From: Escherichia phage UoN_LG358_1 | Sequence record: OK570374 | Length of the DNA: 64,000 bases | Reading direction: 5' to 3' (one strand) | Shown here: positions 1 to 64,000 of the stretch, piece after piece | Layout: each line of letters starts with the position of its first letter | Numbering within the stretch: position 1 is the stretch's first letter | Program-made: the position numbers and the translations under genes | Notes under the pieces: model-generated | The model's input: the letters and a program-made list of their open reading frames with translations, nothing else | Database searches by the model: none | Told to the model about the DNA's origin: nothing

Positions 1-1
1 T

Positions 2-130
2 GGCGCAAATGGCGGAGGTGCTTGGGGCCCGTCTGGAGAATTATATGGCGGTGGCGCATCTGGACACGCAGTAGTAGGAACCTCTCCTCAATGGATAAAC
101 ACTGGTAATATTGCTGGTCCTTGGTTATAA
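2..130 (+). CDS. 3' fragment of a glycine-rich tail-fibre adhesin (gp38-like, T2-type); 5' end lies outside the window
   Basis: Open frame to TAA at 128-130 giving ...GANGGGAWGPSGELYGGGASGHAVVGTSPQWINTGNIAGPWL; Gly-rich; sits directly upstream of holin t as gene 38 does in T-even phages. The alternative frame is Arg/Trp-rich and implausible. Confidence 0.4.
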   Translation, partial: GANGGGAWGPSGELYGGGASGHAVVGTSPQWINTGNIAGPWL

Positions 131-132
131 AT
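125..132 (+). promoter_or_regulatory. T4-type late promoter (TATAAATA) for holin t
   Basis: Exact TATAAATA about 18 nt upstream of the t start codon, followed by AAGGAG RBS. Confidence 0.55.
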
Positions 133-149
133 ATCTCTAAGGAGATAAT

Positions 150-806
150 ATGGCTTCAAAAATTTCGTTACCAATAACGGATATAATTTTTGGAGTATGG
201 GACAGAGTTTTTAAAGATAATGCATCCGGGAGGGTTTTAGTCTCCCGGGTTGTTGTTGTAATTATTTTCTTTGTACTTGGATTAGTTTGGTCAAAAAGCG
301 ATGCAATACTAACCACTTACAGAGATTCGTCTTACGATACGTACGCGAAAATTATACAACAAGAACGCGAATCACGCTTTGAAACAACTGCTCTGGAACA
401 GCTTCAAATAGTTCACATATCCAGCGGAGCAGATTTCACTGCTGTGTATTCGTTTAGACCCAAAAATTTAAATTATTTTGTTGATTTAATAGCGTATGAG
501 GGTAGATTACCTTCAACCGTTTCGGAAAAAAGTCTTGATGGTTTCCCGGTTGATAAAACTACTAATGAATATTCTACACATTTAGGAGGAAGAGTTTTTA
601 AATCATCACAAGAATTTGCTTTTCTACCGTCAAAGAAAAAAACAACTGAATTAAAATACATGTTCAGTTGTCCTTACTTCAATTTAGATAATATATATGC
701 CGGGACTGTTTCTATGTACTGGTACGATGGAGCTCCAAGTGTAAGCCCGGAACGACTTGAATCGATATGCGGTCAAGCCGCTCGTACATTAGGAAGGTCA
801 CGTTAG
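150..806 (+). CDS. t: Holin T (lysis timing, lysis inhibition)
   Basis: 218 aa; N-terminal TM segment; near-colinear with recalled T4 holin T (FKDNA.GKVL.SRV, LEQLQIVHISS, YSFRPKNLNYFVD, CPYFNLDNIYAG); strong RBS. Confidence 0.92.
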   Translation: MASKISLPITDIIFGVWDRVFKDNASGRVLVSRVVVVIIFFVLGLVWSKSDAILTTYRDSSYDTYAKIIQQERESRFETTALEQLQIVHISSGADFTAVYSFRPKNLNYFVDLIAYEGRLPSTVSEKSLDGFPVDKTTNEYSTHLGGRVFKSSQEFAFLPSKKKTTELKYMFSCPYFNLDNIYAGTVSMYWYDGAPSVSPERLESICGQAARTLGRSR

Positions 807-1075
807 TTGTTTGTGTGCATCGTCAGATGACGATAGATATCTTCAAACCCTTCATTAAATTCTTCAACGAGCATTCCTTTCTCTTCCGCAGTTAAATCAG
901 AAATTATTTTTCTAAAGCTACTCTGATTTAACTGCTTCCAATTTTTATCATTACTCATTGTTTCATTAATAAAAGCAATAAAGTTATCTCGTTTATCAAC
1001 AATATCATCGCGACCAAATTTAATTAACAAAGACGCAATAGTAACAACTTCACGAGCAACTTCAAACTTAGTCAT
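803..1075 (-). CDS. asiA: Anti-sigma70 factor AsiA
   Basis: 90 aa; matches recalled T4 AsiA (REIITVAS.LIKF, NFIAFLNE, NEGFE..YR.L); early promoter immediately upstream. Confidence 0.9.
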   Translation of the reverse strand: MTKFEVAREVVTIASLLIKFGRDDIVDKRDNFIAFINETMSNDKNWKQLNQSSFRKIISDLTAEEKGMLVEEFNEGFEDIYRHLTMHTNN

Positions 1076-1117
1076 CTTATATCCTTTAGTATTTAATTTT
1101 TAAATCAGTAAAACAGT

Positions 1118-1156
1118 ATAGAAGTATAGTATCAAAATTTTATGATGTTGTAAACG
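1118..1156 (-). promoter_or_regulatory. T4-type early promoter (-35 GTTTAC, extended -10 TACTAT)
   Basis: Plus-strand gtaaac at 1150-1155 (= GTTTAC on minus), 18-bp spacer, TACTATAC -10; drives asiA. Confidence 0.5.
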
Positions 1157-1166
1157 GTTAAGTGAA

Positions 1167-1427
1167 CTAATTTAAAACTTCCCAACGAACCATCAGATGC
1201 TCAGGTTGAGTTACGTACTCATTTCCAGAATTGTTCACTCGAATGGCGTAGCGACCATCAATCATCGAAGCTGATATATACCATTCGGCTCCTACCGGAC
1301 GAATCCTACGTCCCATCCAGTGACAGATTTCCATGGCCTCATGAAAAGAGTAATATTCTTTGTCCATTGCCAAATTAATCATCATAGTTTCAATATAACG
1401 CTGAATTTCTACAGTTTGGTTGCTCAT
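1167..1427 (-). CDS. Hypothetical early protein (positional counterpart of T4 arn; not verified)
   Basis: 86-aa ORF on the early strand immediately downstream of asiA. Confidence 0.45.
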   Translation of the reverse strand: MSNQTVEIQRYIETMMINLAMDKEYYSFHEAMEICHWMGRRIRPVGAEWYISASMIDGRYAIRVNNSGNEYVTQPEHLMVRWEVLN

Positions 1428-1786
1428 AATTTTCCATTCAATTCTTTAGATAAAATATTATCAAAATAAATCACGGCAGCTTCGAGAATGCTTGGATTTT
1501 GATAAGTAGAAAATTTGAAATTGCATCCAGAATAAGACCCTCCCATGTACTTCACCTGAACACCGTATTTTTTATAGACCTTTTCTTCTGCCCTCTCAAT
1601 TTCGTCAGGAAAATCACTTCCAAACTTTCCAAATTTAATTACTTCAGAATTGTGTAAATAACTGTGTTCTGTAACAATATTTTTATGCTTGAAAGTCATT
1701 TGGCTTTCCTTTATGTTTTTGTTTACGTCTGGAGTCATTAGTGGATTTCTTTTTATCTTTATGAAATCCACCTTTGTTAAAATCAT
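1424..1786 (-). CDS. Hypothetical early protein (start uncertain; ATG with RBS at 1699)
   Basis: ORF on early strand; AGGA Shine-Dalgarno 8 nt before ATG at 1699. Confidence 0.45.
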   Translation of the reverse strand: MILTKVDFIKIKRNPLMTPDVNKNIKESQMTFKHKNIVTEHSYLHNSEVIKFGKFGSDFPDEIERAEEKVYKKYGVQVKYMGGSYSGCNFKFSTYQNPSILEAAVIYFDNILSKELNGKL

Positions 1787-1800
1787 TTTTTGCTACTAAG

Positions 1801-1998
1801 TTATTCAACTAATTTTCCTCTTGCGTTTTTAAGCTGTTTAACTTGGTGAGCCAAATGTTGCAGTGGAATATTTTCCTCTTGGTTAAGATTTCGTCTAATT
1901 AATTCAACAAACCACTCATATTTCGGTCTTTTTGATAATTCAGCTTTAAGCTTAGCATTTTCTTGTTCAGCTATAGTAGCTCTTTGTCTATAATCCAT
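1801..1998 (-). CDS. Hypothetical small protein
   Basis: 65-aa ORF, ATG start, early strand. Confidence 0.4.
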   Translation of the reverse strand: MDYRQRATIAEQENAKLKAELSKRPKYEWFVELIRRNLNQEENIPLQHLAHQVKQLKNARGKLVE

Positions 1999-2032
1999 TT
2001 AAAATGCCTTAAGTTTTTAATTTCTTTAATAA

Positions 2033-2362
2033 TTATTTGAACCACATTTTAATTCTCATCCATAGGGATTTCTGAACAGATTTGTTTACCCCATAAGAAC
2101 GAATTACTGGTTGAGATTCTTGTAGTTCCTTATAATCAGCTTTATACACTTCACATGCTGCAGGAATAAATGAACTAATTGCTGCCATAAAGTTTTTACG
2201 TTCGCATAAAAGATTCACTGAACTATCACGAATAATCAAATATTTTCCCGCTTTAACCTTCACAATAGTTCCAAGATACGCGCCATGATACCAAATATCC
2301 CAACCTTCTGAAGTAGGTTCTACACAACGCTGAAGTTCATTCATAATTGCAAAACGGTTCAT
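2033..2362 (-). CDS. Hypothetical protein downstream of motA (ORF track labels it +, but it translates from the minus strand)
   Basis: Reverse-complement of 2033-2404 reproduces the track protein exactly; first ATG at 2362 has GAGGA SD and lies 7 nt after the motA stop. Confidence 0.5.
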   Translation of the reverse strand: MNRFAIMNELQRCVEPTSEGWDIWYHGAYLGTIVKVKAGKYLIIRDSSVNLLCERKNFMAAISSFIPAACEVYKADYKELQESQPVIRSYGVNKSVQKSLWMRIKMWFK

Positions 2363-2369
2363 ATATTCC

Positions 2370-3014
2370 TCACAGTGTGTCAACGGAGTTAATGATAGTT
2401 TCAATATTTTCTTGAGTGCGAGCGATATCTAAGTAAATATTTCCATTTTTTGAATGCTTGGCAGTCATACCAAGGTCTTCAAAGTGCTTAACTTGGTCGT
2501 CAGTCATTTTATAACCGGAAATACGGAAGTTACCTTTATTACTAACTTCAAAACTACGAATACCAAAAGTACGTTTTTCGAGAACCGCGATAAAGTTACT
2601 ACGATAAACATCAAGTTTTTTGATTTTGAAAAGTTCTTCTTTAGTTCCAAGAAGCTCCATCATAAAATCTTTATCTGCTTCCATGTCGCCAGTAATTGGG
2701 CGGGCTTTACGAGTATTACGTTTTTCTAAAAGTTCAGGAGCATTTTCCTGCGCATAAAGTACCGCCGCGTTTGAAATGATGTCCTGTGCTTCACCTGTGA
2801 TTACTAAACCATCACCAGATTTTTCAATTAATCCCTTCTTAATCAAAACACCAATATTACTGTTAACTGAAGATGATGTCATTTTATCTTCTAACTGCTC
2901 ACGAAGTTCAGCTGAAGTAACGAAATCTTGTTTAGCGACTTTAACTAAAATCGATGCAGTTTTTTCATTAAGAACATCATTAGAAGCTTTGATGATATAA
3001 GTTACTTTTGACAT
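2370..3014 (-). CDS. motA: Middle-transcription activator MotA
   Basis: 214 aa from MSKVTYIIKASNDVLNEKTA...; near-colinear with recalled T4 MotA (NSNIGVLIKKGL.EKSGDGL.ITGEAQDIISNAA.LYAQENAPELL); ORF-track N-terminal extension rejected. Confidence 0.9.
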   Translation of the reverse strand: MSKVTYIIKASNDVLNEKTASILVKVAKQDFVTSAELREQLEDKMTSSSVNSNIGVLIKKGLIEKSGDGLVITGEAQDIISNAAVLYAQENAPELLEKRNTRKARPITGDMEADKDFMMELLGTKEELFKIKKLDVYRSNFIAVLEKRTFGIRSFEVSNKGNFRISGYKMTDDQVKHFEDLGMTAKHSKNGNIYLDIARTQENIETIINSVDTL

Positions 3015-3043
3015 TTTATTTCTCCGATAATCTATTTGTTTGG

Positions 3044-3083
3044 TATGAAGTAATAGTAACACAGTTTAAAGCAGATGTAAACG
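3044..3083 (-). promoter_or_regulatory. T4-type early promoter
   Basis: gtaaac at 3077-3082 (GTTTAC on minus) with TGTTACTAT extended -10; upstream of motA. Confidence 0.5.
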
Positions 3084-3084
3084 G

Positions 3085-3348
3085 TTAGTTGTAAAATTTT
3101 ACGATAACTGCATTACCGTCTTTGAAGAGACCGTATTCAACACCATCAATTGTGATGATTTTACAAGGATACAAACAGTTGTTAATGAAAACTTTAGATT
3201 TGCCACGAACTGCTTTAATTTCAGTCCCGACACGGTTTGCATCAACTGTTTCTTTAAAGTTATTGTAGTAAAAACCATCTTCTTTAATTACAGAAACAGT
3301 CATTACACCACCGAAAGAACGATTGAAAGCGATAAGTTTAGTAGCCAT
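3085..3348 (-). CDS. Hypothetical protein
   Basis: ORF between motA and gene 52; ATG at 3348 with GGAG 9 nt upstream (track start is TTG). Confidence 0.5.
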   Translation of the reverse strand: MATKLIAFNRSFGGVMTVSVIKEDGFYYNNFKETVDANRVGTEIKAVRGKSKVFINNCLYPCKIITIDGVEYGLFKDGNAVIVKFYN

Positions 3349-3387
3349 AATTTTATTCTCCAAGTTGTTTTGTTTACCATTTATTTG

Positions 3388-3428
3388 GTATGAAGTAATA
3401 GTATCAAATCTTAAAGCAGAAGTAAACG
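3388..3428 (-). promoter_or_regulatory. T4-type early promoter
   Basis: gtaaac at 3422-3427; -10 region TGATACTAT; upstream of the 3085-3348 gene. Confidence 0.5.
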
Positions 3429-3500
3429 GCTGAAGTGAAATTTTTTAAAGTTAACCAGAACGGTTTAGAGGAACGCGGAAGAAAGGATGATTAATTATAT
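3421..3500. repeat. Conserved ~85-bp promoter-upstream element, copy 1 (second copy at 55413-55495)
   Basis: About 80% identity by eye between the two copies (gtaaacggYtgaagt..ccagaacggtt.agaggaac..ggaaRgatgattaat.atat); both sit just upstream of an early promoter -35 and downstream of a hairpin. Confidence 0.5.
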
Positions 3501-3536
3501 GGACCGGGCTCTAGAATTTACTAGAGCCGTATAGAG

Positions 3537-3674
3537 TTATAGCAAAATGAAGAGAAGTGCAAGAATAAGGGCTAAACCGCCTAAAACTACGACGATTGAC
3601 AACAACCCAGCCACCAAGACCGGACTCGCATACCAAAGAAAAACCGCTAATGAAATTATCAGAGCTATTCGCAT
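3537..3674 (-). CDS. Putative 45-aa hydrophobic membrane peptide (not in ORF track)
   Basis: MRIALIISLAVFLWYASPVLVAGLLSIVVVLGGLALILALLFILL; ATG overlaps the last codons of gene 52. Confidence 0.3.
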   Translation of the reverse strand: MRIALIISLAVFLWYASPVLVAGLLSIVVVLGGLALILALLFILL

Positions 3675-5002
3675 AGCTCCTCCAAATCCTTCATAAACTC
3701 AACTTCCGGAGTGGTATCTTTCCAGTACTGATATTCTTTCTTAAGCTCTTTGGCAGCCTCTACGAGTTTTTTGGCTTCATCTGACGTGATGTGATAAATG
3801 TTCATACCAACCAATTTATCAATATGAGCCTTGAACAATTCAGTTTTCTCTAGTTCTGTTACAAGCTGCTTACGAGTTTTTCCTTGAATAACAATTTCGC
3901 CCGAAATCACTTGTTTGATGAATTGAGCTTTAGCTACTGCCAAGTTCAACTGAGTCAAAACGTCTTCACGCTTAAATTCAATTCGTTTTTCAACGAAAGT
4001 CTTACGGACTTCAACAAAATGTTTAATGAGTTCAGACGCTTTTTGAAACTTGTCGTTTAACTTGCCATTTTCGTCGATGACCACAATGAACTGTGAAAGT
4101 TTTTCAATTAATTTGAAATCTCGCATTACAGCATCATGTCGTTTATCTTCGTCTGCAGGTAACCCGTAATCTTTCTTGAATTTTACTTTAAAGCCAAAAC
4201 CGGATTTTGAACAGTCATCCGTATAAGTAATAAAACCTTTGTCTTCTAATGGGTCGAGTACTTTTTCAATGTAAGTATCGCGGTCAAATTTATATGGAAT
4301 TTCACTGATATACATCTGTGTAGCTGAAGTGAATTTATATACACCATGTAATTCAACCCCGCCGTCATCAGTTGGAACTATTTTGCCATTAAATTTTGGA
4401 AATTCAACTTCCGGCTCTTTATCAAGCTTTCCTTGCAAAGCGAGTTTAGTGCATTCTACAACTGACTTAAAACTGTGCGGAAGAATATTAGTTGCATATC
4501 CAGTAGCAATACCACGAACACCATTCAATAATACGGTAGGAATAACCGGAAGATAAAAAGCTGGTGGTGTATGTTCTTCGTCTTTGTGCTTTGGAGCAAT
4601 CTCTAAGTCTTTATAAACTTTACGGAAATTGTCAGAAATACGGCAAAAGATATAACGAGACGCGGCGGCTTTTTGTACTAAACGCGAACCAAAGTTACCT
4701 TGCCCGTCCAATAAAGGGAAATTGTTATTCCATGTATTAGCCATTAATGCCCCTGCGTCTTGAGCAGAGCCTTCACCATGATGATACCCTAAATCAGCTA
4801 CTCCGCCGGCGACTGATGCAAGCTTATGAAATTTTTCTTTATTACCTTTACTGAGGTCCAATGCTCGACGAATAACAAATCGCTGCACTGGTTTAAATCC
4901 GTCAATCATGTTAGGAATTGCACGATTTTCTACCGTGTAGATTGCGAATTCTTTAGCTTCAGTGTCAATAATACTTTGTAAACTTCTTTCATTTAATTGC
5001 AT
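3665..5002 (-). CDS. 52: DNA topoisomerase II medium subunit gp52 (GyrA-like)
   Basis: 445 aa from MQLNERSLQSIID; near-colinear with recalled T4 gp52 (YTVENRAIPNMIDGFKPVQRFVI, ADLGYHHGE.SAQDAGALMANTWNNNFPLLDGQGNFGSR); track start at 5020 is TTG, ATG with SD at 5002. Confidence 0.92.
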   Translation of the reverse strand: MQLNERSLQSIIDTEAKEFAIYTVENRAIPNMIDGFKPVQRFVIRRALDLSKGNKEKFHKLASVAGGVADLGYHHGEGSAQDAGALMANTWNNNFPLLDGQGNFGSRLVQKAAASRYIFCRISDNFRKVYKDLEIAPKHKDEEHTPPAFYLPVIPTVLLNGVRGIATGYATNILPHSFKSVVECTKLALQGKLDKEPEVEFPKFNGKIVPTDDGGVELHGVYKFTSATQMYISEIPYKFDRDTYIEKVLDPLEDKGFITYTDDCSKSGFGFKVKFKKDYGLPADEDKRHDAVMRDFKLIEKLSQFIVVIDENGKLNDKFQKASELIKHFVEVRKTFVEKRIEFKREDVLTQLNLAVAKAQFIKQVISGEIVIQGKTRKQLVTELEKTELFKAHIDKLVGMNIYHITSDEAKKLVEAAKELKKEYQYWKDTTPEVEFMKDLEELCE

Positions 5003-5144
5003 ATTATTTCCAATTACCAAATGTATGAACTGATGTCAATTATAACACGTGCGAAGAAAAGCGTCATCTGTAGTGCTATAAAATACGAACTTGCGAGAAT
5101 TATTCCAAATATCACTAAACAAATTGCGAGAATTGACAAAATTT

Positions 5145-5330
5145 TCATTTAATCATGCCAGTATAAAAGAACAGACGTTCAACCGCCAAAGCAGCTATTC
5201 CGAAACACACAGCTCCAAGAACTCTTGGCGGAGGGGCTAACCCCTCCCAAATAAACATCCCAGAAACTATAAATAACGGTATCATTATAATAAACATGGT
5301 CACCCATATAGTTTTAATTGCGTCATTCAT
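5145..5330 (-). CDS. Small integral membrane protein (T4 ac/stp locus)
   Basis: 61 aa, two hydrophobic segments; AGGAAA SD; between gene 52 and ndd. Confidence 0.5.
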   Translation of the reverse strand: MNDAIKTIWVTMFIIMIPLFIVSGMFIWEGLAPPPRVLGAVCFGIAALAVERLFFYTGMIK

Positions 5331-5347
5331 AATGTTTCCTAGATAAT

Positions 5348-5491
5348 TTAAAATTGTTTAAGCGCGGAAACAACTAAAACTACGCCAAGAGTCAATTGAG
5401 CAACAAACTGAGCCACGAATGAAGACTCTCGTGTAACTGCAGTGTAAATTGCTAAACCAAACCACACCGACGCGATTAATAATGTCAACAT
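5348..5491 (-). CDS. Small 47-aa membrane protein (not in ORF track)
   Basis: MLTLLIASVWFGLAIYTAVTRESSFVAQFVAQLTLGVVLVVSALKQF; GAGGA SD 5 nt before ATG. Confidence 0.45.
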   Translation of the reverse strand: MLTLLIASVWFGLAIYTAVTRESSFVAQFVAQLTLGVVLVVSALKQF

Positions 5492-5502
5492 TTCAAATCC
5501 TC

Positions 5503-5949
5503 TTAATATTTCTGCAGAATAAATTTAAAATTATCATTTAACATGCGATTCATTTCTTCGAGGTTCTGAAATGCATCTTCGTGCTTACGAGTGAAAGCTA
5601 AAGACAATTGACCTTTACCATAGCCCGTTGTAAGAAGTTTCATTTTTTCAGCTGGAACGAATACCACACTATAAACTTGATGATTATTGCTCAAAGTGCG
5701 GCCAAGTTGAGAGCGTCCTTGACGAAATTGCGACAAAGTATTAGAAAACCCTGTTTTAGACCGTTGACGACCAACGTAACTACGAGATACTGCAAAACCG
5801 CCGTTATTCATAATAAAATAAAACCCTGGGCGAGATAGTTCTTCTTCCATAGGAACACCACACAGCCAGTTTGCGTTTTTAATCGTGCCAATTACAGTTG
5901 CGCCAGCTTTTGATAAAGTTTCGATAGACAAAAATGTACGACGGGTCAT
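5503..5949 (-). CDS. ndd: Nucleoid disruption protein Ndd
   Basis: 148 aa; matches recalled T4 Ndd (AGATVIGTIK, PGFYF, YVG.QRSK.GFS, TTG.GKGQL.LAFTR, LEEMNRML.DNFKF.LQ). Confidence 0.85.
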   Translation of the reverse strand: MTRRTFLSIETLSKAGATVIGTIKNANWLCGVPMEEELSRPGFYFIMNNGGFAVSRSYVGRQRSKTGFSNTLSQFRQGRSQLGRTLSNNHQVYSVVFVPAEKMKLLTTGYGKGQLSLAFTRKHEDAFQNLEEMNRMLNDNFKFILQKY

Positions 5950-6114
5950 ATTGATATCCTCAAGTTAAGTAATTTATTATCCTATAGTATCACATCTTTC
6001 AATTGTTGTAAACAGTTATGATAGTTTCCACAACAATAAGCTAAAACAAACGCAAATCAATGGGATAGATAATATCCAAATTAAACACCAAGCTTTACTG
6101 CTCATGATTATCTC

Positions 6115-6324
6115 TTAGTAATCTGCTAGCATGTCAACAATAGAATCGCGAAAATATTTAATGTTAATACGCTTAAAATCAATATCGCACTGTTTCGCCC
6201 CGGAAATAATCATTGAATTAAGTTCAGCTTCCAAAAATTGAAGTTCTTTCACGCATTCATTTTTATACTTAGCCATACCATGTTTTGCTTTGGCTTTCTT
6301 AAGATTAGATGAAGTGAATTCCAT
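6115..6324 (-). CDS. Hypothetical early protein
   Basis: 70 aa from MEFTSS...; GAGGA SD; the track N-terminus (MCYYYLIKTNE) is translation of the upstream promoter cassette. Confidence 0.5.
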   Translation of the reverse strand: MEFTSSNLKKAKAKHGMAKYKNECVKELQFLEAELNSMIISGAKQCDIDFKRINIKYFRDSIVDMLADY

Positions 6325-6344
6325 TGGTTTATCCTCATTTGTTT

Positions 6345-6385
6345 TGATGAGATAATAGTAACACATCCTTCCATGGATGTAAACG
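6345..6385 (-). promoter_or_regulatory. T4-type early promoter (cassette family A)
   Basis: gtaaac at 6379-6384, TGTTACTAT -10; 55-bp block identical to 31869-31932. Confidence 0.55.
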
Positions 6386-6393
6386 GCTGATAG

Positions 6394-6951
6394 TCAAATC
6401 ATTAAGTACCAACCTTGATACTTACTTCTTTTGACAATTTTCTTGGTGTCTTCTGGGTCTCCAACGAACACTGGGGTAAACTCGAAGCTTCCAGTTAAAT
6501 TCTCTACCACATCTAATATAATTATACAGTCCGCAACTTGATGGTTCAGGAACGGCCCTAGATTAACCCCATACCCATAGGGAAAGTCGCCAGAGTATCC
6601 CGTAGTAACTGAAATCCACTTAGACTCTGATTGATGTGTTTTTACTTCAATGCGGAGACCACAGTATCTTGGATGCGCAAGTACATCCCATGCGAAGGTG
6701 TAAGGGTCATCATGATTTTCTTGACCATGCATTACATAACCATCAACCCATTCTGCGACGGCCTTTTCAGCTAATTGCGCTATCATGCACCTTTTAACCG
6801 CGGCCTCTTTATCTTGGCCTGGGTCTTTTGACATCGTGTAATTTACGGTGTCTTTTATTTTAACTCTATCTTCTGGAGTTAAATCATTCTTCCCGCGGAT
6901 AAATGTCGGCAGTTTCTTCAGTCTCAACAACCCCGGATTGTTCTTGTTCAT
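6394..6951 (-). CDS. Hypothetical protein in the T4 denB (endonuclease IV) position; identity not verified
   Basis: 185 aa from the second ATG (GGTGAG SD); length and position match T4 DenB; no sequence-level confirmation. Confidence 0.4.
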   Translation of the reverse strand: MNKNNPGLLRLKKLPTFIRGKNDLTPEDRVKIKDTVNYTMSKDPGQDKEAAVKRCMIAQLAEKAVAEWVDGYVMHGQENHDDPYTFAWDVLAHPRYCGLRIEVKTHQSESKWISVTTGYSGDFPYGYGVNLGPFLNHQVADCIIILDVVENLTGSFEFTPVFVGDPEDTKKIVKRSKYQGWYLMI

Positions 6952-7210
6952 TTTGCTCACCTGTATAAACGTCTTTTACCCGAAGAATACCACAATAAAT
7001 TCGGTCATCAAAATTTAAACTTTCTTTGTTTGAGAGAGCAAATTGTATGTGTTCTTTACCAATAAAAACATCATCGCAAGTCAGTACACCATCAACATTA
7101 GGGTCAATCACCAAATCCAAAGCATATACATTTTGAGCTTTGTGATTGCCGTGCAATCGTGATTCATTAATTTTCGAATCAGAAACGTTAATCCAATTAA
7201 TCATAATCAT
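6884..7210 (-). CDS. Hypothetical protein (overlaps the next ORF by 68 nt)
   Basis: 108-aa ORF without a clear SD; lies after the rIIB terminator. Confidence 0.3.
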   Translation of the reverse strand: MIMINWINVSDSKINESRLHGNHKAQNVYALDLVIDPNVDGVLTCDDVFIGKEHIQFALSNKESLNFDDRIYCGILRVKDVYTGEQNEQEQSGVVETEETADIYPREE

Positions 7211-7216
7211 CTCTTA

Positions 7217-7240
7217 AAGAAAAAGGGACCGAAGTCCCTT
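7217..7240 (-). terminator. Rho-independent terminator after rIIB
   Basis: AGGGAC-CGAA-GTCCCT hairpin followed on the minus strand by a T-run. Confidence 0.6.
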
Positions 7241-7266
7241 AGAATTAAATTAGCGATGCGACGGTA

Positions 7267-8175
7267 TTAGAACGTGCACCATTTGCTAGTTACATCTTCA
7301 ATTACTTGGTATTTACATGTACGCATTTTAGCATCGCCGTAATCAACCGGGATAGATACTACATCTCGCGGATGAACTTTAACTGAAACGATACGGTCAC
7401 TAGAACCACGGAAATAGCTAATATAACTCTTAGAGCAAACATGCAATCCAGCTGAACATGTACGTTCGTCATCTTCATCAACCTGGTTACGAGCCATTTC
7501 TACAGTAACCCCAGGGGAGTTATCAAAAGTGCGGCTATGGCAATCTTTGTAGTTTTCAGTAACAACTTTCCAAGCGATAAAATGGCCGTCATCAGTGATT
7601 TCAATATCGTTCGCAACCAAGAAATCAAACAGACGAGCTACAGCTTTGCGACTTGGGTTTTCCATCAAATTTTCAAGGAAAGGCATATAGAATTCGAAGT
7701 TCTCGCCCTGTTCCATGGATTTCAGGATACGCTCTGTGAGACCTGATTTAATTTCGATGTCTTTATAGAACAGACGGCCTTCGTCAATTTTAACATTACC
7801 TTTAACGTAAGAGGTCAAACCTTTTTCAGCGTTAACGATTTCCAATGCGCCTTCAATATCACCATCAATCAGGCGCTGCAGAGCAATTTTAAAACCGGGT
7901 AGTTTATCATCTGCCGGATAAGTTTTGTGAGTGCTCAAATCGGTAATTGAGATAAATTTATTAGAAGCGTTCCAGATATATTCTGGCGCAGCAACCGGAG
8001 TTTCAACTGCTTCAATTTCTTCTACTTTAGTTTCTTGAGCCATTTCTTTAACTACGCGGCGGATAGTATCTACTGAACAGTTGAAGTGCTTAGCAATCCA
8101 GTCTCGTTTGTAGCCTGAATCAACATAATCAACGATAGACAATTTCTGAGAACGAGTAAACATTTGTACGGCCAT
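7267..8175 (-). CDS. rIIB: rIIB protein
   Basis: 302 aa; matches recalled T4 rIIB (VDTIRRV, IWNAS.KFISIT, GENFEFY.PFLENL.ENPS.KAV.RLFDFLVANDIEIT, SAGLHVCSKSYI, HPRDVVSIP.DY.DAKMRTC.Y). Confidence 0.88.
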   Translation of the reverse strand: MAVQMFTRSQKLSIVDYVDSGYKRDWIAKHFNCSVDTIRRVVKEMAQETKVEEIEAVETPVAAPEYIWNASNKFISITDLSTHKTYPADDKLPGFKIALQRLIDGDIEGALEIVNAEKGLTSYVKGNVKIDEGRLFYKDIEIKSGLTERILKSMEQGENFEFYMPFLENLMENPSRKAVARLFDFLVANDIEITDDGHFIAWKVVTENYKDCHSRTFDNSPGVTVEMARNQVDEDDERTCSAGLHVCSKSYISYFRGSSDRIVSVKVHPRDVVSIPVDYGDAKMRTCKYQVIEDVTSKWCTF

Positions 8176-8184
8176 AATTACCTC

Positions 8185-10377
8185 TTAGATGGCGCCCTGG
8201 AGCGCCGCAATTTTCATGATGTCAGTGTAGTATTCTTCTCGAGAAATGTAGTATTCTTCAAGCATATACCAAATCACTGGGTATTTTTTAGCAAATTCGT
8301 CAGAAGCTTTATTAAAATCAGACTTTGACGATAAGATGAGTTTATTATAAATCTTATAACATAAAGCAATTTTTTTAGCAGCTTTTGACTGTTTCACTAC
8401 TGTGTTAATAGAGCGGCAATTTAATGCTTCAGCCATCTGGTTGAGAACTAAAGACTTTTCCCAGTTATCACCGGAGATAAAATTCTTCAGCAACGGATTA
8501 AGTGCCTTTATATTAATCATAGCATTGAAGCGTCTGATATTAAACAAATGCGGATGAATTAAATCATCAAGTACGTCGTCAATCAAATCTGCATAACTAT
8601 CAGCTAAAATATTAAAAACTGAAGTTAGAGAATTATTGTCTTTGACATATTTCATTGCGCTAGGACGAATAGTATAAAATTCTTTTATATCTGCCGCTTT
8701 ACATGCTTGTCTAATATTTTCAATGCTGTAACTCGTAGAGCATTCTGTTCTTAATTCAACAATGTCTTCTCGATTAATTCCAACTGCTAAACCTTCCAAT
8801 TCACGAACTTCATTTGCAGTTAAAAACAAATTAGTCGATTCCCAATGAAGTTCTGAATCCAATTTCCATAGATGAACATTCGGAGATTTTGGACGTTTAA
8901 CCGCATCTGAATTATCTGGCTTATTGATTTCAGCATCTTTGGCACGGGCTTGTTCCATATCAGAAGCTTTAAAAATAACTACTTCATCGCCTTCAAACAA
9001 CTTCTTGGCAAGTTCTACAACTTCTAAATGGTCTTCATTATTCGGGTCAATTAAAATAACTTGACAGCCTTTATGAATATTAAGGTAACTCATCCCACGA
9101 ATAGTGCTTGCTCTGCGGTTTGGCTTATCGTCAATCATAAAAACAATCTTTTTCTGATTAACATGAATTAAGCCAGATGCCGAATATCGATTACGCGTGC
9201 TCCATGAATTACTAATTTTGCGGCGTTCAGCCATATCGCCGACAAAGTAAGTATACATATTAGATGAATACATTTTATTTTCGAGAGCACGTTGGTCGAA
9301 ATAATCAAGCCATTCGCGGCAAGTTTTGCCTTGAATTTTTGATTGGCTATTACCAATAATAGCAAGAGACCTGCTGGAAAATTTCTTTAACTCACGGACC
9401 AGTTCTCGCTTATTGGTTATACTTTCAAGATGTTTGATATCGTCTCTTAGATTTGTTTCTTCGATTTTATTAATTTTATTGCGAATAGCTTCGATAGTTT
9501 CTTCATTGTAAGAAAGCTCTTCACGGCTAGGAGTAATATCAAGTTCACCTAATTCAAAATTAACATAAACTGTGTTATACTTATTATTCAACCATTCGCA
9601 TTTGATACCAGGAACTTCTTGAACCTTAATCGGATAAACAATTCGTCCATAAATCGCATATAAATTCGAATCAGTATCAAAATAAGAGCGTTGTTTATCA
9701 AACCACTGCTTTTCTGGAGTAAACTCTTCGAAATAATCAATATTGATATTAGCACCTTGAATTTCTGGTTCAACACCAGCAAATGTGCGCAAAGTACGAC
9801 GGACTTCATGATGCCACTTATCAATATCGTCAGTTTTTACCGGGACAGTAATTTCAATACCGGTGTATTCATCTTCTTCCATTGCTGTGTCAAACAGCGG
9901 AATAATTTCTGGGCCAGTATTTTTCATTATAGCGGTGTAACCGCGCTTACGGCCCTTATGACAAGAAACGACTGTAAAAGTTTTTGTATAGCTAAATGGA
10001 GATTTTGAGCCAAGACCCATTGCCCCGATGAAATCATTTGAGTCGGCTTTAGTTGAAGCAAAATAAGTATTATACAAGCCTGGAGCATCATCAGTTCCAC
10101 GAATTTGTTCATCGCTCATACCTGGGCCAAAATCGCGAATTACGAAGCGCGGGTCTATACGAGTAGGAACTTTAATAGTGAACGGACGAGTTTGACCATT
10201 CAGTTTATGAGCATCGAGACAGTTAGTAGATAATTCACGAACGATAGCGTAAATTTTATTGGTGTACAACTTGTCTGAAAGAACCATGAACGCTTTCATG
10301 TTGTTCTCAATGCCAAACTTACTTGCCTTTTGATTGGCTGAACCAAAAATCTGCTCTTCTTCTTGTTTAATAATCAT
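8185..10377 (-). CDS. rIIA: rIIA protein (GHKL-type ATPase fold)
   Basis: 730 aa, immediately upstream of rIIB; T4 rIIA size and position. Confidence 0.88.
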   Translation of the reverse strand: MIIKQEEEQIFGSANQKASKFGIENNMKAFMVLSDKLYTNKIYAIVRELSTNCLDAHKLNGQTRPFTIKVPTRIDPRFVIRDFGPGMSDEQIRGTDDAPGLYNTYFASTKADSNDFIGAMGLGSKSPFSYTKTFTVVSCHKGRKRGYTAIMKNTGPEIIPLFDTAMEEDEYTGIEITVPVKTDDIDKWHHEVRRTLRTFAGVEPEIQGANINIDYFEEFTPEKQWFDKQRSYFDTDSNLYAIYGRIVYPIKVQEVPGIKCEWLNNKYNTVYVNFELGELDITPSREELSYNEETIEAIRNKINKIEETNLRDDIKHLESITNKRELVRELKKFSSRSLAIIGNSQSKIQGKTCREWLDYFDQRALENKMYSSNMYTYFVGDMAERRKISNSWSTRNRYSASGLIHVNQKKIVFMIDDKPNRRASTIRGMSYLNIHKGCQVILIDPNNEDHLEVVELAKKLFEGDEVVIFKASDMEQARAKDAEINKPDNSDAVKRPKSPNVHLWKLDSELHWESTNLFLTANEVRELEGLAVGINREDIVELRTECSTSYSIENIRQACKAADIKEFYTIRPSAMKYVKDNNSLTSVFNILADSYADLIDDVLDDLIHPHLFNIRRFNAMINIKALNPLLKNFISGDNWEKSLVLNQMAEALNCRSINTVVKQSKAAKKIALCYKIYNKLILSSKSDFNKASDEFAKKYPVIWYMLEEYYISREEYYTDIMKIAALQGAI

Positions 10378-10399
10378 CTTTTTCTCTCATTCACTTAAA

Positions 10400-10603
10400 T
10401 TAATCTTGGTTACGCTTAATCAATTCTGCAACTTCTAGAAGTTCTTCTGCCGTTGCGGTGTTGTTTTGTATTTTAAACCGTATTTCCTTAAAGCGTTCTT
10501 TAAAATCTTCAGCTTCACTCATGTCAAAAAATCTTTGAATGATGCGGTACTCTTTATATACAGCGTCATCAAATAATACCATACAAACGTTAAAGCTTTT
10601 CAT
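10400..10603 (-). CDS. Hypothetical small protein (rIIA.1 position)
   Basis: 67-aa ORF directly upstream of rIIA. Confidence 0.5.
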   Translation of the reverse strand: MKSFNVCMVLFDDAVYKEYRIIQRFFDMSEAEDFKERFKEIRFKIQNNTATAEELLEVAELIKRNQD

Positions 10604-10889
10604 TTCCTACCTCTCTGAGGATGGCTGCAAACTGGCTCATAGTGTGTTTTTCACGTACAGAGTAAACCAGCCTCAAAGCGGTTTGTTGTAGGTTCACCGG
10701 AATGATCTGGTTGTTTTCAACTAATACAGCAATATGTTCTATCATATTAGAGAATTTATTTAACCAGATTTCATCTGGTGTATTCTCTGTTTTATTCAGA
10801 AACATATCTTTACTATCTCTAATTGTTGCTGCTACGTTGTATAAATTAACATAACTTCCGTTAAGCATTTTCATAGCTGTAATCACCAT
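10590..10889 (-). CDS. Hypothetical protein
   Basis: 99-aa ORF; start uncertain. Confidence 0.45.
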   Translation of the reverse strand: MVITAMKMLNGSYVNLYNVAATIRDSKDMFLNKTENTPDEIWLNKFSNMIEHIAVLVENNQIIPVNLQQTALRLVYSVREKHTMSQFAAILREVGNEKL

Positions 10890-10892
10890 ACT

Positions 10893-10917
10893 AAAAAGGG
10901 ACTCCCGAAGGAGTCCC
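10893..10917 (-). terminator. Rho-independent terminator
   Basis: GGGACTCC-CGAA-GGAGTCCC perfect hairpin with T-run on the minus strand; a near-identical hairpin recurs at 21066-21092. Confidence 0.65.
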
Positions 10918-10922
10918 TGTTA

Positions 10923-11078
10923 TTACCATGTGGCTTTTGACACCATACCTGTAACTTTCTTCAAAGAGTTGTCCGGCTGACGAACACGAATAGTAGCTAT
11001 ATCGCCAGGGAGAGGAAGAGCATCTCCCCACATATAACCGAAACTTCCATCTACAAGCGTTACCCAGATTTGTGACAT
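10923..11078 (-). CDS. Hypothetical 51-aa protein (not in ORF track)
   Basis: ATG with GGAGAG SD; preceded by ACGGGC..GCCCGT hairpin; ends just before the terminator. Confidence 0.35.
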   Translation of the reverse strand: MSQIWVTLVDGSFGYMWGDALPLPGDIATIRVRQPDNSLKKVTGMVSKATW

Positions 11079-11112
11079 ATACTCTCCTATACGGGCGGAA
11101 TGCCCGTATTAT

Positions 11113-11640
11113 TTATTCACTCATCCAGACCTTGCGAGGAGCCGCATCATTACCCATAACCATTTCAAAAAGTTCTTTCCAATTTGGCGGCAATGACACT
11201 ACGTCATAAACCGGTTGCTGAATAACTCGTTCATATTCATCTTCTTCCAAAGAACCAAGTCCTTTGATGTAACGAAGTTTCCATCCAGCAAGTTTATCTT
11301 TTTCAGCTTCATATTCGGCGGCATTGTAATACCATTTTTGTTCAGAGCCCTTTGACATAATAATCACTGGGGTTTTAACAAACCGAATACGTCCTTCTTC
11401 GAACAATTTCGGCCAATTAGCAAAGAACGCTAGCAGGCTTGGATAAATTGACCCTGTGCCAAATATCTCTATTGTGAGGTATATCAATGATTAGCCCGAA
11501 GGCTAACCATCAACATCAGCATCAGTCATGATGGCAATGTTTTTATAATTCAAAGAAGAAGTTGATGTACGACGTACAATTGTCTGGGCTTTATATGATT
11601 TCATATCAATTTCAGTTTCTTTAACTTTAGCAAATTTCAT
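11113..11640 (-). CDS. 60: DNA topoisomerase II small subunit gp60 with an internal translational-bypass gap: codons 1-45 at 11506-11640, resumption at 11113-11457
   Basis: N-segment MKFAKVKETEIDMKSYKAQTIVRRTSTSSLNYKNIAIMTDADVDG ends in GGT followed by TAG; C-segment (T)GSIYPSLLAFFANWPKLFEEGRIRFVKTPVII... matches recalled T4 gp60 after the hop; combined 159 aa versus 160 in T4. Confidence 0.85.
11458..11505 (-). other. Untranslated coding gap of gene 60 (48 nt including the landing codon GGC)
   Basis: Take-off GGT (11506-11508) then UAG; hairpin UUAGCC-UUCG-GGCUAA (11491-11506); in-frame UAA; GAG 6 nt 5' of landing GGC (11458-11460). Confidence 0.6.
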
Positions 11641-12340
11641 TTAAAACCTCATAAAATTTTTCATCAGGAGTCCAACCGTTTTTAAACTGATTGAACGCGA
11701 TTTTGAACAGTTTCGTTTTGATAGTTATATTATTAACCGTTTTCCATTTAGCAATTCCGGTTTTCTTATAACTAACTGGGTCATAAACGTTAGCATACCA
11801 ATCATAAAGGGACGGAATCAACTTAACTGCGTCTGGATTGGTTTTAGATTTGTTATACCAAGGTTTAGATTTTTCAAGGGCGGCTGCTACTTTTGTAGCG
11901 TTTAACGTGTTACCAACTCCGCATAAACCAAGGTCCTTTATTAAAGGGTCGTCCGTTCTTAGTCTATAGGTTGTGTTATCTTTATCCTTGTAAACTCCGT
12001 ATCCTTTCACACCTTCAAATTTTCTTCCGTAATTTACGCCAACCCAATCTTCTTCAGTGTATTCGCCTTTCGTCAGTAATCGACATTCTCCAGTTTCTTT
12101 ATTTCTAAGTAAAATTTTGTCACGCATGAACTCAGCAGACCAATCTGAAATCATATTAACATAATTTTTCCTGGCTATTTCATAAAGTTTAGAACGAAAT
12201 ATTGTTCCAGAATTCATTATCCGGTTCAAAGCATAAGACATTTCTTTGTTTTTATGAATTTTAAACAATAACCAGTGCGCAATAAAATGTTCGCGATATG
12301 TCAATTTTACCAAATTATCTGAAGTATCTAATCCACCCAT
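11627..12340 (-). CDS. mobA: MobA-like HNH homing endonuclease between genes 39 and 60 (reading frame open upstream to the gene 39 stop codon)
   Basis: 237 aa from first ATG, beginning inside the HNH motif (GGLDTSDNLVKLTYREHFIAH); in-frame upstream codons encode ...EIHHILPRS with no stop back to the gene 39 UGA. Confidence 0.7.
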   Translation of the reverse strand: MGGLDTSDNLVKLTYREHFIAHWLLFKIHKNKEMSYALNRIMNSGTIFRSKLYEIARKNYVNMISDWSAEFMRDKILLRNKETGECRLLTKGEYTEEDWVGVNYGRKFEGVKGYGVYKDKDNTTYRLRTDDPLIKDLGLCGVGNTLNATKVAAALEKSKPWYNKSKTNPDAVKLIPSLYDWYANVYDPVSYKKTGIAKWKTVNNITIKTKLFKIAFNQFKNGWTPDEKFYEVLNEIC

Positions 12341-12421
12341 GCTTCTTGGAAGTATATGATGAATTTCTCCTTTAACCGGCGGAACCCTGGTTTTACCCCG
12401 GGAAATTAGTTTTTCTATAAT

Positions 12422-13975
12422 TCATACTAAGTCTTTTACTTTTTTCCAGACGCCATCAATAAAAATTTCGTCATTGATATTAACTACAATATCTTCACCG
12501 GCAACATTTACAGTATACCATTGTTCGCCGGCTTCAACTTCCGTGAATGGGTCTTCACCAATGACTAACCCAGTAATTGCACAAATATCAAAGATTTCTT
12601 TGTTTTTCAAAGCATCACCTGCAGACATTCCCCAGGTGTTCATCACTTTACCACGTAATGGATAACCGCCATGAAGGGCACGGTCACGAGTATTAATTAG
12701 ATAACCAATAGCAGAATCACCTTCTGTTAAAAACAAAGTTGTTTCTACTTTATCATTACCATATTCGCCAGCTTTGATGTGTTTATGAACTTTAGCTTTG
12801 GCCGCCTTTTTCGCTGCTTTGGTTTCTGCTGCTTTCTCTGCCGCTAGTTTACGTGCTAATGCAGCTTCAATAATCGGCATTAAAATAGCATCAGATTTCA
12901 TAATCTGATTAGAAATTTTCTTTGCATCGAGATTTAAGTGAGATTTAATTTCGCCCCATGGACTTGTAAGACGCTCTTTGGTTTGCGAGTCAAAGCGCAA
13001 GTTACTCATATCTCGAATAAACATCAACACAGTAAAACACTCTTTAATACGAGCTTTGTTTACTTCAATTTTGTGTTTACGTTTAATAGCCGGAATTAAT
13101 TCATTAGCAATTTCGTCAATAACATAATCAATATGCGAACCGCCATTCTTTGTATGAATGTTGTTAACATAAGTCATTTGACGAAAACCATCTGGAGAAT
13201 TACCTATAGCCAAAGAATAATTTTCTTCATCAATAATGATAGCATTTTTATCATACTGCTTAGAATATTTTTTGAAATTACTATCAACTTTTTTATTGTT
13301 AAATTTAAATTCAATTTTTGGATAAACGACTGCCAATGTCTGTAAACGGTCCAACATAATATCAAAATAAACATCATCAAAATTGTTCATTTCGAAATGG
13401 CTAAAATCTGGAATAAATTCTACCTTAGTTCCTTTATAAGAGGATTTTTTGGATTTCCAAGAAACATTGTCAGAATTATTGCTACAAGAAACTGTTAATT
13501 CATTTTCTCCATCAGATGTTGTACCTTTAAACATAACAGAGAAAATATTAGTCAATGAAGAACCAACACCGTTTTGCCCGCCAGTTTTACGCTCTTCATC
13601 AGCTCCAAAGTTTCCGCCTGCCTTAGTTTTCGTCCATGCTGCTACTGGACCAGGAATTTCTTCACCTTCAGGAGTAGTAACCATAGCCTGTGGAATTCCA
13701 CGGCCATTATCTTCTACGGTCACTTTGCTTGTGGAAGAATCGATATTGACTGAAATTTTATTAGCAAATTTAAAACTTGTACGGATAGCTTCATCAACAG
13801 AGTTATCGATAATTTCATCAATAAGTTTGAGAACGCCAGCTACGTATTGTACCCGCTTAAATTCGCCAAAAACAAAACGCTCATGAAATTCGTTAGATAC
13901 ACTTCCGATGTACATTCCAGGACGCTTAAGAACGTGTTCCTTGTCAGAGAGCATTTGAATTTTATTTTCAATCAT
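12422..13975 (-). CDS. 39: DNA topoisomerase II large subunit gp39 (GyrB-like ATPase)
   Basis: 517 aa; matches recalled T4 gp39 (GMYIGS, LIDEIIDNSVDE, VEDNGRGIPQAMV.TP.GEEIPGPVAAWT, GGNFG, GVGSSLTNIFSVMF, TEGDSAIGYLI). Confidence 0.92.
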   Translation of the reverse strand: MIENKIQMLSDKEHVLKRPGMYIGSVSNEFHERFVFGEFKRVQYVAGVLKLIDEIIDNSVDEAIRTSFKFANKISVNIDSSTSKVTVEDNGRGIPQAMVTTPEGEEIPGPVAAWTKTKAGGNFGADEERKTGGQNGVGSSLTNIFSVMFKGTTSDGENELTVSCSNNSDNVSWKSKKSSYKGTKVEFIPDFSHFEMNNFDDVYFDIMLDRLQTLAVVYPKIEFKFNNKKVDSNFKKYSKQYDKNAIIIDEENYSLAIGNSPDGFRQMTYVNNIHTKNGGSHIDYVIDEIANELIPAIKRKHKIEVNKARIKECFTVLMFIRDMSNLRFDSQTKERLTSPWGEIKSHLNLDAKKISNQIMKSDAILMPIIEAALARKLAAEKAAETKAAKKAAKAKVHKHIKAGEYGNDKVETTLFLTEGDSAIGYLINTRDRALHGGYPLRGKVMNTWGMSAGDALKNKEIFDICAITGLVIGEDPFTEVEAGEQWYTVNVAGEDIVVNINDEIFIDGVWKKVKDLV

Positions 13976-14014
13976 GTTATTATCCCAGTTTGAATTTGTC
14001 TGATAATTATATCA

Positions 14015-14380
14015 TCAATTTAATTTAGCAATTAATTCATCACGATATTTCATGAGATGATGAAGCGCCGGAGCCCCATATATAGGAGAACACAAACTTG
14101 AATTAGGTTTTTTACAAAATATGGTGTGAATAGCTTGCTCTTCACTTTCGTATGAAAACGTCAAAGTTTGGCTATACCGGTCATCATAATAGGCAGCATA
14201 ATTATTTTCTTCAATTACGATAAATTCTTGAACAACTTTATAATATTTTTGTAACCAGATGCACCGTCCGTTATCCAATTTAGTCGGGAACAATGCGAAT
14301 TTATATTTTCCAATCGCTCGTTCAACTAATCTAAGCTTGCTGGCGGCATTCTTTTGAATTGAAGATTTTCCAAATATCAT
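14015..14380 (-). CDS. Hypothetical early protein
   Basis: 121-aa ORF downstream of gene 39. Confidence 0.45.
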   Translation of the reverse strand: MIFGKSSIQKNAASKLRLVERAIGKYKFALFPTKLDNGRCIWLQKYYKVVQEFIVIEENNYAAYYDDRYSQTLTFSYESEEQAIHTIFCKKPNSSLCSPIYGAPALHHLMKYRDELIAKLN

Positions 14381-14401
14381 AATATTTTTCTCACTTAGCT
14401 G

Positions 14402-14581
14402 TTAAGAATAATCGCGATTTTTGTATCCGTTGTAATGAACAGCGGGCGCAGCGGTTTCTCGGAACATTTTTCCTTCACAATTCAGAAATGAACATTCAAT
14501 TGGTTCATCACGTTCTGAGACCTTGCGCATCTTTTCTACCTTTTCACCGCAGGCTTCGCACGTGTAATCATAAATTGGCAT
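14402..14581 (-). CDS. Small zinc-ribbon protein, FmdB-like (not in ORF track)
   Basis: 59 aa, MPIYDYTCEACGEKVEK...ECSFLNCEG: CxxC...CxxC pattern with MPIY-YxC N-terminus; TAATG overlap with the upstream gene. Confidence 0.45.
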   Translation of the reverse strand: MPIYDYTCEACGEKVEKMRKVSERDEPIECSFLNCEGKMFRETAAPAVHYNGYKNRDYS

Positions 14582-15018
14582 TATAGTAATCCTTTTAACA
14601 TTTCAATAGCCGCTTTGACTTGATTTTTATTAGTAATTGCTAAAGTGATATGAGGAATTTCATTTTCTTCTGAAGCTTCATATTCGTCATCGTTTGCTGC
14701 TAAATTAGGTGTTTCAAACTTAAAATATTTAGCTTCTTCACGCAGGATAAGGAAATATTCATCGCTGACTTTAGCATTCAAGTATCCAGGCAATCCATTG
14801 ACTGTATCTTGGTCACCAACCAGTACGCCATTACACATTATAGCTGCTTCGGCATTACCGGTCTCGGGATTGACATAAATTACTCTAAAAAATCCGCCGT
14901 TTTTCTCAATAAAGTCAATAATTTCCTCATTGTACTTATGAGCTTTAGCAAATCCAACGTAATCGCGGATTGAATACCATTTATCTTCTACAAATTCTTC
15001 TAAATTCTGTGTAGTCAT
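14581..15018 (-). CDS. Hypothetical protein
   Basis: 145 aa from ATG at 15018 (TAATG overlap; AGGA SD); the track start is TTG. Confidence 0.5.
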   Translation of the reverse strand: MTTQNLEEFVEDKWYSIRDYVGFAKAHKYNEEIIDFIEKNGGFFRVIYVNPETGNAEAAIMCNGVLVGDQDTVNGLPGYLNAKVSDEYFLILREEAKYFKFETPNLAANDDEYEASEENEIPHITLAITNKNQVKAAIEMLKGLL

Positions 15019-15227
15019 TAGATAGTTTCCTTCCAATAAGAAGTTCCGTTTTCATTGATGTAACGAACTACCGCATAGATTGCACGGCTGTTTTCGTAAA
15101 CGTAGGCGTATGTGTGATGTTCTAGATGTCCTTGAACTTCTTTTTGCACAATAGTCAACTCTGGATTGAACAAGATATCTTCAAACTGCTCTTGTGTTAA
15201 AATGCGGTTCATTTTATTTTTCCTCAT
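15018..15227 (-). CDS. Hypothetical small protein
   Basis: 69-aa ORF following an early promoter. Confidence 0.45.
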   Translation of the reverse strand: MRKNKMNRILTQEQFEDILFNPELTIVQKEVQGHLEHHTYAYVYENSRAIYAVVRYINENGTSYWKETI

Positions 15228-15237
15228 TTATTTTGAT

Positions 15238-15274
15238 AGGGTTATAGTATCATAACCCTCAAGGAAAGTAAACG
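15238..15274 (-). promoter_or_regulatory. T4-type early promoter
   Basis: gtaaac at 15268-15273; -10 TGATACTAT. Confidence 0.5.
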
Positions 15275-15275
15275 G

Positions 15276-15713
15276 TTAAACTTTTACGCTCAGAAAACGG
15301 GTTGAACGGATTACTGCTGGGATAACTAAATCCAAATCTTTAGTAGCCATTAAAGCGTATTCACCCTGATAAACCACGTTCGCAACTTCTTCGCCGTCAA
15401 TATCATAAACCAAGGTAACTAATCCACACTTACGGTCACAAATGTGACAGTCTCCCTGACCGCCGGAATGCTCGATTGCTGCATCTGCGTTTCGAATTCG
15501 TACAATATCGCCAATTTCAATAACACAACGCTGAGAAGCTTCTTTCGTATAAGTGTTGTTTTCAGACACATAGTAGTCTTTTACATAAATTGTGTTATTA
15601 GTTTTAACATCGCGCAGACGATATCCATCACGCTTTGAATGACCTAGAACAATACCAACACGACCAGCATTTTTACCACTAATTACACGAAGTTCAGTAC
15701 CTTTAACAAACAT
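15276..15713 (-). CDS. Hypothetical protein
   Basis: 145 aa from ATG at 15713 (AAGGTGAT SD); track start is TTG. Confidence 0.5.
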   Translation of the reverse strand: MFVKGTELRVISGKNAGRVGIVLGHSKRDGYRLRDVKTNNTIYVKDYYVSENNTYTKEASQRCVIEIGDIVRIRNADAAIEHSGGQGDCHICDRKCGLVTLVYDIDGEEVANVVYQGEYALMATKDLDLVIPAVIRSTRFLSVKV

Positions 15714-15779
15714 ATTATCACCTTTCAATTTTCAGTATCAGATTTGAGAAATTATTTTATATCAAAATATTTAAAGTTG

Positions 15780-16475
15780 TTATCCACGACCTTTTGGAAG
15801 TGAAAGAGGGTCAACTTCATCACCGACCGGAGCTTCTTCTAATCCAAGCGCATATCGTTGAGCATATTTCAGCATCAGAATATCTTTAGCACAATCATGA
15901 ATACTATCATGAGCGATGAACCCGTCGAGTACACCATTACGCAATGGAGTTGTTGTTAAATTTCTAGTCATCAAAAGAGCTTCTATTGCTGTACGAATGT
16001 CTCGTTGATTCCAGAATTTACACGGTTCCAAATTAAATGTGTCAATATCTTTATCTTCAATTCCTTTCCGGAGTTCACCTTCACGTAGGATATCAACAAG
16101 AATAGGAAAGTCAAATGACTGTCCGCGGCACCATCCGAATGAGTTCCATGCATCTACTCCGTTATCTTTCAGGAATTTAAGAAGTTTATAAAGTCCTTCG
16201 ACGTGGTCAATGTCATCATCAGACGGTGCAAGGTTAGCTCTAGCTTCAGCTGACTGCTTTTTCCACCAAGCTAAAGTACTTGCACCGAATAACCGAAATG
16301 GACGCTGAGACCGGAGGTCAAACTTTAGTTTCATTCCCCTGGAAACTAGTTCGTCGAACGTTTCGATAACTTCCGGATTAGGGTCAAAAACTACCACCGC
16401 ACAGTCAATAACTGCTGATCGAGAAACGTTACCGAATGTCTCCCAATCAATAATAAAATCTTTTACGCCCGGCAT
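15780..16475 (-). CDS. dexA: Exonuclease A (DEDD 3'-5' exonuclease)
   Basis: 231 aa; FIIDWETFG exo motif; matches recalled T4 DexA (FDELVSRG.K.KFDL.SQ, GWCRG.SFDFPILVD, LEPCKFWNQRDIRT, HDSIHDCAKDIL). Confidence 0.85.
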   Translation of the reverse strand: MPGVKDFIIDWETFGNVSRSAVIDCAVVVFDPNPEVIETFDELVSRGMKLKFDLRSQRPFRLFGASTLAWWKKQSAEARANLAPSDDDIDHVEGLYKLLKFLKDNGVDAWNSFGWCRGQSFDFPILVDILREGELRKGIEDKDIDTFNLEPCKFWNQRDIRTAIEALLMTRNLTTTPLRNGVLDGFIAHDSIHDCAKDILMLKYAQRYALGLEEAPVGDEVDPLSLPKGRG

Positions 16476-16696
16476 AGATATTCCTTAAATTCATTAATCT
16501 GTTTAGATATTTTATCATTAATTGATATAAGCGGTACTTGTCCTTGGAACCAAGCGATACTCATAGCTTCGTCGCGAATCTCGTTTAGTTGAAGCAATAA
16601 CGTAGATTGATGACCGCGCCACCAAGCATCTTCGGGTTTGTTAATTTCAATAGCATTAATCAACTTATCAAAATCATCAATATCAAGAGTAAACAT
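16463..16696 (-). CDS. Hypothetical small protein
   Basis: 77-aa ORF between dda and dexA. Confidence 0.4.
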   Translation of the reverse strand: MFTLDIDDFDKLINAIEINKPEDAWWRGHQSTLLLQLNEIRDEAMSIAWFQGQVPLISINDKISKQINEFKEYLCRA

Positions 16697-16705
16697 ATTT
16701 GTTCC

Positions 16706-18031
16706 TTATACAAAGAAAACATCATGGCGGCCACGAGTTGCACCCACATAAAGAAGTTCTAGCTTAAACTTATTATCGCTGCTTACGTGAATACACGGAG
16801 TATAAATGAAACTACTATCTACAGAAATACCCTGAGCTTTATGGAACGTTGAACAAGGTAAAGCTTTAACCTTATGAAATTTTCGTTTAGCATCCCAGAA
16901 TTCTGACCAAGGAGCTTTACCGCCTTTATTCCAGTTTTTATAAGTATCTGCCGTCTTTGCCAAGAAAAACTGAAATTTGTTCATTTCTTGTTCGTCAGAT
17001 ATTACATTAATTTTCTCACGAGCATATTCTTCATCGTCATAAGTTTCTACATCTAAAACCCAGTGACGAATTAGATGTTCACCAGATACTCCCTTTGCTC
17101 CCAAGAATGAAGATGTGTAATCTGCACTTAGAATACGAACATATTGACCATTAGTAAATAATGTTTCATGGAATTTTTTTCCCTCAAATACAAGTTCCCT
17201 CATTAAAGGTTCTTGCATAACAATAACTTCTCCTACTACGAACGCTTCTTCCGTTTGATATAAACGTCTACGAATGATAGAGTTTAATTTATCAACCGAC
17301 TTATTTGTGAATGCGAGCATTCGGTTTTCAAACAAATCTTCCGGTGATTTGACGATACTAAAATATTGCATCATAAAATCTTTAAGTGCCGTTGTACTTG
17401 TAAATCCATGCACACCATGACCATCAACAGTTTTTTCGTAAATCCATGAACCGTTTCTTATATCAGTAGCAACATCAATAATCGGAGCGTTACTGCGCAT
17501 TACTTCAGTAAGATTTAATTGTTTAAAATCTTTATGAATAAAGAAAGGAGATATATGAGCTTCTGTTTCTCCAGGGTCAACCGGACGAATTTGAGCGACA
17601 TCTCCAATAGCGACTATAGTACACCATTTAGGAATTGAAGCCATTAGTATTTTAAATAATTTGCGGTCCCACATTGAAGCTTCGTCACATATTAGCACTC
17701 GGCATGATGCTAAATCTGGCACTTCTTTTTGTTCAAACAACATACTTTCTTCATATGTTGTGGGGTTAATTTTTAAAATTTTATGAATAGTATTAGCTTC
17801 CATGCCGGACAATTTGGTTAATACTTTTTTGGCTGCATGTGTAGGAGCCGTCAAAATAATACCAGTTTCGCCAGTAGAAACTAAATGCTCCATGATAAAT
17901 TTTGTTAACGTAGTTTTACCAGTACCCGCTGGACCGTTGATAGTAACATGGTTTTTCTTTTCTTTTATAGCTCTAATAGTTTCATCAAATGCTAGTTTCT
18001 GGCCAGAAGTCAGCTGCTCAAATGTAATCAT
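16706..18031 (-). CDS. dda: Dda DNA helicase (SF1)
   Basis: 441 aa; Walker A GPAGTGKTT; near-colinear with recalled T4 Dda. Confidence 0.92.
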   Translation of the reverse strand: MITFEQLTSGQKLAFDETIRAIKEKKNHVTINGPAGTGKTTLTKFIMEHLVSTGETGIILTAPTHAAKKVLTKLSGMEANTIHKILKINPTTYEESMLFEQKEVPDLASCRVLICDEASMWDRKLFKILMASIPKWCTIVAIGDVAQIRPVDPGETEAHISPFFIHKDFKQLNLTEVMRSNAPIIDVATDIRNGSWIYEKTVDGHGVHGFTSTTALKDFMMQYFSIVKSPEDLFENRMLAFTNKSVDKLNSIIRRRLYQTEEAFVVGEVIVMQEPLMRELVFEGKKFHETLFTNGQYVRILSADYTSSFLGAKGVSGEHLIRHWVLDVETYDDEEYAREKINVISDEQEMNKFQFFLAKTADTYKNWNKGGKAPWSEFWDAKRKFHKVKALPCSTFHKAQGISVDSSFIYTPCIHVSSDNKFKLELLYVGATRGRHDVFFV

Positions 18032-18327
18032 ACCACTGATACCCTTTTAACACTTAATGTGTTCATAATTTGTCTGTTCATTCTACTTTCAATTTCAGAA
18101 AGCTTTTTAAACTTCATTTCAACTTTATCGAACCAGAAACGACGTTTCTTAATTGTAGTTTCTACTTTACCGACATTCAATATATGAGTAAGATAAGTTT
18201 TTAGCTGCTCATAATGCTTCACAGCATCATCAAATTTTTCATAGATTGTAGCCTTTCCAGATTCGAAGTACGGGAGTTCAAACCCGTCTTTATCTTTGTA
18301 GACTAACATGTATCCATAGTGCATCAC
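18028..18327 (-). CDS. Hypothetical protein (dda.1 position)
   Basis: 99-aa ORF overlapping the dda start by 4 nt. Confidence 0.5.
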   Translation of the reverse strand: MMHYGYMLVYKDKDGFELPYFESGKATIYEKFDDAVKHYEQLKTYLTHILNVGKVETTIKKRRFWFDKVEMKFKKLSEIESRMNRQIMNTLSVKRVSVV

Positions 18328-19106
18328 ATTTTGCCTCGGATAAGTTGTAACAATGTTGCAGAAAGTGGAAGACCTTTTTTCAGCTTCGCTTTATCCAAAC
18401 GAGATAAATTTTGGAAACGAGTAAGACCTTGAATAATAATATCATAATCTTTCACGGTGATTTCTGCTTTGCTATTCTTTTTGGATGCAGCGCCTGAAGT
18501 TACAGCTTCAGAAGACGGGTATTTTTCAAATATTCTCTTTAATGTTTTAATTCCGCCTTTGATGCGAGTTTCTAGAGAATCGCGAGTGTCTTTCTGTATT
18601 CCGGCTTGCTTAAGATGACTGCGGCGGGCCTGCACGTTTGCCCAAATGCGTTTAGCTTCTTCACGGCGGACACCGGAAATTTTAGACCAATCAGGCTCTT
18701 TGTTCCAATCATGAGTTTCTAATACAAAGTCAGAATGATTGAGGTCAACAGCAGGTTCTACAACTTTGTTTTTAGAGTCAACGGCGGAAACGATGCGCGC
18801 AGCTAGTTCTTCTTGCTTTTTAATGAGGTCATCAATTTCGAAGTTGGCGCGCAGTTTATTGTACTTCATTTTAACAGGAATAACGTTGCCTTCTACATAT
18901 CCTTTGTTGTTATCAAACCGCTCGAGAGTCATTTGGTCAGGTCCAAGTTCCTTCTTGAACTTTTCTCCTGAATATGCACAAGTATCTTGCTCCATGATGT
19001 TCATCAAGTACTTCAAAGAAAGATTAAATTCTTTACTTCTAGAAGAAGCACTTTTGTATGTATGAACCAAACGTTGAGCGATAACAATTTCACGAGGCAT
19101 GGCCAT
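18324..19106 (-). CDS. Hypothetical protein in the T4 srd position (not verified)
   Basis: 260-aa basic ORF between the Mod-type gene and dda. Confidence 0.45.
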   Translation of the reverse strand: MAMPREIVIAQRLVHTYKSASSRSKEFNLSLKYLMNIMEQDTCAYSGEKFKKELGPDQMTLERFDNNKGYVEGNVIPVKMKYNKLRANFEIDDLIKKQEELAARIVSAVDSKNKVVEPAVDLNHSDFVLETHDWNKEPDWSKISGVRREEAKRIWANVQARRSHLKQAGIQKDTRDSLETRIKGGIKTLKRIFEKYPSSEAVTSGAASKKNSKAEITVKDYDIIIQGLTRFQNLSRLDKAKLKKGLPLSATLLQLIRGKM

Positions 19107-19151
19107 AACGATATTCCTTATTTGCTTTTTATGCGAAGATGGTATAATGGT

Positions 19152-19192
19152 TTCAAGGATTATTCTAATACACTCTATCCGGAAAGTAAACG
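19152..19192 (-). promoter_or_regulatory. Putative early promoter
   Basis: gtaaac at 19186-19191; weaker -10. Confidence 0.4.
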
Positions 19193-19193
19193 G

Positions 19194-19826
19194 TTAGAAT
19201 GAATAAAAATCCAAATGATATACAGTATATGACGGAGATAAAGGGTCATACTGTAACTCTTCAATCTCCACTATCTCAAATTGTGTTCCAATAGGGAACA
19301 TCCATTCATCTTCTCCATTGACCATTTCAAGTTTATCCAGTCTTTCATCAAAAATAAAATCTGGGTCTATGCTGTGCATAAATTCTGTGTCTGGCGCAGC
19401 CAGAAGCATATTCAGTGCGTGCTCTTGATAGTTAAAAGCAAATGGGCAATTACGTAATGACAAAATAGTATGAGTACCATACACACTCCCTCCAGCGAAT
19501 TGTCTTGCTGTGGAAAAATCTGATGTAAATGACGTAACTCGGTCATCAGCAATAATTCTTCCTACAGCCATATTTTTCAACCAAGCTTCGGTACGTTTTG
19601 ACACTCCTCTGTAGAGTTCAACTGGAACGTCAGAACTAATATGCTTACGTATAATTTTGTCCAGTTCTACATGCAAAGTTTTGTCAATTTTATCATTCAT
19701 ACACTGCCAAAGTATGCTCTGTTCAAAATCACTGAACATCTTAATTTTTTCTTCATACAATCCATAGAGATTGTTATCAACTATGTTACAAACGATTTCA
19801 TTAAGCTGAGAATTTGTGTATAACAT
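19194..19826 (-). CDS. ADP-ribosyltransferase, ModA/ModB/Alt family
   Basis: 210 aa with R...STS...E arrangement (ELYRG, TSFTS, DEWMFP) typical of R-S-E ADP-ribosyltransferases. Confidence 0.65.
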   Translation of the reverse strand: MLYTNSQLNEIVCNIVDNNLYGLYEEKIKMFSDFEQSILWQCMNDKIDKTLHVELDKIIRKHISSDVPVELYRGVSKRTEAWLKNMAVGRIIADDRVTSFTSDFSTARQFAGGSVYGTHTILSLRNCPFAFNYQEHALNMLLAAPDTEFMHSIDPDFIFDERLDKLEMVNGEDEWMFPIGTQFEIVEIEELQYDPLSPSYTVYHLDFYSF

Positions 19827-19844
19827 AATAGCCTCCGTAGTTTA

Positions 19845-19884
19845 CAGAAGCTATCATAACACATTTTGACTGGGATGTAAACGG
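19845..19884 (-). promoter_or_regulatory. T4-type early promoter
   Basis: gtaaac at 19878-19883 with TGTTATGATA -10 region. Confidence 0.5.
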
Positions 19885-20079
19885 TTATTCTGTCCACGGA
19901 GCCCAAGGAGGAGGGTCTAACCAGATAGAAGAGAGTTCTTCTACGAAAGTGTCGTTGAGTTTTACACCGTGCCGTAAGGCAAGAACAAAAAGCTCTTGTT
20001 TGATTTCAGCACGTCGGTTGCCAAATGCTTCTGAATTTTTTGACTGGTCTTCTTCAAATAAATCAAATAAATCCGACAT
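19885..20079 (-). CDS. Hypothetical small acidic protein
   Basis: 64-aa ORF. Confidence 0.4.
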   Translation of the reverse strand: MSDLFDLFEEDQSKNSEAFGNRRAEIKQELFVLALRHGVKLNDTFVEELSSIWLDPPPWAPWTE

Positions 20080-20564
20080 TACATACCTCTGATGTATTTG
20101 ACAGCAGTTACGGACATAGTTTTTTCTTCAAATCCATTACGACGAATTCCAGTATCATTAAAATGATGCCAAATGAATTTTTCCAATTCAACGATGTGTT
20201 CAGGAGTATTTACAATAAATTTTTTGAAGATTTTTGTGCCATATCCATCTGTATGACACAAAGCTTCGCTAAAATTGAATTCTGGAAAAATGTATTTCTG
20301 ACTGAGCAAAGTTTCTACCATACCAAACGGTGAATTTTCGCATTTGTCGATATTACAATCATGAATGATTTCTAACAATGCATTTTCGGGAATTCGCATT
20401 TTCATAAACTGCTTTTCTAGATTATTATAATGCTCGTTTGAAAAAGGTGCAGGTTCACCATACTGAGTTAGAACAACTTCAAACTTTTCTCGAGTTTCTT
20501 CTACTCGTCGATTAGTTCTTTTATAGAATTTCACTACAAATGACTTTGTTTTCATATTTTTCAT
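20079..20564 (-). CDS. Hypothetical protein
   Basis: 161-aa ORF between soc and the Mod-type gene. Confidence 0.5.
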   Translation of the reverse strand: MKNMKTKSFVVKFYKRTNRRVEETREKFEVVLTQYGEPAPFSNEHYNNLEKQFMKMRIPENALLEIIHDCNIDKCENSPFGMVETLLSQKYIFPEFNFSEALCHTDGYGTKIFKKFIVNTPEHIVELEKFIWHHFNDTGIRRNGFEEKTMSVTAVKYIRGM

Positions 20565-20578
20565 GATATTCTCTTATT

Positions 20579-20782
20579 TTATGACTTATCGCCGTAAATG
20601 TTAGTTAAAAGCTTTTTAGCTTCTATTGAAATACGTTTAGCTTCTTGTTCATTGCGCCAATTTCTAGCGTATTCTTCCGCTTCATGTTGAAGTTCTTGCT
20701 CAACTTTAGCAACCCATTCATCATCTAAATGAGTAGGTGTTTCAAACCAATTTTTGAATTCTTCGTACCATCGTTTAATCAT
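20579..20782 (-). CDS. Hypothetical small protein
   Basis: 67-aa ORF. Confidence 0.4.
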   Translation of the reverse strand: MIKRWYEEFKNWFETPTHLDDEWVAKVEQELQHEAEEYARNWRNEQEAKRISIEAKKLLTNIYGDKS

Positions 20783-21018
20783 AACCAGGATGTCCCAAAG
20801 CGAATAACAGATTTTTCACCTACAAAGTGAAAGTGAGCCTCATATACGACACGTAAAGCAGTACCTTCCTCACGGTAGCAATGAATAAAGATGTCTACTA
20901 AATCATACAGATTTGGGCTATTTGTGATAAACAAATGTTCATGAATTAAGCGATTTGCAATAAGACTATTGATACCACCAACTTCTTCAACTGGCTTCAT
21001 CCAGTTAGATGTTTTCAT
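20779..21018 (-). CDS. Hypothetical protein
   Basis: 79 aa from ATG at 21018 (GAGGA SD); the track extension runs into the soc terminator. Confidence 0.45.
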   Translation of the reverse strand: MKTSNWMKPVEEVGGINSLIANRLIHEHLFITNSPNLYDLVDIFIHCYREEGTALRVVYEAHFHFVGEKSVIRFGTSWL

Positions 21019-21065
21019 AATATTATCCTCATTTGATAAAAGAATTATATCATATCGTTTAAAAG

Positions 21066-21092
21066 CAAAAAAGGGACTCCCGAAGGAGCCCC
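21066..21092 (-). terminator. Rho-independent terminator after soc
   Basis: GGGACTCC-CGAA-GGAGCCCC hairpin plus T-run (minus strand). Confidence 0.6.
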
Positions 21093-21097
21093 TGCAA

Positions 21098-21343
21098 TCA
21101 ACCACCTGGTACTACTGGCGGTACGCCTTTAAACATATCAGCGTTTTTGGCAATCCAAGCGTCTCTTTGAGCTTCTTCAAAAACGGTAGAATACGCCGCT
21201 TTTTCGGAAGGGAAGAGTTGATAATGAGAACCAGCAATTTGATGCACGTCGGAGTAAAGCTTAAAAGCTACAGAAACTTCCATACCTTTTACTTCACCGT
21301 CGGCATTTGTATGGTCAAACGTTTTTACGTTAACATAACTCAT
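21098..21343 (-). CDS. soc: Small outer capsid protein Soc
   Basis: 81 aa; matches recalled T4 Soc (YVN.KTF, SVAF.LYSDVH.I.G.HYQ.FPSEKAAYSTV.EE.QR). Confidence 0.85.
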   Translation of the reverse strand: MSYVNVKTFDHTNADGEVKGMEVSVAFKLYSDVHQIAGSHYQLFPSEKAAYSTVFEEAQRDAWIAKNADMFKGVPPVVPGG

Positions 21344-21528
21344 GTAATTCTCCTTTGTTGATTACATGAGTATTTATTAATAGTTATTTAAAGCCTCTAC
21401 TATATCTGCTATGATATCTTCAGAATCGCCAATAAGTTCTCGAAGAGATTTGTACTTATCTTCTGGACTTAGAGGATTTAAGCCCCAATATTTTATTAAA
21501 GCATTTTCAATATCAGAATATGAAATCA

Positions 21529-22047
21529 TTAGTATCCTCGGTTTTGCCGCTCAAAGTTTTCAGCATTTTTCAGATAGTAAAGTTTAAAGATTTCTTCAGC
21601 CGACATGCCTAATCCTTGGAACATATTCAACACAAAGTGAAGAATATCAATCATTTCAAATTTAATTTCTAATTGGTCTTTTGAAGACATTTCAGAAATA
21701 AGACGATTGCGTAATTCTGCATGTTGTGCTTTCCATGGTTTCCAGACAGAAGAAGCAGCCTTCTCGCCATTAGACATACCGCCCAGAGAAGTCAACAGCT
21801 CACGGAATTCGTCATCGATATAATCTTTCTGATTACGTAGCCAATCAACAACTTCACCAGCTTTAGCTAAGTCATCTGGATTGCGGTTATAGTCAGGTTT
21901 ATCATTTGCTAGACGCACTTGCAATGATTTTTGCATGTCAAGCATCACTTGAAGCGGGTCAATACCAGCATTCACAGCATCATAATACGCATTTTCTGCT
22001 TTTTCATTGCCAGAGATGAGTTGAGAACATTCATTAAAATGGGCCAT
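21529..22047 (-). CDS. 56: dCTP pyrophosphatase gp56 (MazG-like)
   Basis: 172 aa from MAHFNEC; matches recalled T4 gp56 (PLQVMLDMQ, DDEFRELLTSLG, LEIKFE..DI.HFVLNMF.GLGM.AEEIFKLYYLKN); track start is TTG. Confidence 0.88.
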   Translation of the reverse strand: MAHFNECSQLISGNEKAENAYYDAVNAGIDPLQVMLDMQKSLQVRLANDKPDYNRNPDDLAKAGEVVDWLRNQKDYIDDEFRELLTSLGGMSNGEKAASSVWKPWKAQHAELRNRLISEMSSKDQLEIKFEMIDILHFVLNMFQGLGMSAEEIFKLYYLKNAENFERQNRGY

Positions 22048-22087
22048 TATATTTCCTGTCAAAGTATTAAATAGTTTAGGAGGATTT

Positions 22088-22297
22088 ATGTCTGAAAAAA
22101 TTAAAACCCCAGAAAATAAAAATCTGAAGTCTCAATTCGTTGAGAACAAAGGTAAATTAATCTTAGTTGGAGTTATTACAGCTGTAATAACAGCATGGAA
22201 CTATATTATCATCCCTTTCGCATTAGCATATGGGTTTACTTTACCTCCAATTCCATTGGATAAAGTTATTCATTTCATTATGCTCGGAGGATTTTAA
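22088..22297 (+). CDS. Small membrane protein encoded on the plus strand
   Basis: 69 aa with strong RBS (TAGGAGGAtttATG); hydrophobic core LILVGVITAVITAWNYIIIPFALAYGF. Confidence 0.5.
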   Translation: MSEKIKTPENKNLKSQFVENKGKLILVGVITAVITAWNYIIIPFALAYGFTLPPIPLDKVIHFIMLGGF

Positions 22298-23322
22298 ACT
22301 CCAATCTTTGAGTAATTCTTAAGGCGAAGTTGAGCCATCAAACCCGAAGATATATTTTCGGAAATATATTTTTCGATGTCTTCAACTTTCGCCCCTTCAT
22401 TTTTTATCATATCATTAATGTCTTTTTCTTTCCATTGAGATTTATCCCAAAACACAACTCTTTCGCCAGCGTCTATCAAACGCTTCATTCGCTTGATTGT
22501 GTCTTCTTTTCTTGGTTCATGGTCCATAATCCATACTCTATCTTCTTTAAATGGAACCAAATCCAAATCAATAGCGCCACCGGTGATGGCAATAGCATTG
22601 CCCAAGAACAATGAGTCTATCGGGCCTTCTAATACAAAAATATTTTGACCGGTCTTTGCTGTGTCTAATCCGTATATTTTTGTTGCATGTTCGTTTCGTT
22701 TAATTGTTATGTATTTTTGAGGGGCGTCTTTACGCAATGCTCTTCCTTGAAAACTTTCAATAATACCTTTCTCATTAAAGATTGGAATTACTAAACGAGG
22801 CTCATTACGTTCTGTTTTATAAGTTCCGGGATTAACGGAATTCACCAAAGCTGGCCATTCCATCGTAAAATACAAACGGTTCCAACGAGATTTTGGAATA
22901 CAACGATGTTTAACGTATTTTATAATAGGATGCTCTTCTGACAAACTATCTAAGCGGCTGCAATGAACTAATTTAATTCCTTCTGGTTCTTTAATTTCAA
23001 CTTTTTTCACCTCTGGTTTTGTATCAGGCTTAAAAGTCATTTTGTCCTTTCTGAGTTCTAAAATAAACTCACGGTATAAATCAGGTTCATATTCCTTTAA
23101 ATACACCCCAATTGGTTTTCCATAATCACAGTTATAACACTTCAAAAATACATCATCGCCCGTGCCATAAGCCCAAAAACGAGCTTTTAATGCGTCTTTC
23201 TGTGAGTCGCCACAGACTGGGCAGCGGCAGTTTAACTTGAATTGGGATACGTTGTTTACTTGACGAAAGCGAGGTAAGTGAGATAATGCACGAAATGCAT
23301 ACTCGTTATGGACCCATGACAT
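22294..23322 (-). CDS. 61: DNA primase gp61
   Basis: 342 aa; zinc-ribbon CPVCGDS...CYNC; matches recalled T4 gp61 (PRLVIPI.N, FQGRAL.KDAPQKYITI, LEGPIDSLF, DAGERV.FWDKS). Confidence 0.9.
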   Translation of the reverse strand: MSWVHNEYAFRALSHLPRFRQVNNVSQFKLNCRCPVCGDSQKDALKARFWAYGTGDDVFLKCYNCDYGKPIGVYLKEYEPDLYREFILELRKDKMTFKPDTKPEVKKVEIKEPEGIKLVHCSRLDSLSEEHPIIKYVKHRCIPKSRWNRLYFTMEWPALVNSVNPGTYKTERNEPRLVIPIFNEKGIIESFQGRALRKDAPQKYITIKRNEHATKIYGLDTAKTGQNIFVLEGPIDSLFLGNAIAITGGAIDLDLVPFKEDRVWIMDHEPRKEDTIKRMKRLIDAGERVVFWDKSQWKEKDINDMIKNEGAKVEDIEKYISENISSGLMAQLRLKNYSKIGV

Positions 23323-23954
23323 TATACTCTCCTAAAATCGTCTATAATTTTTTGATAACTAATATCCGGATATCCCAATTTAATTGCTAATTTTCTAAAT
23401 TTAACATATCCTATATTACCATTAGAGTTCCAAAGCTCTTTTAATTCATCGTAGTATTTCCATTGAGGGCCTCTTTTCATTTCTGAAATTATTTTAGAAA
23501 CATGTGGTCTACGTTTGCCATATGTTGCGCTTCCACTACCCTTTCTTTTTTCTGACCACATCTTTTTGGTTTCAATGGAATGTGTTTTTCCATAAAATGG
23601 GTTTCCTTTACCGGAGTAAAGACTAGATTGAGTTTTTGATAATTGAGTTCTAATCCAACTATATTCCTTATTGTTTCTGCTAGTATATTTTCCATTTATA
23701 GTTAATTGCTTAGCAGCGCATAATAACGAATAATATTGCTTTGTGTTCAATTTTTTATATATTTTTGATAACAATTGATGAACTACGAAATGTTCTGATG
23801 CTGTAAGCAAAACCAAATTATCATCACTATCTAGTCCTCCAATAGATTTTGGAATTATATGATGTTTTTCTGAATAAAAATTTAATTTAGATTTATCCAG
23901 TCCTCGTAATTTAGCTTTGTTGATAATAGAATCATGTATCTTTTGATAATTCAA
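23322..23954 (-). CDS. Free-standing HNH homing endonuclease
   Basis: 210 aa; HHIIPKSIGGLDSDDNLVLLTASEHFVVH HNH motif; YSGKGNPFYGKTHS-type repeat; TAATG overlap with the gene 61 start. Confidence 0.8.
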   Translation of the reverse strand: MNYQKIHDSIINKAKLRGLDKSKLNFYSEKHHIIPKSIGGLDSDDNLVLLTASEHFVVHQLLSKIYKKLNTKQYYSLLCAAKQLTINGKYTSRNNKEYSWIRTQLSKTQSSLYSGKGNPFYGKTHSIETKKMWSEKRKGSGSATYGKRRPHVSKIISEMKRGPQWKYYDELKELWNSNGNIGYVKFRKLAIKLGYPDISYQKIIDDFRRV

Positions 23955-23993
23955 TGCATTCTCCTAAGTGGCCTTATTTCTAAGGCCACTATA

Positions 23994-24458
23994 TTACAAT
24001 TTCTTAAGATTAACTTTAATGCGCTTACGTTTTGAGGGGATTTGTTCTGGACCCTTGTTGGTTATTGCTCCGGTTGTGGTACCAGAGGCGATATTCTGGA
24101 CACTTCCACCGGAATCACCGGCTACCATGTCCTCGAACATAGGGAGAGCATCAAATATCTCTTTCTGTTCGGATTCGGTTATATTGTATCTAGAAGCGAT
24201 TGAAGACCAAGCCGACATCATAGAAGCTATTCCATTTAAACCGGGAACAGTTGACATCATTCGCTTCATTGAACGAACCGCAGCATGAAACGGAGTATAC
24301 GCTGCCTTTTCTTCAGGGGTTGATGGTCGTTTAAGCACGCTGCCTTTTTCGTCAATGATTTTTGCTTCATATGCGTTCCATTCGGTGAATGGTTTTTGCA
24401 TTAGACGAATAAACTTATATGCATAAACGGCATCTATACCGTTTTTAATAGTGCTCAT
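23994..24458 (-). CDS. Hypothetical protein (61.x region)
   Basis: 154 aa from ATG at 24458 (GGAGGTG SD); track start is GTG. Confidence 0.5.
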   Translation of the reverse strand: MSTIKNGIDAVYAYKFIRLMQKPFTEWNAYEAKIIDEKGSVLKRPSTPEEKAAYTPFHAAVRSMKRMMSTVPGLNGIASMMSAWSSIASRYNITESEQKEIFDALPMFEDMVAGDSGGSVQNIASGTTTGAITNKGPEQIPSKRKRIKVNLKKL

Positions 24459-24476
24459 AAACACCTCCTACGATAT

Positions 24477-24674
24477 TTAATCAATAACAAAAACGGCTTT
24501 ATTTCCGTTTGCGTCTGTTACTTCATAAGTATCTTCGTCATAGAGAGGTATAAACCATTCTACATCAGTATCTGACATAACAGAAATAATATTTTCTGAA
24601 ATTTTTGTCATTTCGTATTCTTCAAATAAACGAAACACTTCGATATTTGTACTTGTGCAAGTTGCAGTAGACAT
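24477..24674 (-). CDS. Hypothetical small acidic protein
   Basis: 65-aa ORF. Confidence 0.4.
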   Translation of the reverse strand: MSTATCTSTNIEVFRLFEEYEMTKISENIISVMSDTDVEWFIPLYDEDTYEVTDANGNKAVFVID

Positions 24675-24686
24675 TTAGCCTCTCAT

Positions 24687-24977
24687 TTAAAGTCCAATCC
24701 ATTCCAGCACTTCAGGAACTGATTTATTTTCACAATAAAGATTAGTGCCAGCAACTACCAAATCATTCTGGTCGACATCTTCAATGAGCATCTTTTGATT
24801 CGCATTAGCTCCAGCAAGAAGGTCTTTAATTAGCTTAGGTTTTACCGTATCCCAATCACCTTCGACAAATTTAAGGCATTGAATAGAATTATAATCAGCT
24901 ACTCCCGGAGTTGCATGGGCTGGAACTGCTGAACATGATGCTACTACCAATACGAGACTTGCAATTAACTTTTTCAT
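24687..24977 (-). CDS. sp: Secreted small protein in the T4 spackle (sp) position; superinfection-exclusion candidate
   Basis: 96 aa from MKKLIASLVLVVASCSAVPAHA (signal peptide); size and position match T4 Sp; early promoter upstream. Confidence 0.6.
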   Translation of the reverse strand: MKKLIASLVLVVASCSAVPAHATPGVADYNSIQCLKFVEGDWDTVKPKLIKDLLAGANANQKMLIEDVDQNDLVVAGTNLYCENKSVPEVLEWIGL

Positions 24978-24995
24978 TATTACTCTCCAGTTTGT

Positions 24996-25035
24996 TGATA
25001 AAGTAATAGTATCACATCCTTCCATGGATGTAAAC
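24996..25035 (-). promoter_or_regulatory. T4-type early promoter (cassette family A, partial)
   Basis: gtaaac at 25029-25034; shares catccttccatggatgtaaacgg with 6361-6384 and 31906-31930. Confidence 0.55.
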
Positions 25036-25037
25036 GG

Positions 25038-25262
25038 TCAACTCAAACTTTTCATTGCTTCTTCAAACGTTAATTTTTTAACTGAAAGATACCGCGCCGA
25101 GCTAATTTTCTTACCATTGCTAAGGACGACCAGTGTCCCGTAGTCCCATCCTGATAAATCTATTGAGTTCCATATATCAACACATACTTGTAGTGACTCA
25201 TCCGCTACTATGAACTTCTCGTGACCATCTCGGTCACGATTGGCAATTAAAACATAAATCAA
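25038..25262 (-). CDS. Hypothetical small protein immediately downstream of gene 41
   Basis: 74-aa ORF; occupies the T4 dmd/61.4 position but I could not confirm similarity. Confidence 0.4.
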   Translation of the reverse strand: MIYVLIANRDRDGHEKFIVADESLQVCVDIWNSIDLSGWDYGTLVVLSNGKKISSARYLSVKKLTFEEAMKSLS

Positions 25263-26698
25263 AATTTAAGTTCCTCTGCAAGTGCGTCCAGCTTAGCTCG
25301 GGCTGATGTCTGGTCCGCGCGTTGTTGTCTATTAGCCTCGGCTTTTCGTTGCTGAGCTCCGGATGTTTCAGTAACTGGAGTTGGCTGAGTTCCACCTTCC
25401 TGTGCAATTTCAACCCAGCGTTGATTTCCTTTCTTAACGCCTACCGCAAACTTATTCCAAATATTTTTATCGCCATAACGAGATTTAATCTGCTTGATGA
25501 GTTGTTGTCCCATCTGAGCAAGTTCTTCTGTCTCAATCACAGCAAGCATGAAGTCCGCCGTTGCCGGTAAGCCAGCTGATTCTGCAATGTCGGACATATT
25601 CATATCAGAAGCATCCCATGCACCACGACCAACCTGAGCCGCAGACCAGACGACAGTTTCTGATTCTACCGCCAGCGCACGGAGTTCTTCGGCAATTGCT
25701 TTCACTAAAGTGTAACTGTTTTCAGTATAAACACGAATACGGCAAGAACCACATATTCCTAGATAGTCAATCATAATGATATCAGGAACAAAATTCTTTT
25801 TAAGTTTTAACTCATTTAGTAAAGCTCTAAATGTGTTCGCATTAGCTCCGCCGGTAGGATATTGTTTAATGATTAAACGGCCAAGAGTATTTTTATCTCG
25901 CCATTTTTCCATCTTACCTTTGTATTCTGCATATGACACATTGCCGTCATCAATATCATCCAAAGATACATCAAGTAAGTTAGCATCAATACGTTTAGCG
26001 CAGACCTCCTCGGCCATCTCCATGGAGATATAAAGAACATTCTTACCAGTTTGAAGATAATCAGCTGCTAAAGAACACAATCCAAGAGACTTACCAACGT
26101 TAACACCAGCCATGAGAATGTTGAGAGTGCCAGTTTCTGCCCCGCCCTTAGTGATACGGTTCAAAATATTCATCAAGAATGGAACTTTACGAGCCTTGTT
26201 CTGATACGCTAACCAACGAGCTTCATAATCTTCCATCCAATCATGACCGACATAAGAGTCAAAACTAATAGAAAGAGCTTGACGCATAATGTCTGGAATT
26301 GCTCCAACATCCGGTAATTTTTTGTTTCTTTTTTCTGGCGGTAGTTCAGCGTTCGTTTGAATTTCAATGATTTTTGATGTTGCATTATACATCGCATGAG
26401 ACTGTACATATTTCTCAGTCTCTTTTACCAACCATGCTTGGTCTTCTGGCGTATCTGCTAATTTATCAATTAATTTTTTGGCTTGTTCAGCTTCAGATTC
26501 ACCTAGAGTTGAATTGTCTAACGCAATATTCAAAGCATTGATTGAAGGGACAGATTGATATTCGTTGATATGTTTTTGTAATAAGTTAAACACATTTTTA
26601 GCCGGGCCATGTTCAAAATATTCTGAATCCATATATGGCCAAACTTTTGCGAAATATCCTTGATTAAAAATAAGATGCGATAATATTGTTTCTACCAC
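25259..26698 (-). CDS. 41: Replicative DNA helicase gp41 (DnaB-like)
   Basis: 479 aa; near-colinear with recalled T4 gp41 (ILSHLIF, KVWPYMDSEYFE, Walker A GVNVGKS, YISMEMAEEVCAKRIDAN). Confidence 0.92.
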   Translation of the reverse strand: MVETILSHLIFNQGYFAKVWPYMDSEYFEHGPAKNVFNLLQKHINEYQSVPSINALNIALDNSTLGESEAEQAKKLIDKLADTPEDQAWLVKETEKYVQSHAMYNATSKIIEIQTNAELPPEKRNKKLPDVGAIPDIMRQALSISFDSYVGHDWMEDYEARWLAYQNKARKVPFLMNILNRITKGGAETGTLNILMAGVNVGKSLGLCSLAADYLQTGKNVLYISMEMAEEVCAKRIDANLLDVSLDDIDDGNVSYAEYKGKMEKWRDKNTLGRLIIKQYPTGGANANTFRALLNELKLKKNFVPDIIMIDYLGICGSCRIRVYTENSYTLVKAIAEELRALAVESETVVWSAAQVGRGAWDASDMNMSDIAESAGLPATADFMLAVIETEELAQMGQQLIKQIKSRYGDKNIWNKFAVGVKKGNQRWVEIAQEGGTQPTPVTETSGAQQRKAEANRQQRADQTSARAKLDALAEELKF

Positions 26699-26708
26699 GG
26701 TAACCTCA

Positions 26709-27068
26709 TTAAAATAATTTGAAACGTTTTTTATTACGCTCAGCTAACGCTTGCTCAATTTGAATTTTAACACATTTTTCAACATGCGGAGCTAGTTCTG
26801 CTTTTCTATCTTCGGATAATGTAGAAAAATCTACAGAAATTTCGTTTCCATTGTGATTTATTGATGTGACATAAACTATATGCGAAGACCCATCTTCTAA
26901 TGTTAGCAAAATTTCTTGTACTATATTAGCCATTGCCTTTTTGACAATATCTAATGATTTTTGGTAAACTCTTTCTGTCCTCTCAAATTCCCCCTCCTGA
27001 GAGGGGGCTTCTTCGACGACTTCAAGATTTAAATCTAATTCGCTTAAATCATAATCGTCTTGTTTCAT
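26709..27068 (-). CDS. Hypothetical protein in the gene 40 position
   Basis: 119-aa acidic ORF between uvsX and 41. Confidence 0.5.
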   Translation of the reverse strand: MKQDDYDLSELDLNLEVVEEAPSQEGEFERTERVYQKSLDIVKKAMANIVQEILLTLEDGSSHIVYVTSINHNGNEISVDFSTLSEDRKAELAPHVEKCVKIQIEQALAERNKKRFKLF

Positions 27069-28231
27069 TATTCGTCCATCATAGAGTCAAGGTCATCTTC
27101 AATTGCTGCCGGAGACGGAGCATGAGAACCTTCGGGAGCTTTGAAAACCTCAGTTTTTGAATTAATCAATGCATCAACTTCAGCATCAACAACCGCATTA
27201 CTATCAATTGCGCCCAGTTGATATTTACGTTTAATTGCATCACGGAATGGTTGATGCTTGAACATCGGTCCCCAGAAATCTACGCATGATGTAGCTGCGG
27301 CGCGCCATGATTTTTCTTCACGAACCATTTCACCGGTTTCAATGTCCAAATATTCGCGAGCATACCAACCATTTTTTGGTTTAACTACAAACCCAAGCTC
27401 CAATGCCATTTCAAGCAAACCGGAATACGGGTCAATACCACCATCAAATTTAACATCAATAAAGAACTTAGATTTCTCTTTAACTGTACGAGATTTTTCT
27501 GCGTTTAAAACAAACTGATAACCTTGCAAATCAGTACCGTCTTTAATCTGACGTTTGCCGATAATGAACACGGTATCTGCAGAATACATCGGGCCAGTAC
27601 CACCGGTCATTACCGTTTTACTGAACATTTCAATAGTTTCAATTGTATGGTTAACTGCAACACATGGAATGTTCTTAATACTGAAATATGGAGTAACGAT
27701 ACGGAACAGAGATTTCAATGCTTTCGCACGTGTCATATCTGCAACCGATTTTTCATTCAACGCGTCTTCAGTTTCTTTCTTGGAAGCGAGGTTACCAATT
27801 GAGTCGATGAATACAATAACCTTTTCACCACGCTCAATTTCTTCCAGCTGATTTACCATATCAATCTTAAGTTGTTCAACAGACTGAACAGGAGTATGAA
27901 CAACACGGTCAGGGTCAACGCCCATAGATTTCAGATAAGCCGGAGTAATACCGAATTCACTATCATAGAACAGACAAATTGCATCTGGATGTTTTGTCAT
28001 ATAAGCACTGACCATTGTCAGAGACATATTCGATTTAAAGTGCTTTGACGGACCAGCAAAGATTGTTAAACCAGACTGCATACCACCATCTAATGCCCCA
28101 CTGATTGCAATGTTCAGCATCGGAATTTTAGTACGGATAACGTCTTTTTCGTTGAAGAATTTTGACTTAGTTAGTTCCGCGGTCATTTTAGAAGTGGATG
28201 CTTTAATCAGACGAGATTTTAAATCAGACAT
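27068..28231 (-). CDS. uvsX: UvsX recombinase (RecA-like)
   Basis: 387 aa; N-terminus MSDLKSRLIKASTSK essentially identical to recalled T4 UvsX; Walker A GPSKHFKS. Confidence 0.92.
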   Translation of the reverse strand: MSDLKSRLIKASTSKMTAELTKSKFFNEKDVIRTKIPMLNIAISGALDGGMQSGLTIFAGPSKHFKSNMSLTMVSAYMTKHPDAICLFYDSEFGITPAYLKSMGVDPDRVVHTPVQSVEQLKIDMVNQLEEIERGEKVIVFIDSIGNLASKKETEDALNEKSVADMTRAKALKSLFRIVTPYFSIKNIPCVAVNHTIETIEMFSKTVMTGGTGPMYSADTVFIIGKRQIKDGTDLQGYQFVLNAEKSRTVKEKSKFFIDVKFDGGIDPYSGLLEMALELGFVVKPKNGWYAREYLDIETGEMVREEKSWRAAATSCVDFWGPMFKHQPFRDAIKRKYQLGAIDSNAVVDAEVDALINSKTEVFKAPEGSHAPSPAAIEDDLDSMMDE

Positions 28232-28304
28232 TCATTTTTTCCATAAGTCTCCATTATATTTTTCTCATAGGTTTAAAGGATAGAGTAATTATATCAAAAC
28301 AAAT

Positions 28305-28445
28305 TTAAAGCGATTTAACTTTTATTACGCACTTAATTGGTGAGTTGACCATAGATTTTCGGGGTTTAGCCATTTTAACCTCAGGTACATCCTCAGTTCT
28401 TTTAATCCAACTTTTGTATGGACAGTATTTTTCTTTCTTGGTCAT
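28305..28445 (-). CDS. Possible 46-aa basic peptide (weak)
   Basis: Short ORF in the 280-bp uvsX/beta-gt intergenic region; poor SD. Confidence 0.2.
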   Translation of the reverse strand: MTKKEKYCPYKSWIKRTEDVPEVKMAKPRKSMVNSPIKCVIKVKSL

Positions 28446-28512
28446 GATATTTCCGGTTTAAATTTTTGAAAGAAGGTACACTAGAAGTATACCTTCGCGA
28501 AAATTTTTAAAC

Positions 28513-29589
28513 TTACAGGTCAATAGCCTTGCGGAACTCTTCTTGCCAAATTGGTTTTTCATCAAGATATTTTTGAAGAATTTTGTGCTGATATTTCAAA
28601 GTTTCAACACGGAACTCTTCATCTTCTTTAATCTTGTTGATTTTATCTACTAATTCTTGACGATTACTCACATAAAAGAAATCATTACCTTCCATGATAT
28701 TCATGTCAGGGTCAAACGTGCTATCGAAGAATGCCACTGCAGTAGATGCTAGAGCTTCCCATACACGAGGAGTGATTTGGTTGTTATCGTAGGTTTTATC
28801 ACCTAATACAATAGTAGCATACGCGGTTGAGTTGCGTTGAACCATTTCACGAGAGTCTACTTTACCGGGGAATACCGGCGGAGTCGTCCAAGGAAATTCT
28901 GGGTTCTTGAACTGTTCTGCTTTCACTGAACCAAAGAATTCAACATCCAATCCAGTATCAAATAGGTATTCAACCATTTTAGCTTCACGGTTACCAGAAC
29001 GGAAAGTGCCGCCATAAATCAGGTCTCGCATTTTGATGCCATCTGCGGCAATCTTAAAGACACTATGATACATTTTATGACGGTCCAAAGCAAAATGAAC
29101 GAATTCTAGTTTATCGGATAAACATCCAACTAAACGATCAGAATGAATTTTCTTGCATTGCTCTAGATTTCTTCCTTGAGATACAATACGCATTGGAGAT
29201 GTTACAATGAATTGTTCTTCTTTATATTTACTGGACCATTTCTTTTTAGACATCCTTCGCCAAGCTTGCTCAAACGGAAGACGAATATCGGTGAACAAAT
29301 AATAAATTTTTGATTTATACTTATTCATGAACATATAAGCTTCTTTGTTCATCTTATTTTCTTCGCCGCCATAGAAGTTCAGAGCAGCATTAACGACCAA
29401 TAAGCGGTCATACACATTCGGGTCTTTTACTGAATCGAAAGAAATTCCATACTGTGTATTTTTCATTGAAATAAGGTCAACATCAAGACCCATATCTTTT
29501 AAACATTCGGACAAATAAATTGTTTCTGAAGCAGGGGTTGTTTTAAACCCCTGGATGTTATTGCCCATATTAATAATAGCAATTTTCAT
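28513..29589 (-). CDS. DNA beta-glucosyltransferase (hmC-DNA)
   Basis: 358 aa; matches recalled T4 beta-gt (MKIAIINMGNN, KYKSKIYYLFTDIRLPF, YGG.FRSG.RE.KMVE.LFDTGL, FKNP..PWT..PVF.GK, AFKKAIDL-type C-terminus). Confidence 0.9.
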   Translation of the reverse strand: MKIAIINMGNNIQGFKTTPASETIYLSECLKDMGLDVDLISMKNTQYGISFDSVKDPNVYDRLLVVNAALNFYGGEENKMNKEAYMFMNKYKSKIYYLFTDIRLPFEQAWRRMSKKKWSSKYKEEQFIVTSPMRIVSQGRNLEQCKKIHSDRLVGCLSDKLEFVHFALDRHKMYHSVFKIAADGIKMRDLIYGGTFRSGNREAKMVEYLFDTGLDVEFFGSVKAEQFKNPEFPWTTPPVFPGKVDSREMVQRNSTAYATIVLGDKTYDNNQITPRVWEALASTAVAFFDSTFDPDMNIMEGNDFFYVSNRQELVDKINKIKEDEEFRVETLKYQHKILQKYLDEKPIWQEEFRKAIDL

Positions 29590-30422
29590 AGTGTCGGTTC
29601 AATCTCGCTAAATTTATGAAAAGCATCTGACTTCTGCTTTTTAGCAACACACATACGAAGTACTTTCAAAGGTTCATCAGTACCAAACATAGTTTTGGTT
29701 GGGTCACCTTCTGATTTCCACCGAGCTTGAGTTGGGAAGTCAGCATGAATTTTTTCCAGCGCTCTGTTCTGTTTAGCAGCATTACGCATAGATGATACAC
29801 CGCCTGGAGCTTGTCCTTTACCTGATTTAACGAGATATTTAAAAATCGCCAAATGAGGATAACCCATATTAATGAGTTTAAGAAACGCGTATGTATCTTC
29901 GGATAGGTCTACTATACCATATCCAATGTCATCGGCAGAAAGTTTGCTTAAATCATAAAAAGTATTTGTAAACCCGTAAGAGTTCTCACGGAAATGACCC
30001 CATTTAGAGTCAATCTTGAATATTGGCAAGCGAGCGTGACCATGATAAAAGCCGCAGTCCATCGCTGTTTCAACATAAAGACAAAGATTATTAAATTCAT
30101 CCCAGGTCATTCCAACATCATGGAGAATGCGCCGGTCATCTTTTTCGCGAATTTCCGTTGTATGAATAGTAGTATCATCATCCAACATCCAAATTCGTTG
30201 TCCTTGATACATTTCGGTGATTAAACGACGAGTACCAGCAATCCCATTTACATCATCCGGGATAGTTACTATTTTAGCAATTGTGCTATATCGAGTTTCG
30301 TATTCTTCTTTTTGAGACTCGCGAACTACAAGATGAGCGACATAACCTTCAGGGAACATGTCTAGGGCAGTAACTGCCCCGGCACGATTATAACTTGGAA
30401 TTACAAATTGAATCATTTCCAA
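29586..30422 (-). CDS. Putative nucleotide-sugar glycosyltransferase (GT-A-like motifs); candidate second DNA sugar transferase
   Basis: 278 aa; N-terminal FVIPSYNRAGA and WMLDDDT (DxD-like) motifs; translationally coupled between gene 42 (10-nt overlap) and beta-gt (ATGA overlap). Function inferred from motifs only. Confidence 0.4.
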   Translation of the reverse strand: MEMIQFVIPSYNRAGAVTALDMFPEGYVAHLVVRESQKEEYETRYSTIAKIVTIPDDVNGIAGTRRLITEMYQGQRIWMLDDDTTIHTTEIREKDDRRILHDVGMTWDEFNNLCLYVETAMDCGFYHGHARLPIFKIDSKWGHFRENSYGFTNTFYDLSKLSADDIGYGIVDLSEDTYAFLKLINMGYPHLAIFKYLVKSGKGQAPGGVSSMRNAAKQNRALEKIHADFPTQARWKSEGDPTKTMFGTDEPLKVLRMCVAKKQKSDAFHKFSEIEPTL

Positions 30423-31150
30423 TAACCTTTGTAATCTTTCTTTGGTATATGAGTTTCACCAGTGTGATAAAAATGGTCAACTAGATAAAATTGATTTTCA
30501 TATACATGGAGGCTTCCGGCGTTCCAAATAATGTCACCAACTACATATTTTTTATCGCGACCGCAGTTAAGTGTCTGTACTAATAATTCTAATACATGTT
30601 TTTGCCAAGCATAGTCATTACGATAACCTGCCCAGCAATCGTTGCTTCTCATACTCACAACAGCATGAACTTGCTCATCGCGAATTAAGTATTGAACCGT
30701 GTTTGTACACATGAAATCACTCATACCGTCACGGTTATAATCAGTCTGCATACTTGGACGAGTATAAATCATAATTCCACGGCGAGAATCTGGATTGACA
30801 CTCAGTTCAGCCGCACAACTTGCAAATTGGCTATAATTATCTTTATTCCAAATCGCCCATCCGTAGTTTGAGTTAATCTCGCCGTTTTTGGATGAAATCT
30901 GGTCCCAAATTGCTGGAGTTTTTCCTGGAATGTCTTTAACGAATAAACTTTGAGACTTATACCATTCTAATTCGCGGGCTACATACTCATCATTAACTGA
31001 ACCAAAAATAAGTTCTTCATCTGCAACAAAAGACGCGCCGATAATTTCAATAGTTTTTACGCCAGTTTTGTCAATAACAAACTCTTCATTTTCGAGAGCT
31101 ACAGCAAATTCCTGACGAATGTCTTGTACTGTCAAAGGTGTGATAATCAT
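30413..31150 (-). CDS. 42: dCMP hydroxymethylase gp42
   Basis: 245 aa; matches recalled T4 gp42 (VDKTGVKTIEIIGASFVADE, LEWYKS.SLFVKDIPG, NPDSRRGIMIYTRPSMQ, DGMSDFMCTNTVQYLIRD). Confidence 0.9.
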   Translation of the reverse strand: MIITPLTVQDIRQEFAVALENEEFVIDKTGVKTIEIIGASFVADEELIFGSVNDEYVARELEWYKSQSLFVKDIPGKTPAIWDQISSKNGEINSNYGWAIWNKDNYSQFASCAAELSVNPDSRRGIMIYTRPSMQTDYNRDGMSDFMCTNTVQYLIRDEQVHAVVSMRSNDCWAGYRNDYAWQKHVLELLVQTLNCGRDKKYVVGDIIWNAGSLHVYENQFYLVDHFYHTGETHIPKKDYKGYWK

Positions 31151-31395
31151 TTTGCCTCTTTAATTACGATAATTTGTTGAGGTTGGTTATTTTTTCGCTC
31201 GGCGACGAATGCCCAAATTAAAGCAACCAACCATCCAATGAAAGTCCAACCAAAAATAAGATTTAAAAAGAAAATTCCAACATTAGATTTTGTCCCACGA
31301 AGAAGAGCAATAATCCACGGAAGAAAATACGCTAAAAACGCTAAGAACAATGAACCAAAACCAAGTGCCGCTGTACCCAATACGATAGTTTCCAT
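31147..31395 (-). CDS. imm: Superinfection immunity membrane protein (Imm-like)
   Basis: 82 aa from METIVLG (GAGGAA SD); two TM segments; T4 imm position and size. Confidence 0.6.
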   Translation of the reverse strand: METIVLGTAALGFGSLFLAFLAYFLPWIIALLRGTKSNVGIFFLNLIFGWTFIGWLVALIWAFVAERKNNQPQQIIVIKEAK

Positions 31396-31423
31396 TATAA
31401 TTTCCTCTATTTTATCAAATGAT

Positions 31424-31870
31424 TTATTTAGCATTTTTAGCCATACATTTATTAAAAGCTTTCACTTTTCCGCCTGAACGATAATGAATAACTGCCAGAC
31501 GAGTTTTATTATTTGGATTTTTGAAGTATTGTTCACGAAGAACTTCTTCATGAGCTTCTACCACAAATTCACACATTCTGATAGCTTTTTCCTTTTTATC
31601 GAGTGCAGCTTGACGTTCATCACCTTCAGCTACTGATTTTTTAATTGCAGCTTCAAGCGGACTATTCGCGCGCCGTTCTTCAATTTCTTTAATAGCGTTA
31701 AGAGTTTCCTGCGAGACTTGAGAAGTTGCACGAGTATAAACCATCCCAGAAGCTGGTTTGTAAACCAAATTACCTTCACTTCCATAATGTGGTTGCGAAT
31801 AAGGTTGAATAGAACAACCTGCTAAAGTAGTTGCTGCTAGAACAATCAGTGATTTCAAATTAAATTTCAT
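31424..31870 (-). CDS. Lipoprotein (signal peptide with LAGC lipobox)
   Basis: 149 aa from MKFNLKSLIVLAATTLAGCS; GAGGAA SD; the track N-terminus is promoter read-through. Confidence 0.6.
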   Translation of the reverse strand: MKFNLKSLIVLAATTLAGCSIQPYSQPHYGSEGNLVYKPASGMVYTRATSQVSQETLNAIKEIEERRANSPLEAAIKKSVAEGDERQAALDKKEKAIRMCEFVVEAHEEVLREQYFKNPNNKTRLAVIHYRSGGKVKAFNKCMAKNAK

Positions 31871-31889
31871 TTTATTTTCCTCATTTGTT

Positions 31890-31931
31890 TTGATGAGATA
31901 ATAGTAACACATCCTTCCATGGATGTAAACG
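31890..31931 (-). promoter_or_regulatory. T4-type early promoter (cassette family A)
   Basis: gtaaac at 31925-31930, TGTTACTAT -10; block identical to 6335-6390. Confidence 0.55.
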
Positions 31932-31932
31932 G

Positions 31933-34626
31933 TTAGAAGTCAAACATATCTTCTAACGATGCTTTCTCTTCGTAGTCCATACCAGCAGCCTCACACATGC
32001 CAGTCAAAGGTTTGACAAAAGACTTCTGAAAGAGTGTGGTGTAATCCATCCAAGCCAATACTTCTGAACGAATTTCCTGTGGCAACTCAGTACCGGATGG
32101 CCAAGCAATGCACTTATCACCAAACGGGTTTCCTTCGCGCAAAGGAACAATCATTACTTTGTTCCCCTCAAGAATTGGAGTAGCGCTGAACCCAGCAGTC
32201 GCTCGGTTGTAAGTCAAAGCACCTCGAATGTGGAACGGACACTTAAATCCAGGCCATCCGTTATCATCATACTTGGCGATGTCATTACATGTCTTAACTT
32301 CTGCAATGATTTTGTAATCAAGACCACGGTATTCTTTTTCAAACTGTTTGTAATATTCTTGTACTGATTTTTCACCTTCTTGAAGCATACGACGAATACT
32401 TTCTTCCAATGCTGCCTGCACCGCCTTTGGAGTAGAAGATTGCTGAGTTTCCATACCCATGATTTTTAGATGCGGCTCAGTGTAACGAGTATCTTCCATG
32501 TCATATACGTTCAATGCATAACGTTTCTTAGCTTTCCAGAAACCGCCAATACCCTTTGAACCAAGAGGAGGACAAGAAATAGCCTCACGGTCCATATGCA
32601 TTAGGTGTTCTTTATTATTCATGTACTCACAAAGCTCACGGTAAGCTTTGTCAATCATAGGTTCCATTTTTTTCTTACCAAATTGGTTCATGAATTCAAC
32701 CAAATCATTGGTATTTTTAAAACGCTCTAAACCTACTTTTTCAATTACTTTATCGACAGAAACGTAAACTGAGTCAGTGTCTCCTGCCGCTATAAAATCT
32801 TCATTGGTTGTACCGCATACTCGGTTCAGATACTCGTTAATCTTACGAGCAATCCACTGGATACCAACCTGACCGAACAGAGTGATAGCAGTCGCATTAC
32901 GGAGGTCAAAATATCGGAAATAAATGTTACCGAGAGCACCATAAAGACTGTTGATGAGAATTTTACGGTTCAACTGGTTTGTATTAGCCAAAATACTCGC
33001 AAGTTCACAATCATGTTTCATCGCTTTCAGAGCTGATACACTTAACCCGTAGAGTTCATTCTTCACTTCATCACTAAAATCTTTATAACGCTCAACCTGA
33101 ATTTTACCGCCAGTACCGCCGGACTTTGAAGCCATAACAGCATTAATAACTTCGATGTTACGTTTTTCGGCTTGCTGCTTTTTCTTCCAATCTTTACGTT
33201 GGAAAAATACCTTCGCAATCTCAACCGGGATAATACCCTCACGGTCTTTGTGATACATCCAACCATTTGGTGAACATGAATATGTATCACTAGGACGCGG
33301 TGCTGTTCCATTGATGTATTCATGAATTGGATGAAGCTTAAACTGACCAGCGATAGTTTCTGGACTGATATTCACTTGACGAATGATACTTGGATAAAGA
33401 GACGTCAAGTCAAAACTCATAATATAATTACGAGCACATGCTTTTGGTTCAAATACATAAGCACCTGGGAAGCTCTGCTTAACATGCGAACGTCCTTGCG
33501 GAACCACTCGCTTATCTTCTTTGAGACTATTGAAAATAATAGCATCCCAGGTTTTAATCGGACTCATTACACCGCCAAAAGGCATTTTAGCGTAATAAGA
33601 CATACTAATTGCTAGGTCGATGAACCCACGAACTTGGTCGATACCTTGCACCGATTCAACGTCCATGATGTTATAACTGATATAACGTTGGTGGTTCGTT
33701 TCACGCAATTTGTTAATCGGACCGTCATAAGGCAGTTTACCTTTTTTGGTCTCATATTTTGCAACATAATCCAAAGTATAAGACGGTTGGTTAGTGAAAC
33801 TGTACTTTTTGTACAAATCCATGTAATCAAGAATAGTTACGCCGTCAATGCTAAATACTTCTTTATCACCGTACATGTTAGTGATAATTTTAGATTTCAC
33901 GCGATTGATTGGTGAAAAACGCTTCATCGAACGTTCACCTAGAACTTGCTTAACGCGGTTCATGATATACGGAATATCAAAACCTTCAATGTTCCAACCG
34001 GTGAAAATTACTGGACGCTTTTGTTCCCAAAGACGAATATATTCCATCAACAGTTCGGCTTCAGTTTCAAACGGTAGATAAACAACCCGGTCAAGAATAT
34101 CTTGTGGAACTTCGTCGCCGCGCTCTGCTTCACACCGAGCTGCTAACTTTTTATCCCATTTGGATACTGACCCATACAACGAATGGAGTAAATCAAAGAC
34201 ATAAAATTTGTCATCAATGGAATCGTAATGAGTGATAGCATCAATTTCATATTCTGCTTTCATCGGGTCTGGGAATTTATCGCCAGTAACTTCGATGTCA
34301 CAGTTCGCTACACGAATGAATTTTCGGTCATAAACAATTTCGGAACCATATGTGTCACTGATATATGCGAGTTTAAAATCATCCATTCCCATTGCTTCAA
34401 GACCGACATCTTCCATGCGCTTGAACCAATCACGGGCATCCTTCATTGTAGGAAAATTAATTGGTTCGCAGTCCTTTCCATAGATGTCTTTGAATTTTGA
34501 TGGTTTATCAACATGACGGAACAGAGTCGGAGAATATTCGACGCGACGAGTTTTTTCTACGCCATCTTCAATATATCGTTCAACAATATCATTACCAACA
34601 GTTTCTACAGATACATAAAATTTCAT
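31933..34626 (-). CDS. 43: DNA polymerase gp43 (family B)
   Basis: 897 aa; near-colinear with recalled T4 gp43 (exo motif, YGDTDS-region equivalents, C-terminal KASLE.LF); no intein or intron interruption. Confidence 0.95.
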   Translation of the reverse strand: MKFYVSVETVGNDIVERYIEDGVEKTRRVEYSPTLFRHVDKPSKFKDIYGKDCEPINFPTMKDARDWFKRMEDVGLEAMGMDDFKLAYISDTYGSEIVYDRKFIRVANCDIEVTGDKFPDPMKAEYEIDAITHYDSIDDKFYVFDLLHSLYGSVSKWDKKLAARCEAERGDEVPQDILDRVVYLPFETEAELLMEYIRLWEQKRPVIFTGWNIEGFDIPYIMNRVKQVLGERSMKRFSPINRVKSKIITNMYGDKEVFSIDGVTILDYMDLYKKYSFTNQPSYTLDYVAKYETKKGKLPYDGPINKLRETNHQRYISYNIMDVESVQGIDQVRGFIDLAISMSYYAKMPFGGVMSPIKTWDAIIFNSLKEDKRVVPQGRSHVKQSFPGAYVFEPKACARNYIMSFDLTSLYPSIIRQVNISPETIAGQFKLHPIHEYINGTAPRPSDTYSCSPNGWMYHKDREGIIPVEIAKVFFQRKDWKKKQQAEKRNIEVINAVMASKSGGTGGKIQVERYKDFSDEVKNELYGLSVSALKAMKHDCELASILANTNQLNRKILINSLYGALGNIYFRYFDLRNATAITLFGQVGIQWIARKINEYLNRVCGTTNEDFIAAGDTDSVYVSVDKVIEKVGLERFKNTNDLVEFMNQFGKKKMEPMIDKAYRELCEYMNNKEHLMHMDREAISCPPLGSKGIGGFWKAKKRYALNVYDMEDTRYTEPHLKIMGMETQQSSTPKAVQAALEESIRRMLQEGEKSVQEYYKQFEKEYRGLDYKIIAEVKTCNDIAKYDDNGWPGFKCPFHIRGALTYNRATAGFSATPILEGNKVMIVPLREGNPFGDKCIAWPSGTELPQEIRSEVLAWMDYTTLFQKSFVKPLTGMCEAAGMDYEEKASLEDMFDF

Positions 34627-34696
34627 AAGGTTCCTTAGTTTTTCCAGTGGTCCGAGTGATTAGACCTTGGGTGTATTATATTCTATTCTTTGAATA

Positions 34697-34719
34697 GCAG
34701 AAAAGGCCCGGAGGCCTTT
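34697..34719 (-). terminator. Palindromic hairpin/terminator between regA and gene 43
   Basis: AAAAGGCC-CGGA-GGCCTTTT; T-runs on both strands. Confidence 0.45.
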
Positions 34720-34727
34720 TCATTGAG

Positions 34728-35090
34728 TTACGCGCCTATAGTATATTTCGCGATAAGTTTCCAATCGTCTTTTTGCTTAAATGTGATGACGCGGAAATTA
34801 TTTTGCATAGCTTGCAGAGAACCTCTGTCTACGAGTTCGATTAAACCCCAATCTTCCAGGAGTTGAGCAATTGAGTCGCGGCGGATAATATCTTCATCAT
34901 CAATAGTGACTGGCCGTCCGTCCAGTTTAAGCATCTCTTTAAAATGAACTACATAATAAAGACCCTGCTTCTGTAAGATATGACAACTTTGATATAATAC
35001 ACGGTCTCTGTTATTAGCAATACCCATACGAGTAAGAGTTTCTTTTACTTTCAGGAAGTCTTCAGGTTGTTTCAGTTTAATTTCGATCAT
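34728..35090 (-). CDS. regA: Translational repressor RegA
   Basis: 120 aa from MIEIKLKQPEDFLKVKETLTRMGIANN; near-identical to recalled T4 RegA. Confidence 0.9.
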   Translation of the reverse strand: MIEIKLKQPEDFLKVKETLTRMGIANNRDRVLYQSCHILQKQGLYYVVHFKEMLKLDGRPVTIDDEDIIRRDSIAQLLEDWGLIELVDRGSLQAMQNNFRVITFKQKDDWKLIAKYTIGA

Positions 35091-35092
35091 TT

Positions 35093-35665
35093 TTACCATT
35101 CCAATGCTTGTTTTTTAAATTGTTTTTGTTCTTTAACATTTTTGGTCACGTCTTTCAAAAATTCATCTGTGACCAACCCTTTGGCTTCTTTTAACACTAT
35201 GCCCAATTTACCTTTGCGTTCTAGAGTTTCTCTATAAACCTGAGCGTCATTTAAATTAATAGTATAATATTTCATTAATACCCTGAGAATAAGTATCTCC
35301 TGGGTATCCTCTATTAACTTAGCCCACTTACCAAAACGGCGGCCTTGAGGAACAGCAGCTACCATATAGTTGAAATGTGCTTCATCTGACAGTTCAGAAC
35401 CGATAAGATTCATTGTATAAACTGCTGTCATGCATTCCGGATGTTGCGATAACGCATTTTCAACCATGAATTTGTTATATTCTTTTTGAGCGATGGAACA
35501 TTGTTTCTTTTCGTTAATTGCGCCGATTATTTCAAAAAATTCATTTTCTGCTTTCTGTTTGAAAGTATCAGCCATTTCTTGAACTTTGTTCCAATCTTTA
35601 GAATACCAAGCTACCTGATGCTCATTAAATTGGACGTCATCATCAAATAAACTCATTATTTCCAC
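35093..35665 (-). CDS. 62: Clamp-loader small subunit gp62
   Basis: 190 aa; position between 44 and regA with coupled overlaps. Confidence 0.85.
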
Positions 35666-36621
35666 TCATTATTAAGTTCAGCTGTTAAACGCAAGAACAT
35701 ATACATCACATGAAGTTCAGTATTTGAGGCAACTCCTTTGTACTGGTTGTTTTCACCAATAATTTCGTACATTGCCATTATACCAGGTCCTTTAAGCATA
35801 GAGTATAATTCTTCGGCGAGTTTACCTACAAACCAAGAGTAATCAGTAGAATATTTTGGAGCCAAAGCCCTAAGCTGTTTAACATCTCGATTTTTTAGAG
35901 CATCAATCACATCTGAAATTGAACTAGAGTCTTTAGTTACAATACTCAGAATTCCAGCATCCAGAACGCCTTTGGACGAATACATATCAAGTTCGCCAAT
36001 AGTCTTACGAAAATCTGGAAAGTTCTTTTTAACTAAAGCAGCAACAACTTTTAAATCGGCGATTTCAATGTTTTCATTTTTACATATTTCAACCATACGA
36101 CGAATCATCTGTTTCATCATTGTTGTACGGTCTTCTTCTGTTGCTTGGCCAAATTTAATTACTCGGCAACGCGAACGAAGTGGTTCAATAATGCCGTCAA
36201 TATTGTTGGCAGTAATAATAACAGAACAGTTACTTGAATATGCTTCTAAAAATGAACGCAAATGACGCTGAGATTCAGCAAGTCCAGAACGGTCAAATTC
36301 GTCAATAACAATAACTTTTTGACGACCTTCAATAGAAGCAGAACTTGCAAAATTAGTTAATGGCCCACGGACAAAATCAATTTTACAATCTGAACCATTC
36401 ACAAACATCATATCAGCATTTGTGTCATTACACAAAGCTTTTGCTGTAGTTGTTTTACCTGTACCTGGTGAAGCAGATACCAGAATCATATGAGGGATTT
36501 TACCGCTTTTAACAATTTTATTCATTGTTTCGCGGTCGGCGGCGGGAAGGATACATTCTTCAATTGTAGAAGGACGATACCGTTGTTCAAGGATGTGTTC
36601 TTTTTCGTTAATTGTAATCAT
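35656..36621 (-). CDS. 44: Clamp-loader ATPase gp44 (RFC-like)
   Basis: 321 aa; Walker A SPGTGKTT, Walker [12 protein letters not shown] motif. Confidence 0.9.
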
Positions 36622-36689
36622 AATTTCCTCATATTAATATTCAAAGCAATGGGGCCGTAACCCCATTTTAAATCATTTTATTTACAGCA

Positions 36690-37376
36690 TTAAAAATCAT
36701 GAGTAGAATCAGCTTCCATAGCTACTACATAACTTGCATGTTCACCTTCAAACTTAGCTGCTGTTTTCTTACCATCAGCCCACAGCATCAGTTTGTATGA
36801 AGCGGGTTGCATTTTCATATTAGCCATGTTAATAACAAAGTTAAAGTTATTGGTGCCGTCATAATCGCCCAAAGTCAAAGAATATTTCACACGAACCAAA
36901 GCAGAATCTTCAACTTTATTATAACCGTTCAGAATAATTTTACCATCTTTATTGGTGAATGTGATGGTATCAATCTGCAAACCACGAGAAACTCGCATCA
37001 GCTGCTGAAGGTCTTCACCTTTAAAATCTACAATAACTGAAGCGACCGGGAACGGAATTGGCTTGCTTGGAAAAACAATGGTGCTTGGGTCAGCTGCTGG
37101 CCAGAAAATAGTTGAACGAGCATCTGCGATTTTCACATTACCATAATCTGCCATGGAAATCTCTGCGTCTTCATTAACCAAACCAAGAATACCCAGAAAA
37201 CCATTCAAATCATAAATTGCTACTTCAAAATCAATTGTGTCAGCGATAGTTGCTTCAGCATAAGTTGTGCCGTTTACAGCACGTGTCATGATAAAGTTAC
37301 CCTGCTTAAGCATGATACCAGAGTTAATAGTAGAGAAATTTTTCAGAATATTCAGAGTATCTTTAGACAGTTTCAT
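36690..37376 (-). CDS. 45: Sliding clamp gp45
   Basis: 228 aa from MKLSKDT; near-colinear with recalled T4 gp45. Confidence 0.9.
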   Translation of the reverse strand: MKLSKDTLNILKNFSTINSGIMLKQGNFIMTRAVNGTTYAEATIADTIDFEVAIYDLNGFLGILGLVNEDAEISMADYGNVKIADARSTIFWPAADPSTIVFPSKPIPFPVASVIVDFKGEDLQQLMRVSRGLQIDTITFTNKDGKIILNGYNKVEDSALVRVKYSLTLGDYDGTNNFNFVINMANMKMQPASYKLMLWADGKKTAAKFEGEHASYVVAMEADSTHDF

Positions 37377-37417
37377 TATTTTTCCTTTCAATTACACGTT
37401 TAATAAGATTTATTATA

Positions 37418-37810
37418 TTACTTAAAAGTTTTTGCAAGTTCTTCGATAACTTCTTCAGATACCAGCAAAGCAGCAGAAATCAATTGTTCATCAGCGTTAA
37501 CGCAGAAATCATCTTCAAGACGCTCGCCACCAATACGGTCCAGAACAAATTTAGCGCCGGCAGAAACAGACTCATTGTAATGTTTCCGCATCAGTTCAAT
37601 CCATTTATCATTTACGGCACGGTCAATTGACTGATAATATGCATGACGCGCTTCAGCAATAGGGATACGTTTGCGGATAAGTTCAGCACCTTGTTCACCC
37701 ATAGCAAGTACCCATGCTCGACGAATTTTGTTTTGGTTATTAGGGTTAGAGTCAGTACGTACATTTTTAGGCTGGATATCTTTAGTATCAATTGCAAAAT
37801 TCAAGTTCAT
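37418..37810 (-). CDS. Hypothetical protein in the rpbA position
   Basis: 130-aa ORF between 46-region genes and 45; T4 RpbA size and position. Confidence 0.55.
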
Positions 37811-37826
37811 AATATTTCCTATTCAA

Positions 37827-38018
37827 TTAATCAAAATATTCTATTACTGTCCAAGCGGTGTTGCGGTTAGACATTATTTTAACATATTCGTCTTTAAAAG
37901 CATCTCTGAGCTGTATTTCAGTAACTAAGTGGTCTTCACCTGAAAAATTATTAGTCAGAATATATCTTTTAATTTCCGGTACGGCCAACAGCTGTTGGCC
38001 ATTTTTAAAGTCTGTCAT
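37827..38018 (-). CDS. Hypothetical small protein
   Basis: 63-aa ORF overlapping the gene 46 end. Confidence 0.4.
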   Translation of the reverse strand: MTDFKNGQQLLAVPEIKRYILTNNFSGEDHLVTEIQLRDAFKDEYVKIMSNRNTAWTVIEYFD

Positions 38019-39700
38019 TTTTCCATTACCGTGAATCTGCCAACTTTCTTCATCTGAAGATGTTGCCCATAATCCTGCGGGTCATGGTCTTTATGGCTTA
38101 TGATAAAGATATTACTATCAGTCATTCCATTGAGAATTGTTCCTACTCGCTTAATACCTTCATTATCAAACGCGCCATCATAAACTTCATCAAGAAAGAG
38201 ACAGTTAATTTTAACATTAGAAACTTTTTCAGCAATGTCTCGCCACGTGAACAGCAACGCAATATCAATACGAGCTTTTTCGCCTTGGCTGAATGACGCA
38301 TAACTGAATTCTTCGCGCCCGCGAGATTTAATAGTTTCGGTGAATTCTTCGTTCAAAGTAAAGACATAATCAGCTTCCATAATTTTAAGATACTGATTAA
38401 TCTGTTTGTTGAACATCGGAATATATTTGCTAATAATAGCTCCCTTGATACCCGAATCTTTCAGCATTTCAGTTAAAATGCCTCGATGATATTTTTCCAT
38501 AACCATATTGGATTTGGTATCAACTATTTTATTCAATTCTTCGTTAAGCGTTTTAATCTCATCGGCATGATTGATGAATTCTTTTGATGCTTTTTCAATC
38601 GCCGCTTTTACTTTTTTAGCCTTTTCTACTGTTGAAATTAAAGTTTGCTTTTTAGATTTTATGTCTTGAGCAAGTTCACGTTGCGTTCTAACGTTGCTCT
38701 CATATTCATGCACTAGTGTCTCTAGATTGGCTCTATGACTTTCTAACGACTCTGATTTATGTTTACATTCATTAATCTTATCGTTAATCTGAGTGACTAG
38801 AGATGACCCAGAGTCTAATTGTTGCATGCATGTTGGGCATGAACCTCCAGAATGATACAAAGAAACAACCTTGTTATATGAGTCAATTTTAGACTTAATC
38901 AACAGAGTTTGATTACCAATTTCAGTAAACGCGGACCGAGGGTCTTCATCAAGCACGATAGATGTTAAACGCTCAGTTGCTTTTTCAATTTCGGATTTGA
39001 TAGAACGTGCTTCAGTCGCAAGTTCATCATACATGGTCTGAAAACGAGCTATATTTTCTCCTGATAGCTTTTTCTGGCGTTCAACGTTCTCTTCATAAAT
39101 TTTAATCTGTTGGATAATTCCGTCTTTCTTTGCGTCCAACACAGAGACTTGTGAATTAATTTCTCTTATATGAGATTTATTCAATTTATCCATTTCAGCT
39201 AATGTAGAAACTTCGAGCAAGTCTTCTACTAACTTCCGCCGAGCTGGAGTACTCAAACCCATGAACGGTGTATAACCAGCTGTACCAAGCACAACTACTT
39301 GCTTAAAGCTGGAATAAGACATTTTGATAAGTTCTTCAAAATAGCTTTGAAAATCTTTAACAGAAGCTGCCTCGTCCAGGCGAACTCCGTCTCGAGTTAT
39401 TTCAAAGATATTCGGCTTTTGACCGCGCTTTATATAAAAATGCTTACCGTCATACTCCATCCAAAGCTCTACTAACATATCTTTTTTATTAATAGAGTTT
39501 ACTAGTTGTCCTTTCTTAATATCACGGAACGGTTTGCCAAATAAAGCAAATGTAATAGCTTCCAGCATGGTACTCTTACCACCACCATTTTTGCCGGTGA
39601 TGAGAGTTTTTTGTACCTTATCAAGTTGAATATCAATTGGAACTTGTCCAACAGACATTATATTAGAATATTTTACTCTATTAAGTTTAAAGGTTTTCAT
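38015..39700 (-). CDS. 46: Recombination nuclease subunit gp46 (Rad50/SbcC-like ATPase)
   Basis: 561 aa; Walker A GKNGGGKST; near-colinear with recalled T4 gp46; C-terminus QHLQMKKVGRFTVM. Confidence 0.9.
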   Translation of the reverse strand: MKTFKLNRVKYSNIMSVGQVPIDIQLDKVQKTLITGKNGGGKSTMLEAITFALFGKPFRDIKKGQLVNSINKKDMLVELWMEYDGKHFYIKRGQKPNIFEITRDGVRLDEAASVKDFQSYFEELIKMSYSSFKQVVVLGTAGYTPFMGLSTPARRKLVEDLLEVSTLAEMDKLNKSHIREINSQVSVLDAKKDGIIQQIKIYEENVERQKKLSGENIARFQTMYDELATEARSIKSEIEKATERLTSIVLDEDPRSAFTEIGNQTLLIKSKIDSYNKVVSLYHSGGSCPTCMQQLDSGSSLVTQINDKINECKHKSESLESHRANLETLVHEYESNVRTQRELAQDIKSKKQTLISTVEKAKKVKAAIEKASKEFINHADEIKTLNEELNKIVDTKSNMVMEKYHRGILTEMLKDSGIKGAIISKYIPMFNKQINQYLKIMEADYVFTLNEEFTETIKSRGREEFSYASFSQGEKARIDIALLFTWRDIAEKVSNVKINCLFLDEVYDGAFDNEGIKRVGTILNGMTDSNIFIISHKDHDPQDYGQHLQMKKVGRFTVMEK

Positions 39701-40529
39701 TTAATATCCGTCTGTCAAATTCGGCTACTATAGCTTGTAAAGAACTTGTTATGGGATGCCCGAGTTTAATAAGTTCTTTTGAAAATGTAGAATATCTAGG
39801 TTTATTCATTTTAATCCACTCTGTATAAAGCAAATCAAAATTTTGCCATTGATACGATTTTCTTCTGGATTTTAAATGAGCCTCTCTAATTTCGTCATTC
39901 TTCCAACTTTGAGAAACTCCCAATGATAAAGATTTACGATAATCTAAATTTTTAGATGAGAGTCTAGTTGCATTTAAATGCTTAATTTTATTTTCTGGAT
40001 TTTCAAACCACTCTTTAGTTTTCTTAGATACTAAAGACTTAAATTCATTTGAATTTACTCGTTCCAGGTGAATTTTTAAATTATCGGAATTTTCAAACCA
40101 TCGTTTGACTGCTTGGCTAATTTTTATTCTGTTTTCTGCTATTGAATAATAACTGGACATTTTGATTGAAATAGCCTTTGAAATTTCAGTAGAAACTTTT
40201 GAATATATTTTAGCCATTTCTTCAAATTCTTCAAAACTACATTTATAAGCAGTTTTGCTATTATTCATTCTATTAATAGCTTGCAACATTCTATAATCTT
40301 TAGTTTCAGACAATATAGCATGTGCAATAAAATGGTTATAATGTGTTAAATGCACAATATTTGACGGGTCTTTAGCATATTCTGGAAAAATGGACTTTGG
40401 TAAAATATGATGAGCTTGAGTATGTCCTTTGTTTAACTTGGTTGAATTAGTTTTAATAAATTCTACATACTTATTAACGCCTTCCCATTGAGGGAAGGCT
40501 GCTTTTAATATAGTCTCAGCGTCAATCAT
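39687..40529 (-). CDS. Free-standing HNH homing endonuclease between genes 47 and 46
   Basis: 280 aa; HHILPKSIFPEYAKDPSNIVHLTHYNHFIAH HNH motif; basic repeat-rich C-terminal half; overlaps both neighbours. Confidence 0.8.
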   Translation of the reverse strand: MIDAETILKAAFPQWEGVNKYVEFIKTNSTKLNKGHTQAHHILPKSIFPEYAKDPSNIVHLTHYNHFIAHAILSETKDYRMLQAINRMNNSKTAYKCSFEEFEEMAKIYSKVSTEISKAISIKMSSYYSIAENRIKISQAVKRWFENSDNLKIHLERVNSNEFKSLVSKKTKEWFENPENKIKHLNATRLSSKNLDYRKSLSLGVSQSWKNDEIREAHLKSRRKSYQWQNFDLLYTEWIKMNKPRYSTFSKELIKLGHPITSSLQAIVAEFDRRILNENL

Positions 40530-41548
40530 TGATTTTGGACCTCGATATAAAGTTGATTAGCATATTTTATAACTGCTTTCCTGTCATCGTTGGATAAATC
40601 AGGTAAAGAGTTAATATATTCTTCCATAAGTTCAAGTAAGCTTTTAACTTCTACTTCAGCTTCTTCATCAACTTCAAGAGAATTATCAATCTTTGAAACG
40701 GTACGAAGCTCATGAACAACTTTTTCGAGTTCGCTTTCAAATTTTGGAAGGTCTTTATCAACTTCTGTAATAATGACACGAACTGAAATATTTTTGTAAC
40801 GATTAATATCAAATTTACCCTTAAATGGATAAATTATTTTTTGATGCCAACATGTTTCGTTTTCGATAAAATCAAAACTGTCATCTTGAGTGTCCTGTAT
40901 CCAAAAACCTCGCGGGTCATTTTCGTCTCCCGCAGTAAGTGTCCATGGTGTGCCAATATATTTGACATTAGCGGCACTAGAGATAGTATGGAAGTGTCCA
41001 GAACGAACATGTTTATATTTTTTAAGGAAATCAGGTTCCAACCCGTGGGATTTTAATCCTTTGTAGTAATAAAAACCACTTAATTCCCAATGACCAATGC
41101 AAATATCAGCATCAGATGTTTTGATGTGATTCATTATATCGGACGCGTTCTCTTCGCACATCCACGGAATCATATCAATCAAACAACCATCAAAATCTAC
41201 AGTTTCAGGAATATCATGAATTATGATATGGTCATATTTACCGAGAATCTCAGTAATCGCGTTAGGGCGAAGTGTGTTCTTATAATGCATGTCATGATTA
41301 CCAATTATGGTATGCATCGTAATACCAGCTTCATCCAATAGCGTTGCTATCTCACGGGCAAATTCCATAGTCTTATGAGTGATAGCTTTACGAACGTCAA
41401 AGATGTCGCCGTACTGAACCCATGTAGTTATGCCATGCTTTTTAGAATATTCAATCTTTTGACGTATTCCATCTCGCTGGATATTCTGAAGCCAAGGGTC
41501 ATCGCCCTTAACTCCTAAATGCCAATCACCTGTGTGAAGAATTTTCAT
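40526..41548 (-). CDS. 47: Recombination nuclease subunit gp47 (Mre11/SbcD-like)
   Basis: 340 aa; phosphoesterase motifs GDWHLG, GDIFD, GNHD, GHWE, GHFH; near-colinear with recalled T4 gp47. Confidence 0.9.
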   Translation of the reverse strand: MKILHTGDWHLGVKGDDPWLQNIQRDGIRQKIEYSKKHGITTWVQYGDIFDVRKAITHKTMEFAREIATLLDEAGITMHTIIGNHDMHYKNTLRPNAITEILGKYDHIIIHDIPETVDFDGCLIDMIPWMCEENASDIMNHIKTSDADICIGHWELSGFYYYKGLKSHGLEPDFLKKYKHVRSGHFHTISSAANVKYIGTPWTLTAGDENDPRGFWIQDTQDDSFDFIENETCWHQKIIYPFKGKFDINRYKNISVRVIITEVDKDLPKFESELEKVVHELRTVSKIDNSLEVDEEAEVEVKSLLELMEEYINSLPDLSNDDRKAVIKYANQLYIEVQNQ

Positions 41549-41688
41549 ATATCAAGCGCCGTCATAGCTGAGAGAATTAATATCATAGAAATGAACCCAT
41601 CTGGTGTAGAAAAGAATCCAACCCAACAAGCTCGGCCAAATAAGTATAATCCTGCCAATAGGCTAAGTATGCCTAAGTAAGTAATCAT
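41545..41688 (-). CDS. Putative 47-aa membrane peptide (not in ORF track)
   Basis: MITYLGILSLLAGLYLFGRACWVGFFSTPDGFISMILILSAMTALDI; stop overlaps the gene 47 ATG. Confidence 0.3.
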   Translation of the reverse strand: MITYLGILSLLAGLYLFGRACWVGFFSTPDGFISMILILSAMTALDI

Positions 41689-41760
41689 CTTTTCACCCCA
41701 AATATATTTTTAACATGTACAAAAATGATAATTAATTATATCAAATGTATAAAAAGCAAA

Positions 41761-42090
41761 TTAATACGCGCACAATATTTTTGAAACGTTTGACTGGTTA
41801 ATTTTGTGAATAAACTCACATTTTTCTTCTGGCGATAATTCGTGATTTCTGATGAGTGTCGCACAAGGATATTTTGGTGGATAATCTTTCTTTAAAACTA
41901 AAAGCAACTCATCCAAATATCCGCAACTATCATAAGCATGCCGAAGTTTAACAATATCAACATGCTTAATGCGTTCAAAATCTTTAGAGCTTTGTACTGT
42001 ACTTCGCCAATGCACTTCATTATCTTTAGTCGTTGGAGAAATATAAACTGCAACTCTTAGTTCAGTGTCATTTAATTTAATTTTTTCCAT
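41761..42090 (-). CDS. Hypothetical protein
   Basis: 109 aa from ATG at 42090 (GAGGT SD); track start is TTG. Confidence 0.45.
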   Translation of the reverse strand: MEKIKLNDTELRVAVYISPTTKDNEVHWRSTVQSSKDFERIKHVDIVKLRHAYDSCGYLDELLLVLKKDYPPKYPCATLIRNHELSPEEKCEFIHKINQSNVSKILCAY

Positions 42091-42103
42091 TATTACCTCA
42101 AAG

Positions 42104-42128
42104 AACAAAGGGAGCCTCGGCTCCCTTA
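42104..42128 (-). terminator. Possible terminator hairpin
   Basis: GGGAGCC..GGCTCCC stem with T-rich tail on the minus strand. Confidence 0.35.
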
Positions 42129-42262
42129 AATTTTACGATATGTTATAGTATTTTCGGCTTTTGCTTTATCGTGTAATAGTTTGAATTGTGACATCATTTC
42201 AGACATGCTGTTATGTATTTTTGTATAATCAACAGTCTTCTTTGGAGTTTCTGCCACGATTT

Positions 42263-42475
42263 TTACCATTTCCACCACCGTTTAACTTGAAAAGTATCAG
42301 CCCAAACTAATGTTTTTTCATCTATAGCAATCTCTGAACTTTTAGTTACACCATACGGACCAAGAATTTTGTATGTGTTTTTAGAAGTTTTTAGAGCCAT
42401 TGTTCCATTAACCATAGATAGAGTGAAACAGGCATTAACTTTAAGACGTTTGAATTTAACCTTTACTATTGCCAT
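42263..42475 (-). CDS. Hypothetical small protein
   Basis: 70-aa ORF. Confidence 0.4.
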   Translation of the reverse strand: MAIVKVKFKRLKVNACFTLSMVNGTMALKTSKNTYKILGPYGVTKSSEIAIDEKTLVWADTFQVKRWWKW

Positions 42476-42788
42476 TTACAATTTCCCAAATCTGTCGACG
42501 AGTGGTTTCCCACTGTACTTTGACAAGTTCATCTGTATAAGGTTGGCGTAAAATGTCCCGAGATTTCTCGATAGCATATTTGTACGCCGCGAAGTTATTT
42601 TCTACTACTACTGCTCTTTGTGCATGCTCATTTAAACGTTTAAGTTCTTTTGCATGCTTTTTATAAATTTTCGCTGCTTTAGCGTTAGCTTCTTGACGTG
42701 TTGCTTCTTCCATTCGAGCGATAATTTGTTCTACTTCTTCTGGGTTTTCATCAATTTTATTGATATTATCAATAATCTCTGGAGACAT
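42456..42788 (-). CDS. Hypothetical protein
   Basis: 110-aa ORF, coiled-coil-like. Confidence 0.45.
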   Translation of the reverse strand: MSPEIIDNINKIDENPEEVEQIIARMEEATRQEANAKAAKIYKKHAKELKRLNEHAQRAVVVENNFAAYKYAIEKSRDILRQPYTDELVKVQWETTRRQIWEIVNGNSKG

Positions 42789-42797
42789 TTAATTACC

Positions 42798-43052
42798 TTA
42801 TTTTGGAAAATAATCCAATGAAAAATAAAATCCGTCAGGAGATACAACATACTGATGAGGAACTTCTTTTCCATCAACAATAAATGTAATATCATGCGGA
42901 TTAGTTGGGTCAATATGAATATCCATTTCGAGAACTTCCCTTAAATACATTTTTAGTATATAAGGAATAGCTTCTAATTCTGGAATATCTTCAAGCATTC
43001 CTGCGAGGTCAATCTTCAGCCTCATATAAAAAATCCAAATTCGGAGAATCAT
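42798..43052 (-). CDS. Hypothetical protein
   Basis: 84-aa ORF overlapping the gene 55 end. Confidence 0.4.
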
Positions 43053-43548
43053 CTATTTCAACACTCTTTTTGTCAGACCCTGGTGCTTTGTAGGTAGATT
43101 CTTCATAATGCGTCATTTTATCGTAGATGTCCTGAATGAACGTTTCATCTGCTAACGCGACCATATCATCGTCACGACTGTCATAGACATTGTGAACAAA
43201 ATAGCTATATTTCTTTGCCATCTCTTTGCGTTCTTTTTTGATACGCTGAACGAAAGCATTAAAACAAGCCTGAGTTATGTATGCATGTGGGTTTTTGTAT
43301 TTCTCTTCGTCAAAGTTTTTGAGACCTTTAATAGCAGCCTCAACTCCATCAGAAATCATTTCATCTTTCCATGATTGGGTGTATCCTGAAAAGTTAAAAC
43401 GCTTTGACAATCCCTCGGAAATAAGCATAATAGCTTTTCCAATAGTGTCATTCTGACGAACAAGCGTTCCTTCTGGCGCTTCTCTACATTTTTGTTTCCA
43501 TTCACATATTGCGTTGTAAAGCTCTTTGTTGTTTACATAGTCAGCCAT
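43009..43548 (-). CDS. 55: Late-transcription sigma factor gp55
   Basis: 179 aa; matches recalled T4 gp55 ([70 protein letters not shown]). Confidence 0.9.
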
Positions 43549-43617
43549 TAATACCTCATCGCCTCAAGTTTATATATACTTTTATTATATCATATTTGTG
43601 GGACAAGAGGTTATTTG

Positions 43618-43905
43618 CTAATTAGAAGAACGAAGAATGCAATACATCTGAAAAAGTTGTTCACCAATTTCTTTAAATTGGTCAAATAAAAGAAAATAAG
43701 CTGTGTATGAATACAAGTCATTATCTTCCCAAAAATCGTTGAAACTATTAAACATTTCGGTGTAATCTTTTTGGTTGAGCTTTGAAGCATGAGAATGCCA
43801 ATATACTCCAGGCATCGCATCGGTTTCAAATTTAATTCCCATCATATAATCAACACTAAAAATACCAAAATTCTCAATAATTAATTTAAGTTCTGTTCTT
43901 TTCAT
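43618..43905 (-). CDS. Hypothetical protein
   Basis: 95-aa ORF; preferred over the overlapping 43611-43829 frame. Confidence 0.4.
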   Translation of the reverse strand: MKRTELKLIIENFGIFSVDYMMGIKFETDAMPGVYWHSHASKLNQKDYTEMFNSFNDFWEDNDLYSYTAYFLLFDQFKEIGEQLFQMYCILRSSN

Positions 43906-43943
43906 TGCTCCTCACATGTTTCGGCAAGTTTGTTCACAATTAA

Positions 43944-44195
43944 TCATAATTCAAACGCAGTAAAACTATCAGCAACTAAACTGGCAAATAGATGAAACGG
44001 AATAATGTTTTCCTCGTCTTCAACTTCTTCAATGAATTGCTCATATAAAATCTCGTTGGTATAATCACGGAAAATAGCTATATCGCTTTCCCAACATGCT
44101 CCAGTTAATTCGTTTAAAAAATAAACTGAGCCATCATTATGGATTATCCATTCTCTATAATTTTCTAAAACAATAGAAATTTGTTTATATTTCAT
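43944..44195 (-). CDS. Hypothetical acidic protein
   Basis: 83-aa ORF. Confidence 0.4.
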   Translation of the reverse strand: MKYKQISIVLENYREWIIHNDGSVYFLNELTGACWESDIAIFRDYTNEILYEQFIEEVEDEENIIPFHLFASLVADSFTAFEL

Positions 44196-44422
44196 AGAAC
44201 AAGTTCCTTAGCAGCTTCTAAAGCTTTATCCATTGAACTGAATGCATCTACTGAGTGATAATCTTTACCTGTGTATTCATATAACCACCAGGCGTCAAAG
44301 TCTTCTTCAATAACGTAACCAACACCGTTCTTCGAAGTACCTTCAATCATCAGTCTCCCATCTTCAACAGAAGCATCAAATCCTGCGAGTTCTAAATCTG
44401 CGACAATTTGTTCTTTATTCAT
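44192..44422 (-). CDS. Hypothetical acidic protein
   Basis: 76-aa ORF, coupled overlap with its neighbour. Confidence 0.4.
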   Translation of the reverse strand: MNKEQIVADLELAGFDASVEDGRLMIEGTSKNGVGYVIEEDFDAWWLYEYTGKDYHSVDAFSSMDKALEAAKELVL

Positions 44423-44678
44423 TCAGATATTCCTCAAGCTCTTTTCTTGTTAATCCTTCATTCCACATAGTAGCAGGATTAGGACAATCAGTGTTGCTAG
44501 TACTAATAGGATAATATCTCATTTCTTTACCAAGAGCATACAGACATCCAAATGCTTCGTAATAATTGACAGCTTGGTAAGTTTCAATCTGTTCTGGCAA
44601 TGAAATAGCCTTTGCGCCTGTAATAGTGGGTTTCAAGTAAACTACAATAAGTGCTATGCCTTCGCCGAATTCGCTCAT
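44415..44678 (-). CDS. Hypothetical protein
   Basis: 87-aa ORF. Confidence 0.4.
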   Translation of the reverse strand: MSEFGEGIALIVVYLKPTITGAKAISLPEQIETYQAVNYYEAFGCLYALGKEMRYYPISTSNTDCPNPATMWNEGLTRKELEEYLNE

Positions 44679-45013
44679 TTTGCCGCCTTAACAATTTTGA
44701 GGTCAACAAATCCTTTCTTGCGCTGATTTTTCATTTTACGAATAGTGCGTTCGGAAATTTCAGGTTTTTTATTTGTTGGAATACCAAAAGCATCTAGATT
44801 AAATTCATCAATAATATAACAAACAATCAATTCACGAATTCGAGCTTTTCCGATCTTCTGGTCGTTCTCTTTCATAGTTCCATGAAGAGCAGTTTCCCAT
44901 TCATCTAAAATTTCAGGCGTGACAATAACAGATTTGAATTCACCATCAACTTTCATTTCTTCAACTTTAGGGAAAACAAAAGAGTTCAGAACGTTTTTGA
45001 TAGCTTGTGACAT
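44675..45013 (-). CDS. Hypothetical protein
   Basis: 112-aa ORF. Confidence 0.45.
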   Translation of the reverse strand: MSQAIKNVLNSFVFPKVEEMKVDGEFKSVIVTPEILDEWETALHGTMKENDQKIGKARIRELIVCYIIDEFNLDAFGIPTNKKPEISERTIRKMKNQRKKGFVDLKIVKAAK

Positions 45014-45123
45014 GTTATTTTCCTCATTGGTCGTTAGATGTTTGACATAGAGATTTTAATTTAAAATCCCTATAGCAAACTCAACTCATCTGTATGTTTT
45101 TAGCATTATGAACAATTTTGAAA

Positions 45124-45309
45124 TTATCCTTCGACATACCAACCTTTATCTTGCCACGCTTCGCCTTTATACCAACGAGTCATATCATAACCGCCATTGT
45201 CGCGAACCGTTCCATTATCATAAATGAAATACTCATCTGATGTGAAATATTCATGACGAATACACTTGCCGGTAATTTTTGAAGTCATCACAGCTTCTTG
45301 GTAAGTCAT
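45124..45309 (-). CDS. Hypothetical small protein
   Basis: 61-aa ORF. Confidence 0.35.
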   Translation of the reverse strand: MTYQEAVMTSKITGKCIRHEYFTSDEYFIYDNGTVRDNGGYDMTRWYKGEAWQDKGWYVEG

Positions 45310-45575
45310 TATGCACCTCTTACAGCATCAATCAATTCTCGTACCACAGTATCCAATTCACTTGTGTATACATCCGGAACCAGAGCTTTAATACAATTAC
45401 TCATTCGTCCCGGGTAGTGTTGAGCATGATTGAGCGAAACATCTGTCCGACAACCCTTCGCCCGGAAAACAACTTCTTCGTCAGAGATTTCAACTGTGAG
45501 TGGCACTTTATCGGTGGATGAAGTACGAATAATCATTTCATACTTAATCATACTCGTTTTAGATACGATAATCAT
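45309..45575 (-). CDS. Hypothetical protein
   Basis: 88 aa from ATG at 45575 (GGAG SD); track extension is promoter read-through. Confidence 0.45.
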   Translation of the reverse strand: MIIVSKTSMIKYEMIIRTSSTDKVPLTVEISDEEVVFRAKGCRTDVSLNHAQHYPGRMSNCIKALVPDVYTSELDTVVRELIDAVRGA

Positions 45576-45594
45576 CTTTAACTCCATTTGTGTG

Positions 45595-45635
45595 GTATGA
45601 GGTAATAGTAACACAGTTTTTGGAGGATGTAAACG
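45595..45635 (-). promoter_or_regulatory. T4-type early promoter (cassette family B)
   Basis: gtaaac at 45629-45634; about 45-bp block identical to 62383-62427. Confidence 0.55.
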
Positions 45636-45644
45636 GTTGATATG

Positions 45645-45673
45645 AAAGAAAAGAGGGACCGCTAGGGTCCCTC
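45645..45673 (-). terminator. Rho-independent terminator after nrdH
   Basis: GAGGGACC-GCTA-GGGTCCCTC hairpin plus T-run (minus strand). Confidence 0.6.
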
Positions 45674-45725
45674 GGATTTAAAGTCAATATATTATATTAG
45701 AATGATGCAAGAATGGGATAGAGTA

Positions 45726-46037
45726 TCACTCTTCGTCCAGGTTATAACCTAAGACGCTAAGTTGTTCTAATAGGTGGGATTTGTTGCGTATTCTTTGGTT
45801 GTTCAAAAAGACGATAGGATATCGTAGAGCTAAACTCGGATAACTACCTACACGTTTAGCCGCTTCAGTAATTCGGTCTCTGTCGTAGACAAATCCAACT
45901 TCGTTTTCGTTTGGAATTATTACATCGTAAAAAGCATAAGGGATATTTTCATCATCCAAAGTTTTACGAATTGAATAGCAGGCCGGACACCGGCCTACTG
46001 TCTCAGGAATTCCGTATATTTCTATTTTTGCAGACAT
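45726..46037 (-). CDS. nrdH: Glutaredoxin-like protein (NrdH-type)
   Basis: 103 aa with CPAC redox motif; adjacent to the anaerobic RNR genes. Confidence 0.65.
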   Translation of the reverse strand: MSAKIEIYGIPETVGRCPACYSIRKTLDDENIPYAFYDVIIPNENEVGFVYDRDRITEAAKRVGSYPSLALRYPIVFLNNQRIRNKSHLLEQLSVLGYNLDEE

Positions 46038-46483
46038 CTTATTTCTTCAATAAGCGCTTCAATTTGTTTAAGTTTATCTTCAATTGAAGCTTTGGAGGTT
46101 GATTCAATTATGTATTTCTCGTCAACTTCATATAGAACATCTTTGTCGTAGAAGTTGAATAAACAGCTTTGGTCAAAATCGTCCGCGTCAAAAATACGCT
46201 TATCATGACTAAGAATTCTCATGACTTCAGCATGTTCACCATACCCATTTAATTCTAGTACTTTGAATGCGCCGCCCTTGAGCTCGTCATAAAGTTTTTC
46301 ATCACCTTTAGCCCGGCCCGCAGATAACCATTTGCTTACTTCCGCCGGGTTATAAGCGTACCATTGACCTGCTTTGAATTCAGTAATCATATTAATATTG
46401 TCCAAAGAAAATGAAAGCATAAAGAGCAGGGAACTCTTCACCAAAACGCTCAATGTAACTGTACATGTACACTTGAAGTTCAT
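46022..46483 (-). CDS. Hypothetical protein (start uncertain)
   Basis: ORF between nrdG and nrdH; the first ATG overlaps the nrdG stop (ATGA). Confidence 0.35.
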   Translation of the reverse strand: MNFKCTCTVTLSVLVKSSLLFMLSFSLDNINMITEFKAGQWYAYNPAEVSKWLSAGRAKGDEKLYDELKGGAFKVLELNGYGEHAEVMRILSHDKRIFDADDFDQSCLFNFYDKDVLYEVDEKYIIESTSKASIEDKLKQIEALIEEIRCLQK

Positions 46484-46971
46484 GAATCCAAGGATAGTGA
46501 ATCTGCATTTAACCATTCCTCATTGTGTTGTTTCCATAGCCGCTGGTTATCTGAACCACGCCATGGCTTATCAGTTGGGTTATCTTGTTCATATTTACCA
46601 TCAATAATAACATCAATGTATTTTAGCAATTCAAGGTGCTTGATGTCTTCAAACTTGTAACCAGTCCACATCCAGATATCTTTTTTGGGAAAACGCGCTT
46701 TAACCCATTTAACTAGAGCTTCAATATCTTCTCTGTTGCCTCGATAAAGAGGGTCTCCTCCAGTAAGAGTAAGTCCTTGGATGTATGGTTTTGAAAGATG
46801 CTCTGCGATTTCTTTTACTGTATTAGAGTTAAATGTCTCACCGTTGCAAGGGTTCCAAGTGCTTTTATTATAGCATCCTTGGCATTTATGAATACAACCC
46901 GTAACGAAAAGAACGACCCTGCAACCAGGGCCATTCACAAAATCGCATGGATAAATTCTATCATATTTCAA
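46480..46971 (-). CDS. nrdG: Anaerobic ribonucleotide reductase activating protein (radical SAM)
   Basis: 163 aa; CDFVNGPGCRVVLFVTGCIHKCQGCYNKSTW cysteine cluster. Confidence 0.9.
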   Translation of the reverse strand: MKYDRIYPCDFVNGPGCRVVLFVTGCIHKCQGCYNKSTWNPCNGETFNSNTVKEIAEHLSKPYIQGLTLTGGDPLYRGNREDIEALVKWVKARFPKKDIWMWTGYKFEDIKHLELLKYIDVIIDGKYEQDNPTDKPWRGSDNQRLWKQHNEEWLNADSLSLDS

Positions 46972-48784
46972 TGTGTTTTGTCCTATGCATGATTTCTTTA
47001 TTCTTACCTAGGTTAAATCCTCGATCAGAAGGATTACCGAGATATCCGCAAGTCCTTCTAATAGTATTCATCTTCTTAGGATTAGTCTCGCCACAAACAG
47101 TACATTCAAATCCGTTTTCAGTTGGTTTCATTTCATGAGTTGACCCGCAACTCAAACATTTATCAACTGGCATATTAACACCAAAATAATCCAGTTTTTC
47201 TACAGCATAATCCCAGACTGCTTCAAGAGCTTGAATATTTCTCTTCATATCAGGCAATTCAACATAAGATATGTGTCCACCCTTTGCAATGAAGTGGTAT
47301 TTTGCTTCTCGGTCAATTTTTTCAAATGGAGAAATTTTTTCTTCAACTGAAACATGGAAGCTATTAGTATACCATCCTTTGTCGGTTACGCCTTTGACTA
47401 TTCCGTGTTCGGCTGCGTCAATTTTACAGAAACGATAACATAACGATTCTGCCGGGGTACTATAAAGGCTAAAAGCATATCCTGTTTCTTCGGTCCATTC
47501 GCGGAGATAATCATTCATGTGTTTAAGCACTAATTCACCGATGCCTTTGTAGGTCATTAGTTCAAGCTCGTGAATTCCGATATATCCAAGCGAAATAGAA
47601 CTTCTACCATTTTTAAACAACTCAATGATTTCATCATCCGGTTTCATTCGAACGCCAAAAGCTCCTTCTTGATACAGAATCGGAGCCACAGAAGCTTTTA
47701 CACCTTTTAACGATTCAATACGAAGCAGCAGCGCGTCTTTACAAATCTTCATTCGGCAGTCTAGTAGATGCATGAGCATGTTTAAATCTGTTTTGCCGTT
47801 GACCTGAGAATCCAAAGCTATACGAGGAAGATTTAATGTAACAACACCTAAATTATTGCGTCCGTCAAGAATAAATTTACCATCGGAATTTTTCCATGCG
47901 CTCAAAAAGCTTCTGCACCCCATTGGAGATACAGGAATAGGAGAACCAGTAATCTTACGATTATTTTTGGCGCTAATAATATCGGGATACATTCGCTTAG
48001 AAGCGCATTCTAAAGCTAGTTGTTTGATATCATAATTTGGGTCTTCACTGTGGAGATTTAAACCTTCTTCAACGAACATAACCAATTTAGGAAAAATTGG
48101 AGTAATTCCATGACGACCTAATCCTCGAATACGATTTTTAAGAATAGCTTGTTGAATTAGTTTTTCTTCCCAAGATGTCCCCATACCAAATGTAATGGTA
48201 ACGAAAGGCGTTTGGCCGTTAGAGCTGAAAAGTGTATTAACTTCATATTCATATCCTTGAAAAGCATCGAATACATCTTTTTCTGTTTTCTCTTGAGCAT
48301 ATAATTCAGCGTCCGTAATATGATATCGGCGAGCGTCTTCGATATGTTTGTTGAAAGTTGCTTCTACATAAGGAGCTAGTACTTGGTCAACATTAGCAAA
48401 TGTAGTTCCACCATATTGATGAGAAGCTACTTGAGCTGTAATTTGAGCCATTACGGCAGTTGCTACACCGATTGAATTTGATGTTTCAATTTCAGCATTA
48501 CCGAGTTTAAACCCATTTTGAAGCATTCCGGCTAAATCTACTAAGCAACAGTTAGTAAACGGAAGCGATGGTGAATAATCCATGTCATGAAAATGGATAA
48601 TTCCTTTATCATGAGCATCTAGTATAGAGACTGGAATGACCTTACGGGCGACATGTTTAGAAACAATGCCGGCCATAAGGTCACGTTGGGTGGGAAATAC
48701 CCGCGAATCTTTATTCGCGTTTTCATTTAAAAGGTCTGTATTAGTTCTGTCAAACAGACCTTTGATTTCGGTTTCAATTGTCAT
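46961..48784 (-). CDS. nrdD: Anaerobic ribonucleoside-triphosphate reductase NrdD (uninterrupted)
   Basis: 607 aa; C-terminal glycyl-radical motif RRTCGYLGNP and Zn-ribbon CLSCG..CTVCG; no intron-like interruption. Confidence 0.92.
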   Translation of the reverse strand: MTIETEIKGLFDRTNTDLLNENANKDSRVFPTQRDLMAGIVSKHVARKVIPVSILDAHDKGIIHFHDMDYSPSLPFTNCCLVDLAGMLQNGFKLGNAEIETSNSIGVATAVMAQITAQVASHQYGGTTFANVDQVLAPYVEATFNKHIEDARRYHITDAELYAQEKTEKDVFDAFQGYEYEVNTLFSSNGQTPFVTITFGMGTSWEEKLIQQAILKNRIRGLGRHGITPIFPKLVMFVEEGLNLHSEDPNYDIKQLALECASKRMYPDIISAKNNRKITGSPIPVSPMGCRSFLSAWKNSDGKFILDGRNNLGVVTLNLPRIALDSQVNGKTDLNMLMHLLDCRMKICKDALLLRIESLKGVKASVAPILYQEGAFGVRMKPDDEIIELFKNGRSSISLGYIGIHELELMTYKGIGELVLKHMNDYLREWTEETGYAFSLYSTPAESLCYRFCKIDAAEHGIVKGVTDKGWYTNSFHVSVEEKISPFEKIDREAKYHFIAKGGHISYVELPDMKRNIQALEAVWDYAVEKLDYFGVNMPVDKCLSCGSTHEMKPTENGFECTVCGETNPKKMNTIRRTCGYLGNPSDRGFNLGKNKEIMHRTKHIEI

Positions 48785-49866
48785 TTTAAGCCTTTCTTTA
48801 AATAATAGACATAATCTTCAAGCCATTCTATTGTCAATAGAATTTCTTCGGGGCTTTTTAAATTAGCCTTTATTTCTTTAAAAGAATTTGTCATTATTTT
48901 AGAAGTATGTTCAATTTTAATAGTTTCTACTAAATTTAAAGTCGAAAGTCTCTCAATGTAAGACTTTTTATCTTCAATTTGTAATTTAATAATCTCGCCA
49001 GATTTAACAAATTTAGAACAGCTTCCACGATTAGAACCAAAGAATTCTTCGACTTCGGAATTTGACGCAAACTTTTTACCAGTTTCCACATGTTGAAACT
49101 TCCATCGCTGACGTCGAATTGAAGGATGTAGTGTCCATCGATCTTTTATAATATCAAGTTTTCCATTTAATAAATTTGTAATATGAGACGATGAAATATC
49201 ATTTTTTCTTGCAAATTCAGCTTGATTTATTACTTCGATTTCGCACGAATTTAGTTCATCCCAAATTTTAAATTTAGAAACAGAATGATACACTGATAAT
49301 TTTTCTTCCTTTGAGCGACCAAATTGCCAGCCAGAATCTAAATACTTTTGAACATCATCGGGTTTAACATATTTGGTTTTTTGACCAATTTTATACATCA
49401 TCGGCCATGAAACATGCTCATTTCCTTTGTCAAAATTCATCCATCGAGCAATATCTTCTTCTGTTAAATCATCGAAGCAGTTAGGGTTAAAATGCCCGCC
49501 AATTTGTTTGTTTAACCACATAGGGTCTCGTAATACGTCATTAGCAAGTTGCATTTCCATTTCAGCCATTAAAGTTTTACCCCAAGTTGGATACCATCCA
49601 ACAATTAGATATTCTTTAGGCTTTATACCATTTTCCAACATCGAATTCAATTCATTTGATGAAGATGTATAAGTCTTCCAATCTGATTCTTCAAATCCTT
49701 TTTTAGGACCGCGTTTAAACGTTGAAGGGGCAGCTTTAATTCTTTTCCAAATCTTTTTAGCGCCTACATACTTTTTACCGTCTTCAAACGTGATTACATA
49801 AACAAATCCAATATTATTTTTAATATCTGTTTCTTCAAAAACAGACCAATGACCATAATCTGACAT
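48781..49866 (-). CDS. Free-standing GIY-YIG homing endonuclease (Seg-like) upstream of nrdD
   Basis: 361 aa; N-terminal GFVYVITFEDGKKYVGAKK (GIY...YVG) motif; basic C-terminal half; ATGA overlap with the nrdD start. Confidence 0.75.
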   Translation of the reverse strand: MSDYGHWSVFEETDIKNNIGFVYVITFEDGKKYVGAKKIWKRIKAAPSTFKRGPKKGFEESDWKTYTSSSNELNSMLENGIKPKEYLIVGWYPTWGKTLMAEMEMQLANDVLRDPMWLNKQIGGHFNPNCFDDLTEEDIARWMNFDKGNEHVSWPMMYKIGQKTKYVKPDDVQKYLDSGWQFGRSKEEKLSVYHSVSKFKIWDELNSCEIEVINQAEFARKNDISSSHITNLLNGKLDIIKDRWTLHPSIRRQRWKFQHVETGKKFASNSEVEEFFGSNRGSCSKFVKSGEIIKLQIEDKKSYIERLSTLNLVETIKIEHTSKIMTNSFKEIKANLKSPEEILLTIEWLEDYVYYLKKGLK

Positions 49867-49896
49867 TATAAATACATCCTTTTTACTAATATTATG

Positions 49897-49904
49897 ATGT
49901 ATTT
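49897..49904 (-). promoter_or_regulatory. Possible T4-type late promoter (TATAAATA on minus strand)
   Basis: Plus-strand tatttata about 30 nt upstream of the GIY-YIG start codon. Confidence 0.4.
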
Positions 49905-49932
49905 ATACAATAAGCTAAACCATTAATTTATC

Positions 49933-50097
49933 TCAATTATATAGCCAATATGTCCTTGCCCATTTCTTACGGTTTCGGATTTGAGTTTTAGTCGGCTTAG
50001 TAGAGAACCACCAGGAAATTTTATATCCATCGTCAAAATCAAAAATTAGATGCCATTTAGACATCTGATTTGATACATACTTTAATTCAGTTTTCAT
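49933..50097 (-). CDS. Possible 54-aa protein (weak)
   Basis: Short ORF with Trp-rich C-terminus; no clear SD. Confidence 0.25.
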   Translation of the reverse strand: MKTELKYVSNQMSKWHLIFDFDDGYKISWWFSTKPTKTQIRNRKKWARTYWLYN

Positions 50098-50104
50098 TTA
50101 AATA

Positions 50105-50524
50105 CTAGCTGGAAAAAGATAGCTGTTTTTCTAGAGCTCGAATATAATCCGCTGCTGCTTGCATTATATTAGCTTCATACCCATTAACACGGATTTTCGC
50201 GGCTTCAAGATGGTCTGTTATTGGTTGTCCGTCGTCAAAAAATCCTAAAGTAACCGCTGGAAATAAATCAGAATCATATTCTTCGATTTCTTTAAGTTGA
50301 TACATACCGTCTTCACAGTAAAAACACCAGAACCAACTATCGCGAGCGTTAATATGAAGATAAGGGCCGTTTTTAATTTTGACAGAAGTGATACCGTCTT
50401 CATGGCCGTTTTCTTTGTCAACAGTAATAACTTTAAAAACAGTTCCGACTTTCATTTCAGGAAATTGTTCCAGAAGTTCTTCATCGTCTTCAATAATTTC
50501 AAAAACTTTATTCACTAAACTCAT
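50105..50524 (-). CDS. Hypothetical acidic protein
   Basis: 139 aa from ATG at 50524 (1 nt after the upstream stop); track start is TTG. Confidence 0.45.
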   Translation of the reverse strand: MSLVNKVFEIIEDDEELLEQFPEMKVGTVFKVITVDKENGHEDGITSVKIKNGPYLHINARDSWFWCFYCEDGMYQLKEIEEYDSDLFPAVTLGFFDDGQPITDHLEAAKIRVNGYEANIMQAAADYIRALEKQLSFSS

Positions 50525-50525
50525 A

Positions 50526-50885
50526 TTAAATTCCATCACTTTTAGTATTAGGAGTATCAAATAATGATATTACACAATCCGGATTTCCAGTTATATGACA
50601 GCTTGTAAACAGTGCCCAACGGCTTAAAGCCCATTTACCTAAAATAATTTTAGACCTTTTGTTGGATTCTTCAACGCTGAGAGTCATATTAAGTCTTGGA
50701 AAATAAACAGAAGTGATACCAGTGATTTCTCCAGTGTCAGTAAAACTTGTGTAGCATTTGGAAATAACAAGTTCATCACCAGGGATAACACCCATATCTC
50801 TGAAATAGTCTATCACATCTCCAAGCTCATGCTTGACTTTAAAAACTTCCGGTTTTACTGTAAGTTTAAGTCCAGTTAAATTCAT
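50526..50885 (-). CDS. Hypothetical protein
   Basis: 119-aa ORF; GAGGG SD. Confidence 0.45.
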   Translation of the reverse strand: MNLTGLKLTVKPEVFKVKHELGDVIDYFRDMGVIPGDELVISKCYTSFTDTGEITGITSVYFPRLNMTLSVEESNKRSKIILGKWALSRWALFTSCHITGNPDCVISLFDTPNTKSDGI

Positions 50886-51008
50886 TATTACCCTCGAAAT
50901 CTAATATCTCATTCATCATGGGTTCATTATAACATGGTTCTTCATCCGTGTAAACTGGTTCTTCCGGTTCTGGCTCGACGGTTTCCCATCTGGCGGCCCA
51001 CCAAGGTT

Positions 51009-51317
51009 TTATAGTTCCACCCATTCTGTAATTGTCCTCGTTACAACACGTTCGTGTTTCTCAACAAGCGAAACATTTGGAGTAATATAGTACCAGTCAG
51101 AATGGTACGAGCCTGAACGAGTTTCATTTACGGCGATATAAACGTCATGTTTTGTAGAATAATAAACTGATTGACGATATTGATATTTGTGCTCTTGAAC
51201 CCAGTCTTTGGTTTCCACTTCTTCAAGATATTCAGAATCGTCAAAATCATAATGCTCGTAATAACCATCATGGTCTTTCATGATTTCTTTAAGAATAGCA
51301 GTTTGTTCAGGAGTCAT
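51009..51317 (-). CDS. Hypothetical protein
   Basis: 102-aa ORF; GAGGT SD. Confidence 0.45.
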   Translation of the reverse strand: MTPEQTAILKEIMKDHDGYYEHYDFDDSEYLEEVETKDWVQEHKYQYRQSVYYSTKHDVYIAVNETRSGSYHSDWYYITPNVSLVEKHERVVTRTITEWVEL

Positions 51318-51477
51318 TATTTACCTCGTAGACGGTTAAGCTGTTCGTCATCAGCCCAGCTCTCAAGTCCAGATGGCAAATCGCATTCAATTTGCCAAAG
51401 TAACTCTTCAACTTCATAAAGTCTAAATAGTTCTTCTTGTTTAATAACTGCTTCGTCATCGTTCAATTCGATTGTTT

Positions 51478-51669
51478 TCATTGCAATGTCCACATAAATT
51501 TGAAAAGATTTTCTTGGACTACAGCATCATCCCAGCCCCAAACATTAATGTCTTCTGCTAATTTGCTTGGAAGTACATCAAGAACTTGCTGAATACTAGG
51601 AGCTGATATACCAATTCTTTTAGCACATCGACTATAAGCAACTAAAAATTCGTCATAGTTATTAATCAT
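51478..51669 (-). CDS. Hypothetical small protein
   Basis: 63-aa ORF. Confidence 0.4.
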   Translation of the reverse strand: MINNYDEFLVAYSRCAKRIGISAPSIQQVLDVLPSKLAEDINVWGWDDAVVQENLFKFMWTLQ

Positions 51670-51889
51670 AAAGTTTCACCATACAATCACCGTATTTCCA
51701 CTTTGACATAACCTTTTCGCCGGTAGAGTAAGTTACTTCAACCTTAGCTCGGTGATTTTTTATTTGAACAATTCGGCCAGTTTCAAGACTGCCGTAGCCG
51801 TAATAAAGCGCAATTATATCATTAACGAAAAGCTCCTTTCCGCGATAATCACGCATATAATCTTGACCTTCAACCATGCATTCTATCAC
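51662..51889 (-). CDS. Hypothetical small protein
   Basis: 75-aa ORF overlapping its neighbours. Confidence 0.4.
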   Translation of the reverse strand: MIECMVEGQDYMRDYRGKELFVNDIIALYYGYGSLETGRIVQIKNHRAKVEVTYSTGEKVMSKWKYGDCMVKLYD

Positions 51890-52149
51890 CGAAAATACTC
51901 GCGCAATTTATCAAAACCACCAATATAACTTCCATCTGGAGCAAATATTTGCGGTACGGTAAGACCGATTTGTGTATCTCTTCCAAGACGAGTCAAAAGT
52001 TCAGCAATAATTTCATCGTCAAATACACCTTTTTCTGGCATGATATTGATGAATTCATATGGTTGTTTTTTAACATCCAGAAGACGTTTAGCGTTATCAC
52101 AGAATACGCATTTATGAATGTTGCTGTCGTAACCGAATACTTTGAACAT
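51886..52149 (-). CDS. nrdC: Thioredoxin/glutaredoxin NrdC
   Basis: 87 aa; near-identical to recalled T4 NrdC (MFKV.GYDSNIHKCV.CDNAKRLL.VKKQP.EFINIMPEKGVFDDE.IAELLT.LGRDTQIGLT.PQ.FAPDGS.IGGFD.LREYF). Confidence 0.88.
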   Translation of the reverse strand: MFKVFGYDSNIHKCVFCDNAKRLLDVKKQPYEFINIMPEKGVFDDEIIAELLTRLGRDTQIGLTVPQIFAPDGSYIGGFDKLREYFR

Positions 52150-52655
52150 TATTTTACCTCTACGGGGAATACTTGGGCCAATTTTGCAGCAATAGCTTTA
52201 TCAATAATTTCGCTAAAACTTTCGTTCAATCGAGAAACAATCATTTCTTCATATTGTCGTTCATTAATCTTGATTGCATCAGCGATATAATTTTCCATTC
52301 GTTTAGCTGCTGCGTCTACCGAGCTCACAAGTGAGTCCAAAAGTTGTTCATGCGCTATACGTTCAGCTTCTTCTTTCATCACTCGTTTGAGTTCAACTGT
52401 ACCCTTAACATTCCAGCCATTACGCTCAAAAAACTTCTCGAGCTCTTTGCGAACCGCATCTTCTACGTTAGGAATGTTAGAACCTTGAAAAGCAATTTCA
52501 GATTTAACTGCTTCCGTAATTTTATTTTTGGAGTCTTTAACAACAAGTTCTTTAACAATATTGTTAATCACAGATTGTTGTAAAGCAACTCGCATTGCAG
52601 AGCCTTCAGGGAACAACTGACGAACTGCGTGAGTATCTAATTTTAAATCAATCAT
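52149..52655 (-). CDS. Hypothetical protein
   Basis: 168-aa ORF, coiled-coil-like. Confidence 0.45.
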   Translation of the reverse strand: MIDLKLDTHAVRQLFPEGSAMRVALQQSVINNIVKELVVKDSKNKITEAVKSEIAFQGSNIPNVEDAVRKELEKFFERNGWNVKGTVELKRVMKEEAERIAHEQLLDSLVSSVDAAAKRMENYIADAIKINERQYEEMIVSRLNESFSEIIDKAIAAKLAQVFPVEVK

Positions 52656-52975
52656 TCTGTAATAACCTCATAATATGCGTCGATTGCTGCTACATGAATT
52701 TGGTCGGATATATTTTTATACGGATTTTTAGTAAATTTTTGATTTGCTTTATGTTTAAAATAAATTACATCAAAAGCTGTAGCCGCGTTAATACAGTTAT
52801 GAATAAAATTAATATCAGTTTTTTCGCCGGCGTCAATAGTGTGTTGTACAATAATTTCAGCGTGTAATTTACGAAGTTCTTTAAAAAGAGACTTCATTTC
52901 TTCTGATTCGCACATTGCGTCAGATGAACTAAAGGGATTCATAACTAACCTCAATGTCAAATTTACCAATTTCAC
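52652..52975 (-). CDS. Hypothetical protein
   Basis: 107-aa ORF. Confidence 0.4.
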   Translation of the reverse strand: MKLVNLTLRLVMNPFSSSDAMCESEEMKSLFKELRKLHAEIIVQHTIDAGEKTDINFIHNCINAATAFDVIYFKHKANQKFTKNPYKNISDQIHVAAIDAYYEVITE

Positions 52976-53156
52976 GAAAAATTAAATTCAACAAATCCTC
53001 TTCAGTAAAATTGGACGATGAGCAGCAACTAGCGAATAGATGAAGTTCATTATATTGTACACCGTCAATAACTACATCGTATCCCTCGGCTGAATTCCAG
53101 CAACCCAGATCGCAATCTCCACTATCAGCATACAGCTTAGTTACTTCAATTTTCAT
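52929..53156 (-). CDS. Hypothetical small acidic protein
   Basis: 75-aa ORF. Confidence 0.35.
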   Translation of the reverse strand: MKIEVTKLYADSGDCDLGCWNSAEGYDVVIDGVQYNELHLFASCCSSSNFTEEDLLNLIFREIGKFDIEVSYESL

Positions 53157-53341
53157 TTAGCACCTTTGTGTTTGCATTGACCACATGGCTCGTAATCATC
53201 AGAGCTTGTCTGAGTTGGTTTAGATGAAATGATAAGCTCACCATCGCCAATAGTTTCAATTAAATCTTTAATAATATTATCATCAATTGGTTGAACAGAA
53301 ACAAGTTGCTTAGCTAATTCGTTTGGATTAATTAGTTTCAT
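53153..53341 (-). CDS. Hypothetical small protein
   Basis: 62-aa ORF with C-terminal CGQCKHK. Confidence 0.35.
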   Translation of the reverse strand: MKLINPNELAKQLVSVQPIDDNIIKDLIETIGDGELIISSKPTQTSSDDYEPCGQCKHKGAK

Positions 53342-53561
53342 TTAACACCTTTGTAAATTTATGTTTGCATTTACGACATTTCATTTTAAGAACTTCAGTA
53401 TGCCAATCCACTAATTGGACTTGATTGGTTTCACATTTTGGACAAGGAGTAACTTGTTTCATGGACCGTTCACGACGGTCCGCCATTTCTAATACAGTAG
53501 TCCAATCAATTTCAAAATCTTCTTCGTCTTGAACTAAATCTTCTTTTAATTGGTTCCGCAT
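53328..53561 (-). CDS. Small zinc-ribbon protein
   Basis: 77 aa; CPKC...CRKC pattern. Confidence 0.4.
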   Translation of the reverse strand: MRNQLKEDLVQDEEDFEIDWTTVLEMADRRERSMKQVTPCPKCETNQVQLVDWHTEVLKMKCRKCKHKFTKVLNETN

Positions 53562-54535
53562 AATACTGCATTAGCCTCTTTCAGTTTCTGTGATTGTTCT
53601 TTAAGACGTTTAAGTTTTAAATTAGACTTCTTAATTTTATCACTTAAATCTTTTTGCACTGATACTTCTTTTTCAATTTCCACTTTAATTAGGTCAATAA
53701 AGTGCTGAATCTGATTAGAGACATGTGTTTCTACCAATACATCAGTTGTCTCAAACTGCATTGTCGGAGAAAATTTATTATAAACCACCGGATTATTAGC
53801 GTCAATGCGCCGTGAATAAGTTCCGCTAATAGTATCTTTCATGTCTTCAGTCTCTTTCAATTTGATATTAATTTTAATTCTTGTTTTACGTTTTGCATCA
53901 CCGTAGCTAATATCGGCATTAACATTTTCAACAACGTTCATATGCTTTAAACCGGCGGCAAGTTGTTCAGCTATAATTCTAGAAACAGTATCAGACTGCC
54001 CAATCATCATTTTAATTGAAAATTGAATATCATAATCTCTTAGAGGAGACATAGTTACTTCAGTTTGAACATATCTCAACCGGTTGATAAAACACTGAGA
54101 ATATTCATGAATTAACGTTTTACGGCCAAGTGTAATAATTTGTTTGTATTCACTCTTTAAAGCATTAATAAATTTGTATTTAAAAATTTCAGACTTTTCA
54201 CAAATAATTTTTCGTTCACTCGTTGAATTTCTTTCTTCGGTGAACATGTTTGATGCGCTTAATTCCATGAATGAGCGCAAGCGCATCACTGATGTGATAT
54301 ACGAAGTTATTTTACAACGAGTCACTTCTTGAAAAAATTCATCATATGTTTTAGTAGAATACAGATTGTAATTAAATTTGTTGAACAGAAAATTCAATAT
54401 TTTAGCGTCAAAACCTTTTGAAACTAAAACGTCAATATACTGTTGTATCTTAGTTTTATTTTCATAGCCAAAATCAAACGTTGGTTTCATGTATTCTTTC
54501 AAATCTGCTGCTGTTTTAATTTCTTCAAATTTCAT
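53546..54535 (-). CDS. Hypothetical protein
   Basis: 329 aa from MKFEEIK (GGAGA SD); the track N-terminal extension is rejected. Confidence 0.5.
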   Translation of the reverse strand: MKFEEIKTAADLKEYMKPTFDFGYENKTKIQQYIDVLVSKGFDAKILNFLFNKFNYNLYSTKTYDEFFQEVTRCKITSYITSVMRLRSFMELSASNMFTEERNSTSERKIICEKSEIFKYKFINALKSEYKQIITLGRKTLIHEYSQCFINRLRYVQTEVTMSPLRDYDIQFSIKMMIGQSDTVSRIIAEQLAAGLKHMNVVENVNADISYGDAKRKTRIKINIKLKETEDMKDTISGTYSRRIDANNPVVYNKFSPTMQFETTDVLVETHVSNQIQHFIDLIKVEIEKEVSVQKDLSDKIKKSNLKLKRLKEQSQKLKEANAVLCGTN

Positions 54536-54575
54536 TTCAATTATCTCCAGAACCCGTAAACCCATTATAACACTA

Positions 54576-55358
54576 TTAATTGGTAAGCATTTTAACAGCA
54601 GATGGGCGTTTATAAAAAGCGTGAGTATTGTCATCAACTGCTTTAGTAAAAGTAGCTTTGAACTCAATTTCGCCGCGATAATTTACATCAACTGCTCCAG
54701 GTAATGAACCATAAACAGTAGCTCCATTTTCAAGACGCACCATCATTTTAGCAGATACTCCCCAATAGTCTTGGTAAATTTTTGTTGAAACTACTCTGCC
54801 TTTTACTACTTGTTTTCCTTCAGGTGCTTCGCCTTTAGTTGCTTTAAGTTTATCGTAGTAAGCATTGAACCATTCTTCGGAGTATTTCTGAATTGCTTCA
54901 AGAATACTTTTATGGGCTCTAATTTCTGCCATCAAAACTGCAGTATTATCTTCAAGTTCCCAATGCTTATATGGTTCGCGGACTTCAATAGGGCATCCGT
55001 AAAGCTTGAGCTCATTAAGCATATCAGATGTTAAACGAAGTTTCCACCAGCCAAAATCTCCAGTGAATTCCGGCTTATCTAAAACATCGAGCTCAGTAAC
55101 ATACGGAAGGTAACTCCCTCCATGATAAGCTTCAACTTCGCCAAGTTCATTTTCCCAAAGATAACCGTCAAACGGAGCATGTGGACGGTCGTCAATTCCC
55201 CATGTTGGTGCAACCACCCTTTCAAATCCTTCGCGACTGTAGAGAGTCTTCGCCCATCCTGCATTCAATTCCTGAGCGTATTTTTCAACTTTCGCTCGGC
55301 GAGCAGCACGTGCTTTGCGATTTTCATCTAAGATTGAATTGATGATATCAGTTAACAT
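54576..55358 (-). CDS. Hypothetical protein
   Basis: 260-aa ORF following an early promoter. Confidence 0.5.
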   Translation of the reverse strand: MLTDIINSILDENRKARAARRAKVEKYAQELNAGWAKTLYSREGFERVVAPTWGIDDRPHAPFDGYLWENELGEVEAYHGGSYLPYVTELDVLDKPEFTGDFGWWKLRLTSDMLNELKLYGCPIEVREPYKHWELEDNTAVLMAEIRAHKSILEAIQKYSEEWFNAYYDKLKATKGEAPEGKQVVKGRVVSTKIYQDYWGVSAKMMVRLENGATVYGSLPGAVDVNYRGEIEFKATFTKAVDDNTHAFYKRPSAVKMLTN

Positions 55359-55387
55359 TTTAGTCTCCGTTAGTAGATTACGAGACT

Positions 55388-55419
55388 ATCATATACTAAA
55401 CTTAATTCGTTGTAAACGG
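55388..55419 (-). promoter_or_regulatory. T4-type early promoter
   Basis: gtaaac at 55413-55418; TAGTATAT -10 region. Confidence 0.45.
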
Positions 55420-55495
55420 TTGAAGTAAAAATTTTTGAATTCGCCAGAACGGTTGAGAGGAACTTTCTTAGGAAGGATGATTAATCATATTACGA
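55413..55495. repeat. Conserved ~85-bp promoter-upstream element, copy 2 (copy 1 at 3421-3500)
   Basis: See copy 1; followed at 55505-55523 by a GCCCC..GGGGC hairpin with T-run on the minus strand. Confidence 0.5.
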
Positions 55496-55531
55496 GGATA
55501 TAAAAATGCCCCAGCGAAGCCGGGGCGTACA

Positions 55532-55861
55532 CTAGTGGTAAGATGGCGCAACATTGTCACCTTGGAACCAGGCCGAATTGGAAGATACTTTATTAGCATA
55601 TTCCCATTTTTCTGTTAAGTCATTTAGCCCGGCTTGCATTTTCGCGTATGACGCTTGCTGATATCGGTCCATTGTTATTAAAGATTTTGCCATTGCGGAC
55701 AAAAGTTTTCGCCTACCTTCATTGCCATAATTATGAATAAGCGTTCTATTATATTCCGGCACTAAAAATGAAAGCGAATGTCTGATGTCAGACAAATGCT
55801 CAGCCTTTAATTTTAATCTTTTAACGGCAATAGTTTTTCTTAACTTTTCAATCATTGTCAA
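55532..55861 (-). CDS. Hypothetical protein
   Basis: 109-aa ORF. Confidence 0.4.
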   Translation of the reverse strand: MTMIEKLRKTIAVKRLKLKAEHLSDIRHSLSFLVPEYNRTLIHNYGNEGRRKLLSAMAKSLITMDRYQQASYAKMQAGLNDLTEKWEYANKVSSNSAWFQGDNVAPSYH

Positions 55862-56050
55862 TTATCCTCGGTTTGCTAATGCGCATTCAATATCATTAGC
55901 ATTAATATAATCCTCAGCAAAAACGATATCACCGATTTTTAGTTGAATTACAAATAGAGAGTCTAAAAACTCAGGTGGTTTAATCTCGATAGACATTTCT
56001 TCTTTAATAATTTCTATTACCGCGCGGTGTAATTCATCTTTAGTCATCAT
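55862..56050 (-). CDS. Hypothetical small protein
   Basis: 62-aa ORF. Confidence 0.35.
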   Translation of the reverse strand: MMTKDELHRAVIEIIKEEMSIEIKPPEFLDSLFVIQLKIGDIVFAEDYINANDIECALANRG

Positions 56051-56286
56051 TTACCCGCAATTAAAACACCGACCATAAAAATAATCCAGAACGGGTAAAA
56101 GAAAACCATTGACCATTCTGCAACTATTTTTGTCAGTTTATGTTTAGTAGTGCGACAGCTCGACGCTGGCATTCCAATACACCAAGCAAATTTTCTAACA
56201 AATAAAAAACCGATAATTAAATAAGCAACTACACCTAATACAATTAAAATTTCCATAATTACACCGCCATTATAAACCCAATGCAT
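56047..56286 (-). CDS. Small membrane protein
   Basis: 79 aa, two hydrophobic segments. Confidence 0.4.
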   Translation of the reverse strand: MHWVYNGGVIMEILIVLGVVAYLIIGFLFVRKFAWCIGMPASSCRTTKHKLTKIVAEWSMVFFYPFWIIFMVGVLIAGK

Positions 56287-56620
56287 CCCGTTCTGATTCG
56301 GTTAATTTTGCTAAAGCTTGTTCACGTACTCGTTTAATGCGCTCTTCTTTGTCTTTGGCAGTTTCTCGTTGAATATCAAAACCGTTTTTAACGATAAATG
56401 AAAGCGTCTTTCCATCTGCAAATATAACTGTTAAAGCTTCTTTTGACATGTCTGAAACATGTCCATCACTGCCGTACCAGGATTTACCAGCGACGCTCTC
56501 GCGCGCTTTTTCATATGAGTCATAGTATCCATAATGTTGAGTTCTGCGGTCATCTGGGGATATCGTAGCTTCCCAGACCTTTTCAATTTTACTGCTAATA
56601 ATAGTTGTATTATTAATCAT
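56270..56620 (-). CDS. Hypothetical protein
   Basis: 116-aa ORF. Confidence 0.4.
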   Translation of the reverse strand: MINNTTIISSKIEKVWEATISPDDRRTQHYGYYDSYEKARESVAGKSWYGSDGHVSDMSKEALTVIFADGKTLSFIVKNGFDIQRETAKDKEERIKRVREQALAKLTESERDALGL

Positions 56621-56673
56621 TTTTTAATTCCTCAATATGGCTTTCGCAATTAATCACAAAAACTCTTTAATTT

Positions 56674-56952
56674 CTACCTGCATAATTTACCCTTAAATAA
56701 TTCTGCCCGGGCAGCTCGTTTAGGTTCGCAGTTCCAATATTTATCTTTACATGGAGTGCTGCAAAACTTATGTTGCCAACTACGCTTTGTAATAACCTTT
56801 CGGCAATAAGGACAATACATTTTTGTCCCTACTTTCACTGAAGTATTATTATCATAAATTGGTTTCATTACATTATAACGAGTATCTAATTCTTCCTCTT
56901 CAACGTAATCCCAATCTTCATCTAATCCGTATCCCATTATCCTTTGCTCCAA
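56674..56952 (-). CDS. Small zinc-ribbon protein
   Basis: 92 aa; CPYC...CSTPC cysteine pattern. Confidence 0.4.
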   Translation of the reverse strand: MEQRIMGYGLDEDWDYVEEEELDTRYNVMKPIYDNNTSVKVGTKMYCPYCRKVITKRSWQHKFCSTPCKDKYWNCEPKRAARAELFKGKLCR

Positions 56953-57930
56953 TTATTTCAGCATTGTTACTTCTGAGATTTCACGCCAATTTTTCTCGTC
57001 TGTTGCTACGAAATCCGCCAAATACAAGGCAGTACGTAATGATACATTACGAAGACGGTTTACGTTGTTTTTCATAAATTCGAGAACATCAACAACCTGT
57101 GAATTACGTAATCCGCGATTTTGTAACATCCGGGTATTCATAATAACTTCTTCAACGCGGACCATTATTTCTTCATTTGAATGAACACCTAAATCTAAAT
57201 AAACTGAACGTGATACCAAAGCAGCAAGATGCGGTGCTAATTTGCTTCCACGTTCTAATTCTTTATCAATATCAACGTTTGTGATAAAAACTACTGTTCC
57301 CTCATATTCAAATTCATTTGGGATGTTTTTTTCTTCCAAGTAAGAAGAAGCAGTACTCCAACATACCTTACGTTTATCACCCGAATCCAAAGCAGCTTTA
57401 AGAAGATTTAGAATATCCATATCAGAAAATACGTCCACATCATCAATAAGCAGAACTGAATTAGCTTCACGAGATTCCCAAAGACGGCAGTAAAGACCAA
57501 TCCCGGAAATTTTACCATTGACTGATTTATATTCAATTCTACCATCATTGTGAGCATTTTCCAATGCTTTATCTAAGGTGTAAGTTTTACCAATACCCGC
57601 AGCGCCCGAGATGATAAGTGAACGAATGTTACCATTTATAATACCATTCGTCATAAATCCCATAACGTTAAAGCGCTTATTAATGCGAGCTTTCATATCA
57701 TCTACGCTTTCGATAAGTTCAATCTTTTTAGTAGTTCCGCTGTAGCTGATATCTGATTTGTAAACCCAAACACCTTTTTTCTTACCATTAATCATTACGA
57801 ATACTTTACCATCACCTTGGGCAGCATCTTCGGGTTTCAAAGTTTCCGGGAACCATTCCCCTACTAATTCGAACGTCCCGGAAATTTCTTTTCCGAAGTT
57901 AATACCTTTATTGATAGTGATGGTTGTCAT
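56953..57930 (-). CDS. P-loop NTPase (AAA-like) of unknown role
   Basis: 325 aa from ATG at 57930 (GGAGAA SD); Walker A GAAGIGKT and Walker B VLLIDDVD. Confidence 0.6.
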   Translation of the reverse strand: MTTITINKGINFGKEISGTFELVGEWFPETLKPEDAAQGDGKVFVMINGKKKGVWVYKSDISYSGTTKKIELIESVDDMKARINKRFNVMGFMTNGIINGNIRSLIISGAAGIGKTYTLDKALENAHNDGRIEYKSVNGKISGIGLYCRLWESREANSVLLIDDVDVFSDMDILNLLKAALDSGDKRKVCWSTASSYLEEKNIPNEFEYEGTVVFITNVDIDKELERGSKLAPHLAALVSRSVYLDLGVHSNEEIMVRVEEVIMNTRMLQNRGLRNSQVVDVLEFMKNNVNRLRNVSLRTALYLADFVATDEKNWREISEVTMLK

Positions 57931-57969
57931 TTTATTCTCCAAGTTAGTTTTTGTTTTACCATTTATTTG

Positions 57970-58010
57970 GTATGAAGTAATAGTATCATCATTTCATACC
58001 GTTGTAAACA
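57970..58010 (-). promoter_or_regulatory. T4-type early promoter
   Basis: gtaaac at 58004-58009; -10 TGATACTAT; A/T-rich upstream. Confidence 0.5.
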
Positions 58011-58017
58011 TTATTTT

Positions 58018-58236
58018 TTAAATTAATGCTAAAATTTCGTTGACGTAGTAAGGACGAACTTTGGAGTTCAAGAAAAATTCATCAACGAAGTCAATCAATT
58101 CATCAGTAGTACCAGAAATGTTTGCTAACTTAGAGAAAACTTCTCCGACCATCAAAGCTTCAAATTTAACGTTGTATTGACGAGCTACTTCTTCGGCTTT
58201 TGTGACGTTATTTACTACGATTTGCAAAGTTTTCAT
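58018..58236 (-). CDS. Hypothetical small protein
   Basis: 72 aa from MKTLQIV (GGAGAA SD). Confidence 0.45.
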   Translation of the reverse strand: MKTLQIVVNNVTKAEEVARQYNVKFEALMVGEVFSKLANISGTTDELIDFVDEFFLNSKVRPYYVNEILALI

Positions 58237-58254
58237 TTTATTCTCCTTTGGTTT

Positions 58255-58295
58255 TGATAGTGCTATAATACCATATGTCATAGCACTTGTAAACA
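58255..58295 (-). promoter_or_regulatory. T4-type early promoter
   Basis: gtaaac at 58289-58294; 18-bp spacer; TATTAT -10. Confidence 0.5.
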
Positions 58296-58532
58296 TTATT
58301 TTTTGAAATTTGCGTTTTTAACAGTAACTTCATCTTCTGGGTTGAAAACGAACTGCTTAAACAATGTTTCTGCTTTTGGATTGAAAATCATAGTGAAGAA
58401 AGTTAAAGTGCCCGGTTCAACTTCACGAACTCCGCAGATATCATATTCAACGTTATCAACGATAAGTTTATTTGAGTTTAGTGCATCTTTAGCTTTGATT
58501 ACAGAAGTTTCGATTTTCAGGGTAACTTTCAT
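58296..58532 (-). CDS. Hypothetical small protein
   Basis: 78 aa from MKVTLKIE (GGAGAA SD). Confidence 0.45.
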   Translation of the reverse strand: MKVTLKIETSVIKAKDALNSNKLIVDNVEYDICGVREVEPGTLTFFTMIFNPKAETLFKQFVFNPEDEVTVKNANFKK

Positions 58533-58561
58533 TTTATTCTCCAATGTATCAGTTTGTTTGG

Positions 58562-58602
58562 TATGAGGTAATAGTATCAAACTTTAAAGCATCTGTACAC
58601 AC
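58562..58602 (-). promoter_or_regulatory. Early promoter variant (-35 GTGTAC)
   Basis: Same cassette layout as the others, with gtacac at 58596-58601 in place of gtaaac. Confidence 0.4.
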
Positions 58603-58647
58603 TTTTTGAAAATTTTCTTCAAAAACAACAAAACCTCCCGAAGGAGG

Positions 58648-58902
58648 TTATTTGGAGTATTTTTCTAGCTGGCGCTCAGCGAACCGTTTAGGTAGCATAA
58701 ACAACCATTTTAGGATATGCCAGAGACCCGTTAAGATAAAAACAGGTAACCATAATAGTAATACAAACAGGTAAGAAGAAGTGTCCTCAATCGTCCCTCG
58801 TTTAACGAGGGCATTTGTTATAAACCAGCCGCATGTTAGATAAACTAACGTAACAATGATAGGCATAATCCACCAAAGCTGAGCTAAAAGTAAAGTAACC
58901 AT
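58648..58902 (-). CDS. Small membrane protein
   Basis: 84 aa, two or three TM segments. Confidence 0.45.
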   Translation of the reverse strand: MVTLLLAQLWWIMPIIVTLVYLTCGWFITNALVKRGTIEDTSSYLFVLLLWLPVFILTGLWHILKWLFMLPKRFAERQLEKYSK

Positions 58903-58905
58903 AAT

Positions 58906-59952
58906 TCACCGGTAGTAATGGTTGTGATTTTCAAGATAAACCTCTTCCAAGAACTTGTCCCAGAATGTCATATCAATTTTGTTAGGCATTCCATTTTTAG
59001 ACGCAGTCATTGCCAGTGCTTCAACTTCATCTACGATGTCTTCAAGACTAGCTTGGACATCTTTGAATGGGATTAATCCTTGCTTAATTTCTAAGATGAA
59101 TGGTGCAGTACAAAGAGGATATTTTAAGTCGCCTGTTTTGTAAATTTCCTTTAACTGATATCCAGCACGGTACGCATGACTCAGAGCTTTCCAATCAATG
59201 CCTTCGTTAGCTTCTGCCTTTCGTGCTCGTTCGCCATATTCACTATCAAGTTTGTTTAAAGACTGTTTGAGCTCAGTAACAGAGAGTGTAGTCTGGTATT
59301 TGCGTCCTAATACAGTATAGAACGTCTGTGGACCAGTTTTCTCATGGTTATGGAATACCCATTCACAGAATTCATTCTCTGGAAGACGATGTTTGATATC
59401 TTCAACCTTAGTACGACGTGGACGTGTCGGAATACATTCCTGATGGTCAACCCACTGCTCAGGAACTTGATTAACAATTTCAAGAACCTGGCGAAGAGCA
59501 GCCAGGCGCGAACCTTTTACACCATATTTGGCAGCTTGTTTCCGGACATATCCAAGATAAGATTTCATATTAGTGGTGTAAAACCGCCAACGGTTGTCTT
59601 GAATAAATTTCCACACTTCGGGCAAATCAGATTTAACAATCATATTGCTAGGAGTATGAAGCATATCAAGAGCAACAGTTTCTCCTTGCTTAGCGAGTTC
59701 CAACCAATATTTGAGAGAATAGAGTTCATGGTCCACGTCGTCTTTGGTGTTTTTAGTTTCAGTGTTATTGGTGTTAAAATTCGTGTGGTTCATAGCCCGC
59801 CCAAGTAGAATGTCTCGGGCGTTTGGAACAAAAATTTCTTTAAAATCGACATCACTTTCAGGCGTAGATGTACCGTATAAATGACTTCCAAAATAGCTTT
59901 TTACGACTGTTTTCATATTAGCCCCAAAATAATCCGTATGCATCCAGCGCAT
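58906..59952 (-). CDS. Nucleotidyltransferase-fold protein (Pol-beta-like NTase motif)
   Basis: 348 aa; N-terminal FGSHLYGTSTPESDVDF matches the G[SG]x(9-13)DxD nucleotidyltransferase signature. Confidence 0.55.
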   Translation of the reverse strand: MRWMHTDYFGANMKTVVKSYFGSHLYGTSTPESDVDFKEIFVPNARDILLGRAMNHTNFNTNNTETKNTKDDVDHELYSLKYWLELAKQGETVALDMLHTPSNMIVKSDLPEVWKFIQDNRWRFYTTNMKSYLGYVRKQAAKYGVKGSRLAALRQVLEIVNQVPEQWVDHQECIPTRPRRTKVEDIKHRLPENEFCEWVFHNHEKTGPQTFYTVLGRKYQTTLSVTELKQSLNKLDSEYGERARKAEANEGIDWKALSHAYRAGYQLKEIYKTGDLKYPLCTAPFILEIKQGLIPFKDVQASLEDIVDEVEALAMTASKNGMPNKIDMTFWDKFLEEVYLENHNHYYR

Positions 59953-60496
59953 TTGTATCTTTAAAATTAATCATTTCAATTTTACGAGTATTTTCGTTTT
60001 CAACGACCACAGCAGAACAGCTATCGTTGATGTAAACTACTTTCCAATATCCAGAGCTAGAAGGTTTAGAAAGCATATCGCCAACAGCCACAGGTCTGTT
60101 AATGAATTTTTTCTTATTTACAACTTTACATAATGTGTATTTTTTAGGGTCAAAAACAAGTTCTTCACCTTTATATTCGACAACAGAAAAATGTTCAACT
60201 TTGAAAAAATCTGAGCCATTATAATAAAGAATTTCGTCTTTAAAGTCCAATTGAATGATGGCGTCCGGGTCTCCAACTACTGTGCCAAATATATAATTCT
60301 GGCGGTTAACGTCTGAAAACTCTCCAAAACAAGTTTTACCTACTATACGTATTTCGTATTTTTTGGTTCCAGAGGGGTCAATCAAAATATTAAGAATATC
60401 GCCAGTTTCAATTGGTACTAGTTCCGGTTCAATTACTGTCTTGGGTTTTTTAAATGAAATTTTGCTCATGTTTTTCTCACTTTTTAACAAATTCAA
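59918..60496 (-). CDS. Hypothetical protein
   Basis: 192-aa ORF. Confidence 0.45.
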   Translation of the reverse strand: MNLLKSEKNMSKISFKKPKTVIEPELVPIETGDILNILIDPSGTKKYEIRIVGKTCFGEFSDVNRQNYIFGTVVGDPDAIIQLDFKDEILYYNGSDFFKVEHFSVVEYKGEELVFDPKKYTLCKVVNKKKFINRPVAVGDMLSKPSSSGYWKVVYINDSCSAVVVENENTRKIEMINFKDTNALDAYGLFWG

Positions 60497-60932
60497 TTAA
60501 TGGACAAATTTTTTCTTTTCGTGCTTTAATATATTGGATAACAATGCTTTTACTTTCCGTCTTTTCACCAGCTTCTATCTTTTTAATACGATTTTTGAGC
60601 CGGGTCGCATAAATTTTACTCTGCACTTTATAGCATAAAAGATTTATACCAACAAGCACTCCAAAAATAGCGCTTATAACAATAATTCCAATAATTGTTC
60701 CTAGAATTACACTTCCTACTGAATTTGAAATACCAATGGAAGATAACAGATATATTGCTAAATCAACTCCAATTAAACTACATGCAAATAATATAATAAA
60801 AATTACTGAAGCAGACATAATTAGTACAAGTACAATTTTCCAAAAATACACACATAAACTATTCGGCCGAGTAAAAGAACTAAAAAAGAAGTCATAAATT
60901 CGACAATGCCAAGAACTAGTATTAATAATCAT
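60477..60932 (-). CDS. Integral membrane protein
   Basis: 151 aa, several TM segments. Confidence 0.45.
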   Translation of the reverse strand: MIINTSSWHCRIYDFFFSSFTRPNSLCVYFWKIVLVLIMSASVIFIILFACSLIGVDLAIYLLSSIGISNSVGSVILGTIIGIIVISAIFGVLVGINLLCYKVQSKIYATRLKNRIKKIEAGEKTESKSIVIQYIKARKEKICPLIEFVKK

Positions 60933-61180
60933 TGTTCATTTCCTTTCATAGAAGGCAGTACAATATTCAAATAGTCACGAAGTTTTTCAGCTTCGGTTTT
61001 TAACAGAAAAATTTCTACGTCTTCGTCTTCATAATCTCTATGAATTATGCTAACAATCTCATAGTTTTGTCCTTGATACCCATGTTCAATAACATCTAAG
61101 TTGAGAACACTTATTTCGCCAAAAGATGCATCAATTACATTAGCTTCGCGGCCAACGCCTTTAAAATTCATTACTGTCAT
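60929..61180 (-). CDS. Hypothetical small acidic protein
   Basis: 83-aa ORF. Confidence 0.4.
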   Translation of the reverse strand: MTVMNFKGVGREANVIDASFGEISVLNLDVIEHGYQGQNYEIVSIIHRDYEDEDVEIFLLKTEAEKLRDYLNIVLPSMKGNEQ

Positions 61181-61277
61181 TACTATTTCCTATTATTAAC
61201 AATACAATTATAATTAAAAGAACTATAGATATTATAGTCTCAAATCCATAAAGCGTAATAAATTCTATCATTTATGC

Positions 61278-61559
61278 TTATCCTGTTTGATTGGTTTTGT
61301 TAGCAATATAAGACATTTTAGCAGCATAAACATAAGAAGAACTTTTATGAATAATTTGAGCTAAATGGGGCAGTGCTTCAGTATCTTTTATAAACCTTTC
61401 TAGCTGTGAACGACATATTCCATCTTCTAGCATTTCATCATATATGGTATACATCAAAAACCCGGTCTGGCCCTTGTACTGGCAAATTTCAATTCGTTCA
61501 TTGCCGTCATAACAACGAGTAACAAGCAAATCACCTACTTCAAGTTTTGGAAAACTCAT
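61278..61559 (-). CDS. Hypothetical protein
   Basis: 93-aa ORF. Confidence 0.4.
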   Translation of the reverse strand: MSFPKLEVGDLLVTRCYDGNERIEICQYKGQTGFLMYTIYDEMLEDGICRSQLERFIKDTEALPHLAQIIHKSSSYVYAAKMSYIANKTNQTG

Positions 61560-61617
61560 CTTACACTCCCCAGATATTAAAGTTCATTGTAAACTTACTT
61601 TAGCAAATTCAGCGATA

Positions 61618-61782
61618 TTATTCGTTGTCCACTGTTTCCCAAGCAAGAGTTACTACAATGTTTTCAATAGATTGCACTAAGTGTTGTTTTGCACCAGTTG
61701 ATAAATCATACTGACATAACGAATTAGCTAATTCAATTAACTTTCTTTTAGTCTCTTCATGAGCTGTTTCGTCATATTTCAT
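61618..61782 (-). CDS. Hypothetical 54-aa protein (not in ORF track)
   Basis: ATG with GGGAAG SD; MKYDETAHEETKRKLIELANSLCQYDLSTGAKQHLVQSIENIVVTLAWETVDNE. Confidence 0.35.
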   Translation of the reverse strand: MKYDETAHEETKRKLIELANSLCQYDLSTGAKQHLVQSIENIVVTLAWETVDNE

Positions 61783-61941
61783 TGTAAACTTCCCTTAACT
61801 AATTCAACGATACCATTCACAAGATTGTAAGTAAACAATGGATGATTGTATTGAACGAACAGATAAACAGCAATAATAACGTTTTTCATATATCCTCCAT
61901 ATGATGAGATAATTATACCATATCTCATCATGAATGTACAA

Positions 61942-62361
61942 TCAAAAACTAAATGAATTCAAAAATGATTTTTCATCTATCGGGCTATTATTTTTAGCGT
62001 ATTCAGCATCTTTTGGGTCACTAAATTCATTATCTTTCAATTCTGCGCAGAAATGAATTGCTCCACCAAAATTAGTAAAAACTCGGTTCAAATTATAAAC
62101 CGTGCTTCGCTCTGAAGTCTCAACGCCCATATCAGCCAAAGAAGATTCAGTTACGTATTCTTTAATACCATCAAAACTTTTATACTTTCGAATATGTTTA
62201 ACAAACCAAGATTTAGAATACCCAAAATCTACCAAGAATGGATGACTCAAAACAATAAGTTTGTCAATAGACTCTTCTGAGACTTCAGTTTCGGTACGAT
62301 GAATTCCATAGACATGATACAGAACTCGGCCAGGGACAAAATCTTCGAATTTAGCTTTCAT
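61942..62361 (-). CDS. Hypothetical protein
   Basis: 139-aa ORF following an early promoter. Confidence 0.45.
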   Translation of the reverse strand: MKAKFEDFVPGRVLYHVYGIHRTETEVSEESIDKLIVLSHPFLVDFGYSKSWFVKHIRKYKSFDGIKEYVTESSLADMGVETSERSTVYNLNRVFTNFGGAIHFCAELKDNEFSDPKDAEYAKNNSPIDEKSFLNSFSF

Positions 62362-62382
62362 GATATTTTCCTCATTTGTTTT

Positions 62383-62422
62383 GATAAGTTAATAGTAACA
62401 CAGTTTTTGGAGGATGTAAACG
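62383..62422 (-). promoter_or_regulatory. T4-type early promoter (cassette family B)
   Basis: gtaaac at 62416-62421; block identical to 45595-45640. Confidence 0.55.
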
Positions 62423-62464
62423 GTTGATATGAAAATGCCCTGGACTGATGCCAGGGCGATAGGA

Positions 62465-62851
62465 TTACTCCAAGGTAAGGAGGTACTTCAGTTGGTAAAA
62501 TGCTCCAACAATCTCATCCACCGTGTTCTGTATAGCGCGAGGAATTTTATCATAAATTGTGTCAGATTCAGTTAAGATGAGTTCAATCATTTTTATAGTG
62601 TCGCTTGGCAAAGTCTTTTGTTCTGGAATGTCCGGAACGTAAGGCTTGCCAGAAAAGCCTAGCCATTGTTCACCAAACTTATCAATCAAGTCAGGTAATT
62701 CATCAAATATAAAATTGTATGCTTTATGACGAGCATAGCTTTTAGTTTCGAAATGAGCTGAATGAAAATATGAACGAGAAACCATTAACAAGCCAAGATA
62801 TCTATTGGCTTCGTTTGATTTGCCGCCTTTAGCAAAATCTTCAAATTTCAT
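62465..62851 (-). CDS. Hypothetical protein (rI.-1 position)
   Basis: 128 aa from MKFEDF (AGGAAG SD). Confidence 0.5.
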   Translation of the reverse strand: MKFEDFAKGGKSNEANRYLGLLMVSRSYFHSAHFETKSYARHKAYNFIFDELPDLIDKFGEQWLGFSGKPYVPDIPEQKTLPSDTIKMIELILTESDTIYDKIPRAIQNTVDEIVGAFYQLKYLLTLE

Positions 62852-63125
62852 GTTCTTCCTTTTCAGTAAATCGATTAGTGTAATATTCTTTAGCAACCTC
62901 TACACCAGCAGCTTCGCACGTGCTAGTACATGGTTGTCTATCCCATTTTGACTTAACAAATGAGAAGAATTGCTCACTTTCCCGTTTATTATAAATTTTA
63001 TATTGAGTATACACTTTAAGCGCACCCTCAAAATACTCATCAAATTTAGGATTAAACGTGTCTGCATGTACTGGAACACACATAATTCCAATAAGCGCAG
63101 ATAGAAATAGAGCTCTTAAGGCCAT
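62841..63125 (-). CDS. rI: Lysis-inhibition regulator RI (periplasmic antiholin)
   Basis: 94 aa; signal-anchor MALRALFLSALIGIMCVPVHA; resembles recalled T4 RI (MALKA...FM, EQF.SF, C.S..E); GGAGG SD. Confidence 0.75.
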   Translation of the reverse strand: MALRALFLSALIGIMCVPVHADTFNPKFDEYFEGALKVYTQYKIYNKRESEQFFSFVKSKWDRQPCTSTCEAAGVEVAKEYYTNRFTEKEEHEI

Positions 63126-63136
63126 AATCGGCCTCC

Positions 63137-63355
63137 TTATTTTTGTCCAGTGTTTTGTTTGTGCTGTAATACAGCCTTAACTTCACTGAGGTATTTTTCC
63201 AGCTTACGTTTACGTGTATAATCTGCTTTCGAACCGTATAGACGTAATTCTTCTTGAAGGTGCGAAATACCATGCCCAATCTCACGACGAAGTTCGTCCA
63301 ATTGTTCTACAGTAAGATTACGAAGTTGCTTTTCGTTTAAATGCTGCATATACAC
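63137..63355 (-). CDS. Hypothetical small protein
   Basis: 72-aa ORF between tk and rI. Confidence 0.4.
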
Positions 63356-63396
63356 CTCATTAGTTAGTAATAGTATTTATAAATGTAGTACTATTA

Positions 63397-63975
63397 TTAC
63401 ATACCAGTTAATTCACACCAGTGTTTGCGGCAAAGAGATACATACTTATCTTCGCCACCTAACTCTATTGTATTACCTTCTTTCACAGCGTTTCCATTTT
63501 CATCTATACGAGCCACCATGGTAGCTTTTCTTCCGCAATGACAAACGCCTTTCATTTCTATCAATTTGTCAGCAACCGCCAAAAGAGAAGCTGAACCAGT
63601 AAATAATTTACCTCTAAAATCTGTGCGCAATCCATATGCCATAACTGGAACATTATAGATATCCACGATTTTACATAACTCATGAACATTAGCTTCAGTT
63701 AAAAATTGCGCTTCATCAACAAATACGCAATGAATATCTCGTTGAGTTTGAGCCCATTTGAAAAATTCAAATATATCCATATCAGGCGTGATTACATTAG
63801 CTTCTTGGCGAAGACCAATGCGTGACACAACTTCAGTTGCCGAATCTCTATCATCAATTCCCGGTTTGAGAATTAATGTACCCATACCACGTTCTTTATA
63901 GTTATGAGCAGCTGTAAGAAGAGAAGCTGATTTCCCGGCATTCATGCTTGCATAGTTAAAATACAATTGAGCCAT
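63397..63975 (-). CDS. tk: Thymidine kinase
   Basis: 192 aa; P-loop MNAGKSASLL; C-terminal zinc-binding cysteines; typical TK1-family layout and T4 tk position. Confidence 0.9.
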   Translation of the reverse strand: MAQLYFNYASMNAGKSASLLTAAHNYKERGMGTLILKPGIDDRDSATEVVSRIGLRQEANVITPDMDIFEFFKWAQTQRDIHCVFVDEAQFLTEANVHELCKIVDIYNVPVMAYGLRTDFRGKLFTGSASLLAVADKLIEMKGVCHCGRKATMVARIDENGNAVKEGNTIELGGEDKYVSLCRKHWCELTGM

Positions 63976-64000
63976 TATAAGTCCTTCACTAAATTTTCCA

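Follow-up and report, generated by a model that had tools for sequence, protein, structure and literature searches.

Hairpins capped by a C(UUCG)G tetraloop have been described in the intercistronic regions of bacteriophage T4 (Tuerk et al. 1988, PNAS 85:1364, in the accounts given by PMC8948821 and PMC7165471). Going by those accounts the hairpin type has been known in T4 since 1988, and the elements analyzed here are already annotated in sister genomes. A second kind of intergenic element, the promoter-early stem-loop (PeSL), recombines and forms mini-circles in RB49/phi1 and takes part in the modular shuffling of T4-type phages (PMC2839356, PMC4122927). The RB49 PeSL stem-loop terminated in a lacZ assay (PMC2839356), and its hairpin differs from those reported below. 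The MotA box of T4-type middle promoters follows the consensus wwwTGCTTtA and stands 12±1 bp from the -10 element (PMC2988021), and the endoribonuclease RegB is inhibited by secondary structure (PMC1702504).

The window, that is, the whole 64,000-nucleotide stretch of Escherichia phage UoN_LG358_1 (OK570374) that was analyzed, showed 99.9% identity to Salmonella phage STP4-a over positions 20000-44000 and 97.9% identity to phage S16 over 10000-12000 on sequence comparison, STP4-a being the closest complete genome. Both belong to Gelderlandvirus (Straboviridae, Tevenvirinae), a genus of T4-like phages, and the window is likewise from a T4-like Salmonella phage of this genus. Its genes span asiA/motA, rIIB, rIIA, the topoisomerase genes, soc, replication genes and nrd genes, and the genes of this region are almost all on the minus strand. 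The phage encodes both motA and asiA, and a regB-like endoribonuclease gene (STP4a_112) is also present.

On the plus strand, hairpin 1 (GGGACTCC-CGAA-GGAGTCCC, 10898-10917) recurs with one mismatch as hairpin 2 (GGGACTCC-CGAA-GGAGCCCC, 21073-21092); this recurrence had been pointed out in a sequence-only reading of the DNA, and its coordinates and sequences check out. In the minus-strand reading the 20-mer GGGACTCCTTCGGGAGTCCC is exact at 10898-10917 and has one mismatch at 21073-21092, and a search of the window allowing up to three mismatches returned exactly these two sites. The resemblance is beyond chance: 0.00 matches were expected from 100 dinucleotide-preserving shuffles, none of which gave any match, and a chance origin of the pair was thereby ruled out. 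The unit common to both hairpins is about 27-28 nt long (C-AGGG[A/G]CUCC-UUCG-GGAGUCCCU-UUUU), and the flanks further out are dissimilar. Hairpin 3 (AGGGAC-CGAA-GTCCCT, 7224-7239) and hairpin 4 (GAGGGACC-GCTAG-GGTCCCTC, 45653-45673) had been presented as related GGGAC-type hairpins. Both are indeed found at these positions, but the part shared extends only to 5-6 nt at the start and end of the stem, and the GGGAC resemblance is a general design preference and no specific repeat. Rfam covariance models at the gathering score gave no match anywhere in the window; single terminators are not expected in Rfam.

The CGAA loop reported earlier is a reading of the non-coding strand. For hairpins such as these the strand to read is that of the local genes; on it the CGAA loop turns into UUCG, and the plus-strand A-run at 10893-10897 is the U-run of hairpin 1. 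So read, hairpin 1 (putative terminator 1; 10893..10918, minus strand) consists of AGGGACUCC-UUCG-GGAGUCCCU (10918->10897) with its U-run (10897->10893) and lies 4 nt past the TAA of a conserved 51-aa ORF (phrog_4369; 10923..11078, minus strand), which it would end. Hairpin 2 (putative terminator 2, the soc terminator; 21067..21093, minus strand) reads AGGGGCUCC-UUCG-GGAGUCCCU (21093->21072) with U6, and the stem begins 4 nt past the TGA of the ORF for the small outer capsid protein, soc (21098..21343, minus strand), the gene presumed to end there; its placement after soc had been correctly noted. Hairpin 3 (7218..7240, minus strand) is terminator-like as well, with AAGGGAC-UUCG-GUCCCUU (7240->7223) and UUUUC, 26 nt past the stop of rIIB (7267..8175) and 12 nt before the next ATG. 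The terminator-like hairpin 4 (45649..45673, minus strand), GAGGGACC-CUAGC-GGUCCCUC (45673->45653) with UUUUC, lies 52 nt past the stop of a thioredoxin-like ORF (45726..46037). A further terminator-like C(UUCG)G hairpin, AACCUCC-UUCG-GGAGGUU with a U-rich tail (58632..58649, minus strand), is on the sense strand too and belongs to the same class with another stem. All those small ORFs flanking the three UUCG hairpins that were checked match conserved PHROG families.

The stems of the four hairpins are 7-9 bp long with 4-6 G-C pairs, and contexts of 41-46 nt folded at -10.9 to -21.8 kcal/mol, with z of -2.0 to -4.2 against shuffles (-21.8 kcal/mol and z -4.2 for the 46-nt context of hairpin 1). 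Each stem is followed by 4-6 U on the minus strand, the T-tail being absent from the plus strand; in hairpin 4 the loop is CUAGC instead of UUCG, and no more than four U follow. The single mismatch that separates hairpin 2 from hairpin 1 forms a G.U pair on the minus strand, where the fold reaches -17.6 kcal/mol, and an A.C mismatch on the plus strand (-12.0 kcal/mol). The minus (sense) strand has 10 CTTCGG sites, 5 of them within stems of 7-16 bp; of the 17 on the plus (antisense) strand, 0 have a stem longer than 4 bp. A strand asymmetry of the same kind has been reported for T4 (PMC7165471). The one-sided U-run, the G.U/A.C asymmetry and the CTTCGG asymmetry, which are independent of one another, show the minus-strand RNA to be what matters. 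Sense-strand C(UUCG)G motifs with flanking complementarity were found at 10910, 21085, 7234, 58643 and 11501; the hairpin at 45653-45673 is outside this set, its loop being CUAGC.

On this sequence evidence, the hairpins are very probably rho-independent (intrinsic) terminators of the minus strand in a T4-like Salmonella phage. The hallmarks of that class are present: a stable G+C-rich stem-loop, a U-tract 3' of the stem, a sense-strand intergenic position past a gene and, for the soc hairpin, pairing kept with compensatory change. The earlier description of a repeated terminator is thus borne out, on the opposite strand, by stem, U-run, post-stop placement, strand asymmetry, conservation with a compensatory change and the GenBank annotations of relatives. 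The record of phage Melville (MF957259) already lists both main hairpins as terminators on the minus strand; that of AKM_NP4 has hairpin 1 as a terminator, but on the plus strand.

The window has ten terminator-like hairpins on the minus strand, nine of which fall between genes, -2 to 52 nt past a stop codon. The tenth (46936->46911) is a strong 11-bp hairpin with a U-rich tail inside an nrdG-like CDS annotated in STP4-a (36621..37112); unless the annotation has the nrdG start wrong, this one is probably no terminator. Behind hairpins 1 and 3 the ribosome-binding site of the next gene follows within 7-25 nt (for putative terminator 1 the Shine-Dalgarno sequence and ATG are within about 20 nt) and no promoter was found between, so these two cannot be complete stops unless internal promoters exist; a full stop would leave the rIIA.1-like gene and rIIA, and the gene after rIIB, in need of internal promoters, and none was found. 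From this arrangement, putative terminators 1 and 3 are best regarded as attenuators or leaky terminators, and as 3'-stabilising hairpins, inside a longer operon, and may act mainly as attenuators or stability elements. The Melville annotation takes the GGAG in the 3' arm of hairpin 1 as the Shine-Dalgarno sequence of the next gene; this is unlikely, the spacing to the ATG at 10889 being 12 nt, and orthologs keep a GGTGA Shine-Dalgarno sequence before a second ATG at 10874.

Downstream of soc the arrangement is of another kind. A candidate MotA-dependent middle promoter (21044..21070, minus strand), consisting of a UUUUGCUUUU box, 11 nt and TATAAT (21049->21044), overlaps the U-run of putative terminator 2 and is followed by a GAGGA Shine-Dalgarno sequence and an ATG at 21018; this spacing and box fit the MotA-box consensus (PMC2988021). 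The overlap of the U-run with a MotA-box-like UUUUGCUUUU, followed by TATAAT or TAGAAT, is kept 3' of soc in several genera (soc loci L187-L196 and L204-L211), and T4-type genomes have an early promoter at this site in place of the MotA-box type. A late-promoter-like AATAAATA precedes soc itself at 21378->21371 on the minus strand. Directly downstream of hairpin 4 lies an early-promoter repeat, GTTTACA-N17-TACTAT (45599..45639, minus strand), one of 12 copies in the window. This T4-type early promoter repeat, of about 41 nt or more, reads AACCGTTTACA-N17-TA(C/T)TAT at its 12 minus-strand sites (e.g. 3047-3087, 6349-6389, 25000-25040, 31895-31935, 45599-45639 and 62386-62426); some copies are identical over 37 nt and hold an internal palindrome, CATCCATGGAAGGATG.

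Some further features of the region were noticed in passing. An intercistronic hairpin, AUACGGGC-AUU-GCCCGUAU (ATACGGGCATTCCGCCCGTAT), occurs at 11109->11089 on the minus strand between a gp60-like ORF and the 51-aa ORF. It lies right against the Shine-Dalgarno sequence AGGAGA, and no U-run follows it on the sense strand; a plus-strand scan flagged it as terminator-like, yet there is no plus-strand gene at the site. Within the topoisomerase region, a translational bypass ('hop') element of the T4 gene 60 type was observed at 11420-11560 on the minus strand, in an insertion that spans 11458-12551. It reads ...NIAIMTDADVDG, GGT TAG and then the hairpin UAGCC-UUCG-GGCUA, extendable to 16 bp at 11516->11481; translation would then skip about 45 nt and pick up again at GGC ACA GGG TCA ATT TAT CC (TGSIYPS), where T4 gene 60 has GGA UAG, a 47-nt gap and LGSIYPS. 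The element adjoins an HNH (mobA-like) endonuclease ORF (11627..12340) and interrupts the gene for the large subunit of topoisomerase; the insertion is absent from STP4-a and Melville and present in S16 and AKM_NP4, and homologous bypass cases have been described (bioRxiv 10.1101/2022.08.31.505936). Elsewhere, the 450 nt at 50032-50481 are absent from STP4-a (40169-40172) and are bounded by a short GA(C/T)GATG repeat inside coding sequence, so that two ORFs are fused in STP4-a; this difference looks like a microhomology-mediated deletion and no cassette exchange. Two more segments do not align to STP4-a, one at 39638-40525 between gp46-like and gp47-like genes (888 nt versus about 262 nt) and the other a replacement of about 120 nt at 14763-14881.

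Orthology was clearest at soc. The Soc protein of the window is 61% identical to T4 Soc, is annotated as small outer capsid protein in STP4-a, and in T4 soc is followed by AAGGACUCC-UUCG-GGAGUCCUU-UUUU (T4 15324->15303). A set of 27 soc loci was drawn from IMG/VR irrespective of the hairpin; 25 of them have the same hairpin, one has a different stem-loop and one is apparently truncated. Over 21 distinct versions of the locus, 98.9% of cells pair. The outer pair changes in a compensatory manner, being AU in 12 versions, GC in 9 and mispaired in 0; one pair has a G.U variant, and the six pairs that are invariant are for that reason uninformative on pairing. The pairing kept across these loci, at the same place after soc, marks hairpin 2 as the conserved soc terminator of T-even phages. 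Hairpin 1 was found with identical sequence in at least three genus-level groups in which the flanking coding sequence has diverged; when the downstream 94-aa protein was used as query for its orthologs, it returned five close relatives only, all already known carriers.

The core of the stem is invariant across genera though the Soc proteins are only 50% identical, and in several Tevenvirinae genera each genome retains GGACUCC-UUCG-GGAGUCC at three to four loci. This invariance exceeds what structure alone requires and is the only mildly unexplained point. There is a slim chance that the core is bound sequence-specifically by a phage or host factor acting in termination/antitermination or RNA stability, or that the palindrome is a template-switch hotspot driving occasional module exchange; if either were true, the core would be more than a generic terminator. 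Recurrent loop flips, seen in terminators of other T4-like genomes that are otherwise identical, hint at the latter. On the sense strand UUCG has become CGAA at the soc locus of contig 2974573174 and, in the same way, at another locus of contig 2706796299, and UUCU has become AGAA in contig 2974546015 as against its relatives. The stems of these terminators are intact in at least three independent events, and a loop flipped with the stem intact is a signature of palindrome-mediated inversion or template switching.

The same hairpin was found well beyond these two loci. The whole STP4-a genome holds four copies of the 20-mer family: the two seen in the window, one after a small ORF near rIII, and one on the plus strand after a baseplate gene in the late cluster. 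That last cluster is itself on the plus strand, which shows that hairpin orientation follows transcription. Copies within a genome are alike over only about 27 nt, with no flank similarity. In contig 3300045988_066482 one locus has GGGACUCC-UUCG and the soc locus AGGACUCC-UCCG; genomes such as this, whose copies differ in outer pair and loop, ruled out concerted evolution or gene conversion among the copies. On scanning IMG/VR, the real 20-mer (GGG[A/G]CUCC-UUCG-GGAGUCCC, both variants) was found at 57 loci, unrelated environmental phages among them. Control stems of the same composition gave 96 loci (GGGAGUCC-UUCG-GGACUCCC) and 12 loci (GGGUCACC-UUCG-GGUGACCC), and the version with arms swapped (GGAGUCCC-UUCG-GGGACUCC) gave 4. 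In distant bacteria the identical 20-mer occurs at 53 sites, 42 of them with a T-tail. About 22 of the 53 represent one orthologous Clostridia locus, which leaves some 30 independent occurrences by count, where, by our estimate, a given 20-mer is expected about once by chance in the bacterial collection. At that Clostridia locus (rumen and gut; among L219-L270) the sequence is ggcgaaattatg-GGGACTCCTTCGGGAGTCCC-cgatttttt, and the stem extends further (AUG...CG). A phage-specific or mobile 20-mer was ruled out by the control stems together with the T-tailed bacterial copies. T4-type phages, many unrelated phages and bacteria thus converge on the same very stable UUCG-capped stem.

These observations bear on several other accounts of the hairpins, two of which were raised in the sequence-only reading. 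One holds that they are also PeSL-like recombination cassettes, exchange between copies shuffling, deleting or circularising the intervening genes. Such recombination and mini-circles have been demonstrated in RB49/phi1 (Arbiol et al. 2010, PMC2839356; Comeau et al. 2014, PMC4122927), a repeated early promoter comes after the 45673->45653 hairpin, an arrangement shared by the 62457->62386 unit, with a near-identical promoter of about 45 nt, and the loop flips show the palindrome to be active at the DNA level. In addition, at the soc hairpin and at the hairpin of a third locus elsewhere in these genomes, the downstream content varies between genera and the upstream gene is conserved. A conserved/variable junction is, however, expected at any gene end. 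No homology to T4 mrh.2 or rIIA.1 was detectable in the genes downstream of the hairpins, a result that reveals such a junction at the soc hairpin and proves no mechanism. Moreover, a PeSL extends over about 100 nt and the repeat unit here over only about 27 nt, no promoter follows hairpin 1, the one after hairpin 2 is of the middle and not the early type, and the PeSL layout of a stem-loop with a sigma70-type early promoter, an AT-rich upstream region and about 100 bp conserved was absent from hairpins 1, 2 and 3, only hairpin 4 (45673->45599) fitting it. The boundaries speak in the same sense: the four indels between the window and STP4-a (11458-12551, 14763-14881, 39638-40525 and 50032-50481) all lie away from the hairpins, one of them being a GACGATG microhomology event, and among the 57 IMG/VR loci no chimeric combination occurs, the downstream flank classes being peculiar to their upstream class. 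An exchange that joined copies 1 and 2 would in addition remove about 10 kb with topoisomerase and helicase genes. With no STP4-a breakpoint at a hairpin, 0 chimeric flanks in 57 loci, copies that diverge independently and a unit of about 27 nt, the suggestion of a second role as recombination signal was not upheld, and we regard it as unlikely. The loop inversions (UUCG<->CGAA, UUCU<->AGAA) are recurrent and imply DNA hairpin or template-switch events, and the stems are perfect DNA palindromes, as would suit an element that acts as DNA, either as a cruciform or as a protein-binding palindrome (e.g. a replication or nuclease site); that this is its role is extremely improbable, the G.U versus A.C pairing, the sense-only UUCG, the one-sided U-run and the orientation following transcription all pointing to RNA.

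An RNA role other than termination is conceivable, in which the hairpins would be processing signals cut by RegB at GGAG or by host RNase III/RNase E. GGAG is present within the 3' arm (UUCG-GGAG-UCCC), the phage has its regB-like gene, and hairpins 1 and 3 stand directly before the ribosome-binding site of the next gene. RNase III substrates are far longer than a 7-9 bp stem, and the U-run and post-stop placement fit termination. For RegB, a site would consist of an accessible GGAG with an A-rich element downstream, and here GGAG is base-paired in the 3' arm; in T4, 16 intergenic GGAG lying in stable structures, terminators included and often with UUCG loops, are RegB-resistant (PMC1702504). 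The earlier idea that the hairpins may double as RNA-processing signals finds no support here and is at odds with these T4 data, and we consider processing in place of termination very unlikely. The copies might also have arisen by recent duplication of a small MITE- or REP-like element, mobile or gene-converting, that spreads within and between phage genomes, as four near-identical copies per genome, the identical 20-mer in unrelated phages and a stem core invariant across genera could suggest. Against this, the copies occupy orthologous and not variable positions across genera, flank similarity and target-site duplications are both absent, copies in one genome diverge independently (contig 3300045988_066482), distant bacteria have the same 20-mer with T-tails, and control stems of like composition occur as often or more often. 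Spread of a mobile element is accordingly highly improbable, and the simplest reading of the near-identity of the copies would be that one favoured design was reached time and again and then strongly retained, with no mobile module.

Intrinsic termination thus remains the reading that we prefer. We infer actual termination, its efficiency and a stabilising role from the anatomy and placement of the hairpins; our literature search found no Term-seq study of T4. As host RNA polymerase passes the upstream stop codon, the nascent RNA would fold into a 7-9 bp G+C-rich stem with a C(UUCG)G cap, and the stem with the following U-run would release some or all of the transcripts. Remaining at the 3' end of the mRNA, the same hairpin should also shield the message from 3'-exonucleases. 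The upstream genes so served would be the 51-aa ORF, soc, rIIB and the thioredoxin-like ORF. Putative terminator 2 would close a short soc transcription unit, its U-run running into the MotA-type middle promoter of the next gene. The recurrence of one stem design, with a G-rich 5' arm and a C-rich 3' arm beside the U-run, would reflect strong selection and no mobility or ongoing copying. The significance is mainly one of annotation, the hairpins marking probable ends of transcription units, the short soc unit and likely attenuators inside the rII/topoisomerase operon.

Among known systems, PeSLs share with these hairpins a terminator stem-loop in an intergenic gap that is reused many times per genome, and the 45673->45599 and 62457->62386 units have the PeSL layout of stem-loop and early promoter; hairpins 1 and 2 differ in that they lack an early promoter, flank conserved genes and not ORFans, and repeat over about 27 nt in place of about 100 nt. 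Generic bacterial rho-independent terminators are alike in G-rich 5' arm, C-rich 3' arm and U-run, the only difference being the host, here a phage using the host RNA polymerase. The soc terminator of T4 is the same as hairpin 2 in position after soc, in the core GGACUCC-UUCG-GGAGUCC and in the U-run; its outer pair is A-U where this phage has a compensatory G-C, the window has one G.U pair, and T4 continues with an early promoter whereas in this phage a MotA-box middle promoter overlaps the U-run. With the T4 C(UUCG)G hairpins, as far as the available accounts of them go, the likeness extends to the C-G-closed UUCG, the restriction to the sense strand, the intergenic position and the frequent place before a U-run, with no essential difference, hairpin 4 (loop CUAGC) fitting only the broader class of terminators.

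Follow-up and report, generated by a model that had tools for sequence, protein, structure and literature searches.

Layout of the split topoisomerase locus

The DNA analyzed here is a stretch of 64,000 nucleotides from Escherichia phage UoN_LG358_1 (record OK570374), hereafter called the window. On its minus strand, an element is inserted in the gene for the topoisomerase II large subunit, leaving a first open reading frame with a C-terminal extension (gene 39) and a second one with an N-terminal extension (gene 60, 11640-11113). Between the two lies a mobA-like HNH gene, rightly identified as such in the initial annotation. Gene 39 encodes 517 amino acids according to the list of open reading frames and stops at the TGA at 12424-12422. 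Past this TGA, its frame runs on through IIEKLISRGKTRVPPVKGEIHHILPRS, i.e. 27 sense codons and no stop, to ATG 12340, which opens a 237-aa ORF ending at 11627; the product has been deposited a single time, as the "hypothetical protein" UFK27132.1 (phage UoN_LG358_1).

Table 1 Features of the gene 39-mobA-gene 60 locus in the window.
Feature	Position	Strand	Content or basis
gene 39	12422..13975	-	N-terminal part of topoisomerase II large subunit plus element-encoded C-terminal extension; ORF list, and annotation of the equivalent CDS in S16 and AKM_NP4
mobA 5' end remnant	12393..12425	-	11-codon ORF MNYRKTNFPG*, TAA at 12395-12393
11-bp deletion junction	12415..12416	-	S16 has GTTTGATATAT between these bases
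putative mobA pseudogene body	11627..12421	-	264 codons plus stop, gene 39 frame
AAGGAG	12367..12372	-	inside K-G-E codons, 2 nt upstream of ATT 12364
internal Met33 ATG	12340-12338	-	within the mobA pseudogene body
gene 60, first segment	11503..11640	-	45 aa, element-encoded N-terminal extension and homR
translational bypass gap	11458..11505	-	48 nt, UAG through landing GGC at 11460-11458
gene 60, second segment	11113..11457	-	TGSIYPSLL..., 114 aa, resumption after bypass

This succession of a UGA, 27 stop-free in-frame codons, and ATG 12340, described in the initial annotation, was confirmed on the minus strand, and the catalytic histidines do lie upstream of the first AUG of the HNH frame, the His-His codons being at 12361-12356. 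An AAGGAG is also present, at 12372-12367 and not at 12365-12370 as had been reported. ATG 12340 had correctly been placed inside the HNH motif, where it encodes the Met of PRSMGG; overlooked, however, was a second ATG, at 12425-12423, which lies in another frame and runs into the gene 39 stop (ATGA). An open stretch of 27 codons is not statistically remarkable alone (P ~0.12 at the local base composition). It matches residues 8-32 of the MobA protein of phage S16 identically and lacks stops because it is leftover mobA coding sequence. Searches of the window for tRNA genes and for Rfam families found none.

The first segment of gene 60 overlaps the 3' end of mobA by 14 nt and ends with the take-off codon GGT (11508-11506) and a UAG (11505-11503). 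The features of a bypass cassette were all found: take-off and landing codons that are matched (read by one tRNA), a stop directly after take-off, and a stem-loop, the take-off hairpin having a calculated stability of -15.4 kcal/mol. GGU/GGC are also the take-off and landing codons listed for S16 (Manning & Atkins 2022).

Assignment of the interrupted gene to the HNH superfamily relies on several observations. In EIHHILPRSMGGLDTSDNLVKLTYREHFIAH, residues H26, H27, N41, H50, and H54 are invariant across 14 relatives, and the H-H ... N ... H motif is present in a beta-beta-alpha arrangement. The Pfam HNH model (PF01844) matches weakly, with 14.6-14.7 bits vs a cut-off of 21.4, and covers EIHH...NLV; the match is gone in the 237-aa product. 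A family profile aligns the HNH segment with the solved HNH domains 6me0, 8ydb, and 6ghc (E = 0.0015-0.07). A T4-clade homologue from the family was modeled with AlphaFold in place of the S16 protein; the model shows a helix at residues 3-16, beta strands at 24-27 (EIHH) and 42-45, and a helix at 47-61; in a Foldseek comparison with the PDB, its best matches were HNH domains, none of them significant (E at least 0.43). A product started at ATG 12340 would lack the N-terminal helix, the first beta strand, and both histidines and, judging from this model and the motif, would be catalytically dead.

An 11-bp deletion relative to phage S16

Compared with S16, the window lacks 11 bp directly after codon 3 of mobA, with the placement of the junction ambiguous by 1 nt. 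The deletion takes out codons S4-L5-I6-Y7 and shifts the frame, so that the ancestral start frame now reads MNYRKTNFPG* and ends after 10 codons. Over 1,122 nt (12730-11609) it is the sole difference between the two phages, with zero substitutions, whereas the sequences flanking this interval diverge by 1-8%. The pseudogene body is 100% identical to residues 8-269 of S16 MobA, and its 264 codons remain fully open. Since mobA carries no substitution relative to S16, a dN/dS ratio cannot be computed and there is no signal of relaxed selection.

Both S16 and AKM_NP4 possess an intact homing endonuclease gene of 810 nt (269 aa), out of frame with gene 39, whose ATG, 4 nt ahead of the gene 39 end, forms an ATGA with the stop of that gene. 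As the hallmark of an intact element, we looked for a MobA ORF of 269-279 aa with an out-of-frame start that overlaps the C-terminal extension by 1-20 nt. We found this arrangement in S16 and AKM_NP4; in the window the ATG and the 4-nt overlap are kept and the ORF is broken. More generally, mobA starts at an ATG or GTG of its own, in a frame other than that of gene 39, in S16, AKM_NP4, ELT1, Pm5461, and T4, and in S16, ELT1, and Pm5461 this start overlaps the gene 39 tail; an offset of 0 occurs in the window only. The frame shared by mobA and gene 39 is thus a consequence of deletion arithmetic, the intact relatives being out of frame (Manning & Atkins 2022).

The N-terminus removed by the deletion is a conserved part of the protein. 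The sequence M(N/D)YxxIYxxLI is kept in 14/14 MobA relatives sampled, at 44-61% identity, and S16, ELT1, and Pm5461 likewise begin with MNY. One apparent natural short form without this N-terminus (P0005) was rejected, as its start had been mis-called and GTG-NYSKIY lies upstream. The MNYxxIY motif of the intact relatives is destroyed in the window, and ATG 12340 corresponds to the invariant internal Met of PRSMGG. These comparisons show that the ancestral start of mobA is the ATG overlapping the gene 39 stop.

From these data, we consider it very likely that the locus of this S16-like Salmonella/E. coli phage holds a recently inactivated MobA homing endonuclease pseudogene, produced by the 11-bp deletion, and not a recoding device. 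The earlier description of the AUG-initiated product as a truncated, probably inactive remnant was essentially correct, although its cause, a deletion just after the true start, had been missed. In the scenario we propose, a MobA element comprising the HNH endonuclease gene and the bypass cassette would have inserted, as in T4 and S16, in the gene for the topoisomerase II large subunit, and the deletion right after the third codon would then have inactivated mobA very recently. The remaining 264 codons of mobA, including the His-His pair, now have no start codon and, by chance, stand in the frame of gene 39. Endonuclease output is expected to be little or none, and the window allele would probably be negative for target nicking and homing.

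Alternative readings of the interrupted frame

The first alternative is an assembly or sequencing artefact, in which mobA is intact (269 aa) in the real phage and a draft record wrongly lacks the 11 bp. The deletion allele rests on one assembly and occurs once in public data: a search for the junction, exact and as a gapped two-allele pattern, gave 0 matches in viral, genome, and metagenome contigs, as did an exact-protein contig look-up with the 237-aa ORF. In addition, the record is incomplete, at 136,254 bp vs ~160 kb in the genus, and the remainder of the element matches S16 exactly. However, the loss of 11 bp in non-repetitive, non-homopolymer sequence is atypical of sequencing errors and the 1.1 kb around it shows no errors against S16, which makes an artefact unlikely.

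A second possibility is that low-level translational rescue provides some active nuclease, by +1 slippage, by UGA read-through, or by initiation at AUU 12364. The geometry allows all three routes and the body of the ORF is intact. For slippage, peptidyl-tRNA-Gly would shift at CCG GGG UAA A (12401-12392) to give MNYRKTNFPG-KTRV...; two G-C pairs are kept when it moves from GGG to GGU, with the stop in the A site, which fits the 'shifty stop' principle reviewed previously (PMC5009743). Likewise, the ORF running past a single UGA and the GGG UAA ending a short ORF that is offset by one nucleotide bear a superficial likeness to programmed recoding sites, i.e. RF2-type +1 shifty stops and UGA read-through fusions. 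Unlike those sites, the arrangement is unconserved, has no stimulatory element, and was made by a recent deletion. Of the two features of programmed recoding that we looked for, conservation of the arrangement among relatives and a stimulatory signal in the form of a correctly spaced SD-like element, a downstream structure, or a suppressor tRNA, neither was found: the arrangement is absent from S16, AKM_NP4, ELT1, Pm5461, and T4, and beyond the junction the window reads exactly like ordinary coding sequence of S16, which means that no stimulator has evolved. The window also encodes no suppressor tRNA.

The two ways in which the initial annotation had proposed that a full-length endonuclease could be made fare no better individually. 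Read-through to a gp39-endonuclease fusion was rejected as a design, since the in-frame arrangement arises from deletion arithmetic in this genome only. Non-AUG initiation downstream of the AAGGAG was rejected as well: the nearest near-cognate codon, ATT 12364, follows at a spacing of 2 nt, which is too close, ATG 12340 is the motif Met, and the AAGGAG itself is not conserved. It is specific to the codon choice of the S16 clade for K-G-E, other clades using AAG GGT GAA or GAA GGC GAA, and by this comparison is a coincidental Shine-Dalgarno look-alike. Moreover, all rescue products would lack I6 and Y7, two nearly invariant residues of the N-terminal helix, and on the structural model the AUU product would lack the entire helix and most of the first beta strand. 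Any translation of the segment containing KTRVPPVKGEIHHILPR, whether by read-through, by +1 slippage, or from a non-AUG codon, would at most be at trace levels, with no evolved signal behind it, and rescue of an active nuclease appears very unlikely.

Third, the 237-aa protein could be made from ATG 12340 and serve a nuclease-independent role, such as binding DNA at the target site or regulation. Its ORF is open and deposited as a hypothetical protein, and its C-terminal ~200 residues, presumably DNA-binding, are intact and modeled with high confidence. Nevertheless, its ATG encodes the internal Met that is invariant in the HNH motif, is preceded only by AAGAAG at a 1-nt spacing, and is predicted to sit in a local hairpin. 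The deletion, followed by zero substitutions, is also too recent for a selected new function, so we regard this role as highly improbable. Just as improbable, in our estimation, is a 'savior indel', a deletion that throttles a mildly harmful endonuclease and leaves a trace product made by +1 slippage or by gp39-tethering read-through, which if true would keep the element mobile at low cost.

States of the MobA element in Gelderlandvirus and T4

The preferred reading, a freshly frameshifted mobA, can be set against other states of the same site. As a sign of insertion, we looked for an uninterrupted target gene in close relatives (96-99% identity) and found one. In STP4-a, the topoisomerase gene is a single gene of 1,827 nt without window positions 12551-11558 and 11509-11462 and without a bypass gap, and its flanks are 99.1-99.8% identical to the window; Melville, STML-198, and CGG4-1 are also without the insert. 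The genomic backbone of the window is STP4-a-like, unlike that of S16. S16, also a Gelderlandvirus, encodes the homing endonuclease gp3 (YP_007501046.1) and shares with the window the insertion site in the topoisomerase gene, the extensions, and the 48-nt GGU/GGC bypass; in the window, the loss of 11 bp after mobA codon 3 breaks the 269-aa ORF. SEA1, of the same genus, has a split 39/60 and a bypass gap identical to that of the window, and is missing ~727 nt, which leaves almost nothing of the mobA ORF and places SEA1 further along in decay than the window.

The locus in the window thus adds a fourth state to a Gelderlandvirus series: empty (STP4-a), intact (S16), freshly frameshifted (window), and endonuclease deleted (SEA1). 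This series illustrates the already proposed cycle of invasion and decay of MobA and the gene-60-bypass cassette. Such a state would correspond to the degeneration phase expected after a homing endonuclease has reached fixation in a genome, an ordinary stage in the decay already known for this selfish element. T4 and SEA1 show that the split topoisomerase and its bypass are independent of MobA, so the phage should remain viable. The locus reveals no new recoding mechanism; its value lies in the annotation, which for UFK27132.1 should read frameshifted MobA homing-endonuclease pseudogene, and in providing a clean natural example.

Pseudogenization or loss of MobA has been documented already in T4, KARL-1, and Aes012. 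In the account of Bonocora et al. (2011) given by Manning & Atkins (2022), nicking of the empty site and homing in mixed infection concern MobA of the T4 clade only. The T4 mobA pseudogene (T4p005 'defective DNA endonuclease' and 60.1) has met the same fate, with the split topoisomerase and the bypass kept. Its GTG-NYEKIY start and HNH His-His are retained, the break being further downstream, after NLVK, whereas the lesion in the window affects the very 5' end. In T4, the bypass gap is 50 nt with GGA/GGA codons, compared with 48 nt and GGU/GGC in the window. Finally, the N-terminal extension of gene 60 in the window differs from that of S16 by 6 substitutions, whose spacings are multiples of 3 nt.

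Layout of the gene 39/mobA junction

Every gene in the mobA stretch of the window lies on the minus strand. The initial annotation had placed the HNH open reading frame (ORF) in frame with gene 39 across a single UGA, and this layout is correct. The ATG at 12340, which it took as the first, is indeed the first in the gene 39 frame after the stop, but an overlapping ATG in another frame had been missed. The chance probability of 27 codons without a stop is ~0.12 at this composition, and the open run, taken alone, is unremarkable. The exact 237-aa ORF has been deposited once (UFK27132.1, "hypothetical protein", Escherichia phage UoN_LG358_1).

Features of the gene 39/mobA/gene 60 locus (window positions)
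Feature	Position	Strand	Remarks
Gene 39, topoisomerase II large subunit N-terminal part, 517 aa	13975-12422	minus	TGA stop 12424-12422
Short ORF MNYRKTNFPG*	ATG 12425-12423 to TAA 12395-12393	minus	ATG overlaps gene 39 stop (ATGA), other frame
27 sense codons IIEKLISRGKTRVPPVKGEIHHILPRS	gene 39 TGA to ATG 12340	minus	gene 39 frame continued
237-aa ORF	ATG 12340 to 11627	minus	opened by ATG after the 27 codons
Gene 60, two pieces	11640-11503 + 11457-11113	minus	T4-style translational bypass between pieces
Gene 60-type bypass	11458-11508	minus	take-off GGT, UAG, strong take-off hairpin (-15.4 kcal/mol), landing GGC

A deletion in an S16-type mobA

Megablast of the locus led to Gelderlandvirus, a T4-like genus in which a 2026 paper also lists UoN_LG358_1 (OK570374.1). 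The Salmonella phages S16, UTK0003, and AKM_NP4 were 98% identical across the entire 2.9 kb; STP4-a, Melville, STML-198, and CGG4-1 matched the flanks only and carry an uninterrupted topoisomerase gene. In S16 and AKM_NP4, the homing endonuclease is annotated as a CDS of 810 nt (269 aa) that starts 4 nt before the gene 39 end, at the ATG of an ATGA overlap, its product opening with MNYSLIYEKLISRGKTRVPPVKGEIHHILPRSMGG... Alignment revealed that 11 bp (GTTTGATATAT) of S16 are missing from the window directly after ATG AAT TAT A. This deletion is the sole difference from S16 across 12730-11609 in the locus-wide alignment, a tract free of substitutions that comprises the gene 39 C-terminal extension, the entire mobA, and the gene 60 start; the flanks diverge from S16 by 1-8%.

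Since 11 = 3×3 + 2, the deletion moves the ORF body by one position, and because the ATG begins one nucleotide before the gene 39 stop codon, the shifted body falls exactly in the gene 39 frame. Between this stop and the junction lie just two codons (ATT ATA), leaving no room for another stop. Judged from these alignments, the in-frame relationship is most probably an arithmetical by-product of the deletion rather than design, and the locus is best read as a recently frameshifted MobA homing-endonuclease pseudogene whose recoding look is coincidental.

Comparison with the family supports this reading. Fourteen MobA relatives (44-61% identity) share the N-terminus M(N/D)YxxIYxxLI, in which Y3, I6, Y7, and L10 are nearly invariant. 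The 254-aa homologue P0005, the one apparent exception, was discarded as a short isoform: it had been called from an internal ATG, and its contig (Logan SRR30397383_1256, L008 2457-2503) carries the conserved GTG-NYSKIYNSLIKKRQ start upstream, reading GTG-NYSKIYNSLI and overlapping the gene 39 end. Overlap between the mobA start (ATG or GTG) and the gene 39 tail amounts to 4 nt in S16, 23 nt in the T4-clade phage ELT1, and 14 nt in Proteus phage Pm5461, always at a non-zero frame offset; the offset is 0 in the window alone. Manning & Atkins (bioRxiv 10.1101/2022.08.31.505936) describe precisely such an architecture, with elements of 1,097-1,106 nt, a MobA of 269-279 aa, and a C-terminal extension that overlaps mobA by 1-20 nt and lies "in a different frame to MobA"; S16 is counted among their Salmonella cases.

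When 10600-14500 was compared with S16 and STP4-a, the window outside the element was ~99.8% identical to STP4-a, and S16-identical sequence reached ~180 nt beyond the insert boundary on the upstream side. The STP4-a-like backbone with an S16-identical element looks like a mosaic left by recent homing with co-conversion from an S16-like donor. Such a donor would not be S16 itself, because the gene 60 N-terminal extension on the 3' side (11608-11524) carries 6 substitutions relative to S16, all transitions and all at multiples of 3 nt apart. Elsewhere in the window, STP4-a covers 96% of the 20 kb at 30000-50000 in 2 pieces (99.8% identity), and relatives annotate several homing endonucleases across the equivalent region, where further mobile endonuclease genes may thus be present in some genomes and absent from others.

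Consequences for the protein and its expression

The Pfam HNH model matches weakly over EIHH...NLV (14.6 bits, cut-off 21.4), and this match is absent from the 237-aa product. A profile of the family aligned this segment with solved HNH domains, including those of a group II intron maturase, Cas8f-HNH, and McrA (E = 0.0015-0.07). The AlphaFold model of a T4-clade homologue (mean pLDDT 80) has a helix at 3-16, strands at 24-27 (EIHH) and 42-45, and a helix at 47-61 (REHFxAH), and Foldseek returned weak local HNH matches only. The predicted fold places a confident N-terminal helix ahead of a beta-beta-alpha-metal core. In HNH nucleases, the general base and one metal ligand come from the His-His pair, so that translation from Met33 would yield a catalytically dead product. 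ATG 12340 encodes this Met, the PRSMGG residue invariant in every clade, in agreement with the initial annotation of the AUG-initiated product as truncated and probably inactive.

The 11-bp deletion is known from one assembly, and the junction of neither allele found a match in viral, genome, or metagenome contig collections; an assembly artefact nonetheless seems improbable. Functional rescue of MobA expression is very improbable. The geometry allows three routes: UGA read-through to a gp39-MobA fusion and initiation at AUU 12364 (read-through and a non-AUG start had been raised by the initial annotation), and tRNA-Gly +1 slippage at CCG GGG UAA A, a "shifty stop" (PMC5009743), giving MNYRKTNFPG-KTRV.... 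However, no relative has such an arrangement, plain S16 coding sequence without extra signal follows the junction, and I6 and Y7, both nearly invariant, are missing from every rescue product. The window contains neither a tRNA gene nor an Rfam family. The AAGGAG invoked for initiation is present, at 12372-12367 rather than 12365-12370, but lies just 2 nt from the AUU and is explained by S16-clade codon usage for K-G-E (AAA GGA GAA; AAG GGT GAA in T4 and ELT1, GAA GGC GAA in Pm5461).

Bypass retention and mobA decay

The 48-nt bypass gap contains two in-frame stops (TAG, TAA) and preserves the reading frame, whereas the 50-nt gap of T4 changes it. It is identical to the gaps of S16 and SEA1, and the GGU/GGC take-off/landing pairing of S16 is already documented (Manning & Atkins 2022, bioRxiv 10.1101/2022.08.31.505936). 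Pseudogenised mobA is already on record in laboratory T4, KARL-1, and Aes012, as is its complete loss from other bypass-keeping genomes. The frameshifted MobA of the window belongs to a well-described kind of pseudogene. SEA1 (L003 2085-2134) keeps the split genes 39 and 60 and the bypass but has lost ~727 nt of mobA, with ~48 nt left between the genes, and probably represents a later decay stage. Within Gelderlandvirus, the series runs from the empty site (STP4-a) and the intact element (S16) to a freshly frameshifted mobA (the window) and a deleted mobA with split and bypass kept (SEA1).

The T4 RefSeq record labels mobA a "defective DNA endonuclease"; its lesion lies past the HNH motif and the GTG-NYEKIY start is kept, whereas the window has its deletion right after the start. 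In that record (L007, NC_000866, ~3767-3800), the mobA CDS of 37 aa (MRGKTRV...) is annotated from an internal GTG. The start conserved in the family, GTG AAT TAC (V/M-NYEKIYNDLIV), is found in the same frame 12 codons further upstream, and the T4 fragment as annotated is therefore shortened at its 5' end.

Follow-up and report, generated by a model that had tools for sequence, protein, structure and literature searches.

A Predicted HNH Homing Endonuclease Gene of the Mob Type at the 61.1/61 Junction of a T4-Like Phage

Locus and Gene Neighborhood

The analyzed DNA, a stretch of 64,000 nt from Escherichia phage UoN_LG358_1 (hereafter, the window), contains a segment with the gene order of T4: uvsX, 40, 41, a set of small accessory genes including sp and 61.1, and then 61 and 56. 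The essential DNA primase gene 61 (22294..23322, minus strand; 342 aa) is assigned from the annotation of phages STP4-a and S16 and from a weak match to Pfam DNAG_N. Its upstream neighbor is a homolog of gene 61.1 (23994..24464, minus strand), annotated in S16 as "similar to gp61.1" and matching PHROG 2086 at 1e-72. The same accessory stretch encodes a spackle-like protein of 112 aa (24687..25025; Pfam T4_Spackle, 2.8e-23), as the preliminary description of this DNA had proposed.

Between 61.1 and 61, on the minus strand at 23322..23954, lies an ORF of 210 aa that we interpret from its sequence as a free-standing Mob-type HNH homing endonuclease gene (HEG). It is an ORF of its own, outside any intron or intein. 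It starts with TTG (23954..23952) and ends with TAA (23324..23322), the final A of which is the first base of the gene 61 ATG, so that stop and start overlap as TAATG. Both the ORF with its full HNH motif (HHIIPKSIGGLDSDDNLVLLTASEHFVVH) and the overlap had been noted earlier, and the sequence bears them out. The ORF had also been called the second HNH endonuclease, which is a fair description: besides it, the window has two HNH ORFs, located within gene 39 (approximately 11.6–12.4 kb) and in the 46–47 interval (39687..40529).

No in-frame ATG precedes residue ~131, the N-terminus MNYQKI agrees with the starts of T4 Mob proteins, and TTG is the start codon of two orthologs as well, those from Karamvirus being among the TTG starters. 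Thus, the start call, which is also that of RefSeq, is sound. The 210 codons in DNA of 29% GC, together with strong family matches, place the ORF far beyond chance expectation. Its composition is foreign to the locus, with a GC content of 28.9% and GC3 of 19.9% against 37–42% and 31–38%, respectively, in the flanking genes 61, 61.1, 41, and uvsX.

At this locus, the genome of Salmonella phage STP4-a (Gelderlandvirus, Tevenvirinae) differs from the window by a single nucleotide, at 23989, in the 7.8 kb between 20500 and 28300. The counterpart of the ORF in this phage, STP4a_026, is annotated "homing endonuclease". Overall, the two sequences are 99.7% identical over most of the aligned stretches, with two short stretches near gene 39 at 97–99%, and the window has three insertions in addition to what STP4-a carries, so that it is distinct from the STP4-a record. 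Hence the ORF already bears the homing endonuclease label in public databases, and it is an ordinary member of a well-known family.

The spacer between 61.1 and the endonuclease gene contains a 10-bp hairpin with a GAAA loop (23967..23990, minus strand), the only structure retained in the centroid RNA fold (z = -3.56). The one difference from STP4-a, at 23989, falls in its stem. The hairpin is kept in the HEG-less phages S16, EnC15, PG7, and Kpn6N; it is a feature of the host locus, present with or without the endonuclease gene.

Domain Architecture and Family Membership

The N-terminal part of the protein contains a beta-beta-alpha-metal HNH catalytic core at residues 29–59 (23778..23870, minus strand) with the pattern E-x-HHIIP...GG...N.V.LT..EH...H, delineated from the family alignment, PDB sequences, and an AF2 model. 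In the alignment of 50 family members, E29, H31, H32, P35, G40, N46, L50, E54, H55, H59, and L62 are invariant. Against Pfam HNH the protein scores 21.0 bits, slightly short of the gathering cut-off of 21.4. A PDB sequence search gave only short matches to the motif (E 0.01–0.1), among them the HNH modules of McrA and a group II intron maturase. The AF2 model (pLDDT 89 for the whole protein) places a beta-hairpin and a helix at the motif, with strands at residues 29–32 and 47–50 and the helix at 52–65 (pLDDT 94–98), followed by helical modules. By its motif the protein is an HNH (His-Me finger) nuclease, and DNA cleavage is its predicted activity.

The core is followed by two tandem NUMOD3-type units at residues ~115–162 (23469..23612, minus strand), GKGNPFYGKTHSIETKKMWSEKRKG and SGSATYGKRRPHVSKIISEMKRG, which are predicted to bind DNA. 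The first was detected by Pfam NUMOD3 at residues 114–131 (25.4 bits against a cut-off of 20.4). The second is degenerate and was recognized by reading the sequence; both units are kept in orthologs. What had been described as a glycine-rich DNA-binding-type repeat can thus be named as this tandem pair. The remainder, residues ~163–210 (23325..23468, minus strand), forms a C-terminal helical domain with helices at 163–177, 183–192, and 201–209 in the AF2 model (pLDDT 92–96). The domain has no Pfam match, and it is common to T4 MobD, the BLASTP alignment with which reaches residue 207, and to the HNH ORF of the window located between genes 46 and 47. A DNA-binding role is presumed for it.

Several lines of comparison place the protein in the T4 Mob family (HNH plus NUMOD3), an assignment based on sequence and on modeled structure. 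The ORF matches PHROG 655 ("homing endonuclease") at 5e-52. Among T4 proteins, the best BLASTP match is MobD, with 34% identity over residues 1–207 (E 1.4e-29), and the other Mob matches are MobB (8e-26), MobE (1e-21), and MobC (3e-15). In BFVD, the structures matched by the AF2 model are phage HNH homing endonucleases, with T4 MobB (3.7e-8) and MobC (3.2e-6) among them. Fold searches with this model against the PDB gave no informative match. A scan of IMG/VR returned only distant relatives that have the N-terminal HNH domain in common, with no orthologs among them, and did not clarify the insertion site. The GIY-YIG label given to the STP4-a protein in the literature (PMC9960720) is not upheld by Pfam and PHROG scans, which give HNH and NUMOD3 and no GIY-YIG family. 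By contrast, another ORF of the window (48781..49866) matches SegE_GIY-YIG at 2.3e-33.

Translation and Transcription Signals

Alignment of STP4-a-type and HEG-less junctions reveals how the insertion is fitted into the expression signals of the locus. A GGAG element (23961..23964, minus strand), which is the Shine-Dalgarno sequence of gene 61 in HEG-less phages, precedes the TTG by 6 nt and is here used by the endonuclease ORF. A putative substitute for gene 61 lies within the last codons of the endonuclease itself, TTT AGG AGA GTA TAA (F-R-R-V-stop), in which AGGAGAG (23327..23333, minus strand) stands 6 nt before the primase ATG. An equivalent purine-rich element is present at the 3' end of every ortholog, in the form of AGGAGAG, AGGAGGA, AAGGGAGAA, or AGAGGTGGA. 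Judging by its sequence and position, AGGAGAG may function as the ribosome-binding site of gene 61.

T4 late (TATAAATA) and MotA-box motifs were not found between genes 41 and 61 on the strand that is transcribed. Promoter-like (sigma-70-like) sites did not exceed the shuffled background (11 vs. 11.6). Therefore, the endonuclease gene is treated here as a promoter-less cassette. Both promoter-less Mob cassettes (mobC, mobD, and mobE) and embedded signals for downstream genes have been described (PMC2988022). The RNA fold of the junction between the HEG and gene 61 was not significant (z -1.7), so no regulatory hairpin is claimed there.

Presence and Absence at the 61.1/61 Junction

In nine other Gelderlandvirus phages (S16, UTK0003, AKM_NP4, STML-198, Melville, ABTNLPp2, CGG4-1, SEA1, and CF-SP2) the 633 bp are absent, and their flanks are 90–99% identical to the window. 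The gap was placed at 23323..23955, exactly 633 bp, in all four HEG-less phages that were aligned (S16, STML-198, CGG4-1, and CF-SP2). The HEG-less Gelderlandvirus phages have an uninterrupted 61.1–61 spacer of 38 nt with the hairpin and the GGAG element. T4 likewise has 61.1 and 61 without any gene between them.

A tblastn search with the endonuclease identified relatives in 1093 phage records. The closest of them, with 49–63% amino acid identity, are all located at the 61.1/61 junction and overlap gene 61 by stop and start codons. These same-junction orthologs, which share the domain layout of the protein described here, come from vB_KpnM_5N (gp133) in Jiaodavirus, from KMB19, Entb_43, and VPA32 in Karamvirus, and from PEi20 and PEi26 in Kanagawavirus, where the gene is annotated "mobE". 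Two metagenome contigs encode proteins with 59–60% identity in the same 61.1/61 arrangement. The gene from the Klebsiella phage Kpn5N has previously been reported upstream of the primase gene, with 63% identity to the STP4-a protein YP_009126235.2 (PMC9960720). Occurrence within genera is sporadic: among records with at least 95% identity, the ortholog was found in one of at least 28 in Jiaodavirus and in three of approximately 31 in Karamvirus. In an index of 153 billion gene positions, the exact protein of the window was found on one contig only, the genome of STP4-a (in two samples).

All seven orthologous ORFs are intact. Because dS between STP4-a and its orthologs is saturated (above 2), dN/dS could be estimated for two ortholog pairs only, and the values, ~0.08 for 5N vs. 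L025 and ~0.22 for KMB19 vs. L024, indicate purifying selection on the endonuclease protein.

A sporadic, precise, and site-specific insertion of foreign composition is the classical hallmark of homing endonuclease genes. The preliminary description had suggested a candidate mobile HNH gene in the 41–61 accessory stretch and a synteny comparison at this junction with T4 and its relatives. The comparison revealed no conserved core gene at this position, which is empty in T4 and in the nine Gelderlandvirus phages and occupied only sporadically in three other genera. Together with the match to the Mob family, this pattern supports a probable mobile element.

Changes at the Start of Gene 61

The window differs from S16 by 63 SNPs over 7168 aligned nt, and these are unevenly distributed. 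Six of the seven differences in gene 61 are located in its first 33 nt (23290..23322, minus strand), five of them silent and one resulting in F8Y, and two further SNPs at 23956–23957 lie just upstream of the endonuclease ORF. Thus, eight of the 63 SNPs fall within 70 nt, at most 35 nt from the insertion (P ~2e-7). The locus has no denser cluster, and the gene 61 part of this one is a candidate resistant target or co-conversion tract. The HEG-less allele of S16 carries ATGTCTTGGGTTCACAAT.

In two other genera, similar comparisons reveal parallel changes, clustered at the same place. Jiaodavirus 5N is 99.8% identical to its HEG-less sibling Kpn6N, and near the insertion the only change is one codon (3 nt) added to gene 61 after ATGTCA. 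In KMB19, compared with the HEG-less EnC15, gene 61 is changed at positions +14, +17, +20, and +23. Outside Gelderlandvirus, gp61 of the phages with orthologs is extended by one residue, the second or third (MSSW, MSTW, or MASW vs. MSW). Hence two forms of the carrier allele can be distinguished: in the STP4-a type the length of gene 61 is unchanged and the changes are silent ones, whereas the 5N, Karamvirus, and Kanagawavirus carriers have one codon added. The HEG-less alleles of three genera have a common core, GGAGAATAT(A)ATGTC(A/T)TGGGT(T/C)(C/G)A(C/T)AA(C/T)GA(A/G)TT.

That flank differences cluster within ~33 nt from the start of gene 61 suggests a target at the translation-start region of the primase gene. 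The simplest reading of these alleles is that the enzyme recognizes this region and that the carriers hold altered sites. However, the HEG-less phage CGG4-1 shares the 5' allele of gene 61 found in the window, so that the clustered substitutions could be ordinary recombined polymorphism and not an immunity change. In addition, free-standing phage endonucleases often cut hundreds of base pairs from their insertion sites (PMC2988022), and the target site suggested here may for this reason be wrong.

Proposed Homing Cycle and Alternative Explanations

Based on these observations, the ORF is most probably a free-standing and intact member of the T4 Mob family of homing endonuclease genes. It is inserted between 61.1 and 61 and would nick or cut gene 61 of HEG-less phages and spread by recombinational repair. 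In such a cycle, the gene, having no promoter of its own, would be transcribed with the early uvsX-40-41-61 stretch and translated weakly from its TTG with the ribosome-binding site that serves the primase in HEG-less phages. The NUMOD3 repeats and the C-terminal helical domain would bind an extended DNA site, and in a co-infecting relative the HNH active site would nick or cut the HEG-less allele, most likely in the translation-start region and the first ~10 codons of gene 61. Phage recombination repair with the HEG-bearing genome as a template would then transfer the gene, along with a few bases on its flanks, to the cut genome. Altered sequence at the beginning of gene 61 (silent substitutions in the window, one added codon in other genera) would protect the carrier. 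Expression of the essential primase would be maintained by a new ribosome-binding site, provided by the end of the endonuclease ORF.

Another scenario is a stranded or decaying homing endonuclease, a past invader of the STP4-a lineage that is now a passenger without site-specific activity or without susceptible targets. We consider it improbable. The occurrence of the exact protein on a single contig would fit a stranded gene, but S16-type HEG-less alleles are common in the same genus and, therefore, targets exist. The TTG start implies low expression; however, the Karamvirus orthologs also start with TTG, which makes this codon look conserved and not a mark of decay. Decay after fixation is predicted by the homing cycle, and T4 itself has defunct Mob and I-TevIII genes, but the ORF considered here is full length compared with all orthologs, has no frameshift or premature stop, and keeps every invariant HNH residue, and its orthologs have dN/dS of about 0.08–0.22, as expected under purifying selection. 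Less probable still is a co-opted nuclease that mainly benefits the phage, either excluding co-infecting relatives by cutting their primase gene or tuning the primase by translational coupling. In its favor, the overlap with gene 61 and the embedded putative ribosome-binding site are kept in all orthologs, the protein is under purifying selection, and T-even homing endonucleases do cause marker exclusion of relatives (PMC2988022). Against it, the gene is dispensable, being absent from almost every close relative, where the primase is expressed from the same upstream site; competitor exclusion is the same molecular act as homing and adds no separate mechanism; and no evidence points to a distinct function.

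Returning to the active homing endonuclease, the observations may be joined into a more specific picture, which we hold tentatively and consider somewhat more apt to fail than to hold as a whole. The gene would represent a distinct, primase-specific Mob lineage whose recognition site comprises the gene 61 ribosome-binding site, the start codon, and the first ~10 codons. Carriers would escape self-cutting by insertion of one codon after Met-Ser in three genera or, in the STP4-a type, by silent substitutions grouped in a block, and the end of the ORF would have been shaped into a ribosome-binding site for the primase. The enzyme would then cut beside its own insertion point, as intron-encoded enzymes do and unlike most free-standing phage endonucleases, and would bias the outcome of co-infection between S16-type and STP4-a-type phages.

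The general understanding of these elements is unchanged: the gene was already annotated, and the position of the Klebsiella phage ortholog upstream of the primase gene was already noted. What is added here is a precise map of presence and absence, the observation that one and the same site recurs across four genera, and a prediction of the target that is open to testing. The locus provides a clean natural case of intronless homing in T4-like phages, with one cassette of 633 bp separating near-identical genomes. The 61.1/61 site has been invaded in four genera, and the start of the primase gene becomes a concrete candidate target for a Mob lineage whose nearest T4 relative is MobD. There is also a practical side: phages of the S16 and STP4-a types are under consideration for the biocontrol of Salmonella, and endonucleases of this kind can distort inheritance and cause marker exclusion in mixtures of related phages.

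Comparison with Known Homing Endonucleases

The closest T4 relative, MobD (NP_049710), has the same N-terminal domain (MNYxK...HHIIP...GG.D..N.VLLT..EH...H), a basic repeat region, and the same C-terminal domain (...W..YD.L..LW......F....KLGYP...Y..I...F). It is also a promoter-less free-standing cassette (PMC2988022). MobD differs in length (259 aa vs. 210) and in its insertion site, which is between nrdC.11 and mobD.1 and not between 61.1 and 61. Its activity is listed as "ND", with no known target (PMC2988022). MobD thus gives no mechanistic detail.

The likeness to MobE concerns the N-terminal HNH domain (45% identity over 82 aa, E 1e-21) and the setting of the gene: MobE is also free-standing between two essential genes, needs upstream transcription, and has a stop/start overlap with a neighbor. 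To our knowledge, it is the only characterized Mob endonuclease. T4 MobE makes an HNH-dependent, strand-specific nick in nrdB of T2 and is preferentially inherited via double-strand-break-repair pathways (PMC2790892). Its target is thus the adjacent essential gene, and it spreads by gene conversion (PMC2790892); the same is presumed for the endonuclease described here. MobE differs in its smaller size (141 aa), in having no C-terminal domain, and in its location between nrdA and nrdB, of which it nicks nrdB. Moreover, it overlaps the upstream gene, whereas the endonuclease of the window overlaps the downstream gene, its presumed target.

A third system, I-HmuI from Bacillus phage SPO1, is an intron-encoded HNH nicking endonuclease with a solved DNA complex, in which the enzyme acts as a monomer and nicks one strand. 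I-HmuI was absent from the matches of the PDB sequence search and from the fold-search matches listed, and it is intron-encoded whereas the endonuclease considered here is free-standing; we take the resemblance as a lead. The layout of I-HmuI comprises an N-terminal HNH nuclease, extended modular DNA-binding elements, and a C-terminal helix-turn-helix. This is likely the working model for Mob proteins.

Distribution of endonuclease genes in Gelderlandvirus

Among Gelderlandvirus genomes that are about 99% identical, endonuclease genes assort independently of one another. The window unites three inserts, one in gene 39 of the type found in phage S16, one at gene 61 of the type found in Salmonella phage STP4-a, and one between genes 46 and 47 of the type found in phage Melville. 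The same combination of endonuclease genes was found in no record of the phage collection.

The 46/47 insert is a 280-aa HNH-type ORF on the minus strand (39687..40529), which lies between the two recombination nuclease genes and overlaps both of them. It is also found in Melville, where it is annotated as a 'MobD-like homing endonuclease', and in CF-SP2 and SEA1, and is missing from STP4-a, S16, CGG4-1, and STML-198. Its C-terminus is similar to that of the gene 61 endonuclease, the 210-aa product of the insert between 61.1 and the primase gene 61 (23322..23954, minus strand).

The STP4-a protein YP_009126235.2 was described as a GIY-YIG family homing endonuclease in the Kpn5N paper (PMC9960720). 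This assignment is contradicted by domain scans of the gene 61 endonuclease, which detected HNH and NUMOD3 domains and found no GIY-YIG domain.

A SegE-like GIY-YIG endonuclease is encoded elsewhere in the window, by a 361-aa ORF immediately upstream of nrdD (48781..49866, minus strand; Pfam PF19835, 2.3e-33), and the STP4-a annotation for this ORF is likewise 'homing endonuclease'. Near it, at 50031..50560, is a segment with a PinA-like (Lon protease inhibitor) ORF (PF10465, 6e-48). No counterpart of this segment, roughly 450 bp, was aligned in the STP4-a record.

Sequence variation around gene 61

Over 7.8 kb, the sole difference between the window and STP4-a is at position 23989. On the transcribed strand, TATAAT becomes TATAGT through this difference, which also lengthens the hairpin in the intergenic region ahead of the endonuclease gene, so that its stem has 10 perfect pairs capped by a GAAA loop.

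In the first 36 nt of gene 61, CGG4-1, which lacks the homing endonuclease gene, has the same allele as the window, which carries it; outside this 5' allele, the two sequences are only about 94.5% identical. The CGG4-1 allele is possibly a resistant allele that already existed beforehand; it may also be a trace left by an earlier loss of the endonuclease gene, or may reflect kinship with the donor lineage.

Between genes 61 and 56, a 69-aa ORF (22088..22297) with hydrophobic stretches is encoded on the opposite strand, as one of the few plus-strand genes of the early region. It matches PHROG 2024 (2.4e-24), a family of unknown function, and is kept in S16 and other Gelderlandvirus phages.

Insertion in gene 39

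The gene 39 locus (topoisomerase II large subunit; 11113..13975) is broken by an HNH endonuclease ORF on the minus strand (about 11627..12421). One of the two resulting parts, at 12422..13975, encodes 517 aa; the other, at 11113..11487, is the C-terminal one. S16, UTK0003, and AKM_NP4 share the insertion at 97.5% identity; STP4-a is devoid of it, and gene 39 there is a single ORF. In splitting gene 39, the HNH ORF of the window is similar to mobA of T4.

Follow-up and report, generated by a model that had tools for sequence, protein, structure and literature searches.

The sugar carried by hydroxymethylcytosine (hmC) determines which host defenses a T4-like phage evades or triggers; those concerned include McrBC and GmrSD/BrxU (type IV restriction), Brig1/Brig3 (DNA glycosylases), BapA (a glucosyl hydrolase), and CRISPR effectors. 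The closest described systems are those of T2 and T6. T6-like phages combine an alpha-glucosyltransferase (alpha-gt) with an enzyme of the TAGT family, and alpha-gentiobiosyl-hmC has been found in them by HPLC/MS (PMC13390438). When the T6 TAGT gene is deleted, gentiobiosyl-hmC DNA becomes alpha-glucosyl-hmC DNA (PMC13160076).

Other T4-like phages combine a TAGT gene with beta-gt. In Table 1 of Thomas et al., 2018 (PMC6024577), Salmonella phage STP4-a is listed as lacking alpha-gt and as having homologues of beta-gt (YP_009126243.1, 50%) and of the T2 enzyme ba-gt (YP_009126244.1, 64%); the same pattern is given for S16, STML-198, CC31, PG7, Moon, Merlin, and PS2. This combination was taken up again in NAR 2026 (PMC13216743), where the question was whether substrate linkage is immaterial to TAGT or two kinds of TAGT exist. 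The same paper reports TAGT homologues accompanied by neither alpha-gt nor beta-gt in 288 of 753 phage genomes (PMC13216743). Our literature search yielded neither a chemically analyzed DNA for any phage that has both beta-gt and TAGT (Gelderlandvirus, Karamvirus, Moonvirus) nor a chemical description of a beta-anchored diglucosyl-hmC.

The locus considered here is from Escherichia phage UoN_LG358_1 (OK570374), of which a stretch of 64,000 nt (“the window”) was analyzed. A first, sequence-only reading presented one of its genes, between gene 42 and beta-gt, as an extra gene inserted there. It is no unrecognized insertion: the gene is already annotated in STP4-a (as beta-glucosyl-HMC-alpha-glucosyltransferase) and appears in the 2018 table, so that databases and literature already cover it, with its name, fold class, and, for this lineage, its place beside beta-gt. 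What the analysis adds is that TAGT relatedness is not sorted by partner enzyme, that the gene is under strong purifying selection in lineages with beta-gt only, and that the TAGT/beta-gt tandem is deeply distributed.

Source of the window

Over the 2.9 kb around the TAGT gene, identity is 100% to Salmonella phage STP4-a and 98% to S16. Judging by sequence, the window is from a Gelderlandvirus (Straboviridae; the Salmonella T4-like phages grouped with S16 and STP4-a), and the source genome is a close mosaic relative of STP4-a: identity to known members is just about 93% in the first 6 kb, and a 280-aa ORF between genes 46 and 47 (39687–40529) is absent from STP4-a. At this same 46/47 site, phage Melville carries a MobD-like homing endonuclease.

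Gene order and extent of the TAGT gene

On the minus strand, the genes are in the order 43, a 162-aa ORF, imm, 42, the TAGT ORF, beta-gt, a 46-aa ORF, and uvsX. The features at the center of this series are:

30413–31150, minus strand: gene 42, dCMP hydroxymethylase, with the Asp of “MRSND” kept as in T4
30417–30422, minus strand: alternative upstream TTG start for the TAGT gene, giving 278 aa and a 10-nt overlap; probably unused
29586–30416, minus strand: TAGT-family DNA glycosyltransferase, 276 aa (corresponding to STP4a_036/YP_009126244.1), almost certainly orthologous to the T2/T6 enzyme
28513–29589, minus strand: beta-glucosyltransferase of 358 aa, sharing 50% identity with T4 beta-gt and presumed to make the acceptor

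The TAGT ORF ends with a stop at 29586 and has two possible starts, a TTG at 30422 (278 aa) and an ATG at 30416 (276 aa). The ATG is the better choice, because MIQ(F/V)VIPSY is the N-terminus shared by the homologues of T2, PKO111, G3F8, and an Acinetobacter phage, because the RefSeq annotation in STP4-a is 831 nt long and begins at the ATG, and because an AAAGG is located 9 nt upstream of it. The CC31 annotation, unlike that of STP4-a in RefSeq, takes the TTG. The 278-aa ORF of the sequence-only reading is therefore real as an ORF, but its length requires the TTG, and the 10-nt overlap with gene 42 that it described is a product of that choice. From the ATG, the gene overlaps the gene 42 stop by 4 nt (ATGA), as do the TAGT genes of T2, PKO111, and G3F8. 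The overlap reported at the other end holds as described: the TAGT stop and the beta-gt start share an ATGA at 29586–29589. The comparison drawn with T4, in which beta-gt lies directly beside 42, is likewise borne out, with a gap of 23 bp between the two.

We infer that gene 42, TAGT, and beta-gt share one early mRNA from two things, the overlap of their stop and start codons and the absence, on the minus strand, of any terminator-like site separating one from the next. A scan for sigma-70 promoters gave 25 promoter-like sites in comparison to 24.1 in shuffled sequence, and is uninformative on transcription units; the MotA-box pattern had nine matches (5.5 expected), none of them near the TAGT locus. 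A recombination breakpoint at the 42/TAGT junction was considered in a comparison with CC31 and set aside: DNA identity between the two phages drops there from about 90% to about 70%, but gradually, with no sharp step, and is noted as an observation only.

The gene 42 product is 70% identical to T4 gp42. In the recently described 5-hydroxy-dCMP synthases, an Asn replaces the “MRSND” Asp of the hydroxymethylases; this diagnostic Asp is present here, ruling out gp42 as a 5-hydroxy-dCMP synthase (arabinosyl pathway), and hmC is therefore the expected base. The beta-gt gene is intact, with a Pfam match at E 2.6e-62.

Protein family and predicted fold

The sequence-only reading named the T2/T6 beta-glucosyl-HMC-alpha-glucosyltransferase as the enzyme to compare, and this was well chosen. 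The predicted protein is 64.1% identical to the T2 enzyme over 276 aa (99% of its length; E 8e-137), and 72% identical to a homologue from Jiaodavirus (Klebsiella phage). It matches PHROG 842 (beta-glucosyl-HMC-alpha-glucosyltransferase) at E 1.1e-81 over residues 1–272 of 276. The Pfam TAGT model (PF20691) is matched over residues 3–88 only, at 29.4 bits against a gathering cut-off of 27.5 (E 9.4e-7), and the homologues P0002–P0012 have precomputed matches to it. Homologues were found in 688 phage records by tblastn, and 223 relatives among 1.8 billion representative proteins. NCBIfam had no model matching either TAGT or beta-gt, and a sequence search of the PDB found no solved relative (best E 0.63, to an unrelated designed protein).

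An AlphaFold2 model (pLDDT 94.2, pTM 0.92) had 191 matches in the PDB at E ≤ 1e-3, and GT-A enzymes predominated among the best of those listed (TM about 0.5, probability 1.00). The closest folds, at E 1e-7 to 1e-5, were the inverting GT-A enzymes WrtF, RmlT, K4CP, TarP, and TarS. The suggestion of a GT-A glycosyltransferase, made at first from two short motifs, thus agrees with the predicted fold, which is Rossmann-like (alpha/beta/alpha). There is very little doubt that the protein has a GT-A fold and is orthologous to the T2/T6 enzyme; it is a small, single-domain DxD enzyme, inverting and GT2-like. The features within the gene that bear on catalysis are:

30375–30407, minus strand: FVIPSYNRAGA, strand beta-1 plus loop, in the GT-A nucleotide-binding region; P7 and R11 are near-invariant
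30174–30182, minus strand: DDD (D79-D80-D81), the DxD motif for metal and nucleotide sugar; it comes straight after the strand at residues 74–78, in keeping with the GT-A pattern of a DxD behind the fourth beta strand
29895–29897, minus strand: D174, at the start of the helix at residues 173–183, invariant; candidate catalytic base by comparison with GT2-type structures

Conservation was scored in a family alignment of 126 sequences drawn from the 223 relatives. D80, D174, and G206 are invariant, and conservation is 90% or more at P7, R11, R63, D79, D81, G185, G205, and R211. The two motifs first noticed, FVIPSYNRAGA and WMLDDDT, are both present, and IPSYNR and DDD within them prove to be signatures of the family. 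On the model, D174 is a plausible catalytic base for an inverting GT-A enzyme.

The alpha-gt site

In T4, the interval between genes 47 and 55 carries the 400-aa alpha-gt. The corresponding site in the window is:

41549–43008, minus strand: interval between genes 47 and 55, T4's alpha-gt site; small ORFs only (≤115 aa), without alpha-gt

It is flanked by gene 47 at 40526–41548 and gene 55 at 43009–43548. It had been described as empty, which is correct for alpha-gt itself, the longest ORF being 115 aa, but not for the interval as a whole: the small ORFs that it holds resemble those between a-gt and 55 in T4. A tblastn search with T4 alpha-gt found no match in the window or in two further stretches of STP4-a (record 54000–151500), with a best E of 0.41; outside the window, the absence of alpha-gt was judged on STP4-a as a proxy genome. 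The partner that supplies the alpha-glucosyl-hmC acceptor in T2 and T6 is therefore absent here, with beta-gt in its stead.

Distribution, partner enzymes, and selection

The TAGT/beta-gt tandem is also found in Karamvirus (CC31), in Muldoonvirus (VP8, with one additional ORF after 42), and in an Acinetobacter T4-like phage. Its presence in deep T4-like lineages means that it is old. In T2, PKO111, G3F8, and this phage, TAGT fills the slot directly 3′ of gene 42; relative to T2, T6, and Jiaodavirus, then, the 42-coupled TAGT is the conserved gene and beta-gt the additional one. From a 42–TAGT–beta-gt–uvsX tandem, one deletion each could yield the T4 and T2 arrangements.

Relatedness among the TAGT proteins does not follow their partners. 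Jiaodavirus phages carry alpha-gt, but their TAGT is 72% identical to the one described here, compared to 64% identity with the TAGT of T2, which is also partnered by alpha-gt; gp42 identities (77%, 72%, and 71%) parallel the TAGT values. In a tree with eight labeled sequences, grouping was independent of the partner enzyme, and in the same eight sequences just two alignment columns differ between TAGTs with beta-gt only and those with alpha-gt, both of them conservatively (F142Y and V169I). A division into alpha-acceptor and beta-acceptor TAGTs was considered and set aside on these two grounds, the lack of sorting by partner and the two conservative columns; the sequence data would argue, weakly, against two deeply separate specificity classes.

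In comparison with CC31, TAGT has an omega of 0.039 at a dS of 0.87, indicating strong purifying selection within lineages that have beta-gt only. The values for its neighbors are all higher: 0.063 for uvsX, 0.067 for beta-gt, and 0.143 for gp42. The gene is therefore no decaying remnant, and, given this ratio and the 688 records with homologues, no chance ORF.

Possible pathway and alternatives

Orthology, fold, motifs, gene coupling, alpha-gt absence, and selection are the observations from which a pathway can be proposed; its donor, acceptor, linkage, extent of modification, and role are inferred. The gene 42 product would make hm-dCMP, to be incorporated into DNA. After replication, beta-gt would move glucose from host UDP-glucose onto hmC in beta linkage. 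TAGT would then add a second glucose, again from UDP-glucose, to the first; as an inverting enzyme, it would do so in beta linkage, probably at O-6 by analogy with T6. The DDD motif would bind the metal–UDP-glucose complex, with D174 probably acting as the base. The expected product is a beta-linked diglucosyl (gentiobiosyl-type) hmC, at some fraction of sites. The T2 orthologue modifies just about 5% of hmC (PMC13390438, PMC13160076), so an active enzyme here may still yield a minor product. The bulkier sugar could hinder enzymes that recognize or strip mono-glucosyl-hmC, including type IV restriction enzymes, DNA glycosylases, and glucosyl hydrolases.

As a whole, this pathway, with a second beta-linked glucose placed on beta-glucosyl-hmC, is considered probable, though not strongly so. 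For the TAGT step taken by itself, it is somewhat favored that beta-glucosyl-hmC receives a second sugar from the enzyme of this phage. Extended to phages in general with beta-gt and TAGT and without alpha-gt (Gelderlandvirus, Karamvirus, Moonvirus, Muldoonvirus, and some Acinetobacter T4-like phages), the proposal that they carry a disaccharide with a beta-linked first glucose, for example beta-glucosyl-1,6-beta-glucosyl-hmC, stands at about an even chance. If it is correct, the anomeric form of the acceptor does not matter to TAGT, which would answer the question raised in NAR 2026 (PMC13216743), and these phages should differ in sensitivity to GmrSD-type nucleases, Brig-type glycosylases, and glucosyl hydrolases.

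The best-surviving alternative, although an unlikely one, is that the enzyme accepts alpha-glucosyl-hmC and nothing else. It would then have no DNA acceptor in this phage, virion DNA would contain mono-beta-glucosyl-hmC only, and the gene would be a recent leftover or kept for another reason. The characterized members, those of T2 and T6, do all act on alpha-glucosyl-hmC, and the traditional name of the enzyme has alpha specificity built into it. A useless remnant, however, would not be expected to have its catalytic motifs all intact, to be under purifying selection as strong as that seen where beta-gt is the sole partner (omega 0.039), or to keep its place in a tandem across Gelderlandvirus, Karamvirus, Moonvirus, Muldoonvirus, and Acinetobacter phages.

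Slightly less likely again is a second sugar that is added to beta-glucosyl-hmC but is not glucose (galactose, GlcNAc, and glucuronic acid, taken from a UDP-sugar of the host, are candidates), or that is not attached by a 1,6 linkage. Neither sequence nor fold fixes the donor or the linkage position, and the enzymes with the closest folds in the PDB use GDP-fucose, TDP-rhamnose, UDP-GlcNAc, and UDP-GlcUA. Against this stand the 64–72% identity to enzymes that use UDP-glucose, and the STP4-a genome annotation, which, unlike those of arabinosylating phages, has no sugar-nucleotide biosynthesis genes.

The least probable alternative is that TAGT is a second primary transferase, working on bare hmC beside beta-gt to give two kinds of mono-glycosyl-hmC, much as alpha-gt and beta-gt compete with or complement each other in T4. 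Against this, alpha-gt-deficient T2 and T6 mutants have non-glucosylated DNA despite retaining the TAGT gene. The genomes with TAGT and neither primary transferase do imply that some members need another acceptor (PMC13216743), but these solitary TAGTs are described as distant homologues, whereas the protein considered here is a 64–72% orthologue of enzymes that act on glucosyl-hmC.

Comparison with known systems

The nearest counterpart is gp036 of STP4-a, an identical protein in the same 42–TAGT–beta-gt–uvsX arrangement. The homologues in S16, CC31, Moon, and Merlin are 92–99% identical, with the same arrangement and the same annotated name, and there is no difference of substance between the TAGT described here and those of Gelderlandvirus, Karamvirus, and Moonvirus.

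The alpha-gt and beta-gt of T4 belong to the same pathway, the glucosylation of hmC in DNA from UDP-glucose, but are unrelated to TAGT: they have a GT-B fold (GT72 and GT63), rather than GT-A, and they act on hmC itself instead of on a sugar already attached. Neither of them matched the TAGT ORF by tblastn. PF20691 is the TET-associated glycosyltransferase (TAGT) family, with a GT-A fold and sister to CAZy GT2, but the hmC of T4-like phages comes from gp42, which acts before replication, and not from a TET/JBP dioxygenase.

In comparison with ba-gt/g-gt of T2 and T6 (UniProt Q06717 and Q06718), the enzyme is of similar size (276 as against 280 aa) and its gene occupies the same slot immediately downstream of 42, with the ATGA overlap; the DxD motif and the family-invariant residues are common to both. 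The T6 orthologue forms a beta linkage, which fits inversion. Where the systems differ is in the partner. T2 and T6 have alpha-gt without beta-gt, and alpha-glucosyl-hmC is the acceptor; here the only possible primary enzyme is the adjoining beta-gt, and the acceptor in this phage, unlike that in T2 and T6, would be the beta anomer.

Mosaic composition of the window

No single record in the phage collection matches the whole window. Around the TAGT gene (29586-30416, minus strand), which encodes an orthologue of the T2/T6 beta-glucosyl-HMC-alpha-glucosyltransferase, it is 100% identical to STP4-a; over positions 1-6000, identity to any Gelderlandvirus is only ~93%. There are two indels relative to STP4-a, one at ~50031-50482 and the other coinciding with an ORF:

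39687-40529, minus strand: 280-aa ORF between genes 46 and 47

The presence of this ORF, which STP4-a and S16 lack, accounts for the ~625 bp difference in length between the window and STP4-a. Phages Melville, CF-SP2, and SEA1 do carry it, with the annotation MobD-like homing endonuclease; nothing in NCBIfam matched it. By these comparisons, the source genome is a mosaic relative of STP4-a lying outside the phage collection.

Discordant similarity along the operon

Compared with Karamvirus CC31 (window 28513-31150), amino acid identity is 95% for TAGT, 91% for uvsX, and 90% for beta-gt, but just 71% for gp42, the dCMP hydroxymethylase, which is closer to that of Jiaodavirus (77%). At the DNA level, identity to CC31 falls gradually across the 42/TAGT junction, from ~90% to ~70%. 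Possible explanations are that the TAGT/beta-gt pair has been exchanged as a module, or that gp42 has evolved faster.

Co-occurrence of three glucosyltransferase genes

A 2026 NAR survey (PMC13216743) reports the three types (alpha-gt and beta-gt, plus TAGT) together in a single genome only. All three enzymes are found in one Tequatrovirus, Escherichia phage vB_EcoM-G3F8 (MZ234036.1), with alpha-gt at the 47-55 locus and a 42-TAGT-beta-gt-like tandem whose genes overlap by 4 nt. The TAGT proteins of G3F8 and T2 share 96% identity, and the beta-gt-like protein of G3F8 is only 56% identical to T4 beta-gt. The same beta-gt-like gene, 45% identical to the window's beta-gt, is also present in UPWr_E2, CHD2BS1, and PM136, in two of which it adjoins a gene annotated as a glucosyl transferase.

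Small ORFs and imm around the operon

Three further minus-strand features flank the window's 42-TAGT-beta-gt genes:

31424-31912, minus strand: 162-aa ORF between imm and gene 43
31147-31434, minus strand: imm, 95 aa counted from the first ATG, start codon uncertain
28305-28445, minus strand: 46-aa ORF between beta-gt and uvsX, annotated as hypothetical STP4a_034

The RefSeq annotation of imm in STP4-a is just 82 aa (window 31147-31395); in the 95-aa form, residues 36-76 match the Pfam Imm_superinfect domain. The N-terminus of the 162-aa ORF (…LAATTLAGCS) looks like a lipoprotein signal, and searches of Pfam and NCBIfam with this ORF found nothing significant. In comparison with T4, the 162-aa ORF is in the same position as imm.1, and the slot of the 46-aa ORF is taken there by the homing endonuclease segA.
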